In this document: in pieces, positions 1 through 64,000 of the stretch | Position numbering within the stretch: position 1 is the first letter of the stretch | Layout of the letters: the number at the start of each line of letters is the position of its first letter | From: an uncultured virus (IMG/VR IMGVR_UViG_2675903231_000002) | Lineage: Duplodnaviria > Heunggongvirae > Uroviricota > Caudoviricetes | Strand: one strand, 5' to 3' | Virus record (IMG/VR): IMGVR_UViG_2675903231_000002 | Length of the DNA stretch: 64,000 nt | Translations under genes and position numbers: made by a program | Notes under the pieces: generated by a model | The model's database searches: none | Told to the model about the DNA's origin: nothing | Seen by the model: only the letters and a program-made list of their open reading frames with translations

Positions 1-426
1 TGTGTGGTAATGCTTGAGCTTCTGGACGAAGTGTGCGAACGGGCTCGCCGCGCAGGCCAAGTTGGTCGGCGAGTGGGTCTTGGTTTGACATACGAAGGAT
101 TGAGCGGCGGATTCTATCGGGCAAAGACGATTTCGCAGCCCTCAAACAGGCCGGAGGAACTGTATCCCACATTGTCGGCGTTGCTCGACCGGCATTGGGA
201 TGGGAGTGGTGTGCGTGCGGTATCCGTATCTCTCGACCTGCTGATATGGGATACAGCGGTGCAGTTGTCCCTGTTTGATGATGTGCCGCGGCGAAAGAGG
301 TTTTGGCAGGCCGTTGACGGGATTCGCGCGCGTTTTGGTGAAACGGCTGTTATGCGTGCCAGCAGCTTGATGCCTGCCGGGCAGCTTCGTGAACGCGCGC
401 AGAAGATTGGGGGTCACTGGGCGTGA
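1..426 (+). CDS. Y-family DNA polymerase (DinB/UmuC-like), C-terminal part, 5'-truncated by the window edge
   Basis: Little-finger-like region followed by QLSLF clamp motif and 'AVDGIRARFGETAVMRASSL...IGGH' tail typical of Bacillota PolY2/UvrX; followed by a YolD-like gene. Confidence 0.85.
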   Translation, partial: CVVMLELLDEVCERARRAGQVGRRVGLGLTYEGLSGGFYRAKTISQPSNRPEELYPTLSALLDRHWDGSGVRAVSVSLDLLIWDTAVQLSLFDDVPRRKRFWQAVDGIRARFGETAVMRASSLMPAGQLRERAQKIGGHWA

Positions 427-752
427 CGTCGATCCGGGACGGTAACATCTTTGAGGCCATGCGGATTCTGCTTCCAGAACACAGAGCAACAACGCAACGG
501 TATCGTGAATGGAGGTCGCGCAGGCGGCCACCGGAGCTGTCTGCGGACGAACTGTCGGAGATGCAGTACAAACTGTCGGAGGCGATTGAGCTGCGCCGGC
601 CGGTGAGACTTGTGCTGTTTCATCCGGACGAGGATGTGGTGATTATGGGCGTTCCTGAGTTGAAAGGAGGACGTTTGTGGTTATGGCGGGATGATGGAAA
701 CCGCGTGCTGGTGGATTGTCGTCGGTTGATGCGAGTTGAAACTCGCTGTTGA
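423..752 (+). CDS. YolD-like protein
   Basis: 'MRILLPEHR' and 'PELSADEL' motifs; overlaps the Y-polymerase stop codon (GTGA). Confidence 0.75.
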   Translation: MTSIRDGNIFEAMRILLPEHRATTQRYREWRSRRRPPELSADELSEMQYKLSEAIELRRPVRLVLFHPDEDVVIMGVPELKGGRLWLWRDDGNRVLVDCRRLMRVETRC

Positions 753-790
753 TTTTGGGCAAAAAAAATCCCGCAGCAGCGGGTGTGTTC

Positions 791-1060
791 TCAGGCATCG
801 ACATCATGCATCAACCCATCCTGGCCAGACAGCCATTCCCGCGACACCTTGGATTCAATGGACGATAGAACTTCGGCTGCAAATTCGCGTTGCCCATTGA
901 AATTGTTATATTTTCCAATTGCGATGTCCTCCAACGCCCCAACCGCCTCCCGCAGCGCGTCGGCTAAGGTGTGGATGGTTTCTGCATATGCTTGCGGTGT
1001 ACGTGGACCGTTTTTCACTTGTTCAGGCGTCAACATCCGCTGTCGCTCCTTTCTCCCCAC
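791..1060 (-). CDS. hypothetical protein
   Basis: 89-aa ORF in a coupled run of phage-like genes; similar in composition to the C-terminus of 1023..1565. Confidence 0.45.
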   Translation of the reverse strand: MGRKERQRMLTPEQVKNGPRTPQAYAETIHTLADALREAVGALEDIAIGKYNNFNGQREFAAEVLSSIESKVSREWLSGQDGLMHDVDA

Positions 1061-1565
1061 GAACCTTGGCGAGTGTGTCGCGGGCGATTCGCTTCATTTC
1101 ATTCCCGAATTCAGTAACACTCGCGAATCCCATAGACATCGTTGCGTTTGCGATCCGTTCCAACGCCTCCAGCATGAGGGCGTTTTGTGTGTTTGCCTCA
1201 TCGGCACGTTGTTTCCATGTCTCCATCAGCCCAAAGGACTGTTTTAGATGTCCAATAATGCGTTTTGCTGCACTCGGTGCTGTCTCTTTGGTGATCATTC
1301 CATGTGCATCAATTGTTGAACGCAGCGCACCTACGATCTGCCGCTCAAATAAAGGGCGATTTATCACTTCTTTACTCAACTCCGCATTCCGCCGTTGCAG
1401 GTCCCGTATCGTTGCCACCAGATCCCGCAGGCGCTGCGCTACAATCTCCGTGATCTGATCTGCTTCAGACCCGTCGCCGGGAATCGCCATAATCATGTCG
1501 GCTACCGTCTCCGTGCGCTGGATCTCGTCGTCAGTCAACACGTTTCCGCTCATCGACTTCACCAC
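1023..1565 (-). CDS. hypothetical phage-like coiled-coil protein
   Basis: 180-aa ORF overlapping its neighbours. Confidence 0.5.
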   Translation of the reverse strand: MVKSMSGNVLTDDEIQRTETVADMIMAIPGDGSEADQITEIVAQRLRDLVATIRDLQRRNAELSKEVINRPLFERQIVGALRSTIDAHGMITKETAPSAAKRIIGHLKQSFGLMETWKQRADEANTQNALMLEALERIANATMSMGFASVTEFGNEMKRIARDTLAKVRGEKGATADVDA

Positions 1566-1836
1566 CTTCTAGGAATTGGCGCGCCCGGTGGCCGCCGTCA
1601 GTCTGACGATAGGCATAGAATTCGATCACACGTATTGCCTCCAACAGCTTCTGCGCCAGCCACGGGCCTTCGGTGCGAGATGTGGCAATGAATTTGGCGT
1701 CGCTTGAACGCCAAATGTCACCTGTGATACCGCGCACAATCGGATTCAAACCATTAGTACCAGCCGACCATGGCCCCTTCGTCGCCTTCTCAGCCAACTC
1801 CAGATACTTCTCAGCACGTTCGCGGATACTCTCCAT
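1531..1836 (-). CDS. Ead/Ea22-like phage protein
   Basis: 'LAEKATKGPW...DAKFIA' motif. Confidence 0.55.
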   Translation of the reverse strand: MESIRERAEKYLELAEKATKGPWSAGTNGLNPIVRGITGDIWRSSDAKFIATSRTEGPWLAQKLLEAIRVIEFYAYRQTDGGHRARQFLEGGEVDERKRVD

Positions 1837-2003
1837 TACGCCATCATCCCCCTGTACCGCTCCCGACTCCGCAGTCCCTGCGAATAGTGATACCGCACCG
1901 CATCCCTCGACATCCCGGCCAACTCTGCGATCTCCGGCCAGTCCAGCAACTCCACCGCCCTCATCATCAGCACCGCCACCTGCGCTGGCTTCAGCGTCCG
2001 ATC
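1836..2003 (-). pseudogene. C-terminal sigma-70 region 4 (HTH) fragment
   Basis: Hand translation RTLKPAQVAVLMMRAVELLDWPEIAELAGMSRDAVRYHYSQGLRS...; in-frame stop immediately upstream at the edge of the duplicated unit. Confidence 0.5.
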
Positions 2004-2163
2004 TAATTATCCAACAGTTCTATAGATATTTGGCGCTATTTAGGCGCCAATATATCTCCGGAACAATGTAGACAACTCCCGCTTCGGTGCAAGTGAGCAT
2101 ACACATCAATCCTCCAGCGCAAAATACCGATTGCACTTAACTCCCCTAGGAGGATGATGGACA

Positions 2164-2361
2164 GTGCCGAGTCGCAACCAATACGTTTCTCCGCAAGTGA
2201 GGAACACCATCGAGCAGATGAAATGGGAGATTGCAGCGGAGTTCGGCGTCAATTTGGGGCCCGACACCTCTGCTCGGGAGAACGGCTCCGTGGGCGGCGA
2301 AATCACGAAGCGGCTCGTGGCGTTCGCGGAGGAGCACATGTTCGGGCAGATGAGGAGATAG
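2164..2361 (+). CDS. alpha/beta-type small acid-soluble spore protein (SASP)
   Basis: 'KWEIAAEFGVNLGPDTSARENGSVGGEITKRLV' SASP signature; AGGAGG RBS. Confidence 0.95.
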   Translation: MPSRNQYVSPQVRNTIEQMKWEIAAEFGVNLGPDTSARENGSVGGEITKRLVAFAEEHMFGQMRR

Positions 2362-2570
2362 GTGGTGGTTGCGGAGGCCCTGGCGGCTGGGCGTTTCGCC
2401 GGCGCGTCGGCGGATGTGAGCAACATAGGCTGGATCGGTGGGCCAGGATGCGCATGGGATACAGTCTCTCCTCCTGGACCCACCCTATCTTAAGGCCGGG
2501 GTTCCCATATGCGAATACAAACGCCCCCACGCCCCCTACACAGTAGTGAACATACCCCTGTTAATGTGTT

Positions 2571-2756
2571 TCAGTTAGGTTTCAGGTATTCGTTTTTCTG
2601 GTCGATGACGACTTCCTTGCCGTTGAATCTGAATTCAGCCAAAGCACGTAATACAGACGCTTTCACCACGAACCCCATCCCGGTGCCTGGTTGGGTATTG
2701 AGAGAAAGGGATTCCTTAATGTCTTCGATGGCATTGTTGAATTGTTTGATATCCAT
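2571..2756 (-). CDS. small hypothetical protein
   Basis: 61 aa with strong AAGGAGG RBS. Confidence 0.5.
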   Translation of the reverse strand: MDIKQFNNAIEDIKESLSLNTQPGTGMGFVVKASVLRALAEFRFNGKEVVIDQKNEYLKPN

Positions 2757-3479
2757 GTGATTTCCTCCTTATCGTCTCTCTATTCCAAGGAAATTCGATA
2801 ACACTCGATAGCGCCCGGGCCCTTTGGGCCAAACCTATAAAACCCCTGTTCGCCTTCCCACACCTCATATCCCCTGGAACATTGAGTGGGCCAAATACCG
2901 AATTTCCCCTCGCCTAATTATTCAACAGTTCGCTAGATGTTTTGCGCCATCTGTGCGCCAATATTTCCACGGAACGAAACCGCCCATTCAGGCGGCCTCA
3001 AGCCTGCACAAACCGGGACAACTTCCGTTCCTTGTCGACGTATTCGCAGAAAGCTCAGGCTCGCCGAAGTTCTCCTTCCCGAATGTGTGGAAGGGGCATA
3101 CAAAAAAGTCCTCCTGCGCAAAATACGATTGCACTTAACTCCAACAGGAGCAGGAGGGATCGGCGGGCCAGGGTGCGCATGGGATACAGTCTCTCCTCCT
3201 GGCCTCACCCTAATCATAAGGCCGGGGTTCCCATTTGGGAATACAAACGCCCCCACCCGCCGCTATGGGATGGGGGCGCGATCATGGGAATGTACCTAAC
3301 CCGGTGTCGGTGTAGCCCGAGCGAACCAACACATCCATGGATGATTCTCCACCGCCAGCCCCTCCGTCGCTGGCGGCATTGACAGCCACGGTTGCTGTCC
3401 TACCCACCTGATATTATGGGCGCATAGCCTTGAAACTAAATCGAAAGCCCCAAAGCCACGCTCAAAACGTCCTGGCCTC

Positions 3480-4136
3480 TTATTCAACTGCCTGAATGCA
3501 CTCCGGCACGTCGTTCCGAGGATTCCCGACGAGTTTAGGCACGCGGTACCAAACCATATCATCGGCAGGGTAGGGCTCCAGGATCGGCAGCAGTTCGTCC
3601 AGACTGTGTGCGGCACGGTCAAGGTACAGGTCGTAGTCCTGCTTTCGAAGTATTACCGGCATCCGGTTGTGTAACACCGACATGGCAAGATTGGACTCGC
3701 ACGTGAGTATGCTGCACGTGGACAGAGGACCATTTGGCGAGTCCCACGTATCGTAAATACCGGCAAGCCCGAAGAAGTCGCTGCTCTTGACTCGGATTCG
3801 ATACGGCTCCTTGGTGTTTCGATGCCACTCGTAGTACCCGTCGCACGGCACAATGCACCGTTTGCGCTCCACCAACCGCCGCAAGACAGGATTGACTTTC
3901 AGTGTCTCCACCCGCGTGTTAATGGGCTTCGGACCGCCTCCGTCCCACGCCGCCGGCTGAAGCCCCCATTTGAGCGCCCCGAACCGGCGCTCGGTTCCGT
4001 CGGAGAGGATGGCCGGGATCTGCTGGCTGGGGGCGATGTTGTAGCGCAGCGGATAGTTAGCCGTGACTCGACCCAGGCGGAAAAACTTGATAACCTCCGA
4101 CCAGTCTTCGTACGCGAAGGAAAAGCGGCCGCACAT
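3480..4136 (-). CDS. SOS response-associated peptidase (SRAP/HMCES, YoqW-like)
   Basis: N-terminal MCGRF, YNIAPSQ, RCIVP.DGYYEW and HNRMPVIL motifs. Confidence 0.95.
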   Translation of the reverse strand: MCGRFSFAYEDWSEVIKFFRLGRVTANYPLRYNIAPSQQIPAILSDGTERRFGALKWGLQPAAWDGGGPKPINTRVETLKVNPVLRRLVERKRCIVPCDGYYEWHRNTKEPYRIRVKSSDFFGLAGIYDTWDSPNGPLSTCSILTCESNLAMSVLHNRMPVILRKQDYDLYLDRAAHSLDELLPILEPYPADDMVWYRVPKLVGNPRNDVPECIQAVE

Positions 4137-4148
4137 CCTCAGTCACCC

Positions 4149-5066
4149 CTAGCTTATCCAACGGCACTCGGCCGGATCTTTGCCTGGTACAAACCCGCGG
4201 AACGCAACCGTACGAAGGTGGTGCCGTTCCGTCCGTTCAAGGTACTGTATCTTGCAGCACAGGACGGGCGCAATCCATTGCACATCGCGGTCCTTCGCCG
4301 TATGGATCTCCTTTGCTACCTCAAGAAACGCCGTTTTCTCTTCAGCTTTGAACCCGTATTCCACCACCGCCACTGGCTTGTTCCGAACGGTCGGAAAGTG
4401 TAGGCCAACGACAAGGCCAAACTGTGGTTCGCGACGATACCCGAGGATTACGGCGTCGATCTCCTTCCAGTTCTTGATCTTCAGCCAGTTTGTCGTCCTC
4501 GTATCGGGAATATACAGGGAATCCTTACGCTTGGCGACGATGCCTTCCCAGTTCCTTTGCTCAGTCAGCCTCTTCATTTTGATACCGGCTCCGTCAACAA
4601 ACATCGTCGGTGTGAGAATGTGGGACGATTGGACCAGGTCAAAGAGTCGCTGCTTGCGGTACAGGAGCGGTTCGTTCATGTGGCTCCTGTCGGTGTACAG
4701 TACGTCGAACGCAACAAACGTCACGGGGTGCGTTTGCATGGCCCGATGAATGCGGCGAGGATCCTGGATCCGGCCGCGGTATTGGAAGTCGTCGAACACA
4801 CTCCGGCCGTCACGGAGGCAGATGCCTTCACAGTCGAGAACGGCAGAATAGGCACGGATGGCACTCGCAACCTCACGGAGTTCCGGGAAGCGGTCTGTGA
4901 CAATCCTGCCGTTGCGTGTGAAACCCTCCACACGGTCTCCCTGCTTGTGCAACAGGATCCGCCAGCCGTCCCATTTGGGCTCGAAGATGTAATTGGGATC
5001 GTCGAATGCTTCCATGTGCATGTTCGGAAGCATGGGATTGATCGGAGTAAACAGCATAGGCCTCAC
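4149..5066 (-). CDS. ATP-dependent DNA ligase (LigD ligase-domain / LigB-like)
   Basis: EPKWDGWR adenylation motif, AFDVL, EGIVAKRKDS.Y, WLKIK. Confidence 0.92.
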   Translation of the reverse strand: MRPMLFTPINPMLPNMHMEAFDDPNYIFEPKWDGWRILLHKQGDRVEGFTRNGRIVTDRFPELREVASAIRAYSAVLDCEGICLRDGRSVFDDFQYRGRIQDPRRIHRAMQTHPVTFVAFDVLYTDRSHMNEPLLYRKQRLFDLVQSSHILTPTMFVDGAGIKMKRLTEQRNWEGIVAKRKDSLYIPDTRTTNWLKIKNWKEIDAVILGYRREPQFGLVVGLHFPTVRNKPVAVVEYGFKAEEKTAFLEVAKEIHTAKDRDVQWIAPVLCCKIQYLERTERHHLRTVAFRGFVPGKDPAECRWIS

Positions 5067-5204
5067 CTATGTCGATCGTGGCAGTGCTGCAGGGATTTGG
5101 CCATAGGGGAATAGTGGTAACAGGCAGCTAAAAATGTGCGGAATCTGTTTCCATCCGACAAAGGACCGCCTAAGTATCGCAAAAATCTGTCCTTTTTGGG
5201 GCGG

Positions 5205-5747
5205 TCATCGTCTTCCCTGCCGCCACAGATCGGCCAGGAATCGCTTCTCCATCTGACGCATGGCGGCTAGGTGTGCGTGAGCCTTGACCCACCCCCGCCC
5301 ATCGTACACGTCGCGGTAGCGATCGTACACCTCTCGATAGCTCGACCGGTGCATGATCATCCGCGTGCCGACGAGGTACATGGTGGTTTTGAGACGCGGG
5401 TTGTAGGCCGTCGCGACGCCCCTCTGCCTGCGCTCAGCCTTTCCCTCTTTCACAGCAAGACCAGCATACCTCCACAGCGCCGGGATCGAGCGGAAACGCG
5501 TGACGTCTCCGATTTCGGCCATCATGAGAGCAGCTAGGACAGGCCCGACACCGCGCACGCTCTCAAGCCACGGCCATTGAGGATGCTTCTGCACTGCATC
5601 CGCCATTCGGCGAGAAACCTCTTTTTCGAGATCAGCCAGGGCTGCTTGAGAGTTTTTGGCGTCGTCATCCTTCGAAGCTATACGGCTCAGACTCATACGT
5701 GCCCGTTGGATCGCCCTGTAGCTTCGAGCTAAACCGGTCAATGACAC
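5205..5747 (-). CDS. Stand-alone IS110 C-terminal / Nop-like RNA-binding domain protein (TasA-like), no RuvC domain
   Basis: 'WLESVRGVGPVLAA..MAEIGDVTRF', 'LWRYAGL', 'YNPRLK', 'HAHLAAMR..EKRFLADLW'; only 180 aa with its own GGAGG RBS. Confidence 0.7.
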   Translation of the reverse strand: MSLTGLARSYRAIQRARMSLSRIASKDDDAKNSQAALADLEKEVSRRMADAVQKHPQWPWLESVRGVGPVLAALMMAEIGDVTRFRSIPALWRYAGLAVKEGKAERRQRGVATAYNPRLKTTMYLVGTRMIMHRSSYREVYDRYRDVYDGRGWVKAHAHLAAMRQMEKRFLADLWRQGRR

Positions 5748-5769
5748 GATTCACGCCTCCAATAAAGAT

Positions 5770-5856
5770 GCCAGGCGCAGAATGAGTAGGTGCCTCGCGG
5801 CACAATAACATCAGGCGCCTGGCCTCTATCAGTATACGACACTGCGCATCTGGCTA
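5770..5856 (-). ncRNA. Candidate guide RNA hairpin (tigRNA / bridge-RNA-like)
   Basis: Minus strand GCCAGGCGC-ctgatgttatt-GTGCC-GCGA-GGCAC-ctactcattct-GCGCCTGGC: 9-bp outer stem, symmetric 11x11 internal loop, GNRA-capped inner stem. Confidence 0.5.
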
Positions 5857-6279
5857 TCACTCGAACGCGATTCGCAGCGCCTCCTCTGTTGGCTCCTCCG
5901 CGTGCGCCCAAAAACGGCGAATAGCCTCCTCCAGGCCGTAGAGATCCACATCCGACAGCTCACGGATCTTGTTGACCAGGACCTGCCCATCTATCTCCCA
6001 TTTGCTGTCCAGGTGGTTGAACCGGATTGCGTCCGCCACCTCAGCCCATATCAGGTGCGGCCGGTCGAGCATCATCCCGTTGCACGCGTCCATCACCGCG
6101 CAAATCTCAGACGCAGAAAAGCGCTCCCGGAGACTCCGCCTGGCGTCGTCTACCAGGCGGAAGTAGCGGTACAGAGCCCGCTCGATGGCGTCGTTGCGGC
6201 CCTCGTAGACCTCCGCAGACTGCTCCAGACGAGCGATCAAGTCTTCCGGGAGACGAACGGAAAGTGGTTGCTTTGGCAT
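5857..6279 (-). CDS. Ribbon-helix-helix (CopG/Arc-like) domain protein
   Basis: N-terminal 'PLSVRLPEDLIARLE...RNDAIERAL'. Confidence 0.65.
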   Translation of the reverse strand: MPKQPLSVRLPEDLIARLEQSAEVYEGRNDAIERALYRYFRLVDDARRSLRERFSASEICAVMDACNGMMLDRPHLIWAEVADAIRFNHLDSKWEIDGQVLVNKIRELSDVDLYGLEEAIRRFWAHAEEPTEEALRIAFE

Positions 6280-6296
6280 CTTCGCCCTCCTATCCC

Positions 6297-6500
6297 TCAG
6301 CAGATGGTGCGCCCGTCTGGACCGCAGCCAGGCCCGTAGATGATGGCCGGGTGCGCTGCCCTCGCAAGCCCCCGCTCCTCCAGCTTCCCGAAGACCCGGT
6401 ATGCCGTTTCCATTGCGTCCTCATATGTCCTGTGCATCCGCCGATACCGAGGGAAGCGTTGCACCCGCGCACTTCCCCAAAAAGTTAACTCGTACTTCAT
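6297..6500 (-). CDS. small hypothetical protein
   Basis: 67 aa, GGAGG RBS, co-oriented with its neighbours. Confidence 0.55.
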   Translation of the reverse strand: MKYELTFWGSARVQRFPRYRRMHRTYEDAMETAYRVFGKLEERGLARAAHPAIIYGPGCGPDGRTIC

Positions 6501-6573
6501 CGTCTTCCTCCCTCTGCCCGATGTGCGGGCATGTCATGTATTTCGTGGGCCGCCGAAGCGGCCCGGGAATGCC

Positions 6574-7050
6574 TCAGTCGTGGAACGTCTGCCAAAATTC
6601 TTCCCACCCGGCGCCATCCGGGAGCAACCGCAGCCTCCGCAGCGCTTGGTCCGCGCTTCCGTTCCACTCGGCGGCATCATCGTACAGGCGAACTGTCCGC
6701 CCATCCTCCGCCGTGGCTACTACCACGCTATCCGAGGGGCCGAGGTTAGAGACCCCGACTCGGTCCAGCTCGGACTGGATGACAGCCTCCACGCCCGCCA
6801 TCTGGAACGCCTCGGCTTCATCCCGGGTGTCGAAGAACTCGACCCGCTCCAGCGAAACCTCTGAGTCGTCCCAAGCGACCCATCGTCCGTCTGGCAATCG
6901 CGTGATGTACCACGTCACATCCCCGTTCTGCAAAACCGCCTGGGACGCCTCGAACAGCTGCGTCTCAGATCCGAAGCCGAGCGCCTGCGCAAAATCAAAC
7001 ACGGTCATACTCCTCGTCTCCTTCTCCCGTCTCGAGCGGGTTTGATTCAC
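6574..7050 (-). CDS. acidic hypothetical protein
   Basis: ORF in operon; likely start at MTVFDF. Confidence 0.6.
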   Translation of the reverse strand: MNQTRSRREKETRSMTVFDFAQALGFGSETQLFEASQAVLQNGDVTWYITRLPDGRWVAWDDSEVSLERVEFFDTRDEAEAFQMAGVEAVIQSELDRVGVSNLGPSDSVVVATAEDGRTVRLYDDAAEWNGSADQALRRLRLLPDGAGWEEFWQTFHD

Positions 7051-7559
7051 TCGGCCCAGCCCATCACTTCGTCGACCTGGCCGATCACGTCTTCCCAGTC
7101 GACCGGCCCGTAGTTGTACTCGATGAGCGGCTGAGTCAGGCCGTACCGGATGCGAAGCTCATCCTTCACTGACGCCTCTCCGTAGCCCAGCCACGCCTCC
7201 TTGCCAATGTCCTGCGCGATCTCCGCCAACATCTCGGCGAGCGGTCGCCCAGCAAACGTCAGTATGCCGACCTCTTGCGGCCGTCGCACCCACACGATCT
7301 CGGTCGGCAGAACCAGCACGGCGCCCTCGTCCGCGTCGAAATCCTCGTCCTCTGACTCCTCACCTTCCAGAGCGACGACCACCACATCGTTCATGTCGGC
7401 ACCGCGGGACTGGAAGTACCTCTCCAGGCCCCGGAGCGTGCGGCAGCAGGATACCCCGCGCCTCTCGTCGAAGCCGTCCCACACTGTGGACCGCCAGTTG
7501 CTCGGGTCGAGCAGTTCCTGCGGATTCCGGCTTGCCTCCTGGATGCGGTAGTACGTCAC
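7047..7559 (-). CDS. acidic hypothetical protein, possible ADP-ribosyltransferase-like fold
   Basis: GTG start at 7559 with GGAGG; YYR...GVS...EG pattern; shares a PTxIVWVR motif with 8246..8767. Confidence 0.55.
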   Translation of the reverse strand: MTYYRIQEASRNPQELLDPSNWRSTVWDGFDERRGVSCCRTLRGLERYFQSRGADMNDVVVVALEGEESEDEDFDADEGAVLVLPTEIVWVRRPQEVGILTFAGRPLAEMLAEIAQDIGKEAWLGYGEASVKDELRIRYGLTQPLIEYNYGPVDWEDVIGQVDEVMGWAE

Positions 7560-7592
7560 CGTTTTCGCCTCCGTTTCCGTCTTTCTGATGTC

Positions 7593-7622
7593 TAGTATAT
7601 CCAAACTGTATGACGCATGCAA
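7593..7622 (-). promoter_or_regulatory. sigma-A type promoter
   Basis: TTGCAT-17 bp-TATACT on the minus strand upstream of the GTG at 7559. Confidence 0.55.
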
Positions 7623-7734
7623 TACGAACAGCATACGAACATATTGTGAATTAATTGTGTCTACCGTAGCCAACAAATATCCCCGCTTGCGCGTGGCTAT
7701 CGACAAAGCCCCCGCCGACGGGCGAGGGCCGAGT

Positions 7735-7905
7735 TCAGTGCCTGCGCAAGTAATCGATGATCTGCTCCTTGGTCCATATCGGGCCGCTTGCCAAGCGGAT
7801 GACCGGCTCCGGAAACGCGCCGCGGCGAATATACGTCACCAGCTTGCGCTTATCCCAACCCAGGAGTTCCGACGCCTCCGCAACGCCGACAAGCGGCGGA
7901 ATCAG
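7735..7905 (-). CDS. small HTH DNA-binding domain (AlpA/excisionase-like); start uncertain, possibly the frameshifted C-terminus of the upstream ORF
   Basis: 'PPLVGVAEASELLGWDKRKLVTYIRRGAFPEPVIRLASGPIWT'. Confidence 0.65.
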   Translation of the reverse strand: MIPPLVGVAEASELLGWDKRKLVTYIRRGAFPEPVIRLASGPIWTKEQIIDYLRRH

Positions 7906-8210
7906 TTTCCCAGGTGCATCTCCCGGAAAGCGGACTCGGAGATGACTTGGCGCGCCGACGAGTGCTTGTCGTATGTCTCGCCGTCCGGCATGACCTCGAT
8001 CACAGTGGCGTCCAGTGTGGTAGTGACCGCCATGTCGCTTTCGGTCACCAAATACACGGACTCGTTCCCGCGCCGAATCCAGAGCAGGTGACCGCCCTGC
8101 TCCTCCCAAGTCTGCAGCGCCTCCCGGGCGTCCTCCGAGTACGCTCCGGCCGGAGCGTTTTCTGCCGCGATGGCGGCGTGCAGTTGTTCCACGAGCGTCA
8201 CCATATACAT
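7902..8210 (-). CDS. acidic hypothetical protein
   Basis: ATG at 8210 with AAGGAGG RBS. Confidence 0.6.
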   Translation of the reverse strand: MYMVTLVEQLHAAIAAENAPAGAYSEDAREALQTWEEQGGHLLWIRRGNESVYLVTESDMAVTTTLDATVIEVMPDGETYDKHSSARQVISESAFREMHLGN

Positions 8211-8245
8211 CGTCCTCCTTTGGTTAGTCCCATCGGATCCCGACT

Positions 8246-8767
8246 TCAATCCAGCAGGAATTCTCGTCGCACGTCGGATCCGGTCTCACGCACCCACACG
8301 ATCCGAGTAGGCCGGAAGAGTTCCCAGTCCTCATCCGGGTCGTATCCCACGAATTCGCCTTCGTAGCAGACCAGAAGCGGCAGGTGGATGCCGTTCAGCG
8401 TCCGAAATTCGCCGTCCATGGGCGGCTCTTCTTCGAATGATTCGAGCGCGCACAAGCCATCCAGGTACTGCGCCCAGCCGTCGCCGCATGGTTCGAGGCC
8501 CAACACTCGGATGATGGCATCCTGCGACAGGTCGGCTCCGTCGCGGTCAAAGAGGAGATACTCGACATCCTGTTCTGTCTCGACCTCGATACCTACCTCG
8601 GCCGCCACTTCGCGGACCGCCTCGAACCGTTCACGGGGCGGCAGGGCGTACTGCAGGAACGTGATCGGGTCCGCTCCCGCATATGCCCACCGCCGCACCG
8701 ACCGGCCGCGTTCTAGTGCTGCCTGGGCCTGCTCCATTGATTCCTCCGTGCGGACGAAGTACATCAT
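8246..8767 (-). CDS. acidic hypothetical protein
   Basis: 173-aa first gene of operon; distant paralogue of 7047..7559. Confidence 0.6.
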   Translation of the reverse strand: MMYFVRTEESMEQAQAALERGRSVRRWAYAGADPITFLQYALPPRERFEAVREVAAEVGIEVETEQDVEYLLFDRDGADLSQDAIIRVLGLEPCGDGWAQYLDGLCALESFEEEPPMDGEFRTLNGIHLPLLVCYEGEFVGYDPDEDWELFRPTRIVWVRETGSDVRREFLLD

Positions 8768-8791
8768 CTCTCATCATCCTTCGTCGCCCTT

Positions 8792-8830
8792 GTTGACTTT
8801 ATCATACGCCAAATGTATGATAAAGTCAAC
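8792..8830. promoter_or_regulatory. Perfect 16-bp inverted repeat overlapping a sigma-A promoter (operator)
   Basis: gttgactttatcatac-gccaaat-gtatgataaagtcaac; reads TTGACT-17-TATGAT on both strands. Confidence 0.75.
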
Positions 8831-9244
8831 ACCACAAGTGAAAAATCTATAGACTTAGAAAAATAGACTTAGAAAAATGCCGATTCCAGCAGCTAAGATG
8901 CTGACTTCATTACGCACCTTTGGCGGAGCCCAGAAGAGCACCAATTGCGCCGCCAGATCGAACCCCAAGCCAAAGATGAGCGCGATTAGTACCATCTTTA
9001 CTATCTGCATACATCAACATCCTCCCGCACTCAGTTTCGAGTCGTTCGTCATCTCGTCTTATCCTCGATGTCATTGTATCGTGTAATACGAACATAATAC
9101 GAGCGTAATACACACGTTATATCTGATTGTTCTGGCGAAATTTCCGTTTAAGATAATCTCCGTTTCTGCATTTGCATCTCTCCCGATTCTCCCCGCTTGG
9201 CCGCCGGGGAGACTGATTTTTCCCCGCGGCTGGGGATCGGGAAA

Positions 9245-9690
9245 ATAAAAAGGCAAGCGCTAAAAGGCATCTCGACACTTGGATTGATCCAAGAATCCAG
9301 ACGCTTGAAGCGCTTGCCCTTTAACTGCCTTCGGCTTACGCCGTCCAGCGGATTCCCTACTACATCTTTGCGACTTCCTTCACCCCGTCACCGGTCGCAT
9401 TCGGATGATCAACGGGGGATCCAACATCTGTCCCCGGATACCGTCTCGTTCAGTGAGACTGGCTGCTTCGTATTCGGGTAATCCCATCGACCTGATTGCC
9501 AAGGTGGTGATGGGAAGATGATAATGCGTCACAGACTAAAGCGACCTCGCAGAGCGCCCCGACTCGACAGTTGCTGGACCTTTCCAGGAAAGTGGCGCGC
9601 CTTTCCATCGCTCACTTAGTGAGGATCCAGAACTCCGGCACTCACCCTCTTAGGGGCTACAACGTGCCTTCAAACATCTTCTGAGTACAA
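9245..9690 (-). ncRNA. Candidate large structured ncRNA (about 440 nt)
   Basis: No credible ORF; TTGCGC-17-TATGAT promoter at 9723-9695; many short hairpins; closing stem followed by a U-tract. Confidence 0.4.
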
Positions 9691-9847
9691 GGCTATCATA
9701 CTTCAGAATTATCTCAAGCGCAAAACATCTGAGGAAAAATTGACGCTTTGATAACAAAAGTAGGGTGAGATACCCACGAATCTTTGATGGCGAGGGCATT
9801 TCTTCTGAGAAAGATATATCATGATAGTTGATCCTACACGGTCCTGG

Positions 9848-10046
9848 GTTGCATCAGAACAACCATCTCACGGAAAGCCCAATCGAGGATTTGTTGTCAT
9901 ATTGCGGGGCCGCTTGTCAAGAAATCCGTATCAAGCATTCGAGCGAAAAAACATTTATAGCATTTGTTTTCATATGTACGGGACTCATTGGTCATCGGGA
10001 GGCAGTAACCACTGCATCAGAAAACCCAGTTAGGACTTGTATCTTG
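9848..10046 (+). CRISPR. Degenerate 3-repeat mini-array in opposite orientation to array 1
   Basis: GTTGCATCAGAA...GAGGATTTGTTGTCAT (9848-9900), ...TTTGTTTTCAT (9937-9973), ACTGCATCAGAAAACCCAGTTAGGACTTGT (10011-); 36- and 37-bp gaps. Confidence 0.55.
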
Positions 10047-10075
10047 GCTCGGGAAACCGAATGGCTGAACATCAT

Positions 10076-10235
10076 CAGTCTATCCCGGCGTGGAGACCCC
10101 TGCCTTTAGGTATGAGGAGGAAGCGCCGCCATCAGCAGTGGCATGGCTGCTACCGGCGGGCTGCTGTCAGCCAGCCTATCGTGCCAGCTGTAAGGCTAGG
10201 TGCAAGCCCCGCCCTTAAGGACTGGGGTAGCTTAC
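10076..10235 (+). mobile_element. Non-autonomous miniature IS200/IS605 derivative (PATE-like): left end fused to the tnpB 3' end and right end
   Basis: Near-identical to the reverse complement of 18790-18847 (left end) joined to 17577-17679 (tnpB 3' end and right end). Confidence 0.9.
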
Positions 10236-10288
10236 GTCGTTTTCTGGTGCAACAAGCAGGGCAATGAAATCCTTCACAACGGCCAAAG

Positions 10289-10757
10289 ATGACAACAAAT
10301 CCTCACGTAAGTTTTCTGATGCAACCCGGCGAAGGGTGGGAAAACCGGTGAGAGTAGCGAAATGGAAACAAGTTGTAACACAGGTTTTCTGATGCAACAT
10401 CGCATGATGCAACACCTTGGCCGCCCGTACATCGCATGGAAACAAGTTCTCACATAGATTTTCTGATGAAACAATCCGGGCGGTCAGTGGCTCTGGGAAG
10501 GCGATGGAAACAAGTTCTCAAGGTAGATTTTCTGATGCAATGTTGGCTGAAGACATCACCCATGTTCAAGCCGAGCTATGTAAACAAGTCCTCAAGTAGA
10601 TTTTCTGATGCAACGAGCGTCAGCCTATCGCACAGTATGAGCTCACTTTTATGTAAACAAGTCCTCGTGTAGATTTTCTGATGCAACAAGGTCATCGGTC
10701 CCGGATAGGCAGGTCTCAAGCATGTAAACAAGTCCTCATGTAGATTTTCTGTGCAAC
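10289..10757 (-). CRISPR. CRISPR array 1: 7 repeats of about 37 bp, 6 spacers of 31-37 bp, plus one older interrupted repeat ending at 10253
   Basis: Plus-strand consensus ATG(G/T)AAACAAGT(T/C)CTCAnnTAGATTTTCTGATGCAAC at 10289, 10362, 10436, 10504, 10578, 10651, 10722; directly downstream of cas6; strand inferred from cas orientation and the decay gradient. Confidence 0.92.
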
Positions 10758-10777
10758 CCTTCGTTTACGATTACGTA

Positions 10778-11605
10778 TTAGACCTCATATTCCCAGAGTT
10801 GCGTCGTATCGGATTGACACCATGCCTCCGTGTGGACAGCCCCGCCAGCGCTGAGTTGGATGCAACGCTCCCACAGTGTGCCCCATCCCCAAGTGGTTCC
10901 GGAAGCTATCCCCCATAGTGTAGCCATCTGAAGCCACACGTGACCATCTGCCACTACATCCGGCCGACCGTGATACATGACTTGGCCCACGAATCCATGA
11001 CATTCGAGTTTGTACCCCTGACGATTTGTATGTGACGTCTGCATTACAGACCCATACTGCATGCCAGGAACCAGTGAAGACTCGTCATACCAGATGAAGC
11101 TGTTGGGTGCCAGCTTCAGCGAGAACCACTCTCGTGCCATGGTGGAGAACTTCTGTCGCGTTAGTGGGATGAGCACATCCATGCGCGGCGGTTGGCGAAA
11201 GCTGAAACGGATATTCTTGCGCGCCAGGTACTTCAGTGTGTTCTCGGCGTAATAGACGGGCGTGATGAACTGCACGTACAGTGTGTCTCCTTCCGCCTCC
11301 TCGTAACGGACAGAGACGTGTTCCGCCTCCGGGTATGCGAATCGCACAACGCTTTGCATCTCTTCATCTACCGCAGGCACCCATGCGATTCGCACGTGTT
11401 GCCCATCCAGGTCAGGAAAGACACGATATGGGCTGGTCTTTCGCACGCGATTGTCCCACCAAGCGGGCATTCCTGCCGGCCGGCGGGCCAACAGGTCACC
11501 TATCTTGGATCTAACCAGACCCGCATCTGTTCCAGGAATTCGAACCACCTTTGTTTCGACCATCATTTTCTGAACAGCCTCTTTTGGGCTGAGCGTGTCA
11601 AGCAT
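10778..11605 (-). CDS. cas6: Cas6-like crRNA processing endoribonuclease
   Basis: 'VQFITPV', 'GFVGQVMY' and C-terminal G-rich loop 'WGIASGTTWGWG'; ATG overlaps the recD stop; adjacent to array. Confidence 0.75.
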   Translation of the reverse strand: MLDTLSPKEAVQKMMVETKVVRIPGTDAGLVRSKIGDLLARRPAGMPAWWDNRVRKTSPYRVFPDLDGQHVRIAWVPAVDEEMQSVVRFAYPEAEHVSVRYEEAEGDTLYVQFITPVYYAENTLKYLARKNIRFSFRQPPRMDVLIPLTRQKFSTMAREWFSLKLAPNSFIWYDESSLVPGMQYGSVMQTSHTNRQGYKLECHGFVGQVMYHGRPDVVADGHVWLQMATLWGIASGTTWGWGTLWERCIQLSAGGAVHTEAWCQSDTTQLWEYEV

Positions 11606-13637
11606 TCTGCGCTTCCTCCTCCCACACGACGGCCGCCGGTGCAAGGACTGCACCTGCCTGTTGAATCGTTCGCTCAAGTGCGGCGTTGAGGCGACGTGTA
11701 AGACGATTGTCGATTGGCGGAACCTTGGCTTCTCGCACCTGGCGTACCATTTCATCCGGGTTTTTTGCCATCACCGTCAGACTCGTCTTGGCCCGGGTTA
11801 AAGCCGTGTACAAAAGCCGCGGATCCTCATATGCCTCTGGCATCACGACAAGAACGTGGGCTCGTTCAGCGCCTTGCGCCTTGTGGATGGTGAGTGCATA
11901 TGCTAGAGACCATTCATCAATGGCTTCCATCTCGTCCAATGTGGTTTCGGTGTCATCGTCAAATCGGGCCGTGATGACGCCATCATCGACGCTTACAATG
12001 ACACCCATCTCACCGTTTTTTCGACCAGTGGTGTAGTTGGGAGCGTTCTGCACGATGCGCAAGCCCGGGCGCCATTTGACGTCGCCGCCGAGAAACCAGC
12101 TATTGATCTGCTGTTGACCAATGGTCCGCGTCTCCGTCGCATCCCGGAACGGCGTCAGAATCAGCCAATCAGTCGCATCAAGACCGCCATGTTCCTCCAC
12201 CCACTGCATGATCTTCTGCCGCCAATGCTCTTCGGAGTCTGTCTCAATGGCAATCGCATTTATTACCGGCGGATGCCATGTCCATGGCTGGTCGATGTCC
12301 CAAAACCGGTGCGCCACTTCAGCTAATGAGCCAGCTGAACGATGAGGAACCGACAGCGTTCTGGAGGCTCTTGATACGATTGGATGAGTCAGACAGGTCC
12401 GGAATGGCTGACCGAATCCGACAGGTGGCAGTTGATTCGCGTCCCCGATGAAGACCACACGCAGATTGTGGTGTGTGAGTGTGGACCACACAATCGCGTG
12501 GAAGGTTTGCAGGTCGCACATGCTGGCCTCGTCAACCACTATCCATTGGTCCTGTCCGGAGGCCGGGAACGACCCTTTCTCCACACGTGACGAATGGTTA
12601 AATAGAGCATACGCGGAGTGAATGGTGAACGCCTGAATATCTGCCACGTCACGCAAGCGCTTGGCGGCAAGGCCCGTTGGTGCAAGACCGGTAACGGCAT
12701 CGTTCATACCGAGCTTGCGGGTCGTGTCTGCCAAGGCCTTCACTAATGTGGTTTTGCCCGTCCCGGGCCCGCCTGTGACCATGGTCAAGGGCTGTGTCCA
12801 CATGGCTGCCAGGGCTTCCTCTTGTGAGGTGTCTAGCGCCAATTCACTGACCAGCGAGGACCAATTTTGCGGCAACGAAAACGAGGGCCTGCGTATGTGC
12901 TCCGCCAAGGCCTCCGCGATCTGAATTTCTGACCAGTAGGCCCACTGTGGGTACAGGCGCAGTTTTCCGCCAACTTCCTGGTGAACTGCGGGAAACGGCG
13001 TGTCGAGTCGTTTGTCAGACGGATAAATCGCCCTCCAGTTCTCAACGAGTCGGCGCGCGTATTCTTCTGCTTTGCCGTTGTGCCGGCCGAGGTACCGGGC
13101 GGCCAATTGCACGGCGGCGCTGGATTTGGCGATGCGGATCACGGAATTCCCCGATTGCCACACGTGCCCGCATGCAGCAACGAAAAATCCTCGAATCCGC
13201 TTCTCTTCCAAGCGTGTCTCGTGAGCGTACTTGGCGTCGATGATCGCCAACTCAGGCAGAGACAAGGCTTGGCCGAGTACATATGGGTTCGTCTGAATTT
13301 CCTCCACACAATGCTGTATTGACGTAGCGTGATTGTGTGCAATCTCCTCGACGGCGTTGAGCAGAGTCCCGTATGGAATGCCCGTTGATAATACCTCGTT
13401 CAAGTGTTCGTGGATGAGCCCGTGGATTTGGTTGCGGCACCACCGCGCGGTCCACTTTCGAACGGAATCAGGGATGTCCAACGGTGCATTGAGCACCCAC
13501 TGAGGAGTGGGAAACGACATGTCTTGTGTCAATGCACCTTCTTCTCTCGCTTTCATGACCGCGGCCAAAAAAATGCGTCCGTAAGGGTGCTTGTCCAGTT
13601 CCGACATCCAGTTCGACGAACCGGAGGACTTTTTCAC
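11598..13637 (-). CDS. recD: RecD/RecD2-like SF1B helicase associated with type IV Cas genes
   Basis: GGPGTGKT, LAPTGLAA, VVDEASM, IGDANQLPPV, AYALTIHKAQG, LLYTALTRA; GTG overlaps the csf3 stop. Confidence 0.92.
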   Translation of the reverse strand: MKKSSGSSNWMSELDKHPYGRIFLAAVMKAREEGALTQDMSFPTPQWVLNAPLDIPDSVRKWTARWCRNQIHGLIHEHLNEVLSTGIPYGTLLNAVEEIAHNHATSIQHCVEEIQTNPYVLGQALSLPELAIIDAKYAHETRLEEKRIRGFFVAACGHVWQSGNSVIRIAKSSAAVQLAARYLGRHNGKAEEYARRLVENWRAIYPSDKRLDTPFPAVHQEVGGKLRLYPQWAYWSEIQIAEALAEHIRRPSFSLPQNWSSLVSELALDTSQEEALAAMWTQPLTMVTGGPGTGKTTLVKALADTTRKLGMNDAVTGLAPTGLAAKRLRDVADIQAFTIHSAYALFNHSSRVEKGSFPASGQDQWIVVDEASMCDLQTFHAIVWSTLTHHNLRVVFIGDANQLPPVGFGQPFRTCLTHPIVSRASRTLSVPHRSAGSLAEVAHRFWDIDQPWTWHPPVINAIAIETDSEEHWRQKIMQWVEEHGGLDATDWLILTPFRDATETRTIGQQQINSWFLGGDVKWRPGLRIVQNAPNYTTGRKNGEMGVIVSVDDGVITARFDDDTETTLDEMEAIDEWSLAYALTIHKAQGAERAHVLVVMPEAYEDPRLLYTALTRAKTSLTVMAKNPDEMVRQVREAKVPPIDNRLTRRLNAALERTIQQAGAVLAPAAVVWEEEAQNA

Positions 13638-14305
13638 TCTGATTCCCTCCATACAGCGTCGTAACTGCGTACTCGGCACAGTACGGGCTCGTGATGGAAA
13701 TACGGTGGCTCGATGGCGTGGGCGTCAAGGATTCCTCGGAACCCGTTCTCTCTTGCATAAGATTCTGGAACGGGTCGGAGAACAAGACTGTCAACGCCAG
13801 CGATTGCGGAGTTGAGATCCGGCCGGCGTCGCAAGATTGCTCTGGCGATCCGGCCCATCCCACGCTGTCCCTTTTGCCCCACGTACATACCAGGAAGTCT
13901 CTGCGCTAGGCGAGCGAACTCGTCCACTTGCTCAGCGTCCACATCGACGAAGAAGTACAGGAGCGGGACAGACAGGTACGTGTATCGTACCATGGCACCG
14001 CGGAGAATCCCTGAGCTGGTCTCAATGGGTTTGAAAAACCACGGGGTGCCCTTGAAAACCGCTTCTTCCCCAGTTTCCATGGTTGGTGCAAAGAGTGCTG
14101 ACACCGCCCAGAACTGGCCATCTTGAGACTCGAAACGTCTCACTGGCAAGGAGATTGGTTCCCATTGGTCCGGATCGCGCCGGTTTGCCGCGTCCGGATA
14201 CAGTTCCCGCGCACGTGCTGCGAATAAGAGTGCGTCTCCCATCAAAACGCCCCTGCGCGGCAGGAAGACTGGTGCCTCCAAAAAGAGGCGGACCTCGAGG
14301 ATCAC
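13634..14305 (-). CDS. csf3: Type IV Cas5-like RAMP
   Basis: RAMP N-terminal strand, 'GQKGQRGMGRI' G-loop, 'LRPVP', 'PPYF'; position after csf2. Confidence 0.8.
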   Translation of the reverse strand: MILEVRLFLEAPVFLPRRGVLMGDALLFAARARELYPDAANRRDPDQWEPISLPVRRFESQDGQFWAVSALFAPTMETGEEAVFKGTPWFFKPIETSSGILRGAMVRYTYLSVPLLYFFVDVDAEQVDEFARLAQRLPGMYVGQKGQRGMGRIARAILRRRPDLNSAIAGVDSLVLRPVPESYARENGFRGILDAHAIEPPYFHHEPVLCRVRSYDAVWRESE

Positions 14306-15234
14306 GACACGGACACTTCCTTCATGGCGACGTAGAACGGCTCCTTATGGGTCAGGAGGAAGTGCAGCATGTCCCTGTTTTGTCTGACATACTCTGTGAA
14401 CATTGACGGATCCAGACGTTCATCTTCCGGAATTCGTTCCCAGGACACGAGGCCAAATCCGCTCTTGGATTTGCCGCCGAAAAACGGCCGGTTGCGAAGC
14501 CGCTCAATTGCCAAACCCATCATGCTCCAATCCATGGGCGTTGCATTGTCGTGGAGCGTGAAACGCACGACAAACGGATAACCAGGCAGCACATATCCGT
14601 GAGTTACCGGCATGTTGCGGAATGGGTTCTTTTTGCCCTCTTGGTCATCAGACACCACTTCAGGCAGTCCGATGAGGGAAGGCATTTCCGGCATGCGATA
14701 GGTTGTCCAAGCACCGTTGTTGGTGAAGCTGTCCTTCAGTGCAAAGTCCTCAAACCAATCGTCCGGGAGCGTGGGAAAGAGAACTCGTAGCTCGTTTGAA
14801 GCCGGATATGCGTGTCCCAGGGCGCACCGACTGGTAATAAATTGACCTCCAACGACACCACCTAGCAGACCAAACATCGGCAGCAGCTGCTTAACCTTCT
14901 CCACATCATCCAACGACAGACGCACCTCGTTTGTGATGAGCACCCCGCCACTGGTAAGCGTGTGGTACGTGATCTTCTGGCCGCGCGTTCCATGTCCGTA
15001 GAAGGACACAGGATCGATCCCCAGTTCCTCAAAGAGATACCCGGCCAACTCCCGGCGAATACGGCCGCCGAAGCTGTTGCCGGAGAGCACCGGAGCCTCC
15101 ACGGGCGCTTCCTCACCCGTGTACACTTTGAGGGTTCTCAGTATTCCGCGGGACTCACCTTCCTCTCGCCGCGATTCAATCGATTGGAACAAGGGGGTGA
15201 GAGTGCGAAAACGCAGGTACAGATCACTCGGCAT
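14302..15234 (-). CDS. csf2: Type IV Cas7-like backbone RAMP
   Basis: 'TLTPLFQ', 'PVLSGNSFGGRIRR', 'LTSGG', 'FGLLGG', 'GGKSKSGFG'. Confidence 0.85.
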   Translation of the reverse strand: MPSDLYLRFRTLTPLFQSIESRREEGESRGILRTLKVYTGEEAPVEAPVLSGNSFGGRIRRELAGYLFEELGIDPVSFYGHGTRGQKITYHTLTSGGVLITNEVRLSLDDVEKVKQLLPMFGLLGGVVGGQFITSRCALGHAYPASNELRVLFPTLPDDWFEDFALKDSFTNNGAWTTYRMPEMPSLIGLPEVVSDDQEGKKNPFRNMPVTHGYVLPGYPFVVRFTLHDNATPMDWSMMGLAIERLRNRPFFGGKSKSGFGLVSWERIPEDERLDPSMFTEYVRQNRDMLHFLLTHKEPFYVAMKEVSVS

Positions 15235-15937
15235 GGGATTCCATCTCCTTTTTCCGGTGTGTCATGATAATGGCCCGAGTCCAATCTCTTAGTGCTTCCT
15301 CTAACGGTTCGAGAATGGGATCGAGCGTACTGCGGATCTCCTTTGGCTTGGGGTACCCATTGATGCGCCAGTCATTTTCGAGCGCCGCAACGCGCTCCGC
15401 GATATCTGCTGGCGCGTACATTGGCTTGGAACGCCAAACAATGATCCAATTCGGATCGTAACAAACTTTCCCACGGAAGATGGTGTGCTTTTGCTTGTAC
15501 GATCCTTCGACCGCGACAGCCAAGAGCGGGCGAATGCGAGGAATCCTGTACCACGGAAGCTCATATGTGTCCCACGGGAAGAACGAGGTGAAATCCTCAC
15601 CTTTTGTGCCATATGCGAGGAAGCTCCACGCATTTGGTGCATTCTGCAGTCCAAATGTGAACATGAGTGCGCATGACTCACACAACCAGGGCGACATGAC
15701 TGGGAAGTAGTCATGGTCAGTAAATGTGGTCAGCAATATGTCACTTCGTGCATACGCTTGTCGTACGCGACGAGTGCAAAAGGAACACCGGGCGTCCACA
15801 TCGTGAGGGGGATGGTCGATCTTCCAGTCGGTACGAGTTTTAACGTGTTCGGCAAACAGGTCGGAAAGAAAAATCAATTTTCCACCTTCTCTGCATGTTC
15901 TATCGCAAGTTTGGGGAAGCGCTGTTCCCTGCGTCAT
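15224..15937 (-). CDS. csf1: Type IV Cas8-like large subunit
   Basis: Zn-binding CSFC...CESC pairs and 'KQKHTIF' motif; first gene of the csf operon. Confidence 0.75.
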   Translation of the reverse strand: MTQGTALPQTCDRTCREGGKLIFLSDLFAEHVKTRTDWKIDHPPHDVDARCSFCTRRVRQAYARSDILLTTFTDHDYFPVMSPWLCESCALMFTFGLQNAPNAWSFLAYGTKGEDFTSFFPWDTYELPWYRIPRIRPLLAVAVEGSYKQKHTIFRGKVCYDPNWIIVWRSKPMYAPADIAERVAALENDWRINGYPKPKEIRSTLDPILEPLEEALRDWTRAIIMTHRKKEMESHAE

Positions 15938-16133
15938 TTCGTTTCCTGCTGTAATTGGTGGAGTCTAAGTTTGCGGTACATTTGTGTTGCGGTAGCTACA
16001 ATTATCCAAGCCCGACTACTTAGTAGGTGGCCTTTGGTATCCATTGAAAATCCCTCCCGCTTGGTTTGAACATAGCACAATTCTATATGGCTCACTGTTC
16101 GACTTCTTGTCGAAGTGCTTTTCTTTCGGGCAA

Positions 16134-16457
16134 TTAACGTTTATAGTCCTTTTCGGTCACATCAGTGCATCGTTTCGGGCACCGGTTGGACGTTATGTCG
16201 GGCATCGGTGGGATGTCAAGTTCGTATTCTGCGTGTTCAATTAACCATCGCCCATAAAACACCTTGGCAAGTCCAATGACCGCAAGAGCGACGATCAGGT
16301 AGAATAACCATTCGCGCAGAGACAGAAGGCTATGAAACGTAAGCATACCCAACCACAGGATAGCAATCAGTGTGGCGCCGAAAATACGGAGAATTCCACC
16401 TTTAATTTGGCGTTTTCCATCTTTGACTTGGTCTTCGTCGAGGACTCGCTTAATCAC
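16134..16457 (-). CDS. small membrane protein
   Basis: Two hydrophobic segments; GGAGG RBS. Confidence 0.55.
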   Translation of the reverse strand: MIKRVLDEDQVKDGKRQIKGGILRIFGATLIAILWLGMLTFHSLLSLREWLFYLIVALAVIGLAKVFYGRWLIEHAEYELDIPPMPDITSNRCPKRCTDVTEKDYKR

Positions 16458-16528
16458 CGTGGTACCTCCCCACTGTTCACGAGTGACTCGTAGTGACTAA
16501 CTGGGTATACTGAAAGTATACCAGTTCC

Positions 16529-17224
16529 GTGGGGGCGTCGAGTATGTTTCTCTACCGGTCGAGGGTGAAAGGTAGGGACTATGTTCAAATCTGTCGCTCT
16601 GAACGTTTGGAGGGGCGTACAAAGCGCCGGTACGTGGCTGCATTGGGATCAGTCCCGACGGCGTTAGAGGAAGTCACTCGGGCCCTGAACGGCGAAGAGC
16701 CGGTCAAAGACATTCTGCGTCAGGTCGAACGCACCCGGCTGCTGGAGTGGAAAACACGTTTGGAGAACTGGCTGGCGCCGGGAGTGACCAATTCGGCCGG
16801 CTTTCCGGTCCAATCCAATACGAACATCTCTCACCTGCTCGAGCGAGAAGGAAGCGGTAAGCACGTATCACCAGACATCCTGATGTACTGGCTTCAGGTA
16901 TCCCAATCCTCCTTGGGAAGGGCATCTAAGAGAGCGCCAGTCAGAATCCGCATGTTTGAACACGATTACCCTATCGGCCGGTGGATAGAGACTGCAAATA
17001 GGGTGCGCGTGGAGTACACGTGCAATAAACCGTACTTGGACATCGACGGACACGAGTATCCGATACACGTTGTCCTGGTAGTGACTAATCTGCGTGAGAA
17101 GCCCTATTTTGTCCGTTTCAGCGTGGTCTGCGCTGATGGAACAAGGATTGAAATCATCCGGAGGTCGAAGTTCAAGAAAGACCTTGCACCAGAAGTGAAG
17201 CGGTGGAAGCTCGATAACGCATAA
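16529..17224 (+). CDS. hypothetical protein (basic N-terminus, possible DNA binding)
   Basis: 231-aa ORF; palindrome ctgggtatac-tgaaa-gtataccag just upstream. Confidence 0.5.
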   Translation: MGASSMFLYRSRVKGRDYVQICRSERLEGRTKRRYVAALGSVPTALEEVTRALNGEEPVKDILRQVERTRLLEWKTRLENWLAPGVTNSAGFPVQSNTNISHLLEREGSGKHVSPDILMYWLQVSQSSLGRASKRAPVRIRMFEHDYPIGRWIETANRVRVEYTCNKPYLDIDGHEYPIHVVLVVTNLREKPYFVRFSVVCADGTRIEIIRRSKFKKDLAPEVKRWKLDNA

Positions 17225-17273
17225 TACGGGCTGATTCCACTCGGGTACATACCCACACTTGATATCGTTCGTG

Positions 17274-17543
17274 TCATCGTAATCGTTCCGCTTCGACCTT
17301 TCGAAGGTATTTCAACAGCACCGTGCCATGCCATCCTCCCTGGTCCCAATTGATATAGGCACTCTTCCCTGTTAGGGACAGTCCGTCTATGGTGCCGCGC
17401 CCCCATTCCGGGTGCAGTCTGTGGACCACACGGTCGCCTTCTTTGAATGGCGGCGTCTCAAAGTACGCTGCAATCCTTGCTCGCAGCTCCTCGGTAAGGC
17501 CTTCTTCATGAACCCGACGCAATAGTTTCTCTGCTTCAGTCAT
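17274..17543 (-). CDS. small SH3-like (DUF3553-type) protein
   Basis: 'FKEGDRVVHRLHPEWGRGTI'; AAGGAGG RBS. Confidence 0.55.
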   Translation of the reverse strand: MTEAEKLLRRVHEEGLTEELRARIAAYFETPPFKEGDRVVHRLHPEWGRGTIDGLSLTGKSAYINWDQGGWHGTVLLKYLRKVEAERLR

Positions 17544-17576
17544 GTCTCATGATCCTCCTTTATCCTGCGAAATTAC

Positions 17577-18847
17577 GTCAGCTACCCCAGCCCTAAAGGG
17601 CGGGGCTTGCACCTAGCCTTACGGCTGGCACGATAGGCTGGCTGACAGCAGCCCGCCAGTAGCAGCCATGCCACTGCTGGCAAGGTACTTCCGGGCAATG
17701 TTGCGAGCCGCGTTCAAATCAGCATTCAGTTCAAATCCGCAGTTCCGGCACAAGAAGCGTGATTGCGTCCGTCGGTTAGAACGGTGGACGTATCCGCAAC
17801 ATGAGCACATCTGCGACGTATGGCGAGGGTCAATGCCAACGACAACGCAACCCTTCTCCACCGCCTTGTATTTCAGGAACGAACGTAATTGTGCAAACGT
17901 CCACGAATGCAAGCGGCGGCGGGACTCTCGTCCGCGTTGCTTGACGCGCGTGCGGATGTGATTCAAGTTCTCGACGACAATCACAGTGCCGGGTTCAACG
18001 GAATCGACGATACGCCGACTGAGAACGTGGTCGCAATCGCGGCGGAAGCGGTGAACCTTCCCGGACAGGCGGCGCAAATGCCGCTTGGCCGAGCGAGTGC
18101 CTTTCGCCTGAAGCGCACGCTTCAATCGGAAATACCTGCGGTCAATCTCTTTCCAACGCTTCTCACCGAGGAAGTTGGCGGTGGATGTGACAGCGGGATG
18201 GTTCAATCCCATGTCCACGCCGACGACATTCCCGGTTGGGGAGAAGGAGGCATCTGGAATGGTCACCACGAGATGCAGCCAAAACCGGCCCTTTCGATAG
18301 ACCAGATCGGCGCTATCGAAGCCAGTAGCTTGAGCGAGGAGACGATCCGCATGTGGATTGCGAGCGAATTCAACCGACTGACGGCTTGCAACCGTAGAAA
18401 GGCTGACAACACTCGCGTTCGGGTGAAATGTGTATGTCCGCGCATCGTACCGGATCGGGACCAAGTTCCCGTGGGGGCAAGACGTCTTGCTGCCTTTCTT
18501 CAACCGGTTCAAAGCGGACTTGACGGCCTCCGTCGCACGCACCCGCGCGGCAATCAAAAGTTGCGCAGGCAAGTCCGGATGTTCCACACGGAGAGTGCGG
18601 TACGTCTCGTGGTGCAGCGTCACACCGTTCTTACAACGCTTCTGCCAGCCAACAGCACAGACAGCGTTAAAACAAGCGGTGTGCTCCACGAGGGTCCGCA
18701 ACAGAATTTCCTCCTGTTTGGTTGTGGGTTTCAACAACAATCGGATCGTTCTCCTCATATTTCATACCCTAGCACATTTCGCAGAAAGAGGATGGCGACG
18801 CTCCTCCCCATGCCTAAAGACAGGGGTCTCCGCGCCGGTATAGACTG
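17577..18847 (-). mobile_element. IS200/IS605 family, IS1341-type (tnpB only) element 1
   Basis: Subterminal hairpins (ggagacccctgtctttaggcatgggg at left end; gccccgccctttagggctgggg at right end); ends in TGAC and is preceded by TTAT. Confidence 0.85.
17619..18758 (-). CDS. tnpB: RNA-guided endonuclease TnpB
   Basis: RuvC D-E-D (VGVDMG, VVENL, NADLNAARNI) and zinc finger CSCCG...CRNCG. Confidence 0.95.
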   Translation of the reverse strand: MRRTIRLLLKPTTKQEEILLRTLVEHTACFNAVCAVGWQKRCKNGVTLHHETYRTLRVEHPDLPAQLLIAARVRATEAVKSALNRLKKGSKTSCPHGNLVPIRYDARTYTFHPNASVVSLSTVASRQSVEFARNPHADRLLAQATGFDSADLVYRKGRFWLHLVVTIPDASFSPTGNVVGVDMGLNHPAVTSTANFLGEKRWKEIDRRYFRLKRALQAKGTRSAKRHLRRLSGKVHRFRRDCDHVLSRRIVDSVEPGTVIVVENLNHIRTRVKQRGRESRRRLHSWTFAQLRSFLKYKAVEKGCVVVGIDPRHTSQMCSCCGYVHRSNRRTQSRFLCRNCGFELNADLNAARNIARKYLASSGMAATGGLLSASLSCQP

Positions 18848-18937
18848 ATAAGATATCCGCTTACGCCGCTTTTTATGTACATCTCGTTCGCGCCCGACAG
18901 AAACATACACTTCGTGTGCGTTGGGTTCATGTGTATG

Positions 18938-20141
18938 GTCATGAACCCCAGCCCTAAAGGGCGGGGCTTGCAGTTGTAGCCTGCGCTATACCGCGTACGG
19001 CTGCATGACTTCAGCCCTACGGCGAATGTTCACCGCAGCGATGGTGTCGGCTGGGCCAGCGAACCCACATTCGACACACTCAAAATTATCCCTTGTGGGG
19101 CGATTGCGTTTGTCCGCATGACCGCAGCTTGGACATGTTCGAGATGTATTGCGCGGATCGACGAACACCACGGGCACACCCGCCAAACGTGCCTTGTACT
19201 CGATGAAGAAGCGAAGCTGATGGAATGCCCAGGAATGCTGGGTGCGACGCTGAGCCTTGCGAACCGTTATCCGGTCACGAATGCCCTTGAGATCTTCAAG
19301 TGCAATCCCGCGCCCGGTGTCTTTGGCTTTCGCAACCAGCACTTTCGCAATGCGATGGTTTACGTTGGTGGCGAAACGGGCTTCCTTGCGGCGACGCTTC
19401 TTCAGCAGACGCTTGGCAGACTTTGTGCCTTTCGATTGCAGGCGTTGGCGAAGGCGTGCGTGGCGATGGCGCAGTCCGTTCACGTGCCCTCCAGAAAACA
19501 CCTCGCCGTCGCTGTCTGTCGCGATGTTCTTAATGCCCAAGTCCACGCCAAGAAATCCATTTGGAGCACCTTGTGGTGGATCTGGGACATCCACAACGAC
19601 AGCGAGGTAGAAGGTGCCATCGCGGTAAATCAGGTCGGCTTGTCCACGAATCCGCTGGAGGCGTGCAGCCTGGTACTCGCCAAACAAAATGGGGACCAAG
19701 ATGCGGCCGCCAAGCGTTAGGATGGACACGCGATCAAGACCTTTCCAAGAAAGGAGGCGTTGGTCATATACGATGGCGCCATGCGGCTTGAATGTCGGCT
19801 TTATCGACTTGTCTCGCTTGTACGCTTCGCACGCCTTAGCGATAGCACGGACGGTCATTTGGGCTGAAAGCCCAAATTCCTTGCGGATACTGTCGTACAC
19901 GAGCTTTTGCAACCGGATCTTGTTTGCAGTGCGATGTTCGAAAGCCACTTCCGCAATCGCATTGCAAGCCGCATTGAACCGTTCCATCGTCTCAAGCAAC
20001 GCTTGGTGCTGTTCAGTTGTGGGTAGCAGCTTGACCATCAACGTCAGGTTCATGCCGTTATTATAGCACAAATCGTTCAATACAATAAGAGCGCGTTTCC
20101 TCCCCATGCCTAAAGACAGGGGCTTCCGCGCAAATCATATG
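18938..20141 (-). mobile_element. IS200/IS605 family, IS1341-type element 2
   Basis: Same terminal hairpins as element 1; right end in TGAC; left boundary approximate. Confidence 0.8.
18986..20053 (-). CDS. tnpB: RNA-guided endonuclease TnpB
   Basis: LGVDLG, IALEDL, ADTIAAVNI; CPSCG...CVECG. Confidence 0.95.
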   Translation of the reverse strand: MNLTLMVKLLPTTEQHQALLETMERFNAACNAIAEVAFEHRTANKIRLQKLVYDSIRKEFGLSAQMTVRAIAKACEAYKRDKSIKPTFKPHGAIVYDQRLLSWKGLDRVSILTLGGRILVPILFGEYQAARLQRIRGQADLIYRDGTFYLAVVVDVPDPPQGAPNGFLGVDLGIKNIATDSDGEVFSGGHVNGLRHRHARLRQRLQSKGTKSAKRLLKKRRRKEARFATNVNHRIAKVLVAKAKDTGRGIALEDLKGIRDRITVRKAQRRTQHSWAFHQLRFFIEYKARLAGVPVVFVDPRNTSRTCPSCGHADKRNRPTRDNFECVECGFAGPADTIAAVNIRRRAEVMQPYAV

Positions 20142-20240
20142 GTGAGTTCAACACACTATTCCGATTTTAAATCCTTTGTAGAACCCTTGTCCCCCGAACG
20201 TGACCTTTCGCAGCATTGAACCAAGCGGAGGTGATGATGC

Positions 20241-20444
20241 ATGCTGCCGCTCGTTTCAGCTGCGTTAACCATCGCCCGGGCCATGCGGGGACTAACCATT
20301 CCGGAGGTTGCGATCATGGCCGGGGTGACCCCGGACGATGTGTTTGACGCTGAGAACTTTCTCGAAGACGTACACCCCGCTACCGTCCAGATCATCGCAG
20401 GGGCACTCGGGATTGACCTGCGTTTGGTGGAGAAGTCTTTCTAA
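20241..20444 (+). CDS. XRE-family HTH regulator
   Basis: 'ARAMRGLTIPEVAIMAGVT...IAGALG'; GGAGGTGA RBS. Confidence 0.75.
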   Translation: MLPLVSAALTIARAMRGLTIPEVAIMAGVTPDDVFDAENFLEDVHPATVQIIAGALGIDLRLVEKSF

Positions 20445-20467
20445 CTCAGTTCGGCGCAGGGCCTGTT

Positions 20468-20671
20468 TCAAACCAGGTCCCTGCGGCCGCCCGGGATGAG
20501 TTGGAGCTGGGGACGTGTGGGTTCCACCTGCACGTCCTTTTCGTCGTCATCGAACAATCCGAGCGTCATCTGCTCGATCTCGAAACGGCGCATGGGGGTT
20601 CGACAGAATTTGCAGTACGAGTCTGAGCTGGTTCTGCCGCACTTGGGACATTGATTCGTGATTATCACCAT
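20468..20671 (-). CDS. small Zn-ribbon protein
   Basis: CPKC...CKFC and QMTLGLF clamp-like motif. Confidence 0.55.
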   Translation of the reverse strand: MVIITNQCPKCGRTSSDSYCKFCRTPMRRFEIEQMTLGLFDDDEKDVQVEPTRPQLQLIPGGRRDLV

Positions 20672-20725
20672 TGGCTATCCCTCGTTGCCTCGCTGTAGCT
20701 GTACATGAACGGATGTTTGTTGTGG

Positions 20726-21229
20726 TCAATGGGTGCGAAAAGTCCGATTGGCCCAGGTTACGAAATCGTCCAAGGACATGACGCGGATGTTCTTCCCGGC
20801 TACATCAGCGCCATACAGTCGTTCCTGTGCCGCACGTTTGAGCCAATCCATGGCCCCTTTCTTTGCTCCCGAACCGCCAAGAACGATAAAAATATCCTTT
20901 TCTGGCATGGCCTCGATGGCATTGAGGTAGACGTACGGGTACTTCTCGTCTACGCTTCCCGAGGATTGTTGCCATTTGCATTCGATCCGAATGCGCAGGT
21001 TGTAATCTGCTGAGACGAGCAAGAATTCGGTCTTGCCCTCGTGGCCATAGATCGACGTGTACGGTGCGTGTTGGAGTAGCAGCTCGGTGCCGTATCGTTC
21101 CGGGCGCTTGATGTACTTGGAGAACGGGACGACCGTGAAGCCCTTACTGGTCATGACTTCGCGTATCATCCGTTCCAAGACGGTGCCGGAACTGTTTGCG
21201 AATCCACCCTGGGTGCTCGGACGGTTCAT
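20726..21229 (-). CDS. PD-(D/E)XK nuclease, putative restriction endonuclease
   Basis: 'TEF...RIECKWQQSSGSVDEK' motif; coupled to dam. Confidence 0.75.
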   Translation of the reverse strand: MNRPSTQGGFANSSGTVLERMIREVMTSKGFTVVPFSKYIKRPERYGTELLLQHAPYTSIYGHEGKTEFLLVSADYNLRIRIECKWQQSSGSVDEKYPYVYLNAIEAMPEKDIFIVLGGSGAKKGAMDWLKRAAQERLYGADVAGKNIRVMSLDDFVTWANRTFRTH

Positions 21230-22038
21230 TGGTGCGTACCTCCAAAGAGTGCGAGAACTTCAGTTGCTGTTCCCCGGTTTTCTCCGTCGCAGCTGATGAA
21301 ACGACGCACCTCGAGGTGCTCCACATCTGCCGCGGCGTACGCGTTTTCCGTGAAATCCGTCGCGTGATTGGAGATGAGGACCGGGATGCCCCGCTCTCCA
21401 AGCGTCGTAGCCAGGCGTGCCAAGTCCCGTTGGTCGTCCGGTCCGAATCCTCCGGCCGCGTAGTCAGTAAAATTCGCGGTGTCCGAGAGTGGGACGTATG
21501 GCGGGTCGCAGTAGATCACGTCACCAGATTGGGCCTGGCGCATGACCACGCGAAAGTCTTGGCACACGAATATGGCATGTTGAGCTTTCTGCGCGAAGTA
21601 CCGCATTTCCTCTTTTGGAAAGTACGGGCGCTTGTACCTTCCAAATGGGACGTTAAATTGGCCACTCGTGTTGTACCGGCACAGGCCGTTGTATCCGTGA
21701 CGGTTGAGATACACGAACAGGGCGGATTTGCGCCATGGATCCGTTGTCTCGTTGAACTCTGCACGGAGCGCGTAGTACCGCTCAGACGTGTTGTTCTCGG
21801 GTACGAACAACGTCTCGCAGTACGTGATGAACGAATCTCCATGTTGTTTGAGTGTCTCGTAGACCTGGATGAGGTCTTGGTTGATGTCGGACAACACGTA
21901 CTCTGGGTAGTCCGTGTTCAAGAAAACTGCACCTGAACCTACGAATGGCTCTATGAGCCGGCGTCCAGGTGGCAATCGACGTTTGATATGCTCAACGATG
22001 CGGTACTTCCCGCCGGCCCATTTGAGGAATGGTCGCAT
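21226..22038 (-). CDS. dam: Dam-family N6-adenine DNA methyltransferase
   Basis: LKWAGGK, EPFVGSGAV, FNVPFG, YCDPPY. Confidence 0.95.
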   Translation of the reverse strand: MRPFLKWAGGKYRIVEHIKRRLPPGRRLIEPFVGSGAVFLNTDYPEYVLSDINQDLIQVYETLKQHGDSFITYCETLFVPENNTSERYYALRAEFNETTDPWRKSALFVYLNRHGYNGLCRYNTSGQFNVPFGRYKRPYFPKEEMRYFAQKAQHAIFVCQDFRVVMRQAQSGDVIYCDPPYVPLSDTANFTDYAAGGFGPDDQRDLARLATTLGERGIPVLISNHATDFTENAYAAADVEHLEVRRFISCDGENRGTATEVLALFGGTHQ

Positions 22039-22151
22039 ATACCTCTCCTTACGTCGTTGACGTCGTTGGCGGAGGTTTGAGCTCCGACCTGTACTTCATT
22101 CTACAGGACAAGCCATGGCTGCGCTGGAACAGCCGGGTTAGATTCGGTTGG

Positions 22152-24299
22152 CTATTCCTGCAGCACACGGAGATATCTGGAGAGTTCTACGGGCTCTCCG
22201 CCGTATTGCTGGGCAGCCATGAGATACAGGTTCTCCTTGGCGCGGGTGATGGCAACATAGCACAGCCTGGTTTCTTCTCTGAGGCTGGGGCCGGATAGGG
22301 ACTTGCGATGAGGAAGTATTCCCTCAACCAGGTCCACCACGAAGACCGTCCACCATTCGAGACCCTTGCTCTTGTGGATGGTCATGAGTTGAACCGCATC
22401 ATCCTTGGGTTGCCTGGACTTCTCAATTACCCAGTCCACATACCACAGGAACTCCGGCACCGTTTTGTATCTCGACGCTGATCGAATGAGCGCGTCCACC
22501 CATGTGACTGGTTCGTCATCGTCTTGTTGGCGCACTACTGTCGGGTGCGTTTGGACCAGCCATCGCAATGCTTCTGCGGGGTTCTCGTAGCGACTTAGCT
22601 CCTCCACGGTTTCGCGAAATGATCGGCACTTGGGGTGCGCCATGACCGCTTCCCACCCGCCGGCCTTTACCTCGTCCACGACCTGCTTTGGGATGAATCG
22701 TCTTGGGCGGTTGAGCAGTGGTATCCAGGTTGCAGGATCCGAATGGTCGATGGTGACACGGAGATAGTCCAGAAGCGTCTTCACATCTCGGTTCTCGTAA
22801 AAATGCTTGTCCCCCACGACCTGGTATGGTATGTCCTGCTCAGCCAGGGCTTCTTCGTACGCGCGAGACTGAACGTTTGTGCGGTACAAGATGGCGTATT
22901 CGCTCCACGGAATCCGGGGGTACCGCTCATGCAACCGTGCGATTTCTTCGGCCACGAATTTGGCCTCTCCCCAGTCCGATTTGGTTGTGATGATTTCCGC
23001 GGTGGATGTGTCCTCCGATACTTCGCGCGCCGCATGCACGCGTTTTTCGATTTGGTGACCGCGGTTTAGGGCTATCACTCGGCCGGCAAGTTCAAGTATC
23101 AGGTCGTGCGACCGATAATTGATGTCGAGTACGATCTTCCTGGCATCCGGAAATTCCTTCTGGAACTGAAACATCAGATCCGGCCGGGAGCCTCGAAAAC
23201 CGTAAATGGCCTGAAAGTCGTCGCCAATCACAAAGAGATTTCGTGTGTTGCGTACGAGCTCCAACAAGAACAGCCACTGCGAGTAGTTTGTGTCCTGAAA
23301 TTCGTCGACAAGCACGTATCTCCAGCGGCGTCTCCAACGGTCTCGAAAGTCCGAGTTGGTCTTGAAGAACCTGAGTACGTGCAACAGCATGTCGTCGAAA
23401 TCAAGGATGTGCCGTTCGGCCTTGAGCGCCTCGTATGCAGCATACACCTTTGCCAGTGTATTGTCCTGAACTTGCTCCGGCATAAGGGCCTCTGCTTTGG
23501 CCCGGGATACGTTCGTCAGGGCCTCCTGTGAGCTGGCGTATAGTGGCCCCACGCCGTGGGGATTTAGGTTGCTCGGTTCAGACAGTACAGTATCCATGAG
23601 CCAGGTTGGGTCTGCGGCAACTTTCCAGTCGTCCTTCAGGAACGATTTGAGCATGCGATAGGCTACAGCGTGCATTGTGCCAATGGTGACTTGTTTGGCT
23701 GCATCCCTTCCCACCACGTCTACGAGTCGGGTTCGCATTTCATCGGTCGCCTTGCGAGTGAACGTGCAGGCGAGAATTGAACGCGGGTCGACACCGCTTT
23801 CAATCAGGTACTGTATCCTTGCGATGAGTACGGCCGTTTTACCGGATCCTGCGGCGGCTATCACCATACATGGTCCATCTGTGTGTCGGGCTGCCTCCTG
23901 CTGAGCGGGATTGAGTTCTTGAAGTGACGGCACGTAGAACGTACTCCTTTCCCAGTTGGCGTATACCGCCTCTGCAGGGTCGGGCGTCGCCGAGGTTGTT
24001 GAAGTTTGTACAGACTCCGGGATTGACGGAAACCTGAAAATGTGGGTAAAGAATCGCGGGCAGTCTGGGGCGTGCTTGCCGCGAGGGTTCGTTACGAGGC
24101 AATAAGCCGGAGGACGCGTCTGATAACGGCGAATGTGCATGCGTACGGGTCGTTCGGGTTTGCACATGCACAAGAGTGTCGCGTTTTCGCGGTACAGGTC
24201 CTGGAGGAGTTCCTGCATGTGTCCCGGACCGGTTACCAACTCGGCATAGTTGAGCCGGATCGTTCCTCGACTTGTTGACGCCTCAATCCACCCCGCCAT
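22152..24299 (-). CDS. UvrD/PcrA-like SF1A helicase with extra Cys/His-rich N-terminal domain
   Basis: AAAGSGKT, LVDEFQD, GDDFQAIYGFRG, NYRS, TIHKSKGLEW, YVAITRAK. Confidence 0.92.
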   Translation of the reverse strand: MAGWIEASTSRGTIRLNYAELVTGPGHMQELLQDLYRENATLLCMCKPERPVRMHIRRYQTRPPAYCLVTNPRGKHAPDCPRFFTHIFRFPSIPESVQTSTTSATPDPAEAVYANWERSTFYVPSLQELNPAQQEAARHTDGPCMVIAAAGSGKTAVLIARIQYLIESGVDPRSILACTFTRKATDEMRTRLVDVVGRDAAKQVTIGTMHAVAYRMLKSFLKDDWKVAADPTWLMDTVLSEPSNLNPHGVGPLYASSQEALTNVSRAKAEALMPEQVQDNTLAKVYAAYEALKAERHILDFDDMLLHVLRFFKTNSDFRDRWRRRWRYVLVDEFQDTNYSQWLFLLELVRNTRNLFVIGDDFQAIYGFRGSRPDLMFQFQKEFPDARKIVLDINYRSHDLILELAGRVIALNRGHQIEKRVHAAREVSEDTSTAEIITTKSDWGEAKFVAEEIARLHERYPRIPWSEYAILYRTNVQSRAYEEALAEQDIPYQVVGDKHFYENRDVKTLLDYLRVTIDHSDPATWIPLLNRPRRFIPKQVVDEVKAGGWEAVMAHPKCRSFRETVEELSRYENPAEALRWLVQTHPTVVRQQDDDEPVTWVDALIRSASRYKTVPEFLWYVDWVIEKSRQPKDDAVQLMTIHKSKGLEWWTVFVVDLVEGILPHRKSLSGPSLREETRLCYVAITRAKENLYLMAAQQYGGEPVELSRYLRVLQE

Positions 24300-24429
24300 G
24301 GCGTTCGCCCCCTCGATCCCATTGTGGTATGAGGCACTTCGAGGAAGGACGCAAAATCTGTGCAATCCCCATGTAAGGGTGGTTTCAAGTTCTTTCCCCC
24401 ATTGACTATGGCCATTCACCTGAACCATT

Positions 24430-25050
24430 CACCTTGGCAATTGACCATGGGAAGGTACTTTTGACATGAACCAACACCATCGACTGTTATCATTCAAAAA
24501 CACTTTTCACATAAGGAATGAATTAGTTACATCGACAATCACATGTGACCTGTACAAGGTGTAGGGTCCATATAAAAGTTCAATGAAAATGTGAAAGTAA
24601 CGTGTGCTATGGAAAAGTACAGGTAACGTGGTTCATGCAAAAGTACAATCAACAATACACATTCAACATATTAAGTGACATTAGGAAGATAGAAATAGAA
24701 GCTAATGGTGCTTGTAGAAATGGTATGTGAATTGTGCCCAAAACAAATAGAAGTCAAACGTGAATGGTAAAAGTAGAAGGGCCACGGTATTAACAAAAGC
24801 CACAGGCAAAATAACAAGTGAAAGTAGACTCTTACAATAGATTGTGTAACGATAAGGGAACTTCAGGTTTAAGAATGGTATTGATAAAGGTGCCTGGATA
24901 AATAAGAAGGCACAAGTGAAATTGACAAGTCAAATAAACAATGACAATATAAAAGTGAACGTAACATGCGCCTTGGTAAGGCATAAGAGTATTCTGTTTG
25001 ATCCTTGGCTAAAGAACCAGTAGTAGAATATGAGGAAAACCGGCGTTTGG
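24430..25050. promoter_or_regulatory. AT-rich non-coding region with recurring AAA(G/A)TA(G/C)A-like motifs; candidate parS or origin
   Basis: About 620 bp without ORFs, much lower GC than the flanks, directly upstream of parA. Confidence 0.5.
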
Positions 25051-25060
25051 AGGTGTAACC

Positions 25061-25879
25061 GTGGCAACTGTATTCACGTTCGGGATTCAGAAGGGCGGTG
25101 TTGGGAAGACCACGACCACTGGCATAACCGCGTGGCTCTTGTCACAGAAGTACCGGGTGTTGGCGGTCGACTTTGACTCTCAGGGGAACTTGACACAACT
25201 CCTGACGGGCTATGATGACCTTCAAATCTTTCGTGAGAAAACCGTGTTGGAGGCAATTAAAACTCGGAATCCCCGAGAGTACATCTACAAAGTCAGCGAC
25301 AACCTGCACATCCTGCCGGCTGACGATTTCCTCTCCCAGTTTGCGCGTTGGCTGTACACTGAGTACCGCGGCCGGCAGAAGGCGACCGTCCTGAAGGAAA
25401 CGTTGGCTGTGGTATCAGATGACTACGACTACATCCTCATCGATTTGCCGCCGAATTTGGGCGAACAAACGATCAACGGCATCACGGCGGCCGACCACAA
25501 CATCGTTGTGCTTCAGGCGGAGCCGTTCTGCTACAACGCCCTCGGGAACTACTTGGAGATCCTGGTGGCGACTCAGGAGCAGGTTAACCCGGCTATGAAC
25601 GTGCTCGGTATCCTGACATCAGTGATCGATCCAAGAACCGGAGTGGGTCAAGGCATCTTGGCGAGAACCCGCGATGAATATAAAGATCTGGTGTTCGACA
25701 CCATCATCCACCGTCGCGCGCGGGTAGCGGAGTTTGCGATCACTGGAATCGAACAGCGGACGAAGAACGACCGCGAAGCTCTGCAGATGTACGAAAGCTT
25801 CATCGAGGAGTTGATGACACGTGTCAGCGAGTACGAAAGCCGAACAGTTGCTGCAACGAATGAACCGGCGGACAACTAA
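25061..25879 (+). CDS. parA: ParA/Soj partition ATPase
   Basis: QKGGVGKTT, VDFDSQGNLT, YDYILIDLPP. Confidence 0.95.
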   Translation: MATVFTFGIQKGGVGKTTTTGITAWLLSQKYRVLAVDFDSQGNLTQLLTGYDDLQIFREKTVLEAIKTRNPREYIYKVSDNLHILPADDFLSQFARWLYTEYRGRQKATVLKETLAVVSDDYDYILIDLPPNLGEQTINGITAADHNIVVLQAEPFCYNALGNYLEILVATQEQVNPAMNVLGILTSVIDPRTGVGQGILARTRDEYKDLVFDTIIHRRARVAEFAITGIEQRTKNDREALQMYESFIEELMTRVSEYESRTVAATNEPADN

Positions 25880-26405
25880 TACCGCCTCGTCCGTGGACGA
25901 GGGCATTGACCAGAAGAAAGACATTCTTGAGACCATCGTTGGTGCGGTTGGGGTTCCCGATGAATCGGTGCAGGGGCCTGCGGTAGTAGACCAAGTGCAG
26001 CCTCCCATTGAAACTACTACCGACCGTGCGGAATCACTGGCATCAGTCGCCTTAACAGGTTCCGATGACAAGACACAAGTGGAAGTTAACAGCACCTTTG
26101 AAAATGGCATGGGACATCAGGAAGTAAAAGAGACAAGTGATATTGACTTGTCAAAGGGACTTGCATCCATTGCAGACCAGGTTGTCAGAGAGATCAAGTC
26201 GAAGAAAACAAAGAAGGATACACACAGGAAGGCAACGTACGAACTACCGATTGAACTCTTGGAGCGGTTCGACCGTATCGCCAGTCTTATGAAGGAACCA
26301 CGGGGATTTAAAGAAAGGACCATACAGCATTTGCTCGAACGGTTCTGCGACGAGATGGAAGTTCAACTTCAGGCACGACAGAAACAGCATAGAAGGAAAC
26401 CGTAA
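25821..26405 (+). CDS. putative type Ib centromere-binding protein
   Basis: Overlaps parA; flexible N-terminus and C-terminal RHH-like 'RKATYELPIELLERFD'. Confidence 0.6.
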   Translation: MSASTKAEQLLQRMNRRTTNTASSVDEGIDQKKDILETIVGAVGVPDESVQGPAVVDQVQPPIETTTDRAESLASVALTGSDDKTQVEVNSTFENGMGHQEVKETSDIDLSKGLASIADQVVREIKSKKTKKDTHRKATYELPIELLERFDRIASLMKEPRGFKERTIQHLLERFCDEMEVQLQARQKQHRRKP

Positions 26406-26439
26406 CCGCGGTGGCCGGGAACCCGGCGCCGCGGTTCTA

Positions 26440-27645
26440 TCATGGTCGTGAATCGAGCGCAGGGGTGAGCAGGGCGTCCATCCACACTTGTCCGGTCTCC
26501 TCCAGTCCATCCAACGCGCGTCCCTCAATGACAGCAAGGCTTTGATCAGGTAGGAACGGACAAGTACACACGACGGTCTTGCTCCAAGCGCCAGCGTACT
26601 CTCCCGGATGTACAGGGAGCCGGTTCGGCGCCATGTTGACCACCAGCAGTTTAGGTGAGAGATGGGAAACGAGTGAGACTTTCTCCGGGTCTGGTGGTAC
26701 AACGAGTACGTCAACGGAATCCTCGAGGTCTGACAAACGCGCGTCGATGACAACTGTCACCTGGTCTGGAATGCCGCGTAAGGCTTTACGCACCGAAGCC
26801 AGTGACGGACCGCAACCTTGGGCGGGCAACACCATCAACCCGTCGGACAGGCGCCACGTCTCGTTCAGGCTCAATCCACCGTGAACCCAGGTATTAGCGC
26901 CGTCCCAGTCTGTTGGGCCGTGAAGCCAGCGCGTGAGAATCGGCCGGTCGCTGGCCTCGATAAGCACCGTAATGTCTCGATTCACCAGGGCACGTGCCAG
27001 GTGCAAAGCTACAAAAGAGACACCTGACCCGGGCAGGCCGCTCACGGTGACCACGCGGGGCCCGCGCGCACGTGGCTCCGCTGACTTGGTGATGGGACCG
27101 CGTGCGCGCCAGTCTGATAAGCGTAAACCGGGTCGTACGGCCGGACGCTTGGCAGTCTGCGGTTCCGTTGATTGCTCGACAGATTCCGGCGCGTCTTTTC
27201 TCCACGTGAGTGGTTTTCGAGAGCGCTGTCCCTTGTACAGGTCATCCTCCATCTGTACGAAGGCCTGCACGTCTCCATAGGTGCCAGGGTGGTCAATACG
27301 CTCGAACACAGCCTCCAGAACGATCTCGTCCGCGAGCAAGAGATCGTATACGCCCCGGTGGACGAGAGCGGTTACCAGCGGGTCGCCCGCGGGGCGGCTT
27401 TGGTCCAGGAACACAATACGAACTCCGCGCCGACGGAGATGTTCGACGACAGCTACGAATCCCGCGTCGCCCGCGCCGGAGTCGGGGAGGACGCGGGTCA
27501 GGATGACGACGTCGCCCTGGTCCAAAGGAAGGACGGTGAGGCCTTGCAGGTACGATACAGTCTGTACGGTGTAGAGGTCCTTGTATCTGTTCCGTAAGGC
27601 CTCATCGAGGTCGTCTAGACCTGTTGCGATTACCAACTTCGCCAT
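26440..27645 (-). CDS. Receiver-like plus P-loop protein (CpaE/TadZ-like)
   Basis: 'LVHRGVYDLL' receiver-like N-terminus; 'SGLPGSGVSFVALHLA'. Confidence 0.55.
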   Translation of the reverse strand: MAKLVIATGLDDLDEALRNRYKDLYTVQTVSYLQGLTVLPLDQGDVVILTRVLPDSGAGDAGFVAVVEHLRRRGVRIVFLDQSRPAGDPLVTALVHRGVYDLLLADEIVLEAVFERIDHPGTYGDVQAFVQMEDDLYKGQRSRKPLTWRKDAPESVEQSTEPQTAKRPAVRPGLRLSDWRARGPITKSAEPRARGPRVVTVSGLPGSGVSFVALHLARALVNRDITVLIEASDRPILTRWLHGPTDWDGANTWVHGGLSLNETWRLSDGLMVLPAQGCGPSLASVRKALRGIPDQVTVVIDARLSDLEDSVDVLVVPPDPEKVSLVSHLSPKLLVVNMAPNRLPVHPGEYAGAWSKTVVCTCPFLPDQSLAVIEGRALDGLEETGQVWMDALLTPALDSRP

Positions 27646-27647
27646 TC

Positions 27648-28928
27648 CTAGTACCCCCTGTATGGCAAACTGTTGCCGATTCCGTTGATAGCCCAGGGCA
27701 CCTTGTACCTGACTTCGATGTAGCGCAGGGCAGCCATCAGATTGTCGACGGGGTTCCATATGTCCTCGTGCCCGGGCACAGCGAACTCTTGGAACGTAGA
27801 CGGAAGGGTCTGCATGATACCTTCCGCATGCTCATTGCCCGGCCCGCCCGTCATGGGGTCGATGCCCTGTGGATTGTATGCGTATGGATCCCCTCCACTC
27901 TCGTGGGCAACAATGTCCAGGATGTACGGTTCCCACGACATCGGCAGGTCGTCTGCTTGCAAAGCCTGGTCAACCCACGATTTCACCTGCTCTTGATTGG
28001 GAAGATACCCAGATTTGTGAGGTGGGCCCGATGGAGCAATCGGTCCCGTTACCCCAAACATGGGACCCCACTGAGCCACCTTAGGATCGCGTAACCAGGC
28101 GAACATATCTCCTTTTTCGTATTGGCTGTATTGCATAGCGAAAATGGCATCGAACCAGAGCGGATCGACATCGGACTTTTGGAACCCGTACTTTGCGGCC
28201 GCCTGGTAAAGCCGGGTCCAGTCATACTGCATGTTGCCGTCCACCATTTGTGGCGTGATTGTCTCGGTACCTACTCCATCGGTAAAACCTCCAATGGTCA
28301 CGGTCTGCCACTCACTGGTGAAGGTGCCGTCCCAGACCTCGGCCTTTCGCAATTCCCAAACCGTGAAATAAGTGATCTCCGTTGCGATGTAAGACTCCGT
28401 GGTACAACCGTTCTCGTCGCAGACGGTACGTGTTGTCCAAAACTTGTGTATCGTTTCGCCCTGGGCCTTCACCCACGTGTACTGTGGTTTGACGAGTTGA
28501 TAGTAGTCCATCGCGCGCTGTGCTTGGTTTGGGCTCTGATAGCCGTCGATGAACTTGCCCAATGTCAGCAGAACGCTTGCCGGCAGATCCAATTGGTACG
28601 AGCGAACGATCTCTTTTTGACTCTCATCCAAGCCGTCTTGCCAGTGATCGGCCGCAGCCTGATATTCCTGCTGGATGGTGCTATCCACCTGTGACCATTG
28701 TGCTTGATCTCCGTCCAGGTGTACCCCCGTAAACGCGCCAAGATAAAAGGTGCCCGCGGTATTGGACACGACGCTGATGAGGACGTATCCAATTAGGAGC
28801 GGGCCGAGAACGACCATTCCAGCTGCAAGACTGAGCAAAAGGAGTTTCCATGGAGGCAGGTTGGTGATTCTCTTCCACAGGCCGGGCCTTTTGTGCTGAG
28901 AGGTCACCGGGCCCGCCTCCCACCCCAC
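27648..28928 (-). CDS. Membrane-anchored lytic transglycosylase (VirB1-like)
   Basis: N-terminal TM; SLT motifs HESGG, GIMQT, NPVDNLMAALRYI..RY. Confidence 0.85.
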   Translation of the reverse strand: MGWEAGPVTSQHKRPGLWKRITNLPPWKLLLLSLAAGMVVLGPLLIGYVLISVVSNTAGTFYLGAFTGVHLDGDQAQWSQVDSTIQQEYQAAADHWQDGLDESQKEIVRSYQLDLPASVLLTLGKFIDGYQSPNQAQRAMDYYQLVKPQYTWVKAQGETIHKFWTTRTVCDENGCTTESYIATEITYFTVWELRKAEVWDGTFTSEWQTVTIGGFTDGVGTETITPQMVDGNMQYDWTRLYQAAAKYGFQKSDVDPLWFDAIFAMQYSQYEKGDMFAWLRDPKVAQWGPMFGVTGPIAPSGPPHKSGYLPNQEQVKSWVDQALQADDLPMSWEPYILDIVAHESGGDPYAYNPQGIDPMTGGPGNEHAEGIMQTLPSTFQEFAVPGHEDIWNPVDNLMAALRYIEVRYKVPWAINGIGNSLPYRGY

Positions 28929-30331
28929 GGGGAACTGAGATCACTCAGGCCAACCCGGTTGGCCCGTACCCGGGCCTGCTGCATCATGGACTGGGACGGA
29001 TTCTTATAATACTTCCAGTTGATCCTGCTGATCGAGTTTTGCGCGTCGACGACGCGTTTTTCGCCCCGTTGTGAAAGGTTTCTCGCACGCTCCATTTGGG
29101 CTTTGAGCGGTAGGTAGCGATCCTTGGCTTCGTCTCGGCGCCGTATTGCATGCTCATACTCTGCCTGCAGCTGGGCGAACATGGGTGTCCCTTCGTGTTT
29201 TGCCTGTCGTGCTTCATCCAAGCGTGCCGCGGCCACGTTCACCTCGTCCTCAGCGAACTCATAGGCGGCTTTCGCTGATTCGTAAGACGGAGACAAACGC
29301 TGTTGTTGCTCGTCTCCCTCCATCATCCATCTCATGCCCTGTTCCAGTTCGGACTGGTACTGCCCGATACGTGTGAGGTCTTCGGCCGCGTCAGAGTTCG
29401 GGCCGCCTTCAGCAGCTGCACGAAGCAGTTCCACACTCGGAAGGGTGCTGTCGTGATACAGCTTGCTCTCGGCGGAGCGGTCGCCAAATTCCTGCATGGC
29501 CACACCGAGAATATTGTGGGCCCCTGCGTAGCCGCTCGACCTATGCCCAAGGTGAAAGCTCGTAGCTTTGTGGTGAAGGTCCTGTTTCAGTCGCCGACGT
29601 GCTTCTCCAAGAAACGCGTTGGCCGCATTCCGATAGGTCGGACGTTGCTCCAACGCCGCCAGCTTTTCCATGGAGGATGGCATCAGGCGGGTGTGAGCCC
29701 CGTGAACCCGTGAGGCATGGTCGAACAAAGGCGCGTCGGAAGAACCAAACCCCGTGGTGTTCCGGCCCTTTCTCGGTTCGGAACCCGCAGCTCCAGCCTC
29801 AGTAGTGGAGGCGCCAGTCGTACCGGCGGTGCCGGTGGTGTTCAAAACCCGGGCTATCCCAGGGCCACGATGCGTCTGGGAAGTGAACGGATCGAACATT
29901 GTCCAGGCCTCGGCCTCCGGTGACGGCAGCCCCAGCGCCGCGTCATTTCCCCCAGTGAGCGATTCAAAAACGTTACCCGGACTGCTTGATTTAACTGCGG
30001 AGTCATCTCGTCCGGTGATCTTCGGCAAGTGCTTTTTCAAAGACGCTTGCTTGAGAAATGCCCTAGCTCCTGCGAGACCGGCGATTCCCGCCGATGCAGC
30101 CAAGCCTGCAGTGGCTTTCATGGCGTTTACCCCGGCGCCAAGAAATTTCTCTCCCATTCCAATCCCGATCCCTTCCATAAGCCCAGACAAAAGGGCCCCT
30201 GGACCGCTCCGGCCTCCGCCTCCATAAGGGATGAGATGGTCGAGAAAACTGCGGATGAGTCTATGTGATTGCAGCATGAGCACAAGGGCAACTACAGCGA
30301 CGAGAAAATCCAGGAATGGCCCGGTGGTCAT
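28904..30331 (-). CDS. conjugation-region protein (N-terminal TM, C-terminal coiled coil)
   Basis: 475 aa, follows the VirB6-like gene. Confidence 0.6.
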   Translation of the reverse strand: MTTGPFLDFLVAVVALVLMLQSHRLIRSFLDHLIPYGGGGRSGPGALLSGLMEGIGIGMGEKFLGAGVNAMKATAGLAASAGIAGLAGARAFLKQASLKKHLPKITGRDDSAVKSSSPGNVFESLTGGNDAALGLPSPEAEAWTMFDPFTSQTHRGPGIARVLNTTGTAGTTGASTTEAGAAGSEPRKGRNTTGFGSSDAPLFDHASRVHGAHTRLMPSSMEKLAALEQRPTYRNAANAFLGEARRRLKQDLHHKATSFHLGHRSSGYAGAHNILGVAMQEFGDRSAESKLYHDSTLPSVELLRAAAEGGPNSDAAEDLTRIGQYQSELEQGMRWMMEGDEQQQRLSPSYESAKAAYEFAEDEVNVAAARLDEARQAKHEGTPMFAQLQAEYEHAIRRRDEAKDRYLPLKAQMERARNLSQRGEKRVVDAQNSISRINWKYYKNPSQSMMQQARVRANRVGLSDLSSPWGGRRAR

Positions 30332-30346
30332 GCTTATCCGCCTCCT

Positions 30347-31465
30347 TTAGATCCCAATGAACACTCGTGCTATCAGCAGAAACAGCGCCGCGACGAATGG
30401 TAGCAGCATGTAAGCTGTGACTTCTTTCCACCAATGGACGATGAGGTCTACGCGCTTTCCGGTCACGAGACCGATGGCAAACAGGGGCATCAGGGTGATG
30501 AGGATGGCCAGCACGACCCGGCGCCACTGGTACGTCACCCACATGCAAAGATTCACGACGCTCATCAGGAGGTTGAACAAGGAATTCCCGATAAGACTTC
30601 CGGATGAGGTTCCTGCGAACAGTTTCAAATTGGCGATGAAATCGGCGCTAGACTGCGTGCCATCATAGAACAAGAACCCCCAGAAGCTGTTTGGGGCTAA
30701 CTGTTGATCATGAGACGCACTCAAATTCAACACCCACTGGGTCAAGTCAGATACCCCGGCGTTGAGCAAACCAAGTGCGTAAGGAGTCAGACCCAGCACG
30801 AGGCCTGCCACCACAACGTTCTTGGCCAGTGTTGCCGCTCTCTCTTTGGCAATGGCGGACGATGGCGCGTTCTCGATTTGAATGCCTTGAATCACGAATG
30901 AGATGAGCGCGGCGATGGCGACCAGGGCGTACAACGAGTGCTGAACGTACATCATCGCCGACCATGTTTGCGTCGAGAAAATCCCCATCACCCATGAGTC
31001 GTTCTTATCTGGCGTCCAAATGTTGGCCGTGATCATCGCAGCGGGGCCGGTAAATCCAGTGAGTGCCCAAAAGATGGCTGCAAGGGCGTCCAAGAGACCT
31101 GCGAGCACAGCGAATGTCGCGTCCATGAGCCAGCCCTTGATGCCCTCTCCCGAGTCCGTCATGCCTGGCAACTGGATCAGCTGCGAATCAGAGGGCGGAG
31201 AAGTCGTCAGACTGCCACCGGTTTGTCCACCGGAGACCTGAGTCATCTCCCACGACACGAGCGCTGTGAGAGTATAGGCGGAGAGGGCGAGGATCGCCCC
31301 GATGACGATCCATTTCACCCTCCCCAGTGCTTCTGCTTTCTTCTGCGGAGACGTGGAGATTATGGCGATTCCTGCGAGCCCTGTTTGGACGAGGGCGAAA
31401 CCGGCGGCCCCGGCCATAAGAATGGCCAGCACGAAGTGCGTCAAAGATAAAAGATCGTTGCTCAT
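30347..31465 (-). CDS. VirB6/TrbL-like polytopic membrane protein
   Basis: Many TM segments; 'RRVVLAILITLMPL...WWKE' pattern; downstream of virB4. Confidence 0.7.
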   Translation of the reverse strand: MSNDLLSLTHFVLAILMAGAAGFALVQTGLAGIAIISTSPQKKAEALGRVKWIVIGAILALSAYTLTALVSWEMTQVSGGQTGGSLTTSPPSDSQLIQLPGMTDSGEGIKGWLMDATFAVLAGLLDALAAIFWALTGFTGPAAMITANIWTPDKNDSWVMGIFSTQTWSAMMYVQHSLYALVAIAALISFVIQGIQIENAPSSAIAKERAATLAKNVVVAGLVLGLTPYALGLLNAGVSDLTQWVLNLSASHDQQLAPNSFWGFLFYDGTQSSADFIANLKLFAGTSSGSLIGNSLFNLLMSVVNLCMWVTYQWRRVVLAILITLMPLFAIGLVTGKRVDLIVHWWKEVTAYMLLPFVAALFLLIARVFIGI

Positions 31466-31466
31466 G

Positions 31467-33431
31467 TCAATCTGCCACTCCTTCCGTCTCCGCCGCTACG
31501 ACCTTGGTAGACCACAGCCTGTCCTCGGCAGGGGTGGCTTGGTAGTAGGAATAGACGATCTCGCCTCCGACATCCCACCGTACCTGGCCGCGTTCGAACT
31601 CAAAGAGCTGTTCGAGTTCGTGATCTGCCAATGAGAACAGCTCACGCAGCGCGGCCGCATCTTGTCTGTCTTGCCGCAACAGGCACTTAGTGGCTGAGTT
31701 ACGGATAATGCTGGCACCGTATTCACTGGCCGCAAACACTCGGAATTGCTGGCTGGCTGCCACTGCGGAACCGCCACGTTTGCGAATCCGCGTGAAACTT
31801 GTGTCCAGGAACAAGGCCGCCTGGTTCCCCGCTGGTGTTCCCTCGCGGTTTTTCAGCGCTTCTTGCGCTTCGTCCACGAGCACCCGCTTTTTCTGCCCGG
31901 GATTTTTCTTGATAAACCGTTCAATGATCCACTCCAACGCCACGTACATGCCGAGCTTTCGCAAATCGCTGTTTTCGCTTAAACGAGAGAGATCGAACAC
32001 CACAATCGGCGCTTGTGCCAGTCGGAGAGTGCTCTGACAGTCGAACAGGCCCAATGTCTTGCCTGCTGTAACCCGTTCGAGACGGTCGGCCAGGTTCTGA
32101 TACCGCGGATCAGCGGTGGCGACTTTGCGCAGTTTCTGGTAGAAATCCGAGAACTGAGGTTGTTTACGGCGACGGCGCATCTGCAAGGACTGGCCTTGCA
32201 GTTGGTGGGGGAGATCATACAGGGAATTAGGGTCCTCCGTGAATCTGAAGTCCTTGCGGTAAATCTCCTCCCACAGGCGATTGATAAGCGCAATCTCCGC
32301 GCCAGTCAGGTCGTCCGAACCCGTCAGACTGGCGGCGTAGCGGGTGAAGTTGGTCATTTCGTCGATTTTCTCTGCGATGTCCACCCGCGCCTTTTTCTGA
32401 CCGGTGACCGGATCGATGTACTCTTCTTCCTCCAGTTCGCAGGGGTTGATTTTGTCCGGTGCGTCATAGTCGATGGTGACCACCGCTCCGCCCAGGGCCT
32501 TGGCGAGAGGCGGATACTCCCCTTCCCAGTCAATCACGACGGTTTGGATGTCGTGCAGAACGCTGTGGGAGATGAGCATCTTCAGAAAGTACGATTTGCC
32601 GGCGCCCGACACACCACAGACAAACATGTTTGCGTTCGTCAGTCCGTCATGCCACGCGTCGTAGAACATCGGTGCTCCGGAGACCAAGTCGAATCCGACC
32701 AACGGACCGCGGCGATGTGAAAACTGGCTGGAGGTAAACGGAAACATGTTGGCAACATAACTGCCGAACACCTCCATGGGGAACCGCAACTTGTTTATCC
32801 CCAATGGAGACACCGTTAACAGACCTTCCTGCTGAAGATAAGCCGCGTCCAAGAGTTGAAATCCGCGCCCGGGGCCCTCACGCTCCAACGTGGCGCAGGC
32901 TCGTTCCAGAGCCGGCAGACTTTCCGCGCTGACGGTGAGAACGACCGTCAGGTAATACATCTTTTCTTCTCCTGCCTGCAATGCAGCGCGGAGACTGTCG
33001 AGTTCCTCAATACGGCGGCGATTGAAAGTGACGTTTTCGGTTCGGTCAGCCTTGATGTCCATCGCGATCTGCGCTTCAAGGCCTGAGATGACCTGGGTGA
33101 TCTTTCGGATCTGGCGGGCCGAATCCGCAGGTTCGATATGCACCGAAACGTCGACGTCCGCGCCGAATCTGAAAAACTGGTTTAGGAACCCAAAGTGCAC
33201 GCGGTTGGGCATGCGGGTTACCACGTACGTCCGACGGTAACTGTTGGGGGCGATCTCCACGTACGTCGGGCGAAACTGCGCTTGACTGGCCGTTGCTATA
33301 ACGTCCTGGAGAGTCGGGGCGTGCTCTCCCCAGACTTCCTCCAAGGCTTGTTGTTCGCGTTGGCTGTCACGTTTACGCTTGGACGGCTTTTCCTGCTGCT
33401 GTGCGGCTTGTCCTTTGCGAAACCAACGCAT
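31467..33431 (-). CDS. virB4: VirB4-family conjugative ATPase
   Basis: GVSGAGKS, VIDWEGEY, INP, VLVDEAQ, RIRKRGG..ASQ. Confidence 0.92.
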   Translation of the reverse strand: MRWFRKGQAAQQQEKPSKRKRDSQREQQALEEVWGEHAPTLQDVIATASQAQFRPTYVEIAPNSYRRTYVVTRMPNRVHFGFLNQFFRFGADVDVSVHIEPADSARQIRKITQVISGLEAQIAMDIKADRTENVTFNRRRIEELDSLRAALQAGEEKMYYLTVVLTVSAESLPALERACATLEREGPGRGFQLLDAAYLQQEGLLTVSPLGINKLRFPMEVFGSYVANMFPFTSSQFSHRRGPLVGFDLVSGAPMFYDAWHDGLTNANMFVCGVSGAGKSYFLKMLISHSVLHDIQTVVIDWEGEYPPLAKALGGAVVTIDYDAPDKINPCELEEEEYIDPVTGQKKARVDIAEKIDEMTNFTRYAASLTGSDDLTGAEIALINRLWEEIYRKDFRFTEDPNSLYDLPHQLQGQSLQMRRRRKQPQFSDFYQKLRKVATADPRYQNLADRLERVTAGKTLGLFDCQSTLRLAQAPIVVFDLSRLSENSDLRKLGMYVALEWIIERFIKKNPGQKKRVLVDEAQEALKNREGTPAGNQAALFLDTSFTRIRKRGGSAVAASQQFRVFAASEYGASIIRNSATKCLLRQDRQDAAALRELFSLADHELEQLFEFERGQVRWDVGGEIVYSYYQATPAEDRLWSTKVVAAETEGVAD

Positions 33432-34194
33432 CGAGTTTCACCTCCTCTTCGCCCGTCAGGTATTCCTTGAGGCCTCCGTAACGGACGGCATCCCGGGCAC
33501 GGGCATGCACTCGGTCCCGGTTCCAGAAGAACTGGAGCGCTTCAATGGATTCCTCCAGGCTCATGATCTGGGGGGAAACCCGGCATCGGGTCAGTCCGGA
33601 GAGAGCAGTCTCAGTTTCCTGATTGAGCACCCGCAACAAATCATCGGGATCCTTTGTTCCAATCAACCCGGCATCCACCTGGGTAATGAACAGATTTTCA
33701 CGAACTGTACGTTGTTTGTTCCCTTGATCGACCAGGTGAGCTTCTACATGCCGGCCGTATTCCAAGAGCAGGTCCGAACCCCATTTTTCCGCCGTACGTG
33801 TGTAAGTGCGTTGGAAGTCCTGGCGGTAGTCAGTCAAATCCATCCGGCGGCCCTGAACGATAAATTGGACCGGGTTATGGAACATGCCAAACATGGTCTG
33901 GAAGTGATCCCGGATTGAGCGAATTTCTGCTTCCGACAGGGCATACGGATTGATGTTGCCGACTCGAATAAGGCGGCGATAGCCGCCGCCTACAAGCTGG
34001 ATTTCTCCCGTTGGCTCAGCCCGCTCGACGGGCAAGAACTCCTGAAGAGGTCGGACCTTTTTTGGCTTGACCGATACTGACGTCTCATTCTTCTCGCTTC
34101 CGCGCTTTGACTTGCGCAGTTCCGAGATGAGAGTGGCGGCGACAACCGCGGTGAACACGCCGCCGCCCCCTAACCACATCAGCATGTGGTTCAC
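33373..34194 (-). CDS. T4SS accessory membrane protein
   Basis: N-terminal TM; lies between the PrgI-like gene and virB4. Confidence 0.6.
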   Translation of the reverse strand: MNHMLMWLGGGGVFTAVVAATLISELRKSKRGSEKNETSVSVKPKKVRPLQEFLPVERAEPTGEIQLVGGGYRRLIRVGNINPYALSEAEIRSIRDHFQTMFGMFHNPVQFIVQGRRMDLTDYRQDFQRTYTRTAEKWGSDLLLEYGRHVEAHLVDQGNKQRTVRENLFITQVDAGLIGTKDPDDLLRVLNQETETALSGLTRCRVSPQIMSLEESIEALQFFWNRDRVHARARDAVRYGGLKEYLTGEEEVKLDALVSQRTSRTAAGKAVQA

Positions 34195-34586
34195 AGTTCC
34201 ACCCCCTCACGCTTGGCAGCGTCCGCGATGTCGGCAAGCCAGTCATGCATCTCCCGGCGGTGGCGCAACTCGCGGTACGATAAGTCATACCGGTAGATTT
34301 GCGGCTTGAATTTAAACCGAGCTTTCCGCCATACCCAGGTCAGAGCGTTGATTCGCTGTTTCGGTAAGGGGATGACGGCGAGAACCAATCCTGGCAAAAC
34401 CCCCAGTCCTCCTCCCACAATGACGCGGGAGGAGGGGCCAGGGAGAAGGTAAGCCACCAGAGCGCAGAGTGCACCAAGGGGCGCAAACACGGCCAGGCCG
34501 ATCCCAAGAAACAACAGGTGTTTCGTGGTTATAGGACCGATCAGCCTCAGCCCGGTTGAGGAGACTTCGATATATCCCTCTTCCAC
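34191..34586 (-). CDS. PrgI/VirB3-like membrane protein
   Basis: 'IGPITTKHLL' followed by two TM helices. Confidence 0.6.
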   Translation of the reverse strand: MEEGYIEVSSTGLRLIGPITTKHLLFLGIGLAVFAPLGALCALVAYLLPGPSSRVIVGGGLGVLPGLVLAVIPLPKQRINALTWVWRKARFKFKPQIYRYDLSYRELRHRREMHDWLADIADAAKREGVEL

Positions 34587-34611
34587 TGTTCACTCCCCCT
34601 GTTGTTGGTCC

Positions 34612-35016
34612 TTACGCACCAAAGAAGCTCGCGATCCAGGCAGCCAACGCGACGAGAGTTGAGGATGCCAGGCACACCACGATGCCGATAGCACCGTTTC
34701 GGATTTTTTCCATCCCCTCTTGCTTTCTCGTCGCACCACCGTGGATCAAGGAAATTCCGCCGAGAGCAATGAACACCAGACCAAAGCCCGCAGCGGCCGC
34801 GGCGATAATGCCGAATATTCCCATCGCAGCGTCCTTGATGTAGCCAACGATGACGGACTGCGTCACGGTCTTGCCCACCACTTGGTTAAAGGCGTCCGTG
34901 GTGCTGTCTGCAAAGACTGCCTGGGTAGAAAGAGACGTAATGGTCATCATTGTCAGCCAGGTGATGGCTACCCGAATGCCTGGCAGGCGCTTTAGGATCC
35001 TTACGAGGTGCTTCAA
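34612..35016 (-). CDS. VirB2/TrbC pilin-like protein
   Basis: Signal peptide (AVFA) plus two hydrophobic helices separated by a basic loop. Confidence 0.6.
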   Translation of the reverse strand: MKHLVRILKRLPGIRVAITWLTMMTITSLSTQAVFADSTTDAFNQVVGKTVTQSVIVGYIKDAAMGIFGIIAAAAAGFGLVFIALGGISLIHGGATRKQEGMEKIRNGAIGIVVCLASSTLVALAAWIASFFGA

Positions 35017-35044
35017 TGCAACCTCCCTCCCATGTCCTTTCTGG

Positions 35045-35380
35045 TTACATGTGACTGAGGAAAGCCAGAAAACTGAAGTAGACCTGGGGCAGAAGCACAA
35101 TGATGATCTCGGCGACGAACACCCCCGTCACCACTCGTTTGGCCCAACCCGCCAGCGTGGGTGAGTGAAATTTCCACCCGATTAGCCATGCCAACCCGGC
35201 GATCACGAGGAACATTCCGCCGTACGTCAGAGCAAACGACGAAACGCCCTGATACACCGTTGCAATTGCGGTGTTGATTTTGCCCATCATCCCCCCCATA
35301 CTGACTGGGTGAATTCCCATGCTAGACAGGGTATTTAGGCCGATTTGGGACGGGTCCGTGCTGTTGGTTTGCGCCCCCAA
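35045..35380 (-). CDS. second pilin-like membrane protein
   Basis: Two hydrophobic helices; GGAGGTGA RBS before TTG. Confidence 0.5.
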   Translation of the reverse strand: MGAQTNSTDPSQIGLNTLSSMGIHPVSMGGMMGKINTAIATVYQGVSSFALTYGGMFLVIAGLAWLIGWKFHSPTLAGWAKRVVTGVFVAEIIIVLLPQVYFSFLAFLSHM

Positions 35381-35537
35381 GGATGTTTCACCTCCTTCAT
35401 CCAGCATTCCAGAAGTTGACGTTGAAAAAATGCAGAATCGATGCAGGTTCATCCTCGGCTGGAACGTTGAATTATTGGGCTCCATTTCAGCGTTTTGGAG
35501 CACGGATAAAAAAGAGCCCCCGTGTCGGGGGCCTGTT

Positions 35538-35762
35538 TCAACGTTTCATACGAACCATTTCGCTCAACCATGATTGGAAGTCTTTCAATGTTGTTTTGGA
35601 TACCGCTTCTCCGTTGAGCCCGCCGAGTCCAAGCAGGGCAGCTGAGACATCCACTGGGCGTTTGGATAACCACAGGACCACGGAGCGAACCGACTGTTCC
35701 GTTTCACGCGCGTATTCCTCCACCACGCGAGTGAATTTCCGCTGCGAATCCAAAGAAATCAC
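35538..35762 (-). CDS. hypothetical protein
   Basis: Coupled to upstream gene; followed by a terminator-like hairpin. Confidence 0.45.
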   Translation of the reverse strand: MISLDSQRKFTRVVEEYARETEQSVRSVVLWLSKRPVDVSAALLGLGGLNGEAVSKTTLKDFQSWLSEMVRMKR

Positions 35763-36373
35763 CGTTGCTCACCCTCCGTCAAAACACGAACCTGCACGGT
35801 CTGCACGCCGTTTTTCATGCACCGTACCCGGTCTGGGTCGTATATGTCCAAGCGATTTCCGACGATGGCTCCGCCGGTGTCTTGCGCGACGTAGATGTGC
35901 TCGGTCCCGTCGGCGAACCGTACTTGAACCCGAGAGCCCAAAGGAATCACATTCGGGTCCACCGCGACGGTCACGCCTGCTTTCACCGGTGTACCCGTGG
36001 CCGTAATGCCGTTTCCGTTGATTCCACCGGCAGCGTCGTACCATGTGGCAACCATGGGCATCCAACGAAACTGTGGCCGGCCGGCAACATCCACCTCTGA
36101 TTCATTGTCACGTCTCATTTCGAGGTCTGTCATTCCGGTAGCTCGGGAAGACAACTCCGGAAGTGATGTCGTCCACGGTTTGAACTGTGTGGTTTTGGTC
36201 GCCCTGGTATCGTCGGTTGCTTGGCTACACTCAATCCAGTGCGCTTGGACCGGAGGCGGCGCATGTGCTGGTACGGGAGACGGTGTTTGAGCGCTTGGGA
36301 TAGGCGGAAGCAGTCCGACGGCCGAAAGCACTGACGTGGACAGCACGCGCACGCTGGTTCGTAGACGGATCAT
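35759..36373 (-). CDS. 3D-domain cell wall hydrolase
   Basis: 'ITATG...VAVDPNVIPLGS...AQDTGGAIVGNRLDIY'. Confidence 0.9.
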   Translation of the reverse strand: MIRLRTSVRVLSTSVLSAVGLLPPIPSAQTPSPVPAHAPPPVQAHWIECSQATDDTRATKTTQFKPWTTSLPELSSRATGMTDLEMRRDNESEVDVAGRPQFRWMPMVATWYDAAGGINGNGITATGTPVKAGVTVAVDPNVIPLGSRVQVRFADGTEHIYVAQDTGGAIVGNRLDIYDPDRVRCMKNGVQTVQVRVLTEGEQR

Positions 36374-36711
36374 CGAGCATCACCGACGCGGCCAATGCGG
36401 TCGGCGTCAAGCGGTAACCCCCTGATGTCCTTCCACGTGTACAAAGGGATGTCTACAGTCGTGGCTAGGAAGGTTTTAATTCTTGCGCCGCGAGAAAATT
36501 CCCAGCCCGGGAGAAGTGCAACCGCTTGGCAGGACATCAGTTCACGGATGTTTTGTCGCATATACAAGGCCCATGGATCTTCGGGTGCGCGTTGTTCGGC
36601 GGGATTGTAGACGTCCAAGCCAAGATCACGAAGATCGTTGGCGGCCGCGAGAAATTGTTCTCGATTGAGGTTAGGAAGCCCTGACATGGGCCCACAGAGG
36701 TAGACTCGCAC
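36370..36711 (-). CDS. DUF4406 / nucleoside 2-deoxyribosyltransferase-like protein
   Basis: 'VYLCGPMSGLP...YNPA...LLPGWEFSRGA'. Confidence 0.8.
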   Translation of the reverse strand: MRVYLCGPMSGLPNLNREQFLAAANDLRDLGLDVYNPAEQRAPEDPWALYMRQNIRELMSCQAVALLPGWEFSRGARIKTFLATTVDIPLYTWKDIRGLPLDADRIGRVGDAR

Positions 36712-36848
36712 AGATCATCACACTCCTCGGTGTGATCGTCTCACACTGCCGGGGAGCGTACCGTGCATAATTGGCGCAATTCAAAATAGTCCGCTCCTCC
36801 TCGGTATTTGACGAAGAGAAGCGGACTTAATGAGGGGTGGCCGGATGT

Positions 36849-37328
36849 TTAGGACAATGTCAAACTGATTCCCTTCCCGATTATTTTGGCGAGACCGAGT
36901 TGCTGCTCCGTACGTGTGTGTTCAAGAAACGTTTTGGCTGCAGATACGACCCTTCTGCGCAAGTCGGGGTTCATCTGCGCGAGAGCTGCTGCAATGTAAA
37001 GTCGTTTCGATTCGTTACTGTTGTTCTCGAATCGTAGGCTATTGTCAACGTTGAATTCTGGATGAATGCAGTTCACAACACTTACACAGATTCCGCGAAA
37101 TTCCCTTGGTTCGGCAACCAGGTTCGCAAATTGGGCTAATCCTGTTTCCGGCCAGAGAGGAACTTGTACCTCGAGGACAGTGCGTACAAGATTGTCTTGC
37201 TCCATCGTCAAAAACTCATCCTGTGCACCAGTCTTTTCGTGCAATAGAGCTTGCACCTGCGTGATGATATCGTCTAGCCTTCCGCTTGCGAATGGATTGA
37301 TCCTCACCGCATCATGGACATTGGGCAT
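36849..37328 (-). CDS. hypothetical protein, possibly a fragment of a coupling-protein all-alpha domain
   Basis: 'RINPF...DEFL' pattern; no Walker motifs. Confidence 0.35.
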   Translation of the reverse strand: MPNVHDAVRINPFASGRLDDIITQVQALLHEKTGAQDEFLTMEQDNLVRTVLEVQVPLWPETGLAQFANLVAEPREFRGICVSVVNCIHPEFNVDNSLRFENNSNESKRLYIAAALAQMNPDLRRRVVSAAKTFLEHTRTEQQLGLAKIIGKGISLTLS

Positions 37329-37718
37329 CTTTGTCTTCACCTCACGCGAATGTGTAGTCTTTCGGACAGTGTTAAAGTTCTGATTCTCCATTTCGATAGA
37401 CGTTTTCGATGGTCTGCGGTATGCCATTGTTCATTTTGAGAACGATTGCAAACTTTTCATTAATCGACAGACGTTTCGCCGCCTCTCTTGCCTCTTTGTG
37501 TGTCGGAGCACTGTAACAGTGTAATCCGTCAGTATCCCATGCAAGAATAGAAAAGGGAAGTGACGTTTCCTTATCCCCGGGGCAAAAGCCCTGGCCTTGT
37601 GGCGGTTGAGTTCTGGTCAAGTTCGTTTTCATTAGGCTCACCTCCAATCCCCGTTGTGATCGTTCCATAGGTGTGTTGACTCTTCCCGTCTTGGGAATTC
37701 GGCAGATTTGTCTTCACC

Positions 37719-38234
37719 TCATGCGAATGTGTAGTCTCTCGGACGATGAGCCTTCGGATTCGCCACAACTTTGAATTCCCCCGTTGGAAGATGGGGCAAT
37801 TCATTAACGACATACGCGTGTAACGGACATATCTCTCGGATAGCAGGGTCAGTAAACACCTTTGAAGCCTGATTGATCCGAAAGAACATCCACCATTCTG
37901 CCAGGAGCATCAGTCTTGACATCCGTCCCGTATCCGCTTGGGTTACCAGAAGAACGTGCACCCCTTTGTCTTTCATTCGGGGGATCTCGGCAAGCAGCGT
38001 ACTCCAATGCTCTTCGGTGTACGGGTGGTCAACCACAATTGTCGTTGAGGAACGATAATCCTCGGTCAGTATTGACGATAAGTCGAACCCGTTTAACGCG
38101 TAGCCATCCCAAGATCGGATGTTCTCTGTCCCAAACCACTGATTTTTCACCTCCTCCAGGTGCGTGTTGACCCAAACACTTTTTCCAGACTGCGTGTCAC
38201 CGAATGCAATAATGCACGTTCCTCGTTCCGGCAT
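37719..38234 (-). CDS. small P-loop NTPase
   Basis: GDTQSGKS, IVVD, LLVTQ. Confidence 0.6.
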   Translation of the reverse strand: MPERGTCIIAFGDTQSGKSVWVNTHLEEVKNQWFGTENIRSWDGYALNGFDLSSILTEDYRSSTTIVVDHPYTEEHWSTLLAEIPRMKDKGVHVLLVTQADTGRMSRLMLLAEWWMFFRINQASKVFTDPAIREICPLHAYVVNELPHLPTGEFKVVANPKAHRPRDYTFA

Positions 38235-38609
38235 GGTCGATGCCTCCTTCATACCTGCAATCCCCATTGTGGTACATTTGGAGGTCTGAAACATGCACTT
38301 TTGAGGCAAGTATTGATTTGCCACTGTTGTCGACCGATGTGCTGTGTGCGGAGACTGGCTAACCGGAGAGGGGATCAGATGGGTGTTCTTTGTCGTCACC
38401 GAAGACTTATGATGTCGAGCGTGTCGAAGCCGGAGGGGTATGTCGTGAGGCGTAATCTGTACCTGGTGTGGGAGTGGCGGGGACGAGGTTTCCTCGGTAA
38501 ACGTGTCCTTAAGATAGCGGCGCAGGAACCGTCCTGGCATGCTGCAGTTCCTGCGCCATCCTGCTCGTGGGTAACGGGGGATCCGACACTCATGCGCTTA
38601 AGCATGAGG

Positions 38610-39053
38610 TCAATCCCGTACATACAGGCGATACACTGTGCTGCATTTGTGCGGCTGTTCGCTGCGCGCGTGCTCGGGGAGACGTGATTCCTCCAAAGCA
38701 GCGAAGAAATCTTCCCGGTTCAGACAGTAGAAATAGAACTTGTGCCCCTTTTGAGGCAGTGGGCTCTCGGTAATCAAGACCACATCCGGGAACGAAATCA
38801 CGATGTGACTTCCGTCTTCGGCACGAAGCGCGAGGAAGACGACGGCGCCGTGGACAGCGCTTTCGACTTTGACGAACTCGACCGTATAAGTTTTCTCGTC
38901 GGTTAAACCGGGGTCAATTGCAACGTCGACACGTGATCCCTTGCGTACAACAGACAGGAAATAGTCCACAGACACCGCAGGTTCAAGCTCCGGATTCACA
39001 GCGATGAATTTTTCGACGTCTGGAATACGTTGAGCGTCATGTAAATAGCTCAT
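38610..39053 (-). CDS. hypothetical protein
   Basis: 147-aa ORF with RBS. Confidence 0.5.
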   Translation of the reverse strand: MSYLHDAQRIPDVEKFIAVNPELEPAVSVDYFLSVVRKGSRVDVAIDPGLTDEKTYTVEFVKVESAVHGAVVFLALRAEDGSHIVISFPDVVLITESPLPQKGHKFYFYCLNREDFFAALEESRLPEHARSEQPHKCSTVYRLYVRD

Positions 39054-39190
39054 CGAGGATCCCCTTTCGTGCCGTTATTCACGTGCAATCCTTTCCGGTT
39101 ATTTGTTATTTTCTCGTTTTTCCTGCAATCACCTGTTTCTCGAAGACGTACGGGGGTGTCTCAAACGTGTGTAACCTCTGGCATCAGAGT

Positions 39191-40339
39191 TCAGCTCGTT
39201 GATTCAGACCAGTTGATAACCCGGAATTCAATGGGTGCGTAGTTCCCGCGCATACTCCTCCACTTTTCAAGAGTCTGTTTTTCCTCTTCGCTGACCACGA
39301 ATACGACCCGTCGTACGACGCCACGAGCCGCGTTCGCCGGCATGGTGATGAGAGACGCCATGTGACCCAAAGTGGTGCCGTACGTGGTGTCCACGTGCAG
39401 CGTTGTGCTGTCGTTGAACATCACCCATCGAAAAGGAATCTGGTGGTGGTGCAGCTCCTGTACGTTCCACCCTTTCGCTTGGAGGCGCTGAAACATGGGC
39501 TGCATCACCGCTGTGTTGTCTCCGTGGAGCGCGGCGTTCATCCATGTCGGGTGGTCCAGGCTGTATTCGTAGGGCAGGATCATGAGGTTCTGGTACGCCC
39601 CGTACAGGGTCTGCATGGCCATCGGGAAAAACCGTTCGTAGCTGTCGAGCCCAAGGAACAACACCGGTTCAAAGTGATCGAGCAGCTTTTCAGGGAAGGC
39701 TCTGCGCACGTAGTTGGCGTATCCTCGCGCCGACTTGAGATACAGACCGACGCAGAGATCCTTTCCGCTGCACCGACGGATGAATCCGGACGCAGCCGGC
39801 CTGTGCCGCCAAGCCCCTTTGAGTTCCCTCGCTTGGGATGTGTCAGCATCCTGTGCGGGTTCCCAGGCTCGATGTCGGCCCAGCCAATACAAGACACTCT
39901 CCCATTGGAGATCCGTTCCGCCGACCCGATGTGCGGCTGCCATTACGTCCGCCATTTGAAGTGCCCTCAGTAAGTTGTTTGGTGCCATGTGGTTGGGTCT
40001 ATCCGCGTAGCCCCATCCGTTCACACCGAGGACTTCTTCTATCTCGGCTACCCCATGGGGATTGAGGTGCAGCACATCAACATGGTGAGTTTCTCTCCAA
40101 CGGCCTCCTCGGTACAGGCGTATGCCGGAATGATGGCGCCGCCCCGTGTATCCCGTGCGATCCAGAATGCGCGTGACTGTATTCAAGCTGCCCACACCGG
40201 TCAAGTCCCGCAACTGATCCACCGTCAGCCTCTGGTGCATGTATAAAGCTCGCATCATCTCCTGAGCCTTCGCCAGTGTTTGCGGTCGCATGGCGGCCGG
40301 CCTCAATTGCAACGTTCGTGCCGTCACGTCTCTTCTCAT
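39191..40339 (-). CDS. Replication-relaxation-family-like protein (wHTH N-terminus)
   Basis: 'LYMHQRLTVDQLRDL...LNPHG' pattern; position near T4SS genes. Confidence 0.45.
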   Translation of the reverse strand: MRRDVTARTLQLRPAAMRPQTLAKAQEMMRALYMHQRLTVDQLRDLTGVGSLNTVTRILDRTGYTGRRHHSGIRLYRGGRWRETHHVDVLHLNPHGVAEIEEVLGVNGWGYADRPNHMAPNNLLRALQMADVMAAAHRVGGTDLQWESVLYWLGRHRAWEPAQDADTSQARELKGAWRHRPAASGFIRRCSGKDLCVGLYLKSARGYANYVRRAFPEKLLDHFEPVLFLGLDSYERFFPMAMQTLYGAYQNLMILPYEYSLDHPTWMNAALHGDNTAVMQPMFQRLQAKGWNVQELHHHQIPFRWVMFNDSTTLHVDTTYGTTLGHMASLITMPANAARGVVRRVVFVVSEEEKQTLEKWRSMRGNYAPIEFRVINWSESTS

Positions 40340-40565
40340 CCTCCTGTTTCAATGTGCCTCCTACGGTTGTAGCGGGGTCCAACAAATTGTTGCACCCCGC
40401 TACCTCGGGCTTCTGTTTTGGAGAGTTCAAGCCAATAGTAGATGGGGTTTTCGCTGTCATTACGCGGATTATCCCTGTATTTTTGCCATCGAAATTTCAT
40501 GGAAAGTTACCACCATGTGGACTCTCCATATTTTTTATGGCCCATAAACCATGTTCCGTTGGAGT

Positions 40566-41405
40566 TCATGGCAACGTCTCATCTCGTTCAACACCATCCA
40601 TCGCTCGGACTGTGATGGACACACGCGGGGCTTCCTGACGCATGTGATAGTGCAGCATAAATATAATGTGTTCTGCATCATCATCCACCAGGAAACGCCG
40701 GTTCACCAAAGCGTCGAGGATGGGGCGAATCCAAAAATGATCCGGGTCGAGAGGTTCAGGGTGCTCCACAAAAATGTCCACCCGAACAGCCACCCGCCAA
40801 AACGGGGACTTCATGTGCGCAGGTCTCTCACGCTCCAGTGAGCGTATCAGGGAACCCCACGCGTCTCGCACGGTATTCAAACTTTGCAGGCCGGAAATCC
40901 TTTTGCTCCGAACGAGGAACCAATCACTCATGCTGACCATGGAATAAGGCATGTGAATGGTGAACCCGTTTTCCAGCCAGTCCACCGTGATTCCGAAATC
41001 CAGAGGTGTCTTTGCGTTTTCCTCAATCCCTCGGACGATGGAAGTCGCGATTATTCGGTTCAGGGCGTCCCTCAAACCACGCAATCGGAATGCCAAGTTG
41101 TCGACGAGAACATCAGGGAACCCCGCTTTGGAGGCGTCTCCAGAACTCTTTGTCTCGGATTCCATCAGTTTGGCCGACATGTTCAGAAGTCTTTTAGTCT
41201 GCTCGGGATCAAAAGCACGTCGCTCTCGGATCCAGTCTCTCAGTTGCTCTATCGCATCCTGCACTTCATTCAGTTGTTCATTAACCAATCGGACATTCTC
41301 AGGCCCTCGTGACACGTCCTTATCACCCCTGAACGACGCTCTTCCAACGTTTGAGCCAGGCGCGTCTGACACTGTCGAACTTTGTCGGACATCTTGGTCA
41401 GACAT
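40566..41405 (-). CDS. protein with RusA-like C-terminal domain
   Basis: 'LDPDHFWIRPILDALV...LVDDD'. Confidence 0.55.
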   Translation of the reverse strand: MSDQDVRQSSTVSDAPGSNVGRASFRGDKDVSRGPENVRLVNEQLNEVQDAIEQLRDWIRERRAFDPEQTKRLLNMSAKLMESETKSSGDASKAGFPDVLVDNLAFRLRGLRDALNRIIATSIVRGIEENAKTPLDFGITVDWLENGFTIHMPYSMVSMSDWFLVRSKRISGLQSLNTVRDAWGSLIRSLERERPAHMKSPFWRVAVRVDIFVEHPEPLDPDHFWIRPILDALVNRRFLVDDDAEHIIFMLHYHMRQEAPRVSITVRAMDGVERDETLP

Positions 41406-41433
41406 TGTCGGACGTTGTCAGACATTGCTGGGC

Positions 41434-41805
41434 TCATGGATCATCAAACATTTCAAACACGTTACCCCAGACTTCCTCCTCGTTGCTCTCGGGACTCTGA
41501 CGTGGCATAGCGATCTCCGTAGGAGCCGGCTGAATCTGGTGAATCGGAGTTGACGATTCGGTCGCAGTCACAGCACTCCCCACGCTTGGGGCCGCTTGGA
41601 CCATGGGCTTCACAATCAAAGACCGATTCCAATGACAGTCGGCCCCTTGCAGGTCCCTGTACAGACGTTCCAACGCCACCAACACAATCCGCTGAAACCC
41701 GTATCCTTGGTACTGCCGGTTCAGCCAGCTCAAGAAATCAGGATCTATGTCTGCCGGAATTCGAACCGCGAACCGGCTCTGATACGTCAGCTCACGCTTG
41801 TGCAT
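41434..41805 (-). CDS. putative ParR-like adaptor
   Basis: Small gene coupled to parM; RHH-like N-terminus and acidic tail. Confidence 0.55.
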   Translation of the reverse strand: MHKRELTYQSRFAVRIPADIDPDFLSWLNRQYQGYGFQRIVLVALERLYRDLQGADCHWNRSLIVKPMVQAAPSVGSAVTATESSTPIHQIQPAPTEIAMPRQSPESNEEEVWGNVFEMFDDP

Positions 41806-42925
41806 GCTGCATCAACTCGGGGAACTCTCTCTTCATGGCTTGCTCGGCGATCAGGTACATCCCCTCCGCGTTGAGCCAACGGGATTCGCTTAGGTCATTA
41901 AGGAAGTTCAGCATCACGTGATCCCGTTGTGCCTTCTGTTGCAGATAGGAATGGAACAGAGCGGCCCCGCCGCCGATGACCCAGAACTGCTCGATGTTCG
42001 GCACGCGCTGCCATTTCTCGCGGATCAAGGCATAGAGGCTGTGCGCCGCTGCCGCCAGGTGTTCCTCGATCAATGGACGCAGACTGTACGTGCGACCCAT
42101 GAGTGATACCGTGTCTCGTCCTTGTTCCAGGAAGCGTTCCAGCTCCATGCGTCCACCCACAAACGCCGTCGGAACCTGGGTGAACTCTCGAATCCGCAGT
42201 AACAATTCATCCATCACGCTCGCGGTACCGAACTGGGCTCCGCTGGACAGCGCGGGGTCAATATTCACCCCACGGAAGACAGGAAACTCAGTGCTTAACT
42301 CGCCAACTTCCGCCAACCCAATCAGAGGCTTGGTCGATAGCGTGGTCGCAATGCTGGGGATGTTTCGCATCAACCACACATACGCCGTGTGGCCCTCGAG
42401 GTGCACCCTCGGATAAACGCGCAGGTGCACGGATACACCGGCCCACGGCGATGGATCCTGAAACGTCACCCAATGCTCCCCACGCAACTTGTCCTCAAAT
42501 CGCCGGCGAGACCCCTTCTGAAAGGACTCCACCAGACTGGCCCCCGAGACGGCGTACAAATCAGCCTCCAACTCCCGTCGTGGCGAACCATTTGCCTCTA
42601 CTTCATGCTGTACAACCGCCGCAGCCAGGCCCACGAGGTACACAATCGCAGATTGTTGGCTGAGTGTCTTGTGATCCGTTGGCAGCATGTACCGGGCCAT
42701 TGTGCCCTGTGTAGCAGCCAATCGGCCGACGTACCAGTGCCTTGCATCCCCTACAAGCGAGGAATCCACGATCACATTGAGAGCATCCAGTGGATCTGCA
42801 ATCTCTCCGTACTCAGGCTGCATGCCACCAATCGCTATGACGTTGGGGATCATCAGCCTCGTACTACCAAAACGTACCTTGACGGCTCCGTTGCCCAGAT
42901 CAATTCCGATTGGTTTCATCTTCAT
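41792..42925 (-). CDS. ParM/StbA-family actin-like partition ATPase
   Basis: IGIDLGNGAVK and VIGGGA actin-fold motifs. Confidence 0.88.
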   Translation of the reverse strand: MKMKPIGIDLGNGAVKVRFGSTRLMIPNVIAIGGMQPEYGEIADPLDALNVIVDSSLVGDARHWYVGRLAATQGTMARYMLPTDHKTLSQQSAIVYLVGLAAAVVQHEVEANGSPRRELEADLYAVSGASLVESFQKGSRRRFEDKLRGEHWVTFQDPSPWAGVSVHLRVYPRVHLEGHTAYVWLMRNIPSIATTLSTKPLIGLAEVGELSTEFPVFRGVNIDPALSSGAQFGTASVMDELLLRIREFTQVPTAFVGGRMELERFLEQGRDTVSLMGRTYSLRPLIEEHLAAAAHSLYALIREKWQRVPNIEQFWVIGGGAALFHSYLQQKAQRDHVMLNFLNDLSESRWLNAEGMYLIAEQAMKREFPELMQHAQA

Positions 42926-43099
42926 GTGCTCCTTTCTCTTCGGCCGAAGTACCTTATAACGCAACACGGACGGCTATCCGCCTGACGATCAATTGCTGGT
43001 AAAGCCTAAAAAGAATCCGACCGCAAAGGCCACCGCCCCGACAATAAGCAACGAAACGAGGCTGCCCAGTAACTGACGTCCCATGGTGAAGCACTCCCC

Positions 43100-43756
43100 T
43101 CATAAAACTCCCAGTCGTACCGGACTTGCCTCTCGTCTGAGGTTATCTGCCGGCATCGGTCGACCGAGATAAAACCCCTGTACGTAACGCACGGGTAAGC
43201 GCCGAACAAATTCAAGATCCTCAGCAGTCTCAACGCCTTCAGCCAGCAAACAAAAATCAGGTCGTTTCACGGTCTGAGTAAGTGCCTTTACTTCTCCACA
43301 CTGAGTCCAGAATTGACGATCGAGTTTAACAAACTGCGGGCGTATCCAACTCAGGGCCTCCACATTACTATGGCCAGTCCCAAAGTCATCCAGCGCCAGA
43401 CGAACACCTTGGGCTTTCAATGGACTGATATCAAGACCCACTAAAACGTCTCGCTCGGTCAACTCAATCACAACCCGCTCCGGTGGCAACGCAAGTGGCC
43501 ACGGCTCCCATGTACTCGGATCGGTAACGGTCACTGGCTCCGCATTTAGAAACAGCAGTTGGTCTCGTTCCAACCATGTGGCCGCTTGGACAGAAGCCTG
43601 GAACATGATCCAGCGGTCCAGAGCCACGATTCGTTTCTCTCGACGGGCCGTCTCGATTGCCTCTAACGGTGAGCCATGTGCTGGACGCAACAGGGCTTCA
43701 TATCCGAAGATGCAACCATTGTGTAGATCGAAAATGGGTTGATAGACAATGTCCAA
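43100..43756 (-). CDS. EAL-domain c-di-GMP phosphodiesterase
   Basis: YQPI, YEALLR, IELTE, ALDDFGTG, VKLD, AEGVET, QGFY. Confidence 0.93.
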   Translation of the reverse strand: MDIVYQPIFDLHNGCIFGYEALLRPAHGSPLEAIETARREKRIVALDRWIMFQASVQAATWLERDQLLFLNAEPVTVTDPSTWEPWPLALPPERVVIELTERDVLVGLDISPLKAQGVRLALDDFGTGHSNVEALSWIRPQFVKLDRQFWTQCGEVKALTQTVKRPDFCLLAEGVETAEDLEFVRRLPVRYVQGFYLGRPMPADNLRREASPVRLGVL

Positions 43757-43891
43757 CGGGGCACCCCCTCTGCCTCTTCATTGTCGAGGATGTGAAGAGA
43801 CCAGAGGGCGCAAAAACGGTGCAATTTCAGTAGTGTCGCGGACGTAAAAAAGCCCCGCGTTTGAAGCGGGGCCCCCACGAATATGCAGGTG

Positions 43892-46800
43892 TTACGGCTG
43901 CGAAGGTTGGACGAAATACCACTGAGGTCGATCTGCTGTCACGAGAAAGTCGTTGTTAACGAGGTCATTCTCGCCACAATCGTCATAGGCTTTGATGGTG
44001 ACACTGATGTGTACCCCGTCAGGGAGTTTCGGCATGATGGTCTCTCCCTGCCAGAACTGCGGCAGATTGGACGCCGGGTGCATTTCCACCGTCCATGAGG
44101 TATCGCCCTGCGCGTCTACTGTGCCTACACTGGCTCCGCCGTTGACCGAAAACACCGCCTCCACCTTGGTGGGTTGTGCGTCCGGGAACTTCACCGCAAA
44201 GGCGAATGGTGCTTGCACTCGAAGCGGGATAGGTGCGTACCCGAGCATCTCATTGGTCACAGGTAGGTGCACCTGGTTTCCTGGATACTGCTGCGTCAGT
44301 TGATCTGTCGGGTTGAAAATCCCGTCCACTTCGAGATTAGTGATGGTAAGTGGCACCCTTTTTGTATCGGTCAGTTCACCGTTCGTATAGGTCTCGTAAA
44401 TCTCCGTGCCATCTCCACTTGGATCACAGCTGATCGTGGAGTACGAATCCCCTACCCTGCCTTGTCCGGTATCCGTCACCGTCACTTGATTGCTTGCTGC
44501 CAATACCACGCCTTGTTTGTCTACCAGTAGAGCAATGTACTGAAGCGATGTCCCGGGTACCGGACTGTATGGGACCGAAATGCTTAGGCCGTCCGAGTTC
44601 GGCTTCCATGTCGTGGAGACGGCCTTTTGCCACGTCTGGACAATCCGGATGTCCACTGTAGCAGAACCGCCAAGACTCTGATTCACGAAGTCAGCATCCG
44701 TTTGGACGAAGGTCACCTTGAACTGCGTCTGAGCAGGATATGTGACATTCTCCGGTAAAGCTTGCAGTGTGAAATTGTCGGGTGGCGTGACGTTGTTGAA
44801 CCACGTTACGGACACTGGCGACGATGTAGCAGAGACGTTCTGCGCCGGCGTAGTCACCGTATACGACTGTTGTTGGTAGATCGGCTGACTTGGGTTTTCC
44901 TGCAACACGTATTCCGTCCAGTTCCAGGTGCCGACCGCACCGGAAAACCAGCCGTTTGGAAGCTGCAACACATATCCAGTAGTTGTCCATCCCGACGGGT
45001 TAGACGTGGATAGTATGGTTTGTCCACCGGATGTAACAGTCAAGCTCACTCCGGCAGAATTGTTGCTTGTACTGGCAAATCCGTTATTGTTCATGGCCTC
45101 AATAATGACCTGGTGCCGTCCGGCGGGCAGAGTGATCGTGGCACTGGATGTGTTGGGTATACTGCCCCCGACACCCCCAGAGTTACCACTTTGCATGACC
45201 GGCTGACCGTCCACGTAAACCTGAGCATAGTCATTAACGTAGGGCACAGAAAGCGTGATCGACTGTGTTTGCGACAAGCTAAACGTTGATTGGAAAAAGA
45301 CTGTTCCGTTCGGCTGTGACGTCGAATTTGATACCCAAATTGAACCACCGTAGCTACCGGCTTGCGCTTGTTGAGTGAACACCGATGTCGGGACGTAACT
45401 CGGTGCATTCTGGAATGTCCAGAAGGCAAAGTCGTTTGACACCGTCCGCGTCACTGTTAGAGGTATAAACCCGCTTCCGGGCGTCAAGTTTCCCGGAAAA
45501 GGAGTAACCGTGCCCGACGAAAGAGAATACTCCGAGAGAACTATAGGAGGATTTGACTGATTCCACGGACTATAGTTCGGTGGCACATAGTACCCAATTA
45601 ACCCATTGGAATATGGATCATACGCAATATCTAACATGTCCACCGGCAATGACCATAGTTGACCGGATGGTGTGAACTCTAATGAATTAAAGTTGGAATA
45701 GAAACCTGAAGCCTGAATTCCGTTGACATATAGATTCCCAGATACAGTATCCACAACAGAGGGCGACTGATACTCATACCAAGCCTGATTGGTACTGATA
45801 TCATTGTAAGGGGACGACGGAGATTGTCTTGGATCCCACAATATCCAATAAGGGTTGTATAAATTGACACCGCCCTCAAATAGAACATCCTGATTTGCAG
45901 GGTCATAGATCAACCAACCAATATCCCCGTGACCACCAGCATTGCCAATAGGCGTCCAAGTCTTCGTGGTGAATGAATACACATAGAGATCATTGTCCAC
46001 GGAGTCTCCTTGATGACTAGCGTGAACTGATTCATAAACCAAATTCAAAGGCGGGTAATAAGTGAAACCTGCCATATGACCATCACCAAATGGTGGATGA
46101 TCAACTGGACTGGACCAAAGACCCGTTGATAAATTCAATACCGCAAATTGGCCGCTGGAGTTGTACGCGATAATGCTGTTTGTTAAGGAATTGTATCCAT
46201 TCGGTACCGCGCTCCCAACGGGAGAAGGATAGTCGGTCCAAGCCCCTGTAGCAATCTTATATGATGCAATTCCATCCGATGATTGAACCCAAACAACGCC
46301 GTTATTTGGAATACCGACTGTGTTTGGATACCCCTGGACATATGACGGTGTTGCAATAGGCGTTAGTGTCCCAGTTGAAGTATTGAATACTTCAAGTTGA
46401 CGACTTGTGGAATTGTATCCATAGACAAGCTCAGTGTAAAAAGCGGCCCCACTCAATCCTGGTATTTGCGGATTCCCAGGTTGGACCACCCGGGCGACAT
46501 ACGTATCTGTCTCCACCTGATTCTTGGTTTGCAATGCGTTAAGCACAGTCTGCCCTGGCTGGCCGGTGGCGATGGTCTGCCCCGTCGTCTGATCCACAAT
46601 GTCGATCACATACCCGGAAGGCAGATTCGCTGCTGTAGCCGTCAGCACCGATGTGTTGTTGATTGGCAGCTGCGTGGGATTCGCAGTCAATGTGATCCCA
46701 TACCAATCCACAGAGACCGTGTTGCTGCTGATCAAAGCACCCGACGTACCGGAATTCGACGAGATATAAGCCACAAACGTGTCCGTCCGCGGTATTGACT

Positions 46801-49759
46801 CCGAAACCTGCACGCTGTACGGGGTTGATAAGCTGTATCCTACTTCCTGCCCGGTGGTTTGGTTATAAATCACCAGATAATCCCCATTGGGTACGTTCTG
46901 CCCGGTGACTGTCAATGTCGTGGCCTGCCCCGCAGGAAGTTGCAACGGATCGGCTCCAAGCGAAAGTTGACTCCAAACGACAGTCTGTGTGTTCGACGGG
47001 TTCCCGACCTGCTCAAAGCCATCATTCAGGAACGCGATGAACGTGTCCGTTTCTGGTGTAAACGAAGCGTATTGAGTTGTTTCGGGTGCAGAACCCGACG
47101 AAGATACTATTTGCCCCGTCGTTTGGTCCATGATCACGAGGTTCCATCCAAACGGAATGGCCTGCGTTGTGGTTGCTGTCAGCGTCGTACTGTCGCCCGT
47201 GGCAAGGTATTTGGGATTTGCTGAAAGACTGATCGCTCCTGTCCAAGGGTTTGCCCATGACACGGACGTACCACCTGTAGCCATGGGATTGCCCGACGGA
47301 TCAAGAATGGTGGCAGTATAGTTAACTGTGATCGTTTGGCCAGCGGCAGGATGCTCAGTCTCCGGATACGTACCTGTTTGCGACGTGAGTCCGGACGCAC
47401 TCCACATGTCCGCCCCGTTTCCGTTCGGTGTGATCTCCACTGTATAGTCGGGCGGAAGAGCCACATTAACCGAGTATGAAATGGTCGATGTCTGGCCTGG
47501 CACGTTATTCACCGGATTTGCGCTCATCGTAATTGTGGGCGCAAGCCACTTCACCGTGACGGAGGATGTAGACAGCAACGTCCCCGAACTGTTGTACAGG
47601 TTGGCGGTATATTGCACGGTCGTCGTACCGCCATCTACCGGATTCTCTATCTCCGTGAACGAGTCAGACGCATTGGTATCCTTGAGCTCAGTCCACATGT
47701 GCTGCCCGCCGGAACCCATGATGGTCACGTAGTCCCCGCTCGCAAAACCCACGGTGCTATAACTGATCTGCGAGGGCTGACCTGTGAACACACTTGTCGG
47801 ATTGGCACTCAGCGTGATCGTTGGTTTAACCCACGTGACGGTCACCGGTTGCGATTTCGCTGTTGGAGGCCCAACAGTCGAGACCCCTGCATCCCATTCA
47901 TAGGCAACAAACGTCTGTGATCCTGCCGTGTTGCTCGCATAGGAAGTTGAGTACGTCCCCGAGTAAGTCACTACGCCATTGTCCACACCCGTCATCGTTA
48001 CGGTCCAATATGGCGGTAAGGAGTAATTCTTTTCATATGCCCCAATGCCTACATATTGGCCAGTTGTCTGATTGTAAATAGTTACAAAAGCGCCCGGTTT
48101 AACCTTGTCCACGGTCGCTGTAAGCGCGGTTGAGCCACCAATCTCCAAGGTCGTAGGATCCGCAGAAAGTGTTATTTCAGAGGAGGTTGGCGGCGTATAG
48201 TTCGAATCGTAAATCGGGTATGTCTGTGTGCAATTAGTGGTAGCGTCTGTAATGATGAGCGTGGCAGAATCTACTCCGCCACTGAATGTCGCTGTAATTA
48301 TGGCACTCATGCCTGCGTCGGCCGACGTTTGGGACAACTTCACAGATGGATTATCCGTCGAAAAGTTCAGTGGATCGGACGTTCTGTTGATGATCGTTAT
48401 CGTGTCCGAAGTGCTATTGATTGTCCCTTGGTTCACATCTACAAACTGGGACGGGCACGAACCCTGCGGTGCGTTCCAGGTGACAGATACGACATTGGAC
48501 GTGGCAAGAACAGAGCCACTTGGGGAGAGCAGCTCCGCCACATAATTCACAGTCTCCGCATTATTGTCCGTTGCCGTTGTCGTGGCCGACGTGGAACTGT
48601 TGGCGGTGTAGGTATTCTGTCCTCCGAGGGTAGACTTCCCCGATTGGTCGATGATTTTGATCGTGTCTGATCCAGACGGCGCATTGACGGCTGTGGCTGT
48701 CAGCGTAGATGAGTCGCCGGTATCTAAGTTGGTAGGATTCGCCGTCAACGTGATGTAGGGGCCCGGCGCTCCTGGTGTAACTGTGAGCGTCGTCGTGACC
48801 GCATTGCTCACCCGATCCACGCCGTCAGCAACCCAAGCTCGGATCGTGTAGGTCCCGGGCTGCAGCGACGAAGACGAGATCGACGAAATCTTGTCTGGAA
48901 AAGACCCCTGCGAACCATCCTCGGGTTGCATCTGTTCCTTGTCCGTCCCGCTCCCCACCAGCCACACGGATTGCCCGTTCGACTGATTCACCGCCTGGAT
49001 CGAGACATAGTGGTGAGTCGCCAGACTGTTCCACAACGGCACATTGGACGACACCGTGAAGTTCATCTGATCGCCCTGCTTCACCGTGCCGCTCTGGTTC
49101 GTGTTGGCATCGACCACGGTGACGGAGTAGGCCGTCGGAGGCGCGGACGGTTTGATGTGATAGGTGTACAGGTACTCCGGGTACGTCTGGCCGGTCGACT
49201 GGTCCGTATATGTTCCGATTGGCCCACTGACCGTCTGCGGGTCAAAAACGGCTCCGCTCTGATTGACGACGTTCGAAAACGGAACGTAGGTGTAGGAGGT
49301 GTGGTTGTAATCGTCCTTGGTTTGAATCTGCTGATTTTGGGTTTGAAGATAATTGAGAACGTAGTCCAAGTTCCCGCCAAGCCGGTTTACCCAATCCCGC
49401 ACATTGGGCGATTCGGACGGATCGGCGATAAGCAGGTAACCGTTGTTCGCGTTCGCCCCTTGCATGTCACCGAGCATGACGCCCCAGCTGCCTTGTCCGT
49501 CTCCGGCGTCCGCTTGTTCTTGGGCGATGTGGATGATTTGCCCTCTAAGTGCCGGAAATGGTCCAAACAAATTTGTATCCACTTCGACATCATCGCCGCC
49601 CATGAGGGCATACCCGCCGGATGTTTGCACCACGTATCCGTATGCGGACAGGTTATTGTTGACCGTGTAGGCGTAGGCTCCCGAATAATACAGACTGCCT
49701 ATCAAGGCGGTGAGGCCGATTCCAGCCAGCGTCCACGCACCCCGCTTGTTCATTCGCAT
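43892..49759 (-). CDS. Very large secreted/surface protein with tandem Ig-like repeats (adhesin-like)
   Basis: N-terminal signal peptide; repeated 'ITLTANPT.L..G..TLTAT...V.VTW' units; propeller-like and jelly-roll-like regions. Confidence 0.8.
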   Translation of the reverse strand: MRMNKRGAWTLAGIGLTALIGSLYYSGAYAYTVNNNLSAYGYVVQTSGGYALMGGDDVEVDTNLFGPFPALRGQIIHIAQEQADAGDGQGSWGVMLGDMQGANANNGYLLIADPSESPNVRDWVNRLGGNLDYVLNYLQTQNQQIQTKDDYNHTSYTYVPFSNVVNQSGAVFDPQTVSGPIGTYTDQSTGQTYPEYLYTYHIKPSAPPTAYSVTVVDANTNQSGTVKQGDQMNFTVSSNVPLWNSLATHHYVSIQAVNQSNGQSVWLVGSGTDKEQMQPEDGSQGSFPDKISSISSSSLQPGTYTIRAWVADGVDRVSNAVTTTLTVTPGAPGPYITLTANPTNLDTGDSSTLTATAVNAPSGSDTIKIIDQSGKSTLGGQNTYTANSSTSATTTATDNNAETVNYVAELLSPSGSVLATSNVVSVTWNAPQGSCPSQFVDVNQGTINSTSDTITIINRTSDPLNFSTDNPSVKLSQTSADAGMSAIITATFSGGVDSATLIITDATTNCTQTYPIYDSNYTPPTSSEITLSADPTTLEIGGSTALTATVDKVKPGAFVTIYNQTTGQYVGIGAYEKNYSLPPYWTVTMTGVDNGVVTYSGTYSTSYASNTAGSQTFVAYEWDAGVSTVGPPTAKSQPVTVTWVKPTITLSANPTSVFTGQPSQISYSTVGFASGDYVTIMGSGGQHMWTELKDTNASDSFTEIENPVDGGTTTVQYTANLYNSSGTLLSTSSVTVKWLAPTITMSANPVNNVPGQTSTISYSVNVALPPDYTVEITPNGNGADMWSASGLTSQTGTYPETEHPAAGQTITVNYTATILDPSGNPMATGGTSVSWANPWTGAISLSANPKYLATGDSTTLTATTTQAIPFGWNLVIMDQTTGQIVSSSGSAPETTQYASFTPETDTFIAFLNDGFEQVGNPSNTQTVVWSQLSLGADPLQLPAGQATTLTVTGQNVPNGDYLVIYNQTTGQEVGYSLSTPYSVQVSESIPRTDTFVAYISSNSGTSGALISSNTVSVDWYGITLTANPTQLPINNTSVLTATAANLPSGYVIDIVDQTTGQTIATGQPGQTVLNALQTKNQVETDTYVARVVQPGNPQIPGLSGAAFYTELVYGYNSTSRQLEVFNTSTGTLTPIATPSYVQGYPNTVGIPNNGVVWVQSSDGIASYKIATGAWTDYPSPVGSAVPNGYNSLTNSIIAYNSSGQFAVLNLSTGLWSSPVDHPPFGDGHMAGFTYYPPLNLVYESVHASHQGDSVDNDLYVYSFTTKTWTPIGNAGGHGDIGWLIYDPANQDVLFEGGVNLYNPYWILWDPRQSPSSPYNDISTNQAWYEYQSPSVVDTVSGNLYVNGIQASGFYSNFNSLEFTPSGQLWSLPVDMLDIAYDPYSNGLIGYYVPPNYSPWNQSNPPIVLSEYSLSSGTVTPFPGNLTPGSGFIPLTVTRTVSNDFAFWTFQNAPSYVPTSVFTQQAQAGSYGGSIWVSNSTSQPNGTVFFQSTFSLSQTQSITLSVPYVNDYAQVYVDGQPVMQSGNSGGVGGSIPNTSSATITLPAGRHQVIIEAMNNNGFASTSNNSAGVSLTVTSGGQTILSTSNPSGWTTTGYVLQLPNGWFSGAVGTWNWTEYVLQENPSQPIYQQQSYTVTTPAQNVSATSSPVSVTWFNNVTPPDNFTLQALPENVTYPAQTQFKVTFVQTDADFVNQSLGGSATVDIRIVQTWQKAVSTTWKPNSDGLSISVPYSPVPGTSLQYIALLVDKQGVVLAASNQVTVTDTGQGRVGDSYSTISCDPSGDGTEIYETYTNGELTDTKRVPLTITNLEVDGIFNPTDQLTQQYPGNQVHLPVTNEMLGYAPIPLRVQAPFAFAVKFPDAQPTKVEAVFSVNGGASVGTVDAQGDTSWTVEMHPASNLPQFWQGETIMPKLPDGVHISVTIKAYDDCGENDLVNNDFLVTADRPQWYFVQPSQP

Positions 49760-49890
49760 GCCAATTCCCCCGTTGAAAGGCCAAGTTAACAGCTCGACCG
49801 TAACACGCAACAAACGCAAAAACGCGCAACTTTTGTGCCAACTTTCTGCTTGCTGAAAGCGCTTGGAAAAGGGGGGGCGTACGAGCAACC

Positions 49891-50055
49891 TTGACGTATA
49901 TTTCGGCTGTGCTACACTAAACATGAAAAGAGAGCCGAAGGCGGCGACCTTCGACTCTCGGGCACCGACGCCTTGAGCGTTATCCCTGCCCGTAAAATCG
50001 ATCGGGCAAGTAACCGCCCCACCGGCGCTAACCTATGGGGGCGGTTACTTGCGTC
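49891..50055 (+). ncRNA. Putative type I antitoxin RNA with promoter
   Basis: TTGACG-16-TACACT promoter, hairpins, terminator caagtaaccgcccc...ggggcggttacttg overlapping the toxin 3' end convergently. Confidence 0.6.
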
Positions 50056-50149
50056 TCAAAGCAAGAACCAGAGCCAAAACGAGCGACAGCAACGCGACGA
50101 TGAATGACCCAAACTGGATCATTAACGACAGCGCACTGGCTACACTCAT
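50045..50149 (-). CDS. Putative holin-like type I toxin (34 aa; not in the ORF track)
   Basis: Hand translation MSVASALSLMIQFGSFIVALLSLVLALVLALRRK; GGGGTGAGG RBS. Confidence 0.8.
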   Translation of the reverse strand: MSVASALSLMIQFGSFIVALLSLVLALVLALRRK

Positions 50150-50277
50150 GGCCTCACCCCCCTCCCGTACACGGGCAGGGGGTCCCCCAAGGTGGTGCTG
50201 ATTGAAATTCTATCACAAGTTAGACAATCGAAAAGCAGTCACCAGTGAGTGACTGCTTTTTCAAAAGCCTCCGTTGT

Positions 50278-51630
50278 TCACTTGCTGGGTGGATTCTGGT
50301 CTTCGCCCCAATCATAAGGCTGATTAAATACAGGAACGCCATTAACATTGGCGTATACAATTTGAAAACCTTCAAGATACATACTCGGATTTAATGTTCC
50401 TGTACTGATTGTCGGTCCAGCTGTGCCCGCGTTTGGTATTTCAAGTGTCTTTCCGCCTCTATTGTCCTTCGCTTGCCATCCTCCATACACCCAGTGCCCG
50501 TCCACGATATGCCACGCCATGTTGCTAAAACTCTTTGAGGTATCAGGTAACGTGAGATAGATGGTGTTTCCCTTCACTGTCGCGGTTACCTGATCGTAAT
50601 ACTTTGTCTCATCTGCCAAGTATGCCTGATAATCGCTTTCAGAGATCCCCAAACCACCGCTTTGTCCAGGACTTTGAGGTTTGGGAGCGGTCGACGTCAA
50701 CCACAGTCCATAATTGCTGTAGAACGGTACATGCAGGTGATGTACCCCATTCACCACGCGGTCTCCCGTCAACCACCACTGCAAATTGCTCAACACCGTA
50801 CTCTCATCAGCTGAATTAATGACGCTTGACGGGCTTGTCACGCTGGTGTCCTGAAAGAGTCCATTGATGCTCGCCCATGTATAGGGATCACTGGACACCT
50901 CGTACTTCAAATCATAGGGAATCCACTGCCCTTTCTGCGGGCCGGATGTTGCAATCAATCCTTTCGACTTACTAGCCCACTTCGCCAACCAGGTTGCCAC
51001 GTCTCCCGCAGTCACTGGAGCGCTCGTCGGGCTCACGCCCGCGTCCGCCATGCTTGGATGGGATTGGATGTCCCAAGTGACGCCCGCAAACGTCTGCCAC
51101 ATCGCGTTGGCCATGTCCTGCTGTGTCACGGGTTTGCTCTGCGTCAAGCGCCAGTTCGTCCCGTCCCAGGTGGACGTGATACCCAATCGGTTGAGTACCT
51201 GCGACAGATACCAGATCGGAATAAACGTCGTATCCTGACCACTTGCAGGGTCCTTGGCCACCAGCTTCGGCGCGGTCTGCACAACCGTCCCATTGATGGA
51301 GATGCTCATTTGGTTCGGACTGGCGGCGGGATTGCCCAGGTTCGGCGTGATGGAGGACGGGACCGTCAGGTTCCAGTGCGTTCCGTCCCAACTACTTTGG
51401 ATACCGAGCTTGTTGAGCACCTGCATCGCATAATAGATAGGCATGAACGTGGTGGGTTGCTTAGACGATGGATCAACCGCCGCTGTGTGTACCGGGTCGG
51501 TTATGTCCTTCCCATTCAACCAGATGTGTGTGGGCGAGAACTGCGTGGCAGCCTGTGCACCAGGTGCCATTGTTGTGAGCACGGCCAAGGCAGTCATGCT
51601 TGCGCTGAGGGGAGCTATCAGTTTACGCAT
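50278..51630 (-). CDS. Secreted protein with duplicated N-terminal cell-surface domain
   Basis: Signal peptide (AQA); two copies of 'DP.S...TTF.PI.Y..QVLN.LGI.S.WDGT.W'. Confidence 0.75.
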   Translation of the reverse strand: MRKLIAPLSASMTALAVLTTMAPGAQAATQFSPTHIWLNGKDITDPVHTAAVDPSSKQPTTFMPIYYAMQVLNKLGIQSSWDGTHWNLTVPSSITPNLGNPAASPNQMSISINGTVVQTAPKLVAKDPASGQDTTFIPIWYLSQVLNRLGITSTWDGTNWRLTQSKPVTQQDMANAMWQTFAGVTWDIQSHPSMADAGVSPTSAPVTAGDVATWLAKWASKSKGLIATSGPQKGQWIPYDLKYEVSSDPYTWASINGLFQDTSVTSPSSVINSADESTVLSNLQWWLTGDRVVNGVHHLHVPFYSNYGLWLTSTAPKPQSPGQSGGLGISESDYQAYLADETKYYDQVTATVKGNTIYLTLPDTSKSFSNMAWHIVDGHWVYGGWQAKDNRGGKTLEIPNAGTAGPTISTGTLNPSMYLEGFQIVYANVNGVPVFNQPYDWGEDQNPPSK

Positions 51631-51715
51631 TTCGAGTGCCTCCTTCGGCAGAATGTTCAACTACATCATCGCATGTCGCAACGACCGATACCTCATGTTT
51701 TGGACCCATTTTGGC

Positions 51716-52291
51716 CTACTTCTTAACATCGGCTTGAAAGAACTTCACCCAATCACTCACTTCTTCATCCTTGAGTACGCCAGGCAGTTCCCTCCATTGA
51801 TTACCCTCCGCGTGGTAGGCGTCCGGCACAGGTATCGACGTAGTAGTAAAAAGGTCCATCGCACCTGGCAGAGGATCTTCATGATATCCCTGATAAGTCC
51901 ATTCCTTTTGAGCCGCTTCAGGTGTCGAGTTCGTCCACACGACAACCGGCTTATTCTTGAGGTCTGGCCAAACCGCGGCTAATTGTTTGATCGCATACCC
52001 CTGTACAGGATCAATAAACAGCACGTTGTCTCCGTGAATTTGAACTGTCTTCCCGCTGGCCTCCGTGGCTTCCCGTATTGGCAAAGCAGGTGCGGTTCTT
52101 AAACGAGTTTGATACGACGACAAATGAGCCGACAAATCCTTTGGAAGTTCTGATTGCGGAGGTCGAAATTCTGGAATTGCATGTTGGGCAGCTTTATACT
52201 TATTCCAACTCACACCAATTGCCATAACAGCGCCTGCACACAGAATTACGATCCCCGCCACTGCAAAATGCTTGCGTGAAATAGTAAGCAC
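51716..52291 (-). CDS. membrane-anchored hypothetical protein
   Basis: N-terminal TM; AAGGAGG RBS. Confidence 0.6.
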   Translation of the reverse strand: MLTISRKHFAVAGIVILCAGAVMAIGVSWNKYKAAQHAIPEFRPPQSELPKDLSAHLSSYQTRLRTAPALPIREATEASGKTVQIHGDNVLFIDPVQGYAIKQLAAVWPDLKNKPVVVWTNSTPEAAQKEWTYQGYHEDPLPGAMDLFTTTSIPVPDAYHAEGNQWRELPGVLKDEEVSDWVKFFQADVKK

Positions 52292-52790
52292 GATGAATGC
52301 CTCCTTCTACAGGACTTTACTAGGCGACTTCGACGATTGACACTCCTGGCTTTACCCGTAAAGTGGGTACCCCTCCCCTGGAACCTACAACCTTCCCCGA
52401 CCTTACTTCGGGCTTGGCACAACAATTCAAGTTGAGTATCTCGCTAACGTCGGACAAACGAGTGCAAGATCGATGCAAATTACGATTGGCCTTTGCGACT
52501 ACGTTCGTGTAGACCGTTCTGCACCCGGGCACGGTCCAACGATGTCGGCGGAAGTACCAGAATAGCCCTTGGCAGGTGACCCTCACCAATCGATGCGACC
52601 GCAACATAGGTTGTCCCAGACGTCATGCACCGACTGCCCAACGCAAGGATCATCGGAACAATTTCTGCGCACATTTCTCTTTACGGAGTCAGTCCTTCAT
52701 TGTATCCTTGAATCAAGGAAACAAGGAGGGCGTATAGCCGTGACTACTTTGGCGTATCCTGTCAGTGTGCGGGGAAGGAGGCACACTGAA

Positions 52791-53138
52791 GTGGAAAAGT
52801 ATGTGCGGATAACTGGCAAGCGACAAGTAACGATCCCGAAGGACTTTTTTGATCAGCTAAGAATGGGAAGCGTTCTGCGTGCTTACGTTGAGGACGGCAG
52901 ATTGGTGATGGAACCGGTTCGAGTTGAAGATCCTATGGACTTTACACAGGAAATCATTAATGATTTGGCCGACGAAGGTTTGACCGGAGAGGAACTCAAA
53001 AAGGAGTTTGCACGACGCCGCGAGGGAATGCTTGCTGCAATGAAGAAACTCGTTGAAGAATCCCGTAAGGAAGCACTGGAAAGCTCGGAGCCGGACGGAG
53101 ACGCCTTCATGGAAGAGTTGATTAACGGCGATGCCTGA
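52791..53138 (+). CDS. AbrB/MazE-type antitoxin
   Basis: 'VRITGKRQVTIPK'; overlaps the toxin gene. Confidence 0.8.
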   Translation: MEKYVRITGKRQVTIPKDFFDQLRMGSVLRAYVEDGRLVMEPVRVEDPMDFTQEIINDLADEGLTGEELKKEFARRREGMLAAMKKLVEESRKEALESSEPDGDAFMEELINGDA

Positions 53139-53439
53139 ATATCAGTACAAGTTGTCGTCCAGAGCCAAGCGAGTGTTAAAGAAAATCAAAGACAAGGCGC
53201 TTCTTTGCAAGTACCGGGACGCGATGCGGGACATCTGTGAGAGCCCATACGAGGGCGACCCAAAAGTCGGTGATTTGAGTGGCCTTTTTACCGTCACGTT
53301 TCGATATGTGGATGGAGCACACCGCATCGCGTATACGGTCGTTGAAGAGGAAGACACCGAACCTTTTGTTCTAGTTTTGCTCGTTGGAACGCGGGAAAAT
53401 TTCTATGAGGAATTGAAGCGTATTTGGAAAGAACAGTAG
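53131..53439 (+). CDS. RelE/ParE-family toxin
   Basis: 'PYEGDPKVGDLSG...HRIAY...VGTRENFYEELKR'. Confidence 0.85.
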   Translation: MPEYQYKLSSRAKRVLKKIKDKALLCKYRDAMRDICESPYEGDPKVGDLSGLFTVTFRYVDGAHRIAYTVVEEEDTEPFVLVLLVGTRENFYEELKRIWKEQ

Positions 53440-53485
53440 TTGCAGCCGGTTACAGTGAAATCCCCCGGCAACAGCCGGGGGACAG

Positions 53486-54949
53486 TCAACTGGACTTCCG
53501 GAATAAATCAATCACTTCCTGCGGCACTGGCCGACCGCGTACCTTCTCCACTTCATGCACCACGTCCTGAAGCGTTGCCACAAACTCTTGACCGCTTTGG
53601 CGGGCCAACACAGCCCTGCGACGCAGGTTTTCGGCGACTTGGTTCACTTCAGCTCCGCTCGCACCTTGGAACAACACAGGTATATGGACCAAATAATCAT
53701 CACCGAATTCGGCCGAGAACTTGACGGGTTTGGTCCATCGCCACCACATCACGCGGATGTCCACATCGCTTGGGTTTGGCACATAAATCTTCGTTCCCAA
53801 GCGCCCCGGCCGAACCAACGCCTCATCGAGAGCCTCGATCCGGTTGGTGGCGGCAATCACAAATACCTGATCTCGTTGTTCGAATCCATCCAGTTCCGCC
53901 AGTAACTGATTCAGTTGGCTGTCGTGGTACGGGTTCATGCCGCCCCGTTTGCCCCCGATGGCGTCGATCTCGTCGATGAAGATGATCGCCGGAGCATGTC
54001 GTTTTGCTTCTTCAAATAAGGAAGTGATGTTCTGCTCCGTGGCCCCGACAAGGGTGCCCTGCAGGTCACTGCCTCGCGCATAGATGAAATACAGCCCGAG
54101 ACTTTCAGCGACCGCCCGGGCGAGGGCAGTCTTGCCGTTTCCGGGCGGCCCGTACAATAGAATCCCTGCCCTGACCGGAACGTCGTATTGCTCCATGAGT
54201 TCGCGGCTCTTCAGAGGCAAGAGTATAGACTCCCGGATCTCCTGAACCACGTCTTGCATGCCGATGATCTTTCGAAGCGCGTCGGGATTCGCCTGATATT
54301 GCTTACCCTTCTCCCTCCAACGGACGCGACCGTTGGCTGTTTCATTCTCCGGCTGCTCCATTTGCGAAGAAGTAGGATCAGGCCGGTACTGTTCACGCCA
54401 ACGCATGCTCTCTTGGAATTGCCGGGTCATCCCACTTCGGTCGTGACCAGATCCAAGCCTACCCTTTGTAGAAGCCCTAGCCGCAGGAAGATGTAAAGCC
54501 CGAGCAAGTAGGGCCCGGCGACGCCTCGCGCGCGAGAACTCCTTATCGATCCAGGCACCGAGATCCGGATCCCGGTCGGCGCGCCAGGACAGCAGGGTGT
54601 ACATCTCGAACTTGGTGATGAGCGCGAAGAGCTGGGTCGGGCCAATCGAGAGATAGTTCAGTACCCCCCAAACGAGGAAGGCCAGGCCGTACGCCTCCAA
54701 CGTTCCACCAATCCCCAATGACGGCGGGAGATGCAGTGGATGCCACCCCGTGAAGACGGCAAAGAAAATGTTGTAGAAAATGAGGAAAGCCAGCCAAATG
54801 GGGCACACGAAGCGCCACCAGAACTGCAGGTAGCGACCAAAATCGAAGTACCAGAATCCAAGGCTATAGATAGCACTTGGAAATATAGACAAGAGAAACA
54901 AGATGCCGAGAGACACCTCGACCTGCATTTTCAGCAACGTCACGTTCAT
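53486..54949 (-). CDS. Membrane-anchored AAA+ ATPase
   Basis: N-terminal TMs; GPPGNGKT, IFIDEID, AATNR...LDEALVRPGR. Confidence 0.88.
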   Translation of the reverse strand: MNVTLLKMQVEVSLGILFLLSIFPSAIYSLGFWYFDFGRYLQFWWRFVCPIWLAFLIFYNIFFAVFTGWHPLHLPPSLGIGGTLEAYGLAFLVWGVLNYLSIGPTQLFALITKFEMYTLLSWRADRDPDLGAWIDKEFSRARRRRALLARALHLPAARASTKGRLGSGHDRSGMTRQFQESMRWREQYRPDPTSSQMEQPENETANGRVRWREKGKQYQANPDALRKIIGMQDVVQEIRESILLPLKSRELMEQYDVPVRAGILLYGPPGNGKTALARAVAESLGLYFIYARGSDLQGTLVGATEQNITSLFEEAKRHAPAIIFIDEIDAIGGKRGGMNPYHDSQLNQLLAELDGFEQRDQVFVIAATNRIEALDEALVRPGRLGTKIYVPNPSDVDIRVMWWRWTKPVKFSAEFGDDYLVHIPVLFQGASGAEVNQVAENLRRRAVLARQSGQEFVATLQDVVHEVEKVRGRPVPQEVIDLFRKSS

Positions 54950-55038
54950 CGGCCTGACCTTCCTTCCGTGGTTATTTCTACATGCTAGAGTACCAGAGTT
55001 GTACATCACCTACCCGTCAGTGCAGTTCCAATTTTCGC

Positions 55039-55689
55039 TTATGACGAAACTCGCGGCGAAGTCTCATTAACCAAGGTCCAACCCTGGTCGTATGCGGTAT
55101 AACCCGTGTCGATGTATCCGTTTCTAAGGCGTCGGTTAATGGACGACGGGTCGTAGTGACGTAGTTCGTTAGGGAGTTCCGAGCCTCTATTCTTATTCAC
55201 AGCCTGCTCCACATGTTTCCACATGCACAAAGCATAACTTTGAGGATGCAGTCGCACCTCTAATGCTTGCAGGTAACTGTCCAACTCGTTTTGCATTGCC
55301 TTCAAGGCCTTCAACTGTCCATCCGTAAGCGAAAGCTTGCTACGAAGTATCGCGATCTGTTGAGCCTGTTGTCCCAGGTGACGCCACCACAGTTTCCCCA
55401 AACTAGCGGCAAAGTTCTGATCCATTTCCATATGATCGTCGATCAAGGTTGTCTGTATGGACACGAATTCCCGTCCGTCTTGCACGATTTTCACCAACCT
55501 TCCGGCCGGCATTTCCCAGATTTGCAACTGAAGTCCGCGGGCATGTCTTGACACTTCCACAGCAACGCGTGTGGCTTCGCTCAACCGGCCATGACGAATT
55601 AACCCCTGATTGTCCAGCGGACTCGTGATGACATAGTACCGTATTGATTCCGCCTTGCCCGGCAATTCAAGTCCCCTCCTTGGAATCAA
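55039..55689 (-). CDS. hypothetical protein
   Basis: 216 aa; likely TTG start after AGGAGG. Confidence 0.55.
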   Translation of the reverse strand: MIPRRGLELPGKAESIRYYVITSPLDNQGLIRHGRLSEATRVAVEVSRHARGLQLQIWEMPAGRLVKIVQDGREFVSIQTTLIDDHMEMDQNFAASLGKLWWRHLGQQAQQIAILRSKLSLTDGQLKALKAMQNELDSYLQALEVRLHPQSYALCMWKHVEQAVNKNRGSELPNELRHYDPSSINRRLRNGYIDTGYTAYDQGWTLVNETSPRVSS

Positions 55690-55803
55690 TGCAGAATGTC
55701 ACTTCCACTCGACCGTAAATGTCTCAAGCCAAAGATACGCGCCATTTTTACGCCAACTTTTGATGTCGACGGCGCCGCGTATACACCTGAGCCGCGGACA
55801 GTA

Positions 55804-56478
55804 TCAGCTAATGTTCCCGAGCCATTCGTCCGGCACGCGCATCAATTGTTGCAATCTACGCGGTTTCAGAGTTGCGTGCAATATGCGGCCGATGTACACC
55901 GCCATGGCGTGGAGCTTACGGTTCAACGTCCGTGGCGACATATGTAACTTCGCGGCACATACATACTGCTTTTGTCCTTGCTTGTACTTGTAGTCGAACA
56001 ACCGTTGCATTTCAGTGCCTTCAACGACCATTTCGATGGTGCGCAAATTCGCCTCGAGATCAGCCAGTGCCCGAGTCGTTTCCTCCAGAGCCGAATTCGC
56101 ACGCAGCCGCTCAGCCCACTCACGCATGACCACGTAGTTCTGCAGAATTTTGCGGCCGATGTTGTAATAGTCACTGTCTTTCATTTTCACATTGCCCTTG
56201 GAGGGCAACGGAAATAAGACCGAGTCGGTCACGTCGGTCCCGTGTATCGGTTGCCAGGCCTCCCCCTCTCGAGCTCGTGTATAGATCGCGATTGACAACT
56301 CATCCCACCGGAATCCGAGAAATTCAGCGACAACGCCCATAACCCGCAACAATTCTTCCGGTGGTGTCACGGAACGGATCTCGACCTGTCGATCCGTGTC
56401 CATGAATACGTACATATACCCGTCCGACATGTCCCTGACTGTTGTTTCAGCACCCTCTACTCGTTTGTGTTCATCCAT
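55804..56478 (-). CDS. Putative transcriptional activator with ArpU/RinA-like C-terminal HTH
   Basis: 'LFDYKY...YVCAAKLHMSPRTLNRK'. Confidence 0.55.
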   Translation of the reverse strand: MDEHKRVEGAETTVRDMSDGYMYVFMDTDRQVEIRSVTPPEELLRVMGVVAEFLGFRWDELSIAIYTRAREGEAWQPIHGTDVTDSVLFPLPSKGNVKMKDSDYYNIGRKILQNYVVMREWAERLRANSALEETTRALADLEANLRTIEMVVEGTEMQRLFDYKYKQGQKQYVCAAKLHMSPRTLNRKLHAMAVYIGRILHATLKPRRLQQLMRVPDEWLGNIS

Positions 56479-56972
56479 CGATCCCACCCCGATGCCAATG
56501 TCAGCGCGGCACCTAACCCTTGGATGGCACCTTCGGCACCATTTGAAAAACTCTCTATCTCTTTGAATCCAACATAACCGACTCCACTCGTAATTTCGCG
56601 CCATTTTTGTGCCAATTTTTTCGGTATGCTTCCTTGGGCACAGATCGTTCTGGTATAATGTCTTTTCTTGCTTCAACTGCCTTGGCCACAAGAATTCACA
56701 TCGCAGCGACACAAAAACGGCTCCCTTGGTCAAAAGAGGCCAAGGAAGCCGTTTATTTCCGACGCCAACATGCCAGATCCTTGCAGGAAGATCCGTGGTG
56801 TTCGTCGAATCTGACGCATTGACCTTGGAAGCCGCTACTTCCTTGGTCACGCGGCAACAGTTGGTCCGAACTGTGTGCCGCAGGACACCTCGTGCCAACC
56901 GGCATGAGGTGTTGCTTTTTATCGACATTTTTCGACCACGTTCGTAGTTTTCCTGCTTTTCCTTTCAATTTT

Positions 56973-57941
56973 TTATAGGCCGATGCGAGCTGCGGCATTG
57001 GCACGGAACAGGTTTCCGTCTCGTATGTACCGTCGTACCATCATGACACTCCTGTGACCTGTCTGAGCCATTATTTCTCTTTCAGACGCCCCAGCCATTG
57101 CGGCGGACGTGGCCAGCCCAGCCCGGAGGCTGTGTCCAGCGTATTTCCGGGCGTCCAAACCGATGACTGTCGTGTACTTCTTGACAATACGAGCCACCGT
57201 TTTGTCAGAGAGGCGATCTGTGCCAATCTGACGATCCTTGGTCACCCTGCGAAACAGGGGGCCCGACGAAATTCCCGACTCCTCCAACCAGGCCTGCAAC
57301 GTGCGCACGGGACAGGTCTCCAGGTAAGATCCGTACGGAATCCCCACCTTTCGGCCTTCACCTTCCTGGTCCGTCTTACTGCGGCGCAGCGTTATGATGA
57401 GTCCTTCACGAGCGAATTCGACGTCTTCGACATTCAAGGAGACCAGTTCGGATCGCCGAAACGCCCCGGCAAACCCAATCAGAAGTAGTGCTCGATCCCG
57501 CAGCCCCATCAGATCGTCTGGCGCGTGCCGCAGCATTCTTCGAAGGTCCTCCACGAGCACAGGGGATTTGCCGTTTGGGGCAACGCCAATCGTGTTCCGT
57601 ATGCCTCTCCAGACGGCTTTCACGTTTTCGTCGGACGCAGGTGACGGATATCCCTTGGCTTTGTGGGCCAGGCCGATGGAAATCATGCGCCGTCCAATCG
57701 TGCTGGCCTTGTACCCCTCGTCTGCCAGATACGAGAGATACAACGCCACGGTGGTTGGATGTGCGGGCAACGAACACACCCCCCGTTCATCGCACCAACG
57801 GGAAAAGGACTGCCAATCGGACTTGTACGCCTTGACGGTGTTCTTCGCCTTGGAGTGGCGCATGTAATCGTGTGCGCTCTCCACCAGTTTTGCCACCGAT
57901 GTTGTCGCTTGTTGAGTTGGCTGCGGAATTCGGTCAGGCAT
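56973..57941 (-). CDS. Tyrosine recombinase/integrase (Cre-like)
   Basis: RDRALLL..FRRSEL, RSKTDQ, GHSLRAG, TGHRS...RY catalytic residues. Confidence 0.95.
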   Translation of the reverse strand: MPDRIPQPTQQATTSVAKLVESAHDYMRHSKAKNTVKAYKSDWQSFSRWCDERGVCSLPAHPTTVALYLSYLADEGYKASTIGRRMISIGLAHKAKGYPSPASDENVKAVWRGIRNTIGVAPNGKSPVLVEDLRRMLRHAPDDLMGLRDRALLLIGFAGAFRRSELVSLNVEDVEFAREGLIITLRRSKTDQEGEGRKVGIPYGSYLETCPVRTLQAWLEESGISSGPLFRRVTKDRQIGTDRLSDKTVARIVKKYTTVIGLDARKYAGHSLRAGLATSAAMAGASEREIMAQTGHRSVMMVRRYIRDGNLFRANAAARIGL

Positions 57942-57955
57942 GCCTCAATCGCCCC

Positions 57956-58007
57956 CTGGCAAGGTACTTTCGAGCAATGTTGCGAGCCGCGTTCAAATGA
58001 TCATTCA
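57956..58007 (-). pseudogene. tnpB 3' fragment (LNAARNIARKYLA)
   Basis: 57956-57998 matches 17677-17719 at 41/43 bp; both differences are synonymous. Confidence 0.85.
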
Positions 58008-58055
58008 AGTGATCTGATGCACAGTAGATAGCGTGCAGCAGGCCGAAAAGAGCTC

Positions 58056-59059
58056 ATGGCAACAAATTCTCACTTCGATTTTCTGATGTACCCCGTATTG
58101 CGGCCACGCTTGACCATCTTGTAGATCTGATAACAAATGCCAATATATCTTTTCTGATGTACCGCTCTTTCGGGAGCATTGTGAGCGCCTACACCCCATG
58201 GCAACTAATTGCCACATAGATTTCTCTGATGAAACCAAGACGATGGCGACCGGACTTAAGCGTGTCGACCGTCCACAGCCGTATGGTCACGTTCAAATAG
58301 TAACAACTTCTTACTCGGCTTTTCTGACGCGACTAAACCGTGGAGATCACCGTCGACATGCACGCGCCTATGGCATAAAAATTCTCACGGAGATTTTCTG
58401 GTGCAACGCGTTACGGCGCCGGACCTTGAGACTGGTTCGCCGGCTATGGAAACAAGTTCACAAGAAAGTTTTCTGATGCAACAAGATGGAGTTCGCGGCG
58501 TTCGCGGAGGCCGTCATCTGGAGATAAATTCTGAAGTAATTTTCTGGTTGTCACCGACCTGGCTAGCGCCAACTGGTGCATGCGATGGAAACAAGTTCTA
58601 ACGTAGTTTTCTGATGCAAACCTATAGACGGTACCGATGTGCCGGTGGATCACGGAATGGAAACAAGTCCTCACGTAAGTTTTCTGATTCAACATGACGC
58701 ACGGTTCCTCGAACACTCACTGGGATCGGTATGGAAACAAGTTCTCAGGTAAGTTTTCTGATGCAACGAACTCTCCCGCGCGGTCAAGCAGGCGCAAGTC
58801 AAATGGAAACAATTGCTGACATAAGTTTTCTGATGTAACTCTGTCCGGCTTCACCACGATGCGGGTCTGGATCTCATGGAAACAAGTGTTCTAACATTGG
58901 TTTTCTGATACAACGGCGCAATCAATCGGTGGCTGGCCGAGGTGCTCCAGATGGAAACAAGTTCTAACATAAGTTATCTGATGCTACAGCCCACACCCGA
59001 TCCCGCGGTTGCCTCTTTGGTTATGGAAACAAGTTCTAGCATAAGTTTTCTGATGCAAC
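58056..59059 (-). CRISPR. CRISPR array 2: about 14 repeats of the same family as array 1, decaying toward low coordinates
   Basis: Repeats at about 58056, 58127, 58198, 58297, 58370, 58446, 58518, 58585, 58657, 58731, 58803, 58876, 58951, 59023; consensus ATGGAAACAAGTTCTnACnTAAGTTTTCTGATGCAAC. Confidence 0.92.
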
Positions 59060-59088
59060 CCTTCGTTTACGATTACGTATTAGACCTC

Positions 59089-59311
59089 CCGGATTAGCAC
59101 CATGTCCCCGTGCGGACAAGACGCTCTGCTGCCTTTCTTCACGTGCTCACGAGGGTCCGCAAGAGAATTGCAATCTGCTCGATTGTGGGTTGCAATAGCA
59201 ATCGAATCGTTCTCCTCACATTTCATATGCTATCACCTTTCGCAGAAGGAGGATGACGGCGCTCCTCACCATTCTTATAGGAAAGGGTCTCCACATCGGG
59301 TATATGAACAG
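59089..59311 (-). pseudogene. Decayed IS605-type left end plus tnpB 5' fragment with internal deletion
   Basis: Translates MRRTIRLLLQPTIEQIAILLRTLV then KKGSRASCPHGDMVLIR, matching TnpB at 17619..18758; upstream DNA aligns to 18759-18847. Confidence 0.88.
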
Positions 59312-59699
59312 ATGACCCCAGTCGAAGAAAGTCGCGGTCGAAAGAAACGATACCTGCCTCCGCGTCCCGACTCCGACACACCAGGTAAGCATCTGTGAAA
59401 TCGACGTTCTGCTCCGCGTACATTGTAAGGCTCTCCGTTAAACGGTCTTTGTCTTCGCACATGATTCCTTCGAGCAGCAAAACCTCCGCCAATGCACGAG
59501 CGACGTCCGAACGGTTTCTGACGTACACCGGGCCAGTCAGTACGTAAATGCACTCGGCGAGAACCATTGGCTCAATGTAGAGAACGAACTCACCATGTTC
59601 TGCCTGCTCAAACACATTCACCGCCGCATGATACATTCCTTCATGGTCACGCAAGAGATACCTGAGAATGATATTCGTATCAAGAAACAAAGTTTTCAC
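59223..59699 (-). CDS. vapC: PIN-domain (VapC-like) toxin
   Basis: FLDTNIILRYL, LAE, DFTDAYL, SFDRDF; C-terminal tail runs into the IS left end. Confidence 0.9.
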   Translation of the reverse strand: MKTLFLDTNIILRYLLRDHEGMYHAAVNVFEQAEHGEFVLYIEPMVLAECIYVLTGPVYVRNRSDVARALAEVLLLEGIMCEDKDRLTESLTMYAEQNVDFTDAYLVCRSRDAEAGIVSFDRDFLRLGSSVHIPDVETLSYKNGEERRHPPSAKGDSI

Positions 59700-59980
59700 T
59701 GTTGTCCTTCCTCCTTACCGGATAAACGAATACCCAATTCCTCTTGAGTTCTCTTGCGTGCCTCATCAATCGGAATGTAAGGTGTTCCTTCCTGATAAAG
59801 AGAACCGCCCAGCTCACGAGCAGACTTCTTCCGAAGTGGACGAATCAATATCTCCCCTTGGTCCGTATACTGAAACATCACCTTATCTCCTACTCTAAGC
59901 CCTTCCTTCTGACGAATCTCCAGCGGTATGGTGATTTGAAACTTAGAGGTTATTGTGCTGATGTGTATCATGTGAATCAC
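59696..59980 (-). CDS. AbrB-type antitoxin (VapB-like)
   Basis: 'STITSKFQITIPLEIR...GDKV'. Confidence 0.88.
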   Translation of the reverse strand: MIHMIHISTITSKFQITIPLEIRQKEGLRVGDKVMFQYTDQGEILIRPLRKKSARELGGSLYQEGTPYIPIDEARKRTQEELGIRLSGKEEGQQ

Positions 59981-60181
59981 TCCGTTCCCCTAACGATTTT
60001 TAGTACGACCATTATACACTTCGTCGTTTTACAACGAAACTGTCATACACAGGATGTCTTGTATTTTTATGTCCAATAAGATTAACTTATCGGACTCAAA
60101 ATGAAGTCACAAAGATGGCGTGTCCAACGTAATGGTTTGTCTGTAAACTAGACATATAATTACTGCTTAGGAGCATGATAC

Positions 60182-60898
60182 GTGAATCGATTTGATCCTG
60201 AATACATTTTAATGGAATCTGTAACCACTTATAATAATCGATTTCCTAGTAAACGTGATTACCATTCAGCGGCACGTGGTACGTCTTACCCAACCGTTGC
60301 CATGTTGATCGATAAGTATGGCAGTTTCAACAATTTCGTTGAATCATTTCTCAAAACGTATATCTCTGTACACGAATGTCCACTGCCGGATTATTTGCTT
60401 GGATGCCTTGCCTATCGCGCCAAGGTTGTTCGTGATCGACGGCGCTTTCATGTGCGCTTTATAACGAAAGACATCGAACAGATCCGAGTGCTTCAGTCCT
60501 TTGCCCAGCACATGCAAGTCTACCCGTCAAACAAGCACAAGCCCACATTGTACGTACGCCTGTATGACACATATCTCGTCACAGGTTTAGAACGATTTTA
60601 CAATGGTTATAAATATTTCATCCCCAGTATAGATTTTGTACGCGGTTACATTGAGACTCACGGGCATTTTCGTGTTGAAGCACCAGGGCGGTATCGCTTA
60701 ACACTCACAGGGCCACTTGTACCGCTGTGTCGTGACTTTCTGGTAGGTGTGGGTGCCCGCAACACCCGGCTGTATTCGGTTGGCAGTTCTTACCGATGGA
60801 ACATTCAAAGCGGCAGTTTGCGGAAACTTCGCGATACTTTGTATCCTGATGGTTGTGTGTGCAATGAACGTGTGCGGATGATGATGTACAAGGCCTGA
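60182..60898 (+). CDS. Degenerate LAGLIDADG-like protein
   Basis: 'YLLGCLAYRA' and 'FVRGYIETHG' resemble the two LAGLIDADG helices; low GC. Confidence 0.5.
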   Translation: MNRFDPEYILMESVTTYNNRFPSKRDYHSAARGTSYPTVAMLIDKYGSFNNFVESFLKTYISVHECPLPDYLLGCLAYRAKVVRDRRRFHVRFITKDIEQIRVLQSFAQHMQVYPSNKHKPTLYVRLYDTYLVTGLERFYNGYKYFIPSIDFVRGYIETHGHFRVEAPGRYRLTLTGPLVPLCRDFLVGVGARNTRLYSVGSSYRWNIQSGSLRKLRDTLYPDGCVCNERVRMMMYKA

Positions 60899-60944
60899 AA
60901 AGACGAGAGCCGGCCTGGGCCGCATCGACCCTGGCCGGCTCTGT

Positions 60945-61271
60945 TCACGCATCTTCTCCTGTTCCGCTGCCATCTGGTAGGTTTTGCGCCTCCCACTCGG
61001 AAATTGCTTCGAAGGCATTCCCGACGATGTCTTCATCATCCAGCCCCCGAACATCAAGAACTGCTATCCGAATATCTTGCTGTGGGTACGGCCGGCGGCG
61101 GAAGATGGTGAGATACAGATTTTCCTCCACATCTACGCTGTCATAATGAATTTCCTTCGGAGAATCGAAGAGCGAGCCTGAAATGCCTTGACCGTCATCG
61201 TGAACACGTAATTGTCGAGATTGACCGTGCTCGTATCGTTCTTCACACGGACACCTCCAGTAATTGTTCAA
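60945..61271 (-). CDS. acidic hypothetical protein
   Basis: Follows the ThiF gene in the operon. Confidence 0.5.
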   Translation of the reverse strand: MNNYWRCPCEERYEHGQSRQLRVHDDGQGISGSLFDSPKEIHYDSVDVEENLYLTIFRRRPYPQQDIRIAVLDVRGLDDEDIVGNAFEAISEWEAQNLPDGSGTGEDA

Positions 61272-62061
61272 TGGCAGCCTCCGACCGCATCCATCCGCGG
61301 CGCGCCTCGAAGAACGTCCGATGGTGCAACAAAGTGCCGTCCGCCAGTAGCGTGTGCAGATACATGAGCACCGTTGTCGCGGCCATGAGGTTGGTCATCA
61401 GGCGCTGCGGATTGGAAACGACCACTTCGCCGCACGAGACCTCCGTTGGCAATCGGTCCTCCTCGATCAGATCGGGGAACACCTCGCCCGGAAACGGCAG
61501 AACGTCTTCGCCACGAATGCGGACCCCGACAACCACCTGACCTTCCCAGCCAGAATCCTTGATCTTCGCCAGCTGGTATCGGTCCACATGCCCGGGATCA
61601 TCCGGCACGGTGACGGCGCTGTTGCCGCTGTCGATGTACACAACGTGGTTGAGACAATGCAGCTGCTCGTGCAGGATGCGGCGGGTGCTACCGTTGTCTA
61701 CTGCGCCCACCACAATCGTCCCATCTGCTACGCCGATTCTTTGAAGGTTTGTCTCCCGCGTCAGATACTCCGGATAGGCCGCGATGTCGAGGCCGTAGGC
61801 CCTGGAGTACCGCTCCGCCAACACACTGGCCTTCTTGCGGCCAATGTCCTGCGGGAGGAAGTATTGGCGGAGGAGATTTTTCTCTTCCACCACATCCCCG
61901 TCTATCAGCAGCACTCCCGGCACCTTGCAACCCTGCTCTTTGAGCGAGTAGAGCAGGCGGGCGACCTGCTGTAACACGTAGCCGCCCGTGCCGCCCACAC
62001 CAACGAGGATCAGCCGTGTGCGTTCCGGGTCCACGACGCGAACCGGTTTTACTGTGCTCAT
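61243..62061 (-). CDS. ThiF/E1-like adenylyltransferase
   Basis: LVGVGGTGG, IDGDVVEEKNLLRQ, KASVLAERY, GAVDN, SC. Confidence 0.9.
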   Translation of the reverse strand: MSTVKPVRVVDPERTRLILVGVGGTGGYVLQQVARLLYSLKEQGCKVPGVLLIDGDVVEEKNLLRQYFLPQDIGRKKASVLAERYSRAYGLDIAAYPEYLTRETNLQRIGVADGTIVVGAVDNGSTRRILHEQLHCLNHVVYIDSGNSAVTVPDDPGHVDRYQLAKIKDSGWEGQVVVGVRIRGEDVLPFPGEVFPDLIEEDRLPTEVSCGEVVVSNPQRLMTNLMAATTVLMYLHTLLADGTLLHHRTFFEARRGWMRSEAAIEQLLEVSV

Positions 62062-62987
62062 ACGGGGGTCACCACCGCAGTAATGGGACCGTCGAAGACG
62101 GCCGAGGCCTCCACCTTGACGAACTTGCCGCCGCATGAGTACCGGAAGGCAAGAGTGGGCCTCTCCCGATCCGCTTCTCCAACTACCCCGTACAGACCCG
62201 TTCGTACCTCGTCCTCGTCGTCTGTCGCTGACCAGTAGGCGGGTAGCCGGCCGTGCGAGTGGATGTGAGCGACCACGAAACGGTGTTCAGTTTCCATGAA
62301 GCCCTCGCCTTGTACGGTGACGGCCGAGGCCTTTTGCTCGGGCCACACCACATCGTAGCCAATGTCGGTGTCGTACACGATGTACGCCAGGTGCTCAATG
62401 TCCGGCTCGGACTGAAAGCGTTGCACAATCTCGCTCAGACACCAGACAGGAATTTTCGGTACGAACAGATGGAGCGGCGCACGCAGGCCCGTGCTTCCGT
62501 ACACGGGTGCGGCGAAGATGCCTACTTGTGTTTGCCGAACCTCATAAACACGGCCATCCCTGTCGAGCAAGTAGTACACCGGGGGCACCGGCGGGGCCGG
62601 CGGCTCCGTGTACACGGTGATCGCCGCCCCTTTCTTGTGGCCCTTGAGTACGGGTACGATGTGGCCCGTTTCCTTGTCATAGACCATCTCTGTGCGCTCT
62701 TTCGTGAGCTCCGGGAAGGTCTGCTCCAGCCAGGCCCGTACATCCTCCAGTTTCATCGTCCGGCTGGGTACTTCGAGCCGGTGACCCGCGTAGTAGACCA
62801 CACGATCAATTTCGTACTCGTCCGGTTCTGGTTCCTCAGCCGGTTTGGCTGTGGCCTTGGCAGACGTGGTACGCGTTGTCGGCTTCTTCACGGATTTCTC
62901 TGGCTCCAGCACCTGTGGAATCAGGCCCTTGCGCTCGTCCTCCGGCAGAAGGTCGAAAATCGTGGTTTGCTGGATGTTCGTGTTCAT
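62058..62987 (-). CDS. Ubiquitin-like domain fused to JAB/MPN metallopeptidase
   Basis: JAB motif E...HSH......S..D (HIHSHGRLPAYWSATDD); upstream 'FPELT...KKG' Ubl-like domain. Confidence 0.8.
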   Translation of the reverse strand: MNTNIQQTTIFDLLPEDERKGLIPQVLEPEKSVKKPTTRTTSAKATAKPAEEPEPDEYEIDRVVYYAGHRLEVPSRTMKLEDVRAWLEQTFPELTKERTEMVYDKETGHIVPVLKGHKKGAAITVYTEPPAPPVPPVYYLLDRDGRVYEVRQTQVGIFAAPVYGSTGLRAPLHLFVPKIPVWCLSEIVQRFQSEPDIEHLAYIVYDTDIGYDVVWPEQKASAVTVQGEGFMETEHRFVVAHIHSHGRLPAYWSATDDEDEVRTGLYGVVGEADRERPTLAFRYSCGGKFVKVEASAVFDGPITAVVTPV

Positions 62988-63016
62988 GTTCCATGTCTCC
63001 TTTTGGTTTAGATGAT

Positions 63017-63754
63017 TTAGTACCGTTCGGCCCGGTATGCGTTGTGAAATTCAGGGACGGTTCTCCCGAACGGGATGAGCCATTCGTGGGAGATGCCCCC
63101 GTTAGCTTGGACGGCTTCTAAAAATGTGGCGTACTCCCTGTAGGGCGAGTTCTGGCTGGTTCCCACGCCGAATAGGTCGCGATTGTTGGGCGTACTGATG
63201 AATCCGAACACACCCCTGTTCACGACTTCGTGCAGCTCGCACACAGTGTTGTGCGTCCAGCACACGCGGCCGTCATCAAACACGTTAGAGTACGGCCAGC
63301 GGTACAACGGAGAAATCTCCGTGACCACGGAATCTGTCGTGACGGCAATTGAAAGACCGATAAGCTGTTTTGTATGCAAGGTCCAGCGGGCCCGGTAGAC
63401 TATCGTCGGGATGTGCACCAGATACGAAGCGCCCTGATACACCATCGGATACTCGGTCGCCGGCACGTATCCCGTGAGGATGACATCTGTCCAACGGGAG
63501 CACTCCGCGATATCAACCATGAGTGTCCGATCCGGCAAACGTGGCAGTTTGGTGACTCGCAAGTCGGCCACCTTGAGTTGCTCAACCACCATGGACCGAT
63601 CCAACAGGGTAAGCAGCTGGTGCCACCCTACCGTTTTGTAGTGAGTGACGCCGTTTGCCCTAATCTCGAGTTCCGGAAGCTTGTCCGGTTCGAGTTTGAG
63701 AATCAGAGCGTCGGCGGCCTCCTTACCTTTCGTGTGGAGGCTTACGGTGTTCAT
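63017..63754 (-). CDS. Prokaryotic E2-family protein
   Basis: 'LYRWPYSNVFDDGRVCW' E2-like motif with catalytic Cys; adjacent to JAB and ThiF genes. Confidence 0.75.
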   Translation of the reverse strand: MNTVSLHTKGKEAADALILKLEPDKLPELEIRANGVTHYKTVGWHQLLTLLDRSMVVEQLKVADLRVTKLPRLPDRTLMVDIAECSRWTDVILTGYVPATEYPMVYQGASYLVHIPTIVYRARWTLHTKQLIGLSIAVTTDSVVTEISPLYRWPYSNVFDDGRVCWTHNTVCELHEVVNRGVFGFISTPNNRDLFGVGTSQNSPYREYATFLEAVQANGGISHEWLIPFGRTVPEFHNAYRAERY

Positions 63755-64000
63755 AAAATTGCTTCACCTCCCAGGCACTTAGGATCACGTCCCAAGCGGC
63801 CATGATGTCGTCTGTTAATGCTTCGGGCAGAACCCATATGAAGTGCGGCTCTTCGATGGTGTCGCTCAGGCCAATGCGCGATTGCACCGTACGTTGCGCG
63901 CACCACCAGATGAAATGCCGCCATTCGGCGACCTGTTGCGGATCTTGGCCCTTGATGATGATCACGCAACCGATGTCGTACACGACTTCCTCGTCGTGGA
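63723..64000 (-). CDS. hypothetical protein, 5'-truncated by the window edge
   Basis: Open frame running to the window end, overlapping the E2 gene. Confidence 0.45.
   Translation of the reverse strand, partial: HDEEVVYDIGCVIIIKGQDPQQVAEWRHFIWWCAQRTVQSRIGLSDTIEEPHFIWVLPEALTDDIMAAWDVILSAWEVKQFYEHRKPPHER

Follow-up and report, generated by a model that had tools for sequence, protein, structure and literature searches.

A compact TasA-type TIGR-Tas candidate with a single stem-loop guide on a plasmid-like bacterial contig

TIGR-Tas systems were first described in 2025 (Faure 2025, PMC12045711) and, according to Xu 2026 (bioRxiv 10.64898/2026.09.09.750476), have come to light chiefly in phages, in CPR bacteria and on metagenomic contigs. 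Nuclease-free TasA proteins that use stem-loop guides have already been described, solved by cryo-EM and found to repress transcription (PMC12045711; bioRxiv 10.64898/2026.09.09.750476), and stem-loop TIGR-TasA is also treated by Guan et al. 2026 (bioRxiv 10.64898/2026.08.11.744272). As the first two of these sources set it out, a stem-loop tigRNA carries two short spacers (8-12 nt). Each spacer begins after a box C (CCN or CUU) and is followed by a box D (UG); the pairs at the junctions are C:G, and the flanks are palindromic. Xu 2026 adds a CUU motif at the stem base, and remarks that natural targets could not be found for want of genomic context. Our stem-loop comparators were PlTasA (from a Peromyscus leucopus gut contig), BlTasA and MbTasA.

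The locus described here adds a compact new member to this already published type of system. It lies on the minus strand of the window, by which we mean the whole analysed stretch of 64,000 nucleotides (IMG/VR record IMGVR_UViG_2675903231_000002). The first-pass annotation had read it as a minimal, nuclease-free module with a single guide. That reading is supported, since the protein passes the Tas family model and the hairpin upstream of it matches the tigRNA plan; the novelty attached to it was overstated, TasA with stem-loop guides being in print (PMC12045711; bioRxiv 10.64898/2026.09.09.750476). We consider it quite probable that the locus is a minimal TIGR-Tas system of the nuclease-free TasA type. 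Its main parts are as follows.

5205..5747 (-): tasA, 180 aa, coiled-coil hairpin plus Nop-type C-terminal domain, no nuclease
5756..5760 (-): Shine-Dalgarno sequence GGAGG, read from the sequence, 8 nt 5' of the GTG and 9 nt 3' of the hairpin
5770..5823 (-): candidate single stem-loop tigRNA unit, 54 nt (from sequence, fold, genome-wide rarity and conservation in the relative X2)
5831..5860 (-): promoter-like site GTGATA-18-TATACT, weak (consensus scan, 1 site against 0.6 expected in shuffles)

The start codon of tasA is GTG and its frame is closed one codon upstream by a TGA (5753..5751), so that there is no room for a fused nuclease domain. The corresponding position in X2, a 91%-identical metagenome contig, reads ATG-TCG-CTG (M-S-L), which supports the GTG start, and the public gene model of 133 aa is probably 47 codons too short. 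The sole Pfam match of the 180-aa protein is PF02371 Transposase_20 (residues 61-141, E 3.2e-12). The Pfam scan found no PF01548, the N-terminal DEDD/RuvC domain, and neither Pfam nor the upstream frame check found an HNH or RuvC nuclease, fused or in the tasA frame. The open reading frame, its closed 5' end and the lone PF02371 match bear out the earlier description of a 180-aa protein with only the IS110 C-terminal or Nop-like region. The same match invites another reading, a truncated IS110-family transposase remnant accompanied by a bridge-RNA relic, as do the 'transposase' labels of the protein's PHROG matches (4285 and 2199) and the frequency of IS110 copies in related genomes.

The family models and structures favour a Tas protein over such a remnant. 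NCBIfam NF052498.1 TIGR_Tas_endo scored 147.7 bits (cut-off 100) in an alignment that covers positions 23-213 of its 215-position profile, whereas NF033542 IS110 scored 52.6 bits against a cut-off of 140, short of IS110 membership. With phmmer against the PDB, the best match was TasR (9mty_A, E 1.2e-23, query 22-178 aligned with chain 134-293), and TasH (E 4e-11) and IS621 (E 0.06) were weaker. The AF2 model (pLDDT 97.6, pTM 0.90) superposed in Foldseek on the coiled-coil and Nop part of TasR 9mty with a TMq of 0.93 and an rmsd of 1.7 over 183 columns, above TasH (TMq 0.78-0.86) and IS621 (TMq 0.73-0.74), and the weak match to Nop5 1nt2_B (E 0.69, TMq 0.39) does not place the protein in the Nop5 family. 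The first-pass annotation had proposed this structural comparison, and it came out in favour of its reading.

That annotation had also raised the possibility that the homologues would be full-length IS110 transposases. They are not: the Tas model is matched by 61 of 61 aligned relatives, and most of their loci carry TIGR arrays. Searches of 40 related genomes gave only weak IS110 matches (E 1e-9 or worse), in frames mostly longer than 360 aa and in a few shorter ones. Taken with the missing DEDD domain and the closed frame, these tests refute the transposase remnant, to which we assign almost no probability. Because the Tas cut-off was passed, the IS110 cut-off was failed and a nuclease domain is absent, the 180-aa protein is a Tas family member without a nuclease, that is, a TasA. 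Judged by homology and predicted fold, it corresponds to the coiled-coil and Nop core that dimerises and holds one guide RNA in the solved relatives.

Among 151 listed hits other than the protein's own record, the only shorter one is P0061 (159 aa), whose match begins at query residue 61 and which may be a fragment; the others span 190-663 aa. A single-protein query of GTDB species representatives returned no match, and a query with alignment A2 returned 19 loci, mostly in CPR or DPANN MAGs. No match was found by tblastn in the plasmid collection at E <= 1e-8, and no homologues of the tasA neighbour genes (one for a DNA ligase, the other for a 140-aa protein that matches no family) were found in the relatives' loci. 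In a quick version of the tree, built on 106 of 139 sequences (95 random and 11 fixed), the 180-aa protein falls in no supported clade, and we therefore claim no origin for it.

The C terminus is short. The protein ends 5 residues past the last conserved helix. W175 is followed by 5 residues, where 60 relatives have a median of 39.5, and the Y..xH tail motif found in 45 of those 60 is missing. Tails of 8 residues or fewer occur in only 2 of 159 loci, and one of these, L057, has a real stem-loop array. The missing tail, together with a guide array of one unit where relatives have many and a target that was not found in the own genome, could be taken to mean that the locus is a decaying relic, a TasA whose array has shrunk and whose function is lost. 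Several observations make this improbable to us. Absence of the Y/H processing loop is a feature of stem-loop-binding Tas clades that the 180-aa protein shares, and the rule published by Xu 2026 (bioRxiv 10.64898/2026.09.09.750476) is the same, namely tail loss in Tas proteins that bind stem-loop guides. The 138-nt intergenic region 3' of the stop holds no remnant of an EGLP..Y..GH tail in the frames listed. The protein is confidently modelled, as given above, and keeps every invariant or near-invariant column of the 61-sequence alignment. Finally, the hairpin is kept in the 9%-diverged X2, and the first three codons differ from X2 by three changes that are all synonymous.

The hairpin of this TasA-type locus reads, from 5823 to 5770 (-), GCCAGGCGC / CUGAUGUUAUU / GUGCC GCGA GGCAC / CUACUCAUUCU / GCGCCUGGC. 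It has the plan that the first-pass annotation gave: the outer stem has 9 bp, the internal loop is 11x11 and the inner stem, capped by GCGA, has 5 bp. Both loop strands fit CC-N9-TG with the 9-mers proposed there. Its parts, in the order of the transcript, are these.

5815..5823 (-): outer stem, 5' strand GCCAGGCGC, whose last C (5815) doubles as the first C of the box C of spacer A
5813..5815 (-): box C of spacer A (CCU), from the sequence; arrays of relatives have CCA here
5805..5812 (-): spacer A GAUGUUAU, 8 nt, or 9 counting the U of CCU
5803..5804 (-): box D of spacer A (UG), with G5803 paired to C5790
5790..5803 (-): 5-bp inner stem closed by a GCGA tetraloop, where relatives have a 4-nt loop repeat
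5788..5790 (-): box C of spacer B (CCU), from the sequence
5780..5787 (-): spacer B ACUCAUUC, 8 nt, or 9 with the preceding U
5778..5779 (-): box D of spacer B (UG), with G5778 paired to C5815
5770..5778 (-): outer stem, 3' strand GCGCCUGGC, from sequence and fold
5765..5767 (-): CUU trinucleotide, candidate processing mark, 2 nt past the 3' base of the outer stem

All elements by which stem-loop tigRNAs are defined (spacers, boxes, C:G pairs and a palindromic stem) can be recognised in this hairpin, which on homology and fold has stem-loop tigRNA architecture. CCU-N8-UG occurs twice, and every box C cytosine is paired with a box D guanine. The distance from the one to the other is 13 nt, as in the relative L013 (40% identity), which has 34-nt arrays. 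With a single unit, variability of spacers within an array cannot serve as evidence, and the third letter of box C (U) is indistinguishable from a spacer letter. In RNAfold, 121 nt around the hairpin gave -47.7 kcal/mol (z = -2.74), with 4 of 200 shuffles folding as well, and the minimum-energy fold contains an additional weak 4-bp pairing of spacer A with spacer B. The CUU 3' of the hairpin is present in X2 too, and by analogy with published stem-loop guides it may act as a processing mark here. The first-pass annotation had also drawn attention to two GCCA-N9-TG motifs; these are present at 5854..5840 and 5823..5809 (-), with a third at 5264..5250, but they are uninformative. The motif is common, with 69 matches in the window against 42.7 expected, and for this reason we give it no weight.

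A Tas relative need not have a guide of its own, and the hairpin could then simply act in cis: it might attenuate or terminate transcription of the upstream gene, form a 5' structure that stabilises the mRNA, or serve as an inverted-repeat DNA operator for a dimeric protein such as the upstream gene product. Arrayless tas loci are common, arrays being detectable in 6,685 of 20,096 tas loci according to Xu 2026 (bioRxiv 10.64898/2026.09.09.750476), and this hairpin is intergenic, with a U-rich stretch, AUCUUUAUU, on its 3' side. When G:U pairs are allowed, a looser descriptor has 111 matches genome-wide, and in another loose scan matches came about once per 3 kb, so the shape by itself is not rare. 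Against a cis element, boxes C and D stand on both loop strands at the exact family spacing with C:G junctions, and the pattern is restricted to the tas strand, the opposite strand reading CA-N9-GG. The loops are AU-rich and unpaired between GC-rich stems, and the terminator scan did not call the hairpin at 5823..5770. The boxes are also much rarer than the shape, as only 1 of 128 same-shaped hairpins in the genome, the one upstream of tasA, has them on both loop strands. We therefore think a cis element unlikely, though less so than a relic, and continue with the hairpin as the candidate guide of the TasA protein.

Rarity and conservation both point to such a guide. A strict descriptor (C-N10-TG twice, a Watson-Crick outer stem of at least 8 bp and an inner stem of at least 4 bp) matched once on both strands of the 3.79-Mb genome, at the hairpin 5823..5770. 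In the X2 contig the upstream gene and the hairpin are both kept, as are the M-S-L start and a run rich in G that resembles a Shine-Dalgarno sequence; compared with X2, the hairpin has 1 change in 54 nt and the flanking gene 52 in 533 (9.8%; P = 0.027), the sole hairpin change being a U>C at 5810 in spacer A. Conservation across homologues, which the first-pass annotation had asked about, holds in X2 but does not extend to 31 viral relatives, near whose tas genes a motif-plus-stem descriptor showed no enrichment (0.28 per kb against 0.37 per kb away from them). The nearest relatives, which have dual repeats, thus do not share a hairpin of precisely this form.

Neither the locus nor its contig nor the whole genome shows a second unit that exceeds background, so there is no tandem array, and no periodic GCGAG[CT] triples at 35-37 nt occur in the genome. 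Two further candidates were set aside. One, at 5267..5219, has fitting boxes but lies inside a conserved coding helix and is not above chance, because such boxes turn up roughly once in every kb of each strand; the other, at 5860..5802, overlaps the main stem, and its box C cytosine (5853) is changed in X2. Rfam gave nothing at E <= 1 within 4000-7500, and a search of sequencing runs listed no RNA run that contains the stretch.

The locus resembles the described stem-loop TasA systems in most respects, as far as their published descriptions go. Like them, it has a nuclease-free, Nop-only protein with a coiled coil and no Y/H processing tail, and a guide unit that runs from a stem through box C, spacer and box D to a linker, a second box C, spacer and box D, and the closing stem. 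It also has a CUU near the stem base, and by analogy RNA-guided DNA binding and repression would be expected of it. Its differences from them are its box C of CCU, its 180-aa length with neither a disordered N-terminal extension nor an extended CTD5, and its setting in a conjugation-gene-rich contig of a bacterium with a 3.79-Mb genome instead of a phage or CPR genome. PlTasA, compared by its published description, has 13 units, in contrast to the one unit here.

Some features of the guide are closer to those of TasR proteins. According to Xu 2026 (bioRxiv 10.64898/2026.09.09.750476), the tigRNA of PateTasR is likewise about 54 nt long, that of CsTasR has a 5-bp stem separating its spacers, and both systems share with this locus symmetric box pairs, from box C cytosine to box D guanine, and a short C-terminus. 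Both, by the same account, have (dead) RuvC domains where this protein has none, and a box C of CUU where it has CCU; the CTD insertion that holds the inter-spacer stem in CsTasR is absent here. TaTasR (PDB 9MTY) is the best match in sequence and fold, with a box C of CC+N and a box D of UG, but its RuvC is missing from the 180-aa protein, and chain residues 1-133 have no counterpart. The likeness to IS110 and IS621 is confined to the related RNA-binding domain PF02371 and to guides held in internal loops of a structured RNA; the protein lacks a DEDD/RuvC domain and a Tnp serine domain and fails the IS110 cut-off, and the hairpin has one loop pair where the bridge RNAs of these recombinases have separate target and donor loops. 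Archaeal box C/D snoRNPs (Nop5) are more distant still, with a weak fold match, no fibrillarin-binding N-terminal domain and no fibrillarin or L7Ae partners seen at this locus, whose expected target is DNA, not RNA.

The host is a bacterium with a 3.79-Mb, 99.87%-complete genome, far larger than CPR genomes, and the 91-kb, low-GC contig that carries tasA is plasmid-like and rich in conjugation and partition genes. We searched the own genome for targets with both half-site orders and gaps of 0-4 nt. The 18-bp site made of one loop and the reverse complement of the other, which the first-pass annotation had proposed as a check, did not turn up: no site had 2 or fewer mismatches in 18 nt or at most 1 in 16 nt, and the best (3 mismatches in 18 nt, 2 in 16 nt) are at chance level. 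Exact 16-mers in IMG/VR gave 28 matches in one order and 64 for three gap variants of the other; we rejected these as targets, as they are at chance level, lie in loci of 18-49% GC (one of 55%) and include few 18-mer extensions.

In the mechanism that we propose, the tasA mRNA would carry the hairpin as its 5' leader, and its promoter may be the promoter-like site at 5860..5831; transcription from this weak site would, on its sequence, begin near the hairpin base. We infer that the 180-aa TasA binds the hairpin, and a TasA dimer would do so at its two CCU/UG box pairs. A host RNase may trim the RNA near the stem-base CUU, since the Y/H processing tail found in dual-repeat relatives is missing from this protein. 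A single DNA site of 16-18 bp would then be recognised by the two 8-9-nt spacers, each pairing with a different strand, and the TasA complex would stay there and block transcription or replication, a block and not cleavage because there is no nuclease. As there is only one guide, and a 9%-diverged relative has it almost unaltered, the target is probably fixed, a competing mobile element or a regulatory site, and not a changing repertoire.

It is possible, though we put it forward only tentatively, that the locus represents the smallest natural form of such a system: a 180-aa TasA guided solely by the 5' leader of the mRNA that encodes it, carried on a conjugative plasmid-like replicon of a non-CPR bacterium and acting as a fixed-target, RNA-guided repressor in plasmid competition or regulation. 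By occupying the leader at 9 nt from the Shine-Dalgarno sequence, the protein would also exert feedback on its own translation. The locus may have arisen when a dual-repeat ancestor independently switched to a stem-loop guide and lost its Y/H tail. The locus changes nothing that is known of how the Tas family works, but a complete one-guide candidate system in a nearly complete genome offers useful genomic context. If the strain is in culture, the natural role of TasA could be addressed with one guide and one knock-out, and a 180-aa protein with a 54-nt guide would be a very compact template for programmable DNA binding.

A local-fold survey of the relatives showed no common hairpin, and in its course the GCGAGC repeats of their loci came to light. 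In 80 viral loci this repeat core occurs 834 times on the tas strand against 56 on the opposite one, mostly at a spacing of 35-37 nt, and, of 179 loci of relatives, 129 contain dual-repeat TIGR chains. Aligning 464 units taken from 57 loci gives the consensus WG-CGAG-CCA-N8-RWG-AAAC-CCA, with a 4-nt linker between spacers, for example AAAC, ATAC or NGAA. Unlike these dual-repeat arrays, with their Y/H-tailed proteins, the present locus has no 36-nt tandem array and no such tail, and a 9-bp and a 5-bp stem replace the edge and loop repeats. One likeness to the GCGAGCC repeats can nevertheless be read from the hairpin, in that the first two pairs of its outer stem (G:C, C:G) would equal the two deduced pairs of the edge repeat.

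The gene beside the hairpin had been described in the first-pass annotation as encoding a 180-residue, TasA-like Nop-domain protein, and homology and predicted fold both bear this out.

5205..5747, minus strand: tasA, 180 aa, GTG start

Pfam recognises PF02371 alone in the protein. The NCBIfam scores separate Tas from IS110 in favour of Tas: TIGR_Tas_endo gave 147.7 bits (cut-off 100), and the IS110 model 52.6 bits, below its cut-off of 140. Among solved structures, the best sequence match was TasR 9MTY (E 1.2e-23, query 22-178 on chain 134-293), followed by TasH (E 4e-11) and then IS621 (E 0.06), and an IS110-transposase identity was rejected on these scores. Structure prediction with AlphaFold2 (alignment of 61 sequences, pLDDT 97.6) produced a model that opens with two long helices at the N-terminus and continues with a helical domain; Foldseek matched this model to 9MTY with a TMq of 0.93 and an rmsd of 1.7 Å, as against 0.78-0.86 for TasH and 0.73-0.76 for IS621/ISCro4. 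Going by these matches, the protein corresponds to the coiled coil and Nop portion of TasR minus its RuvC domain; the first ~133 residues of 9MTY, which form that domain, have no counterpart in it. Coiled-coil plus Nop without RuvC is how TasA is defined in the available text of Faure 2025 (PMC12045711).

HMMER recovered 4,403 relatives at E <= 0.001 from 1.84 billion representatives, the closest among the matches listed being 44-48% identical. With the TasA protein as query, tasA is the sole Tas-type gene found in the 3.79-Mb genome, and the hairpin adjoins it; the only other match, on contig 51, is an IS110-type frame of 434 aa. The public gene model at this locus is 133 aa. Several features argue for the 180-aa form: residues 2-47 can be aligned with those of relatives, R17 and E41 being nearly invariant; a GGAGG Shine-Dalgarno sequence lies 8 nt ahead of the GTG; and a related contig from X2, a wood decay metagenome run, has an ATG-TCG-CTG (M-S-L) start at the matching position. 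A longer protein is impossible because TGA at 5753..5751 shuts the frame one codon upstream.

The hairpin shows every element first attributed to it, and its form fits the plan of a tigRNA, the two-spacer guide of these systems. Its layout, with boxes in brackets, is given below.

5823..5770, minus strand: the hairpin, 22 nt upstream of the tasA start
GCCAGGCG-[CCU]-GAUGUUAU-[UG]-UGCC GCGA GGCA-[CCU]-ACUCAUUC-[UG]-CGCCUGGC

A 9-bp GC-rich outer stem encloses an internal loop of 11x11 nt, beyond which a 5-bp inner stem is capped by GCGA, and CC-N9-TG is present on both strands of the internal loop. The minimum-energy fold (121 nt) reaches -47.7 kcal/mol (z = -2.74, with 4 of 200 shuffles equally good) and includes four extra weak pairs joining the two loop strands. 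On both sides, the first C of CCU pairs with the G of UG across the loop. As far as the available text of Xu 2026 (bioRxiv 10.64898/2026.09.09.750476) describes them, the PateTasR tigRNA shares this C:G junction geometry and, at ~54 nt, the size of the 54-nt hairpin, while the 5-bp inter-spacer stem is a known variant seen in CsTasR. Read on the opposite strand, the loop sequences are CA-N9-GG, without the boxes, so the functional strand is the tas strand. CUU occurs 2 nt past the stem, and the same text places a processing mark at a CUU at the stem base. A promoter-like GTGATA-18-TATACT ends 7 nt ahead of the stem; with one site found against 0.6 expected, it is weak evidence for a promoter.

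The hairpin shape by itself is not rare. A loose motif-plus-stem scan of both genome strands gave 2,369 matches, and a tighter descriptor allowing G:U pairs gave 111. With a strict descriptor (Watson-Crick stems, outer >=8 bp, inner >=4 bp, C-N10-TG on both sides), the hairpin was the sole match in 2 x 3.79 Mb, and in a motif-free search it alone of 128 same-shape hairpins carried C[CT]...[AT]G on both loop strands. Because the descriptors were derived from the hairpin itself, these counts describe specificity and are not formal P values.

An 859-nt X2 contig spans window 5770-6356 and departs from it at 53 letters, with 3 gaps besides. Only one change falls within the 54 hairpin letters (5810, U>C, the third letter of spacer A), compared with 52 in the remaining 533 (P = 0.027). 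Beyond the hairpin this contig reads UCUUUUUAUGGGGGGACGGGC-AUG-UCG-CUG, retaining the CUU, a G-rich Shine-Dalgarno-like run and the M-S-L start; changes in the first three tasA codons are synonymous. A second X2 contig, spanning tasA 5371-5585, has 19 differences in 215 letters. With one relative compared, this hints at constraint on the hairpin rather than amounting to a covariation test.

The relatives mostly carry another guide type. In the 80 IMG/VR loci retrieved with the small alignment, 834 copies of GCGAGC lie on the tas strand and 56 on the other, the usual interval being 35-37 nt, and 464 units from 57 loci give the consensus (R)(W)G-CGAG-CCA-N8-(R)(W)G-AAAC-CCA-N8. Units of this sequence, in which CCA is box C and (A/U)G is box D, make up dual-repeat TIGR arrays, matching those in the available text of Faure 2025 (PMC12045711). 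Dual-repeat chains are present in 129 of 179 loci (viral, metagenomic and genomic); of the others, one has a stem-loop array and 49, many on short contigs, have no clear guide type. Three loci of relatives 40% identical (L013, L014 and L034) have units of 34 nt, CCW-N8-TG-NGAA, not the usual 36 nt; they share with the hairpin a 13-nt distance from box C cytosine to box D guanine.

L013:2090-2580 (also L014, L034): 34-nt-period array, 8-nt spacers
L057:1870-2320: stem-loop tigRNA units with variable palindromic stems, IMG/VR relative with tail-less Tas

At L035, the locus of another relative, a dual-repeat array is accompanied ~280 nt after tas by a hairpin whose outer stem is 19 bp long and whose loop strands both contain C-N9/10-TG; this hairpin may be a terminator or a stem-loop unit standing alone.

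Guide type appears to follow the C-terminal tail. TasA has 5 residues beyond the last conserved helix, against a median of 39.5 in 60 aligned relatives, 45 of which conserve the motif ..EGLPxRxPYxxExLGH.., and no tail remnant was found in the listed frames of the 138 nt after the tasA stop. The Y and H of this motif may be the processing dyad that Xu 2026, in its available text, places on the C-terminal loop of dual-repeat Tas and reports absent from all stem-loop clades. Tails of <=8 residues occur in two of 159 loci with a complete C-terminus: L057, with at least 6 stem-CCA-N9-TG-ATAC-CCA-N9-TG-stem units upstream of tas, and L052, whose guide type is not clear. The absent tail and long hairpin stems of our locus therefore fit the tail/guide rule in that text. 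L070, sister of L057 in a quick tree, has dual repeats.

Taken together, homology and fold point to a real, well-formed, single-guide TIGR-TasA system, as the first-pass annotation had proposed in describing a single guide unit beside a nuclease-free Nop protein. This kind of system is already known from the literature available to us; what is new is an unusually compact example in an unusual host setting. The hairpin would be transcribed as the tasA leader, bound by a TasA dimer and trimmed by a host RNase; its two spacers would pair with opposite strands of a 16-18-bp DNA site, where bound TasA could repress sterically, by analogy with MbTasA and dead TasR, for which the available text of Xu 2026 (bioRxiv 10.64898/2026.09.09.750476) demonstrates repression. 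Searching both half-site orders in the own genome and IMG/VR gave no target for the spacer pair above chance. The host is GC-rich and the two spacers AU-rich (25% and 37.5% GC), and this difference may point to a foreign or promoter-like target.

The 91-kb contig carrying the locus has a GC content of 51-59%, versus 63% for the genome. It encodes T4SS pilin-like proteins, a TraG/VirB4-type P-loop ATPase, ParA and a ParM-like actin, together with UvrD- and RecD-like helicases, a tyrosine recombinase, a methyltransferase and a PIN protein. No capsid or tail families were found on it, and its single weak 'terminase' PHROG match is the TraG-like ATPase. From this gene content, we take the contig to be all or part of a conjugative plasmid. 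A search of 72,556 plasmids turned up no Tas relative at E <= 1e-8; the GTDB species representatives, searched with one peptide pattern, held 19, mostly in CPR and DPANN MAGs.

5857-6279, minus strand: gene upstream of the hairpin, 140 aa, no Pfam or PHROG family
1-5066: DNA-damage gene cluster directly downstream of tasA, comprising a Y-family polymerase C-terminal part (IMS_C), an SRAP peptidase (3480-4136) and an ATP-dependent DNA ligase (4149-5066)
17619-18758 and 18986-20107, minus strand: adjacent TnpB/IS605 OrfB-type genes, 379 and 373 aa, the first with a Cas12f1-like TNB domain
43892-49924, minus strand: large ORF, 2,010 aa, no Pfam or PHROG match, within the conjugation-gene region
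62058-63754, minus strand: adjacent Prok-JAB and Prok-E2 family D proteins, weak matches (E about 1e-5)

The N-terminus of the 140-aa protein, PLSVRLPEDLIARLE, resembles what we take to be a ribbon-helix-helix motif. Its gene stays beside the hairpin in the X2 relative, and no homologues were found in the 179 relatives' loci. Prok-JAB and Prok-E2 proteins are typically paired in bacterial modules for ubiquitin-like conjugation or defence. An 86-nt intergenic stretch (5037-5122), which separates tasA from the ligase gene and contains a terminator-like hairpin (5071..5055), is found again, with 6 differences, on another contig (85 kb) from X1, the likely source run, which belongs to a different study than X2, and on a short X2 contig; it looks like a small repeated element.

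Follow-up and report, generated by a model that had tools for sequence, protein, structure and literature searches.

A gene-less IS200/IS605-family remnant with most of a predicted omega-RNA core in a type IV-D CRISPR trailer repeat

The window analysed here, which is the first 64 kb of the 91-kb contig C49 in a 3.79-Mb assembly of 95 contigs, contains on its minus strand a full set of type IV-D cas genes that adjoin a CRISPR array (array A), two tnpB-bearing elements (elements 1 and 2) and, in pieces around another array (array B), a third element copy (Table 1). At the leader-distal end of array A, the last repeat is split by a short sequence, denoted the mini-element below, in which the left end of element 1 is joined to its right end.

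Table 1. Coordinates of the features of the locus in the window
Feature	Position	Strand	Details
Degenerate inverted repeats	9846-9903, ~9940-9975, 10011-10047	+	tail to tail with array A; pairs I1-I6
Left part of split trailer repeat	10061-10075	+	last four bases (10072-10075) are TCAT, a target/TAM-like motif
Left-end part of mini-element	10076-10132	+	57 nt, 88% identical to 18847-18791 (minus)
Right-end part of mini-element	10133-10235	+	103 nt, 95% identical to 17679-17577 (minus)
Right part of split trailer repeat	10236-10253	+	repeat family D2; the guide if the right end is transcribed outward
CRISPR array A	10289-10757	-	seven repeats of 36-37 nt, period ~73 nt, most degenerate at the 10289 end
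29-nt leader-proximal piece	10758-10786	-	100% identical to 59060-59088; also beside the C68 array
Type IV-D cas genes	10778-15937	-	PADLOC; weaker agreement from NCBIfam and Pfam
cas6-like gene	10778-11755	-	PADLOC Cas6, 6.1e-6
recD-like helicase	11598-13679	-	PADLOC typeIV_RecD (RecD_0_IVD), 6.4e-55
csf3	13634-14305	-	PADLOC typeIV_Cas5, 2.9e-18
csf2	14302-15234	-	PADLOC typeIV_Cas7, 2.5e-36
csf1	15224-15937	-	PADLOC typeIV_Cas8, 2.7e-6
Element 1 (likely parent family)	17577-18847	-	left end, tnpB 17619-18758 (379 aa), right end; no tnpA
Element 2	18946-20122	-	tnpB 18986-20107, 373 aa, 36% identical to TnpB1
Third element copy, fragments on both sides of array B	57956-59311	-	colinear, more diverged

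The csf1, csf2 and csf3 genes, Cas6, the array and a RecD-family helicase that replaces DinG together make up a type IV-D locus as this subtype is characterised by Pinilla-Redondo et al. 2019 (PMC7038947). One repeat is common to three arrays in the genome, namely array A (at 10.3 kb), array B (58056-59059) and an array on contig C68, and in all three, the well-kept repeats adjoin the 29-nt sequence CCTTCG...GACCTC whereas the degenerate repeats lie at the opposite end. Of the four protospacers identified, two are perfect matches on C70, another contig of this genome, and two are in relatives; their flanks on the right side of the plus strand (GAA, GAA, GAG and AAA) are equivalent to TTC, TTC, CTC and TTT located 5' to the protospacers in the crRNA sense. 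Three lines of evidence (the location of the 29-nt leader piece, the end at which the repeats decay, and the protospacer flanks) thus indicate that array A is read on the minus strand, which places positions 10240-10253 in the last, oldest repeat; on the same evidence, the mini-element is antisense to the array, as had been proposed in the original prediction.

The two array A spacers with perfect matches in the same genome (10542-10577 and 10615-10650) correspond to C70 positions 13594-13629 and 54105-54140, each with a GAA flank (TTC in the crRNA sense), and the targeted frames are ORFs of 328 and 284 aa. The GC content of C49 is 55% and that of C70 is 54%, compared to 63% for the genome. 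Apparently, judging from these sequence matches, a type IV-D-bearing mobile element targets a co-resident one; a low-GC contig with spacers matching another low-GC contig fits the plasmid-versus-plasmid picture outlined in PMC7038947. Unlike the type IV-D loci described there, the leader of array A is cut to about 40 nt and lies beside a 29-nt tnpB-like fragment. This fragment, which lies at 10809-10837 where the cas6-like ORF has its 3' tail, shows 83% identity to a tnpB fragment at 59090-59118, which suggests that an old junction of a truncated leader with a tnpB fragment is common to arrays A and B.

The degenerate repeats on the other side of the mini-element were rejected as a candidate tracrRNA-like anti-repeat region, given that the cas genes are of type IV and include Cas6. 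One of these copies (9846-9903) has ends identical to those of the repeat at 10289, with the central 9 nt replaced by 25 nt at the exact spot where other repeats have TCAT.

The protein encoded by element 1, TnpB1, matches the Pfam families OrfB_IS605 and Cas12f1-like_TNB and scores 194 bits against the NCBIfam guided_TnpB model (cut-off 100); it contains the motifs GVDMG, VVENL and ADLNAARNI along with the zinc-finger cysteines, and its best solved relatives are TnpB/Cas12f-type chains. The TnpB that the original prediction placed 7 kb from the mini-element is encoded 7.4 kb away and, with its RuvC motifs in place, appears to be intact. Element 1 and TnpB1 are each present in a single copy in the genome, and the left and right hairpins of element 2 are identical to those of element 1. 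The relatives used in the alignments are two metagenome lineages (at 75% and 53%), G030 (73% identical at the protein level), G351 and Methylacidiphilum contigs. A phylum-wide DNA search with the right end yielded matches in 10 of 401 genomes, the source genome included, among which G351 was the only usable relative, the matches other than G351 being to the hairpin alone. In the plasmid collection, element 1 matched one Gloeobacter plasmid (64%), and among viral contigs, only one distant TnpB (31% identity) was detected, with no match to the right-end pattern. With regard to tnpA, there are three matches to Y1_Tnp in the genome, two of which are cut by contig ends (C46 and C66), the third being on C66. 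The tnpB copies on contigs C75 and C86 are followed by right hairpins identical or nearly identical to that of element 1, and a search for contig overlaps that would join the tnpA contig ends to C75 or C86 found none.

The mini-element occupies positions 10076-10235 (160 nt) and is a gene-less remnant of the tnpB-only IS200/IS605-family element 1. In BLAST comparisons against both the window and the whole genome, its right part aligns with the minus strand of element 1 over 103-105 nt (E = 6e-44), and its left part (10074/10076-10133) aligns with 18849/18847-18791 on the same strand over 60 nt (E = 1e-15), in agreement with the earlier view of this sequence as the left end plus the last 100 bp or so of element 1. 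The right-end part comprises the last 20 codons of tnpB, the TAA stop codon (10191-10193) and 42 nt that extend to the right end; apart from these codons, neither a tnpB gene nor a transposase gene is present. The right end is fixed at 10235 by an alignment in which element 1, the mini-element, G030, L041/L043, L042 and G351 all terminate in ...GTAGCTKAC, and the left end is CAGTC immediately 3' of TCAT, so that the limits 10076 and 10235, as predicted, are exact.

Both ends retain imperfect, subterminal hairpins with the extra-helical T of element 1 and one added mismatch each. The left hairpin (10097-10117) reads CCCCTGCC-TTTA-GGTATGAGG, with one C.A mismatch relative to element 1, and is three mismatches away from the element 1 form; the right hairpin is at 10207-10227. 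Terminal inverted repeats are absent, as is characteristic of non-autonomous IS200/IS605 elements. The internal junction, GCCATC|AGCAG, corresponds to 57|1169 in element coordinates, with GCCA shared with the element 1 sequence TTGCCAGCAG, and 35 nt of the left end that separate the hairpin from the start of tnpB in element 1 are deleted. A search of the entire 3.79-Mb assembly found no further copies of the mini-element, the matches being to itself and to the ends of elements 1 and 2. The mini-element is gene-less and retains the tnpB 3' end and the right end together with the conserved RNA core located there (see below), and its classification as a derivative of element 1 is upheld.

Removal of the insert joins ATGGCTGAACATCAT to GTCGTTTTCTGGTGCAAC. 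The right flank is unambiguously the 3' half of a repeat: 10240-10256 is 82-94% identical to five other copies, and the spacer that follows the right repeat half is 35 nt long, compared to 32-37 nt elsewhere in array A. At the joint, TCAT|GT lines up in register with ...CCTCATGTAG..., the variant of the repeat found at 10722. The 15-nt left flank is only weakly repeat-like, with equal or better scores obtained for 54 of 1000 shuffled sequences and for 47 of the 355 TCAT-ending 15-mers of the contig. Therefore, the prediction that excision leaves a degenerate repeat at the normal spacer distance holds, and insertion into a repeat is indicated mainly by the right half, the register and the spacing, given the weakness of the left half. 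A possible 13-nt similarity between 10056-10068 and tnpB was judged to be no better than chance and was discarded.

The flanks, ...ATCAT and GTCGT..., are not duplicated. Among 8 distinct insertion contexts of this element family, 7 have TCAT before the left end (TTCAT in 5 of them), whereas element 1 itself is preceded by TTAT. Such a conserved short target on the left and the lack of a target duplication are hallmarks of insertion by IS200/IS605-family elements. No empty site was found in any of the 40 relatives searched, all of which lack the array (the matches were to protospacers or to pieces of transposons), and the plasmid collection contained no match to the mini-element locus or to the region 9742-11800.

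The question then is whether the element was already miniature when it inserted. A full-length copy could have landed in the trailer repeat and lost its interior in place, a route that we regard as a genuine, if tentative, possibility: the mini-element is a single copy and so does not belong to a family of identical mini-elements, and the GCCA shared at the junction fits a microhomology-mediated deletion. Transposition of a mini-element would give an identical sequence, and thus the data do not separate these two routes.

The RNA encoded at the right end was modelled from six full-length relatives (five of them distinct), whose last 112-118 nt were aligned. The resulting model consists of stems P1-P4 and a pseudoknot formed by the P2 loop, GUCAGC, with the last six bases, GCUGAC, and includes 38 pairs. 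Among the five distinct relatives, 96.3% of the cells are paired under the model, compared to 23-43% when the partners are slid by 1-3 columns, and 8 pairs show changes on both sides, a number reached by 2 of 500 shuffles, whereas every slid control has a single such pair. With so few sequences, and with the model having been built from these five distinct ones, this covariation amounts to support rather than proof. The conserved core is about 105 nt long and starts at element 1 base 17681. The right part of the mini-element starts two bases later, that is, two bases inside P1, so that nearly the whole core is present. To the extent that the model holds, "omega-RNA-bearing", the term used in the original prediction, is a fair anatomical description of the mini-element, the 103 nt of which would contain almost all of the conserved core.

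The mini-element keeps 33 of the 38 pairs, compared to 37 of 38 in element 1. The two outermost pairs of P1 are replaced by left-end sequence, such that one is lost and the other is a wobble pair, and a third P1 pair is broken by a substitution. In the 6-bp pseudoknot helix that adjoins the guide, a central pair has become C-T, and a pair of the right-end hairpin is C-A, whereas P2, P3 and most of P4 are intact. Four of the five right-end substitutions fall in columns that are invariant across all six full-length rows, but any argument for decay from this observation involves very few changes and is close to the neutral drift expectation, with about 60% of the columns being invariant. A scan of the whole window with Rfam at gathering thresholds gave no matches, and loose scans of 17450-17950, 9700-10800 and 9100-9800 gave sub-threshold matches only. 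One of the latter, to HEARO (the IscB omega RNA) at 17577-17718 on the plus strand, opposite to tnpB (22.1 bits against a threshold of 83, E = 0.016), was not used; the first 30 positions of this match mirror the right-end hairpin and the terminal GTCAGC/GCTGAC helix.

If the right end were transcribed outward, the guide would consist of 16 nt, GTCGTTTTCTGGTGCA. A scan of the whole genome for near-matches to this guide adjacent to TCAT found none with up to 2 mismatches in 12 positions, 4 in 16 or 5 in 20. The repeat closest to the guide (58603) has 2 mismatches in 16 positions and lacks TCAT, whereas the two TCAT-bearing repeats (10722 and C68:969), when read directly, match the guide at just 7 of 16 positions due to a 1-nt offset. 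Action of the guide on CRISPR repeats is therefore not supported: neither a repeat nor any other genomic site combines TCAT with a near-match, and the absence of a TAM-adjacent match in any repeat is the very result that had been named in advance as evidence against such action. Furthermore, a consensus scan of 9500-10900 found no sigma-70-like site (1.1 expected). With 5 of the 38 pairs lost, a left-end segment deleted and no promoter-like site found, the claim that the mini-element is a working stand-alone omega RNA is not sustained either.

Such an RNA, expressed from the plus strand, loaded in trans into TnpB1 and acting in self-retention or, via its repeat-derived guide, on the array, nevertheless has some points in its favour. 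The beginning of the retained 103 nt nearly coincides with that of the core, P2, P3 and most of P4 are intact, TnpB1 looks intact, and omega-RNA-bearing elements that are served in trans have been described, namely the PATEs, which "often encode omega RNAs" and for which the TnpB of other elements must act in trans, according to the preprint of Meers et al. 2023 (PMC10055086). In addition, the TnpB of ISDra2 works with a 116-nt scaffold in which the pseudoknot involves the nucleotides immediately upstream of the guide, as stated by Nakagawa et al. 2023 (PMC10097598). However, the pseudoknot beside the guide has a broken central pair, in a column invariant in the six rows, the outer two pairs of P1 consist of left-end sequence, the left-end segment between the hairpin and tnpB is gone, no promoter-like site was found in 9500-10900, and the only TAM-adjacent match of the guide in the genome would be the hypothetical empty site. 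We therefore consider a working omega RNA of this kind quite unlikely.

The reading that we favour, with a probability of about 0.68, is that the mini-element is a non-autonomous, PATE/MITE-like deletion derivative of the element 1 family and most likely an inert relic. The element lies 3' of TCAT in a degenerate, leader-distal type IV-D repeat, pointing against the crRNA strand, at a place in the array where an insert would presumably carry no cost. Both end hairpins and almost the entire RNA core are retained, in a single, slightly decayed copy that lacks a recognisable promoter and is probably inert. Should it be transcribed and loaded into TnpB1, the guide GTCGTTTTCTGGTGCA would be predicted to recognise only the rejoined empty site, TCAT+GTCGTTTTCTGG..., and with the empty site as the only target, its activity would amount to the usual homing role of TnpB rather than to action on other repeats. 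Two considerations weigh against inertness. Since the scaffold needed by ISDra2 is only 116 nt long (PMC10097598), TnpB might still be bound by 103 nt that retain 33 of the 38 pairs, and read-through from upstream could be a source of transcription.

The third element copy introduces a further complication with regard to origin. On one side of array B, which is 48 kb away from the mini-element, this copy consists, at 59311-59089, of TCAT, the left end and 5' parts of tnpB with an internal gap; on the other side, there is a 3' piece of tnpB at 58007-57956, possibly extending to about 58035. Between these fragments lie array B, with some 14 degenerate repeats, and a 29-nt leader piece. No cas genes adjoin array B; to the right, at 59223-59980, there is a PIN/MazE-like gene pair. 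The third copy stops at the position equivalent to element 1 base 17677, and the right part of the mini-element begins at the equivalent of 17679, so that the two points agree within 3 nt in a 1271-nt element; this coincidence of junction and truncation, seen in the alignments, hints that the sequence was rearranged and did not arise by simple deletion.

The mini-element might accordingly be an inversion chimera with breakpoints at 10132/10133 and 57955/57956, in which a truncated left end was joined to the right end of the third copy, and which was never mobilised as a unit. Beyond the stop of the third copy, local alignment detects no significant homology, with 203 of 300 shuffles scoring as high, and inverting 10133-57955 back would restore a continuous tnpB 3' end and right end. 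The gene for a tyrosine recombinase (56973-57941; Phage_integrase, 1.2e-17) abuts the 57955/57956 breakpoint, starting 15 nt beyond the stop, and the left end of the mini-element is 88% identical to element 1 compared to 78% to the third copy, so that the two parts could differ in origin. An inversion does not readily account for the fact that both flanks of the mini-element fit one repeat, in register and at the normal spacer distance, or for the correct mutual orientation of the left and right ends, and its breakpoints would be at non-homologous positions of the two copies. On balance, we consider the inversion unlikely; if it did occur, it would alter the origin of the mini-element but not its capabilities.

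A broader interpretation is that the physical interweaving of one IS605-family lineage with type IV-D arrays is more than debris. Array A ends in the right-end (omega-RNA) module of the element, while its leader abuts the 29-nt tnpB-like fragment, and array B lies, colinear, between the 5' part of the third tnpB copy, with its left end, and the 3' piece. If this arrangement were not debris, the arrays may travel, and be transcribed, as part of a TnpB transposon; alternatively, it could be a natural snapshot of a transposon landing at a pre-existing array, which would be a way for a TnpB scaffold to come to read array-derived guides. We deem either version very improbable. Should the repeated physical association of this element family with type IV-D arrays prove non-accidental, it would carry more weight than the mini-element itself.

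The derivative that we favour resembles several known elements. The PATE-like elements of Geobacillus stearothermophilus are likewise gene-less and keep both ends, their right end overlaps the omega-RNA scaffold, and they need TnpA and TnpB in trans; as a family, they differ from the mini-element, which is one slightly decayed copy inside a CRISPR repeat (comparison with PMC10055086). In ISDra2, as in the mini-element, the scaffold is formed by the tnpB 3' end and the right end, the guide is the flank, the pseudoknot is formed just 5' of the guide, and a scaffold of about 110 nt is enough (116 nt, compared to a core of about 105 nt here); the differences are that the pseudoknot partner is about 103-105 nt upstream, whereas the P2 loop here is about 65-70 nt upstream, and that the TAM is TTGAT as opposed to TCAT/TTCAT (PMC10097598). 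The MITE HqIRS37, in a residual CRISPR locus of Haloquadratum walsbyi HBSQ001, is also a miniature element in a decaying array; according to PMC3119063, HqIRS37 resides in a spacer of an array that lacks cas genes, whereas the mini-element is located in a trailer repeat next to a full complement of type IV-D genes.

A literature search for similar elements in type IV-D trailer repeats found no published example. The mini-element is a new instance rather than a new kind, given that gene-less omega-RNA elements of the IS605 family and MITEs in CRISPR arrays have already been described. It is an ordinary, if well-resolved, case: the usual short target chanced to lie in mid-repeat, and the insert is now decaying, with a repeat-derived guide that has nothing to cut. 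For a little-sampled TnpB lineage, the analysis yields as by-products the TAM (TCAT/TTCAT), the precise ends of the element family and an omega-RNA core backed by covariation.

Several other features of the contig were observed in the course of this analysis. A 574-nt stretch (9168-9741) is duplicated at 81168-81744 of C49 with 94% identity; the two copies share no ORF, and a search for Rfam matches at E up to 1 found none for this duplicate except for one at the chance level. At 3480-5066, on the minus strand, a gene for an SRAP (SOS-response-associated peptidase) protein adjoins a gene for an ATP-dependent DNA ligase. Finally, adjacent genes of the ThiF, prokaryotic JAB/ubiquitin-like and E2 family D types at 60182-63754 form a ubiquitin-like conjugation cluster of a kind that is linked to defence systems.

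Follow-up and report, generated by a model that had tools for sequence, protein, structure and literature searches.

A type IV-D CRISPR-Cas locus on a conjugative element, with spacers matching a plasmid of the same assembly and a leader resembling that of the host type I-G system

Analysis of a 64,000-nucleotide stretch of DNA (hereafter the window) reveals a CRISPR-Cas locus whose assignment to type IV-D is supported by profile hidden Markov models, conserved motifs and a modeled Cas6 fold. With a confidence only slightly better than even, we propose from the sequence that this is an intact IV-D system on a conjugative element, which would interfere with rival plasmids and prophages in a PAM-dependent and RecD-assisted manner, probably without destroying them, using spacers supplied by type I-G adaptation. 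Type IV-D is the only array-bearing type IV subtype without experimental data; its target and mechanism are listed as unknown in a 2024 review, and a literature search for IV-D experiments or a PAM yielded only a 2020 survey, reviews and passing mentions.

The five genes are arranged on the minus strand in the order csf1-csf2-csf3-recD-cas6 (15937-10778), and the open reading frames (ORFs) overlap at all four junctions. With the start codons of recD and cas6 chosen according to the homologues of a relative, G043, and the sequence itself, the overlaps from csf1 to cas6 are 11, 4, 4 and 8 nt, which is consistent with translational coupling and agrees with the original prediction of five coupled genes followed by an array. 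The profile and structure searches proposed there as a check return PADLOC matches for all five proteins, with weaker support from NCBIfam and Pfam, under the curated cut-offs. Csf1, the small Cas8-like subunit (15224..15937, 237 aa), is the least strongly supported of the five family assignments (Csf1_0_IV, 2.7e-6; NCBIfam TIGR03114, 0.0039); its two CxxC pairs (C51, C54, C86 and C89), a zinc-binding-type motif, are kept in the G043 homologue at 29% identity. Csf2, the type IV Cas7 (14302..15234, 310 aa), matches Csf2_0_IV over residues 7-288 (2.5e-36) and has only three other relatives among the 5.8 billion proteins searched, and Csf3, the type IV Cas5 (13634..14305, 223 aa), matches Csf3_0_IV (2.9e-18).

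The fourth gene, recD (11598..13637, 679 aa), encodes an SF1B RecD2-like helicase (PADLOC RecD_0_IVD, 6.4e-55; NCBIfam RecD2, 2.2e-61; PDB 3e1s, 8e-31), which bears out the original claim that such a helicase stands in the place of DinG. Its GTG start overlaps the csf3 stop codon, and the longest ORF (693 aa) would begin at 13679. The alignment (A5) shows no variation in the Walker A motif GGPGTGKT or in the DE of Walker B, and a resemblance of the N-terminal 265 residues to the HHH domain of RecD2 is seen solely in language-model features. The final gene, cas6 (10778..11605, 275 aa), begins at an ATG backed by the G043 homologue, with the longest ORF (325 aa) beginning at 11755, and its product matches PADLOC Cas6 (6.1e-6) and, below the cut-off, Pfam CRISPR_Cas6 (3.8e-4). 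The best PDB matches of its AlphaFold model (pLDDT 82.4, pTM 0.81) in Foldseek are all Cas6 proteins (3zfv at 2e-8, 4ill, 6fjw and 6njy), and a G-rich motif is present at the C-terminus of the protein, the family of which is rare (6 clusters among 1.84 billion representatives).

Sequence searches against Pfam, NCBIfam, PADLOC and the PDB detect no nuclease domain in any of the five proteins, and Pfam detects no Cas1, Cas2 or DinG domain in the 44 large ORFs of the window. A 107-aa ORF upstream of csf1 and a 139-aa ORF upstream of the G043 csf1 were considered as cas11 candidates and rejected, as neither matches a Cas11 model. Promoter and terminator scans return counts no higher than those of shuffled sequences, and no promoter-like site around the operon or the leaders exceeds chance.

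The locus has been catalogued before, a point that the original prediction missed: Supplementary Data 2 of Pinilla-Redondo et al. 2020 (PMC7038947) contains a row for an Alicyclobacillus draft contig, typed IV-D and marked 'In_tree Yes', whose coordinates (11598-13637) equal those of recD. What is new here are the protospacer placements, including two perfect matches to the plasmid C70, the TTC-like flanking motif, and the parallels with type I-G in leader, flank and repeat length. The same gene order, with recD at the same position, is found in G043 (identities of 41% for Csf2, 37% for RecD and 34% for Cas6). A search of public genome contigs with Csf2 alone found no relatives, and neither the Csf2 nor the Cas6 alignment found any in metagenome contigs. 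Two loci of Anaerolineae metagenome-assembled genomes recovered with the Csf2 alignment (26-29% identity) were rejected because their gene order is not that of IV-D: genes of approximately 695 and 120 aa precede a Csf2-like gene, which is followed by genes of approximately 300 and 350 aa. The sole match of the Cas6 alignment in 400 other genomes of the phylum (G177) was likewise set aside, as it appears to lie in a type I locus that has a 37-nt repeat array of its own. Additionally, two soil-metagenome runs contain only a few 151-nt contigs over recD or cas6, and the contigs of the probable source run supply no independent evidence.

The locus is carried by a conjugative plasmid or ICE-like element of roughly 100 kb, represented by contig C49 and probably also by C68. 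Its genes encode a VirB4-like ATPase, type IV secretion pilins, an SLT domain, ParA and actin-like segregation proteins, in line with the predicted conjugative setting, and its GC content is 55%, versus 63% for the genome. The host chromosome carries type I-B, I-G and V-B systems; a whole-genome search places Cas1, Cas2 and Cas4 on contigs C47 and C85 only, with none on the element, which agrees with the earlier observation that the locus has no adaptation genes.

Array 1 (10217..10757, minus strand) consists of eight 37-nt repeats with 7 spacers, and its repeats, the first of which has lost one base, decay away from cas6. It begins 20 nt past the cas6 stop codon and thus extends approximately 70 nt beyond the left edge of the region originally delimited. 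Array 2 (57987..59059, minus strand) is an orphan with 14-15 decayed repeats and 13-14 spacers. The original count of about 20 spacers in two arrays holds for the window (20-21), but a third array, located outside the window on C68, was missed, and the three arrays together hold about 32. Repeat uniformity is highest in array 3, where five of the first seven repeats are identical and the other two are one base off. The repeat core is found at 11 places in the window versus 0.02 expected, and repeat-half matches reveal two degenerate copies in the opposite orientation past the array 1 trailer (9846..10047, plus strand). A 29-nt leader-proximal motif that precedes array 1 and overlaps the cas6 stop codon (10758..10786, minus strand) is present in identical form before array 2 (59060..59088, minus strand) and before the C68 array, and all three arrays decay away from this shared end. 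Folding of the IV-D repeat gives no structure beyond that of shuffled sequences on either strand, and because it is uninformative, the array orientation was deduced from the direction in which the repeats decay, the leader common to the arrays and the side on which the PAM lies.

A spacer search, also proposed originally, placed protospacers for 10 of the approximately 32 spacers, all within mobile elements. Spacers 2 and 3 of array 1 match C70, a 54.8-kb conjugative plasmid of the same assembly, at 36 of 36 positions with a TTC flank, and a further spacer matches the C70 VirB4 gene at 23 of 34 positions. C70 encodes a relaxase, a type IV coupling protein (T4CP), VirB4, TubZ and ParA, and the identity of its first and last 101 nt indicates that it is circular. 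Of the remaining targets, a T4CP gene and a Rep-like HTH_36 gene lie in the genome G027, and two contigs, C53 and C69, are hit within prophage regions; the others are a phage antirepressor and a DUF2800 nuclease. The predicted targeting of plasmids is therefore borne out by C70 and by the conjugation genes of relatives, but prophage genes make up roughly half of the targets that could be identified, which indicates that the system is not restricted to plasmids. A weaker match of spacer A3_S08 was also observed on C53.

The 5' flank of the protospacers is TTC for six of the 10 spacers and TTN for eight, and T occupies position -2 in all 10; the probability of at least six TTC flanks among 10 is 2e-9 to 7e-9. 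The other four flanks are CTC, TTT, TTA and YTG, several of these non-TTC flanks having been read from diverged homologues rather than from the true target. A TTC-like motif was thus derived as the candidate PAM. No match was obtained by blastn for any of the three arrays among the plasmids of PLSDB. Two C70 target ORFs and two prophage target ORFs fall into no Pfam or NCBIfam family, the single C70 target ORF queried in Atlas returned no usable match, and the C70 ORF downstream of the T2SSE ATPase has no significant BLASTP similarity to the T2SSF-like protein of C49.

The flanks and leaders suggest that new IV-D spacers may be inserted by the I-G adaptation proteins of the host chromosome. 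Host I-G spacers with matches in their own genome have a TTC flank in two of two cases (two protospacers only), and host I-B spacers in none of four (TTG, CGG, CTG and TTG). In a study of I-G Cas4/1 (PMC10504553), a 5'-GAA-3' PAM strand is used, which we read as the complement of TTC. The motif GGTTCGCR precedes repeat 1 of 18 I-G arrays in 10 of 64 genomes, at a distance of 46 nt (15 arrays) or 47 nt (3 arrays), and a control pattern gives no match in the same test; its frequency in the genome is 5.2e-5 per base per strand. Array 3 carries this motif (GGTTCGCG) 47 nt upstream of repeat 1 and has the junction GAAGG|GTTG, and the motif is absent from arrays 1 and 2. The I-G and IV-D repeats are both 37 nt long and both start with GTTG (GTYG in I-G), and they are dissimilar past the first four bases. 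Cas8g is present in both IV-D genomes versus 14 of the 64 genomes of the order, although the cases are few and the genomes related. The near-identical leader-end repeats of array 3 are a sign of recent growth, and this array, with its I-G-like leader, is probably the active one.

A different source of spacers, namely the V-B Cas4/1-Cas2 or the I-B Cas4-Cas1-Cas2 module of the host, or the modules of earlier hosts, with the I-G likeness of the leader inherited or coincidental, is considered somewhat unlikely and is the best placed of the alternatives. According to PMC9419969, V-B adaptation selects NTTN and the V-B Cas4 is close to that of I-G; moreover, the V-B leader contains TCGCGC at -51 to -46, as in I-G leaders. 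A I-B donor is suggested by the YTG flank of A3_S03, which is found in four of four relatives and resembles the flanks of host I-B spacers, and by the published clustering of IV-D repeats with those of I-B (PMC7038947). However, the combination of the full GGTTCGCR motif, the purine-rich junction and the 37-nt repeats matches I-G, whereas V-B has 36-nt repeats and the junction CCTGCT|GTCG, and I-B has 30-nt repeats.

In the mechanism that we favor, Cas6 would cleave the unstructured 37-nt repeats, and Csf1, several copies of Csf2, Csf3 and the crRNA would form a Cascade-like complex. This complex may bind double-stranded DNA beside a 5'-TTC-like motif in which the T at -2 is essential, and the RecD2-type 5'-3' helicase would act at the R-loop, filling the place of DinG in type IV-A, such that transcription or replication of the target is hindered and the target is not cut. 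The host I-G adaptation proteins would load spacers into the arrays. Interference without cutting would accord with the absence of any nuclease domain and with the presence of perfectly matched targets in the same assembly, although such PAM-flanked C70 targets could equally mean that the system is silent or blocked. Tentatively, and with less confidence, the IV-D system may mimic the host I-G leader (the distal GGTTCGCR box at a fixed spacing, the purine-rich junction and the 37-nt repeat) and so have the host Cas1-Cas2(-Cas4) insert TTC-flanked spacers directed at prophages and a rival conjugative plasmid; RecD would restrain these targets without destruction, allowing stable coexistence of targeter and target within a single cell. 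If true, this would be a natural RecD-driven CRISPRi in plasmid-plasmid conflict.

Destructive interference, in which RecD unwinds the target, a host nuclease degrades it and C70 survives through an anti-CRISPR or as part of a mixed culture of one-plasmid cells, is judged unlikely. Recruitment of a host nuclease is raised as a possibility in PMC7038947, a DinG-HNH variant of type IV-A degrades DNA according to PMC10910872, and the contigs do not demonstrate that C49 and C70 share one cell; against this, none of the five proteins matches a nuclease domain in the four databases searched, and C70 assembles as a complete circle next to C49. Least probable is a silent or decaying relic with fossil arrays, in which C70 coexists since nothing is expressed or assembled; the two persisting 36/36 protospacers, the decay of array 2, the deletion in repeat 1 of array 1 and the promoter scans point in this direction, but the five ORFs are all open with overlapping junctions, neither the catalytic nor the structural motifs are damaged, the leader end of array 3 appears recently grown, and the C70-matching spacers lie second and third from the leader and are therefore recent.

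For non-destructive interference with I-G-supplied spacers, the strain offers a ready test bed: its IV-D operon is intact, there is a candidate for the PAM, a plasmid with perfectly matching protospacers is naturally present in the same assembly, three adaptation modules could act as donors, and the leader of one array resembles those of I-G. Testable questions include the role of RecD in replacing DinG, whether interference is non-destructive, and the supply of spacers without cas1-cas2.

A comparison with known systems reveals that the locus shares with published IV-D loci Csf1, Csf2, Csf3, a RecD-family helicase replacing DinG, Cas6, arrays, the lack of adaptation genes, a Firmicutes-type host and a mobile element. 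The catalogue row gives its origin as 'Chromosome', whereas the gene content indicates a conjugative plasmid or ICE; one of 49 spacers has a match in the IV-D catalogue, with none to plasmids, versus 10 of approximately 32 here (PMC7038947); and the catalogue groups the repeats with I-B, whereas the leader, repeat length and flank point to I-G. In common with IV-A/CasDinG, especially IV-A3, the locus comprises a plasmid-borne, nuclease-free Csf complex with a 5'-3' helicase (for DinG, a reported polarity) and spacers aimed at other plasmids and conjugation genes. Spacers of IV-A3 are reported to be acquired in trans, with adaptation borrowed from a host type I system; the putative donor here is I-G, not I-E or I-F. 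Additionally, the helicase is SF1B RecD2-like here and SF2 DinG in IV-A, and the rare Cas6 family and unstructured repeat set the locus apart. Type IV-B, found with cas11 in G015, a member of the same bacterial family, has related Csf1, Csf2 and Csf3 but includes Cas11, which is absent from the locus here, and a CysH-like gene (csf1-cas11-csf2-csf3), and has no helicase, Cas6 or array. Relative to the host I-G system, the internal repeat is unrelated, and the I-G repeat has a GC-rich hairpin. Both systems have 37-nt repeats starting with GTYG, a TTC flank and a purine-rich leader end; the distal GGTTCGCR, which lies 46-47 nt ahead of repeat 1, is present in a single IV-D array out of three.

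In the window, the five genes csf1, csf2, csf3, recD and cas6 are minus-strand open reading frames at 15937-15224 (237 aa), 15234-14302 (310 aa), 14305-13634 (223 aa), 13679-11598 (693 aa) and 11755-10778 (325 aa), respectively, with the longest frame given for the last two. Comparison with a relative indicates that cas6 begins with the ATG at 11605 (275 aa), and recD most likely begins at the GTG at 13637 (679 aa), because this codon lies in a GTGA shared with the csf3 stop and is preceded by GGAGGG. With the refined starts, all four junctions overlap, by 11, 4, 4 and 8 nt. PADLOC profiles identify all five products (Csf1_0_IV, 2.7e-6; Csf2_0_IV, 2.5e-36; Csf3_0_IV, 2.9e-18; RecD_0_IVD, 6.4e-55; Cas6, 6.1e-6), and NCBIfam returns identical names with scores under its curated cut-offs, and also RecD2 (2.2e-61). 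Pfam detects helicase domains and a sub-threshold CRISPR_Cas6 match, and nothing else in the five proteins. The overlaps and profiles bear out the original prediction of five overlapping type IV genes with a RecD helicase, and sequence-based domain searches likewise find no nuclease domain in any of the five proteins. The locus agrees with type IV-D in every sequence-level feature tested. Two tandem TnpB/IS605 OrfB-type genes (17619-18758 and 18986-20107; Cas12f1-like TNB domain) lie directly upstream of the operon.

The family of the Cas6-like protein is very small, with 6 clusters among 1.84 billion representatives. The structure of this protein was modeled from an 8-sequence alignment (pLDDT 82.4, pTM 0.81), and the top PDB matches of the model are all Cas6 endoribonucleases, which supports by fold, as proposed, what the profiles indicated; 45 matches have E <= 1e-3. 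Matches include 3zfv (2e-8), 4ill (a Cas6 handling unstructured repeats), 6fjw and 6njy (type IV Cas6), and WGxxSGTTWGWG at the C-terminus presumably represents the G-rich loop of Cas6. RecD2 is a 5'-3' SF1B helicase; residues 212-620 of RecD align with Deinococcus RecD2 (PDB 3e1s, 8e-31), and GGPGTGKT and the DE of Walker B are invariant alignment columns. The N-terminal 265 residues of RecD have no Pfam match and resemble the RecD2 HHH domain by language-model features (score 0.91), a likeness to be taken as a lead only. A few 151-nt contigs from two soil-metagenome runs of different studies (X2 and X3) are ~99-100% identical to cas6/recD (window 10865-12235, depth 2).

The gene order csf1-csf2-csf3-recD-cas6 recurs on a 9-kb contig of G043, another genome of the same bacterial order, where the contig ends inside cas6. 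Identities are 29% for Csf1, 41% for Csf2, 37% for RecD and 34% for Cas6, and the two CxxC pairs of Csf1 are kept; the conservation of recD in a type IV context, on which the original prediction depended, holds in this genome. In contrast, the IV-B locus of a further genome of the order (G015) comprises csf1, cas11, csf2, csf3 and a CysH-like gene, whereas neither the present locus nor G043 yielded a cas11. A search of 5.8 billion proteins gave 3 relatives of Csf2, and no further IV-D loci were found in 400 genomes of the phylum or in public contig scans; the lineage is rare. More distant Csf2 relatives (26-29% identity) occur on Anaerolineae MAG contigs (L023 and L024) in the order ~695 aa, ~120 aa, Csf2-like, ~300 aa and ~350 aa, which may be a large-subunit type IV or a type III-like variant. 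A distant relative of the IV-D Cas6 (3.6e-11) is encoded on contig C38 of G177, a genome of the wider phylum set (L074, 8746-17487). It adjoins an array of 23 repeats (37 nt, starting GTTGCAG), which is followed by four more genes; this locus looks like a type I locus.

The source genome comprises 3.79 Mb in 95 contigs (63% GC), and the contig that carries the operon, C49, is 91 kb long with 55% GC, its first 64 kb being the window. C49 encodes a VirB4-like ATPase, T4SS pilins, SLT and 3D-domain proteins, ParA, two actin-like segregation proteins, a tyrosine recombinase, Tad-type genes and several defence-like genes. A second contig, C68, encodes a T4CP-like protein and a Tad ATPase, and probably continues from the end of C49, with an IS copy between the two. 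These genes substantiate the predicted conjugative setting. Both contigs end in IS copies, which leave both a plasmid and an ICE as forms that the element may take. Elsewhere in the window, an operon at 61243-63754 encodes a ThiF-like E1, a JAB and prokaryotic-ubiquitin domain protein and a Prok-E2_D protein, which we take to be a candidate ubiquitin-like conjugation (Bil-type) defence. A PD-(D/E)XK_11 nuclease, a D12 adenine methyltransferase and a 758-aa UvrD-type helicase follow in succession on the minus strand (20726-24428), and a 2010-aa ORF with only a marginal Kelch match in Pfam (43892-49924) precedes a lone EAL-domain gene (43100-43756).

The window holds 11 copies of the 37-nt repeat core, where 0.02 would be expected. 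Array 1 (10757-10217, minus strand) consists of 8 repeats separated by 7 spacers of 32-37 nt, and array 2 (59059-57987, minus strand) has 14-15 decayed repeats. The two predicted arrays are therefore present, but a genome-wide search adds a third, array 3 on C68 (676-1513), with 12 repeats and 11 spacers. The same 29 nt precede all three arrays, including the cas6 stop codon in array 1, and the repeats of each array decay away from this end, which indicates that the arrays are transcribed in the direction of the cas genes. Five of the first 7 repeats of array 3 are identical and the other 2 are one base off; arrays 1 and 2 are less uniform. Folding of the repeat RNA gave no structure better than shuffled controls. 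Beyond the array 1 trailer lie two degenerate repeat copies in opposite orientation (9846-10047); the middle of one is altered, and the pair may be what is left of a convergent array.

Thirty spacers were compared with the source genome by blast, and 64 genomes of the order were screened with all three arrays; a clear protospacer was obtained for ten spacers (array and spacer numbers are given as A1_S02, etc.), all in mobile elements. Three fall on C70, a 54,946-nt contig of the same assembly: A1_S02 (36/36, in the ORF adjoining parA), A1_S03 (36/36, in the ORF after the T2SSE ATPase) and A2_S14 (23/34, in the VirB4/TraC gene), each with the 5' flank TTC. Two others match elsewhere in the source genome, A2_S07 perfectly over 35-36 nt in a prophage region on C53 (TTT) and A3_S11 in an integrated element on C69 (34/38, TTC). 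In other genomes, the targets are a Rep-like HTH_36 gene (A1_S05, 36/37, CTC) and a T4CP gene (A2_S05, 33/37, TTC) in G027, a sequence in G040 (A2_S01, 29/35, TTC), a phage antirepressor in G022 (A3_S01, 30/37, TTA) and a DUF2800 nuclease gene in four genera (A3_S03, 30-33/36, TTG or CTG). At C53:88651-88719, A2_S07 and A3_S08 (83% over 40 nt) match overlapping stretches of a single prophage gene, with both matches on one strand. The two G027 targets, matched by spacers from different arrays, lie ~99 kb apart on the chromosome of this same-genus genome (C1, 2.03 and 2.13 Mb; L027 and L051), which suggests a large integrated conjugative element. No spacer matched C49 or C68 outside the arrays by blast, and none of the three arrays had a match in PLSDB.

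Flanks were taken immediately 5' of the protospacer on the spacer-identical strand, and among the ten spacers TTC occurs in six, TTN in eight and T at -2 in all. With TTC at 1.5-1.8% of trinucleotides, the probability of at least 6 of 10 is 2e-9 to 7e-9. Among weaker homologues, two more distant ones show TTT and TTG for A1_S05, and G040 shows TTG for A2_S07; the true flank may differ from several of the non-TTC readings, since those come from diverged homologues. This 5' position of the PAM is further support for the array orientation and for DNA targeting. In five of the seven cases with a clear strand of the target gene, the crRNA is antisense to the mRNA, which is not significant (estimated two-sided binomial P ~0.45).

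The first 101 nt of C70 (loci L007-L009) equal its last 101 nt, which indicates a closed circle of ~54.8 kb. It encodes an ArdC-like protein, a relaxase, T4CP, TrbL, VirB4, TubZ and ParA and is a second conjugative plasmid in the assembly; its VirB4 shares just 22% identity with that of C49. C70 also carries two genes for TnpB and one each for an Mrr-like nuclease and a 427-aa RRXRR and HNH protein (6818-8101), presumably IscB-like. Two perfect, PAM-flanked protospacers thus persist on a complete plasmid assembled together with the IV-D locus, which fits an interference that would be non-destructive. The same persistence fits equally well if the IV-D system is silent, if an inhibitor on C70 blocks it, or if the culture was mixed and C49 and C70 resided in different cells.

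Cas1, Cas2 and Cas4 domains occur in the whole genome on C47 and C85 only, and the element itself is without them, as the window had suggested. These two contigs carry type I-G (Cas3g, Cas8g, Cas7g, Cas5-6g; 37-nt repeat), I-B (30 nt) and V-B (Cas12b and a Cas4/1 fusion; 36 nt) loci. Host spacers matching the C53 prophage have the flank TTC in 2/2 cases for I-G and TTG, CGG, CTG and TTG for I-B; V-B spacers have no match in the source genome, and spacers of all three host systems have none on C49, C68 or C70. Host I-B and I-G arrays (C85, C60) each hold two spacers 100% identical to this prophage (C53, 80-100 kb; TTG and TTC flanks), which is self-targeted by apparently complete systems.

The three I-G leaders of the genome have little in common except GGTTCGCR at -54 and a purine-rich GAAGR before GT(T/C)G. 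The array 3 leader has GGTTCGCG at -55 and the junction GAAGG/GTTG; the leaders of arrays 1 and 2 are without the GGTTCGCR motif. The pattern GGTTCGCR-N(40-52)-GTYGATCCGC occurs 18 times in 10 of the 64 genomes (5 genera), with a gap of 46 nt in 15 cases and of 47 nt, the value in array 3, in the other 3, although the intervening sequence varies, and the reversed control pattern has 0 matches in the 64 genomes. At a genome frequency of 5.2e-5 per base per strand, GGTTCGCR is expected by chance in a 2-nt window at ~1e-4 per array. Cas8g is also encoded in G043, the one further genome of the order in which this IV-D lineage occurs, and I-G systems in 14 of the 64. In the available part of an I-G Cas4/1 study, a 5'-GAA-3' PAM strand is used (PMC10504553), which we read as the complement of TTC. 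The host V-B module may instead supply the spacers, since its Cas4 domain is close to that of I-G with a similar PAM, NTTN, in the portion available of a V-A/V-B study (PMC9419969). The flank, the leader motif with its fixed gap, Cas8g in G043 and the I-G PAM literature favour the host I-G machinery as the putative donor.

The sequence shows an intact effector operon that includes a RecD2-type helicase and a dedicated Cas6. The Csf complexes of type IV-A bind dsDNA and rely on DinG, a 5'-3' helicase; a DinG-HNH variant is loaded onto the non-target strand, according to the accessible part of one report (PMC10910872). For IV-D, analogy suggests that the Csf-crRNA complex would open an R-loop beside TTC and that RecD, working from the displaced strand, would disturb transcription or replication.

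The original interpretation is upheld. The locus is a real, intact type IV-D locus on a conjugative element and is already catalogued, since a supplementary row of the survey that defined IV-D, for an Alicyclobacillus draft contig at 11598-13637, has the recD coordinates obtained here (PMC7038947). A 2024 review, in the part available, lists the IV-D target and mechanism as unknown (PMC11127173), and no published IV-D experiment, PAM or target set was found in the literature searched; other papers may say more. The third array, the placed spacers, including those for a co-resident circular plasmid, the TTC-like flank and the I-G-type leader of array 3 are believed to be new, and provide a concrete, testable model for the IV-D PAM, targets and spacer source. 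As far as the available part of the survey extends (PMC7038947), its row is labeled 'Chromosome', whereas gene content here identifies a conjugative element; a match, viral, is given for 1 of 49 IV-D spacers, whereas ten are placed here; and IV-D repeats are grouped with I-B, whereas the array 3 leader is of the I-G type.

What the first reader, a model, noticed from the sequence alone, without database searches (positions are those of the whole stretch)
10758..10840. Both arrays share a 29-bp leader abutting the same internal tnpB fragment; the cas6 tail reads through it
Seen: ccttcgtttacgattacgtattagacctc is identical at 10758-10786 and 59060-59088. Next to it, 10800-10838 encodes CPHGGMVSIRYDA in a frame different from cas6, matching TnpB CPHGNLVPIRYDA (18441-18479) and CPHGDMVLIR beside array 2. 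The cas6 stop codon lies inside the shared leader. Inference: both arrays descend from one array-in-tnpB ancestor, and the copy beside cas6 was joined to the operon secondarily, replacing the original cas6 3' end.
Basis: partly seen in the sequence, partly recalled or inferred. Interest (0 to 1): 0.8.

Follow-up and report, generated by a model that had tools for sequence, protein, structure and literature searches.

The report
Transposon scar beside CRISPR array leaders
Three CRISPR arrays of a rare plasmid-borne type IV-D system share an identical 29-base leader core, and beside two of them lies the same scrap of a dead transposon gene, which at one array has replaced the natural end of the cas6 gene; this is ordinary transposon-driven decay, neatly preserved.

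Summary
The 29-bp string is identical at 10758-10786 and 59060-59088. It also occurs at a third array on another contig of the same genome (C68:647-675).

In all three it abuts the best-preserved end repeat. The arrays belong to a type IV-D CRISPR-Cas system (csf1-csf2-csf3-recD-cas6) on a conjugative element. It is therefore most likely the repeat-proximal core of the leader.

Arrays 1 and 2, but not array 3, carry beside it a remnant of the same internal part of an IS605-group tnpB. These are codons 93-106 and 86-103 of the intact copy at 17619-18758. None of 5000 shuffles reaches the observed scores. Array 2 is also bracketed by the IS left end plus codons 1-26 upstream, and by codons 344-360 behind its last repeat.

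Cas6 homology and the predicted fold both stop at residue 236. The last 26 codons run through 17 unassigned bases, the tnpB remnant out of frame, 13 further bases and 9 bases of the leader core. So the present cas6 end is secondary.

Not shown: that whole arrays are copies (no spacer is shared), or that array 1 was imported rather than scarred in place. The interest is modest.

The parts
10758..10786 (-). 29-bp leader core of array 1; its last 9 bases (10778-10786) are also the end of the cas6 reading frame including the stop codon 10778-10780
   Evidence: Identical in three arrays; the stop codon was read.
10787..10799 (-). 13 bases between the tnpB remnant and the leader core; possibly more of the native leader
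   Evidence: 7 of 11 aligned columns match the third array's flank. By my count 9 of 14 match in register; binomial p 0.002-0.008, chosen post hoc. Not significant as a local alignment.
10800..10841 (-). tnpB remnant, codons 93-106, out of frame with cas6
   Evidence: tblastn; 0 of 5000 shuffles reach the observed score.
10842..10858 (-). 17 unassigned bases that hold the cas6/tnpB junction
   Evidence: Cas6 homology ends at residue 236, which is base 10859. The stretch shows no similarity to tnpB (alignment, my count 5 of 20).
10778..11566 (-). cas6, 262 codons; residues 1-236 are the Cas6 domain and residues 237-262 are a non-native tail
   Evidence: PADLOC Cas6 E 6e-6. Foldseek top hits are all Cas6, E 9e-9. 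Homologues; AlphaFold2.
10239..10757 (-). Array 1: 7 repeats plus a half repeat; the first repeat (10722-10757) has lost one base
11598..15937 (-). Type IV-D effector genes: csf1 15224-15937, csf2 14302-15234, csf3 13634-14305, recD 11598-13679
   Evidence: PADLOC typeIV_Cas8 2.7e-6, typeIV_Cas7 2.5e-36, typeIV_Cas5 2.9e-18, typeIV_RecD (RecD_0_IVD) 6.4e-55.
17575..18849 (-). Intact reference IS: tnpB 17619-18758 (379 aa), left end up to about 18849, right end down to about 17575
   Evidence: Pfam OrfB_IS605 and Cas12f1-like_TNB. The ends are defined by where homology to the mini-IS stops.
59060..59088 (-). 29-bp leader core of array 2
59089..59142 (-). tnpB remnant, codons 86-103, touching the leader core
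59143..59304 (-). tnpB codons 1-26 plus the IS left end; the 178 bases for codons 27-85 are deleted between 59142 and 59143
   Evidence: 81% identity over 151 bases to 18681-18831.
58008..59059 (-). Array 2: 14 recognisable repeats, all of the older repeat type, increasingly degenerate away from the leader core
57956..58007 (-). tnpB remnant, codons 344-360, directly behind the last repeat fragment of array 2 and 15 bases before the start of an integrase gene (56973-57941)
   Evidence: 92% identity over 52 bases; integrase by Pfam.
10074..10237 (+). Mini-IS: 60 bases of the left end joined to the last 60 bases of tnpB plus the right end. It lies in opposite orientation against the half repeat that ends array 1.
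   Evidence: 88% and 95% identity to the intact IS.

Best explanation
**What it is.** The 29 bp is the repeat-proximal core of the leader of the arrays served by a plasmid-borne type IV-D CRISPR-Cas system.

**Proposed history.**
1. A tnpB-only IS of the IS200/IS605 group came to lie upstream of one such leader, in the same orientation.
2. An illegitimate deletion joined tnpB at about codon 106 to the leader at about position -43.
3. That single junction was inherited by the leader ends of both array 1 and array 2. Each copy then decayed separately.
   - Array 2 lost 22 bases across the junction, so that codon 103 now touches position -29. It also lost 178 bases inside tnpB.
   - At array 1, a deletion running from just after cas6 codon 236 to tnpB codon 93 removed the natural cas6 stop, the upstream leader and the front of the IS.

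**Consequences.**
- cas6 is now translated for 26 extra codons through foreign DNA and stops inside the leader core.
- Array 1 can only be transcribed by read-through from the cas operon.
- The Cas6 domain itself is intact and the tail is probably a disordered appendage.
- The leader core stays identical while its neighbours drift because it is needed, most likely for spacer integration by an adaptation complex supplied in trans.

**Shown:** the three copies, the remnants, the end of Cas6 homology and the disordered tail.

**Inferred:** the order of events, that array 1 was scarred in place, and the role of the core.
For: **System and setting**
- Type IV-D gene set.
- Conjugation and partition genes on the contig and on C68.
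- Cas1 is found only on other contigs: 3 matches, on C47 twice and on C85.

**Leader end and polarity**
- The core occurs three times, always at an array end.
- Repeats next to it are the most uniform and those far from it the most degenerate, in 3 of 3 arrays. In C68, repeats 1-7 are 36-37 of 37 identical to the first, falling to 24-31 at repeats 9-12.
- The only sigma-70-like site found lies upstream of the core in C68, pointing into the array. None was found beside arrays 1 and 2.

**tnpB remnants**
- 0 of 5000 shuffles reach the observed scores.
- The array 1 and array 2 remnants are more alike than either is to the intact tnpB.
- Leader core 0 of 29 differences against 5 of 29 in the adjoining remnant. 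The expected chance of no difference is 0.004.

**cas6 end**
- Homology to the 74% homologue stops at residue 236.
- Tails of 8 complete homologues are 10-23 residues after the G-loop WG, against 35 here.
- Last predicted strand at residues 231-236; residues 241-262 have pLDDT below 50.
- No displaced native cas6 end was found elsewhere in the genome.
Against: - No spacer is shared between arrays 1 and 2. Whatever was inherited was only the leader end, and I cannot name the event that copied it.
- The first three repeats of array 1 are of the same derived type as the third array, not array 2. This does not fit a simple tree in which arrays 1 and 2 are sisters.
- Array 2 has tnpB codons 344-360 in the right order and orientation behind its last repeat.
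- Fisher tests on these short stretches are only borderline, p 0.05-0.06.
- Only one close Cas6 homologue exists, and tails in this family are not conserved. The first few residues after 236 could therefore be native.
- The direction of transcription, and so the word 'leader', rests on repeat decay and one weak promoter match. No RNA data were used.
Confidence: 0.55

Rival explanations
1. A leader-plus-array segment first came to lie inside a tnpB gene, as array 2 still does. A copy of that leader end was later joined to the cas operon and replaced the native array leader and the cas6 3' end.
For: Array 2 is flanked, in the right order and in one orientation, by the IS left end, codons 1-26, codons 86-103, the leader core, the array and codons 344-360. 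Array 1 keeps only 42 bases of tnpB. The first repeat of array 1 is damaged by a 1-base loss.
Against: The upstream and downstream tnpB pieces differ in identity to the intact IS: 38 of 204 against 4 of 52 mismatches, p 0.06. The right end of the IS is missing at array 2. No spacer is shared. Array 2 has only old-type repeats, whereas array 1 went on to the newer type shared with the third array. That is what one expects if array 1 stayed the working, operon-linked array. No mechanism is known to me that inserts an array into a gene in one step.
Confidence: 0.3
2. Independent events. IS copies landed separately beside the two leaders because the leader is a preferred target, and separate deletions happened to end in the same part of tnpB.
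For: IS scars are frequent around arrays in this genome. A mini-IS sits in the last repeat of array 1. A multi-copy element abuts a repeat of another array at the start of contig C46 and lies 470 bases from the third array's leader.
Against: The junctions are with internal tnpB codons 103 and 106, not with an IS end. Two independent deletions ending within 9 bases of each other in a 1275-base element are unlikely. The two remnants also share differences from the intact tnpB.
Confidence: 0.05
3. The 29 bp is not a leader but a conserved terminal element at the trailer end, for example an old partial spacer, and the arrays are read towards it.
For: No promoter-like site was found beside arrays 1 and 2. 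Its 29 bases are close to spacer length, 30-41 bases. Repeat orientation could not be fixed by similarity to the host's other repeats; 779 of 2000 shuffles reach the score in either orientation.
Against: Repeat uniformity is highest at this end in 3 of 3 arrays. Array 1 would then be read against the cas operon. A neutral old spacer would not stay identical while the repeats next to it differ at 5 of 37 positions.
Confidence: 0.05

Closest known systems
Type IV-D CRISPR-Cas (Pinilla-Redondo et al. 2020, PMC7038947; I read the passages returned by a term search in sections 11 and 17-21)
   Same: csf1, csf2 and csf3 with a RecD-family helicase in place of DinG, its own Cas6 and CRISPR arrays, no adaptation genes in the locus, carried on a plasmid-like element. 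The paper places IV-D in plasmids of Firmicutes.
   Different: The paper reports IV-D repeats as similar to I-B repeats. Here no significant similarity to the host's 30-nt repeats was found. This Cas6 family is very rare: 8 proteins at E up to 0.001 among 1.84 billion representatives. The locus has three arrays, two of them remote from the operon.
IS transposition into CRISPR-Cas loci (Nat Commun 2023, PMC10359306; search listing and start of abstract only)
   Same: Insertion sequences damage CRISPR-Cas loci and leave scars.
   Different: That paper is about insertions that inactivate cas genes. Here only decayed internal IS pieces remain, the Cas6 domain is spared, and the scar has become the coding end of cas6.
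Conserved leader motifs next to the first repeat, shared by arrays that use one adaptation machinery (type I-E and IV-A3 in PMC7038947, passages in section 20)
   Same: A short block directly upstream of the first repeat is kept between arrays of one type within a cell. The host's own arrays show this too.
   Different: No binding factor or integrase is known for this block. It does not resemble the leaders of the host arrays that have Cas1 nearby.
Non-autonomous deletion derivatives of IS200/IS605 elements, with the ends kept and the gene lost (recalled, not looked up)
   Same: The 164-base element at 10074-10237 keeps the left end and the right end with the last 60 bases of tnpB.
   Different: Only one copy is in the genome. 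It sits in a CRISPR repeat.

Membership tests
Type IV-D CRISPR-Cas | Csf1, Csf2 (Cas7) and Csf3 (Cas5) effector genes | tested here: met
   PADLOC typeIV_Cas8 2.7e-6, typeIV_Cas7 2.5e-36, typeIV_Cas5 2.9e-18.
Type IV-D CRISPR-Cas | RecD-family helicase in place of DinG | tested here: met
   PADLOC typeIV_RecD (RecD_0_IVD) 6.4e-55. Pfam AAA_30 and UvrD_C_2.
Type IV-D CRISPR-Cas | Own Cas6 and an adjacent CRISPR array | tested here: met
   cas6 at 10778-11566, with the array starting 20 bases after its stop.
Type IV-D CRISPR-Cas | No cas1/cas2 in the locus; carried on a plasmid-like element | tested here: met
   The 3 Cas1 matches in the genome are on contigs C47 and C85, none on C49. ParA, T4SS pilin, VirB4/TraG-like ATPase and actin-like partition protein are on the contig. 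Whether the contig is a free plasmid or an integrated element was not tested.
Cas6 endoribonuclease | Two RRM-like domains with a glycine-rich loop near the C-terminus | tested here: met
   AlphaFold2 mean pLDDT 83.5. Foldseek ranks 1-26 shown in the PDB search are all Cas6 entries, including a type IV Cas6 (6njy), best E 8.9e-9. The G-loop motif GxxSGTTWGWG is conserved in the alignment.
Cas6 endoribonuclease | Cleaves its own repeat RNA | not testable with these tools
   Needs an in vitro cleavage assay. An invariant His at residue 179 is present, but its role is not shown.
IS200/IS605-group tnpB element | TnpB with OrfB_IS605 and the zinc-ribbon/TNB domain | tested here: met
   Pfam PF01385 3.3e-10 and PF07282 2.3e-23 for 17619-18758.
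IS200/IS605-group tnpB element | Defined left and right ends with subterminal hairpins; Y1 transposase in the element or in trans | tested here: inconclusive
   Ends were delimited only by homology between the intact IS and the mini-IS. Hairpins were seen by eye and not folded. There is no tnpA in the element. The 3 Y1 transposase matches in the genome are fragments, two of them at contig ends.
CRISPR leader | Lies at the end where new repeats are added and is conserved among arrays of one type | tested here: met
   Uniform repeats adjoin it in 3 of 3 arrays. It is identical in 3 of 3 arrays.
CRISPR leader | Carries the promoter of the array | tested here: inconclusive
   One sigma-70-like site lies about 130 bases upstream of the first repeat in C68. 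None was found at arrays 1 and 2. The scan is crude and no RNA data were used.

The most novel reading that the evidence does not exclude
Array 2 is, or recently was, a CRISPR array carried as cargo inside an IS200/IS605-type element. Its layout would be left end, dead tnpB front, leader core, array, tnpB tail, right end. The right end was separated from it by a 48-kb inversion. Such a unit could be moved by a Y1 transposase supplied in trans, giving a way for orphan arrays to spread on plasmids. The hint is that the tnpB tail behind array 2 stops at IS position 17677, while the right-end piece of the mini-IS beside array 1, in inverted orientation, starts at 17679.
Probability: 0.08. Interest if true: 0.65.

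Novelty: new member of a known kind. Interest (0 to 1): 0.3.

Why it matters
- **A minimal leader element to test.** Type IV-D systems are rare and untested, and it is not known what their arrays need in order to be fed with spacers. Here 29 bases stay identical in three arrays while both neighbours drift. The neighbouring repeats differ at 5 of 37 positions and the tnpB remnants at 5 of 29. This points to a small element for spacer-integration assays.
- **Annotation.** The cas6 fusion shows that the annotated C-terminus is not part of the enzyme. That matters to anyone who expresses this protein.
- **Otherwise ordinary.** The finding documents IS-driven erosion of a plasmid defence locus.

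Tried and rejected
**Fetching the DNA of the closest Cas6 homologue (P0002, on a 4239-base contig).** This failed.
- Two metagenome-contig scans found no relative.
- Two genome-contig scans gave nothing, then one MAG contig that ends 24 bases after the match.
- Viral contigs gave nothing with the Cas6 alignment, and nothing with the 29-bp pattern.

**Genome searches with Cas6.**
- 2 of 61 relatives had a match.
- 2 of 64 genomes of the order had a match.
- 1 of 401 genomes of the class had a match, namely the window's own genome.
- The only foreign hit, G019, is cut by a contig end 6 residues after the last conserved motif.

**The plasmid collection.** No match for Cas6, for Csf2 or for the third array with its leader.

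**Other searches.**
- G019 holds no similar repeats.
- Rfam gave only a sub-threshold HEARO hit, E 0.34.
- GC skew is uninformative about an inversion.
- Integrase homologues in relatives and on contig C27 have no IS left end upstream. The inversion idea therefore gained no support.
- No cas6 remnant lies upstream of the third array.
- Leaders of the host's other arrays do not resemble the 29 bp.
- Similarity of the IV-D repeat to the host's 30-nt repeat is at chance level in both orientations.

**Sequencing runs.**
- Run X2, a soil metagenome, holds only a 151-base contig inside cas6 (10865-11015). It says nothing about the junction.

**Dropped rows and rejected impressions.**
- P0010 (E 9.6e-4, three short stretches) was left out of the Cas6 alignment.
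- My first impression that the inverted repeat remnant at 9849-10047 shares a spacer with array 1 was not borne out.

Full report
**Setting.** The window is the first 64 kb of a 91-kb contig (C49) of a 3.79-Mb genome in 95 contigs. On the minus strand lies a type IV-D CRISPR-Cas operon (PADLOC):
- csf1, 15224-15937
- csf2, 14302-15234
- csf3, 13634-14305
- a RecD-type helicase, 11598-13679 (typeIV_RecD, 6.4e-55)
- cas6, 10778-11566

The contig also carries ParA, an actin-like partition protein, a T4SS pilin, a VirB4/TraG-like ATPase and a lytic transglycosylase. It is therefore a conjugative plasmid or integrative element. This matches where Pinilla-Redondo et al. (PMC7038947, passages read) place subtype IV-D. 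Cas1 is found only on other contigs: 3 matches, on C47 twice and on C85. The arrays near those loci have unrelated repeats and leaders.

**The observation.** The 29-bp string is identical at 10758-10786 and 59060-59088. A genome-wide BLAST finds one more copy, at C68:647-675. In all three places it touches an end repeat of an array with the same 37-nt repeat family. The repeats next to it are the most uniform and those far from it are degenerate:
- In C68, repeats 1-7 are 36-37 of 37 identical to the first, and repeats 9-12 are 24-31 of 37.
- Array 2 decays in the same direction.
- Array 1 has three repeats of the C68 type, then a 38-nt transitional repeat and three of the older type.

New repeats are added at the leader, so the 29 bp marks the leader end. 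This agrees with the strand of the cas operon at array 1. It also agrees with the only sigma-70-like site found, about 130 bases upstream in C68 and pointing into the array. No such site was found beside arrays 1 and 2. The direction is still an inference, because I have no RNA data.

**The tnpB remnants.** An intact tnpB-only IS lies at 17575-18849, with tnpB at 17619-18758 carrying the Pfam domains OrfB_IS605 and Cas12f1-like_TNB. tblastn with this protein finds the following pieces:
- codons 93-106 at 10841-10800
- codons 86-103 at 59142-59089
- codons 1-24 at 59219-59148
- codons 344-360 at 58008-57958
- codons 361-378 at 10134-10187, on the other strand

At DNA level, 59143-59292 matches 18681-18831 at 81%. 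That stretch covers the IS left end and the first 26 codons. In addition, 57956-58007 matches 17677-17728 at 92%.

Shuffling tests on the 84 bases upstream of each leader core give 0 of 5000 shuffles for array 1 against tnpB, array 1 against array 2, and array 2 against tnpB. The flank of the third array is at chance level against all of them. The array 1 and array 2 remnants are 24 of 29 identical and are more alike than either is to the intact gene. They are therefore best read as copies of one decayed fragment.

The junctions differ, however. Array 1 keeps 9 more tnpB bases and 13 further bases before the core. Those further bases match the third array's flank at 7 of 11 aligned columns, or 9 of 14 in register by my count (p 0.002-0.008, chosen post hoc). 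They may therefore be native leader. On that reading, array 2 has lost 22 bases across an original junction at about -43.

**cas6.** The frame 10778-11566 gives 262 residues.
- A search of 5.8 billion clustered proteins finds only itself and one homologue, P0002 (74% identical).
- The alignment to P0002 runs without gaps to residue 236 (ERCI against ERCV) and stops there. P0002 then ends after 6 unrelated residues, whereas the window goes on for 26.
- A profile search of 1.84 billion representatives finds 8 proteins at E up to 0.001.
- In the alignment of 10 sequences (P0010 was left out, and the G019 sequence is cut by its contig end), the 8 complete homologues have 10-23 residues after the conserved WG of the glycine-rich loop. 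The window has 35. The tails are not alike.
- AlphaFold2 on this alignment gives mean pLDDT 83.5. The last strand is at residues 231-236, and residues 241-262 have pLDDT below 50.
- The model's best PDB matches are all Cas6, including a type IV Cas6.

The last 26 codons are encoded as follows:
- 17 unassigned bases, 10842-10858
- the tnpB remnant read out of frame
- the 13 further bases
- 9 bases of the leader core, including the stop at 10778-10780

At least the last 21 codons are thus foreign DNA, so the natural stop is gone. A contig assembled independently from the probable source run covers 10757-12100 with no difference. Its loose ends at 10786 and 10796 are the flanks of array 2 and of C68, as expected for three leader copies. 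This run is not independent data.

**What is not supported.**
- No spacer is shared among the three arrays (best local score 11). The arrays as wholes are therefore not demonstrable copies, and only the leader end with its scar is shared by arrays 1 and 2.
- The third array has the same core with a different upstream sequence, so the core does not owe its existence to tnpB.
- Array 1 shares its derived repeat type, and even a 38-nt transitional repeat, with the third array rather than with array 2. That cuts across the grouping given by the scar and points to exchange between leader ends.
- The two tnpB halves around array 2 differ in identity to the intact IS: 38 of 204 against 4 of 52 mismatches, p 0.06. 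They may come from different IS copies.
I lean to the latter, because array 1 continued to evolve with the active array while array 2 froze.

**Why the core is kept.** Between arrays 1 and 2 the core has 0 of 29 differences, while the adjoining remnant has 5 of 29. Between array 2 and C68 the first repeats differ at 5 of 37. The chance of no difference at the remnant's rate is 0.004, though Fisher tests on such short stretches give only p 0.05-0.06. Selection on a repeat-proximal leader motif is the simplest reading. It would parallel the conserved Cas1-Cas2 and IHF sites that PMC7038947 describes for IV-A3 and I-E leaders. Gene conversion between leader ends is the alternative.

**Side observation.** The piece of tnpB behind array 2 ends at IS position 17677. 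The right-end piece of a 164-base mini-IS beside array 1, in inverted orientation, begins at 17679. An inversion of 10134-57955 with a 2-base overlap would make them contiguous and give array 2 a complete IS right end. Relatives and composition gave no support for this. I keep it as the boldest reading, at low odds.

**Verdict.** This is a well-preserved but ordinary case of IS-driven erosion in a rare type IV-D locus.

Noticed in passing
G000 contig C68:647-1513 (locus L009): A third array of the same repeat family, with the same 29-bp core and 7 nearly identical leader-side repeats. It looks like the currently active array, yet it lies on another contig that carries a coupling-protein-like gene, ParA-like and T2SSE-type ATPases.
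   Followed up: partly
window 10074-10237 (+): A 164-base mini-IS (60 bases of left end plus 105 bases of tnpB tail and right end) abuts a half repeat at the far end of array 1. The flank next to its right end, where a TnpB guide RNA would take its guide (recalled biology), is CRISPR repeat sequence.
   Followed up: partly
window 9849-10047 (+): About three degenerate repeats in the orientation opposite to array 1, tail to tail with it. One carries the same rare ending (GGATTTGTTGTCAT) as the last full repeat of array 1. No spacer similarity was found.
   Followed up: partly
window 57956 and 10133/10134: Two breakpoints in tnpB-derived DNA fall within 2 bases of each other in IS coordinates (17677 and 17679), 48 kb apart and inverted. 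A large inversion is possible but unproven.
   Followed up: partly
window 10505-10542 and C68:1193-1230: Array 1 repeat 4 and C68 repeat 8 share a 38-nt variant with an extra C (CCTTGAGAAC) at the switch from old-type to new-type repeats. The flanking spacers are unrelated. This suggests that the first repeats of separate arrays evolved in concert.
   Followed up: no
array 2 spacer 13 (window about 58093-58126) and C68 spacer 10 (C68:1377-1415): Partial matches within the same genome: 23 of 34 bases exact at C70:46388-46410, and 34 of 38 at C69:35736-35773. These are possible targets on other elements of the cell.
   Followed up: no
starts of contigs C68, C26, C32, C46, C47, C82, C84: A shared 95-176-base end of a multi-copy element. 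In C46 it abuts a repeat of the host's 30-nt array, and in C68 it lies about 470 bases from the leader core.
   Followed up: partly
window 18986-20107 (-): A second tnpB, 36% identical to the first, lies directly beside it. Its downstream hairpin shares a 28-base exact match with the right end of the first IS.
   Followed up: no
window 61243-63754 (-): A cluster with ThiF-like E1, JAB plus prokaryotic ubiquitin-like, and E2-like domains.
   Followed up: no
window 43892-49924 (-): A 2010-residue open frame with no Pfam match at E up to 1e-4.
   Followed up: no
window 59223-59699 (-): The frame of a PIN-domain gene runs into the IS left end beside array 2, so the IS appears to have landed at or in its 3' end.
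   Followed up: no
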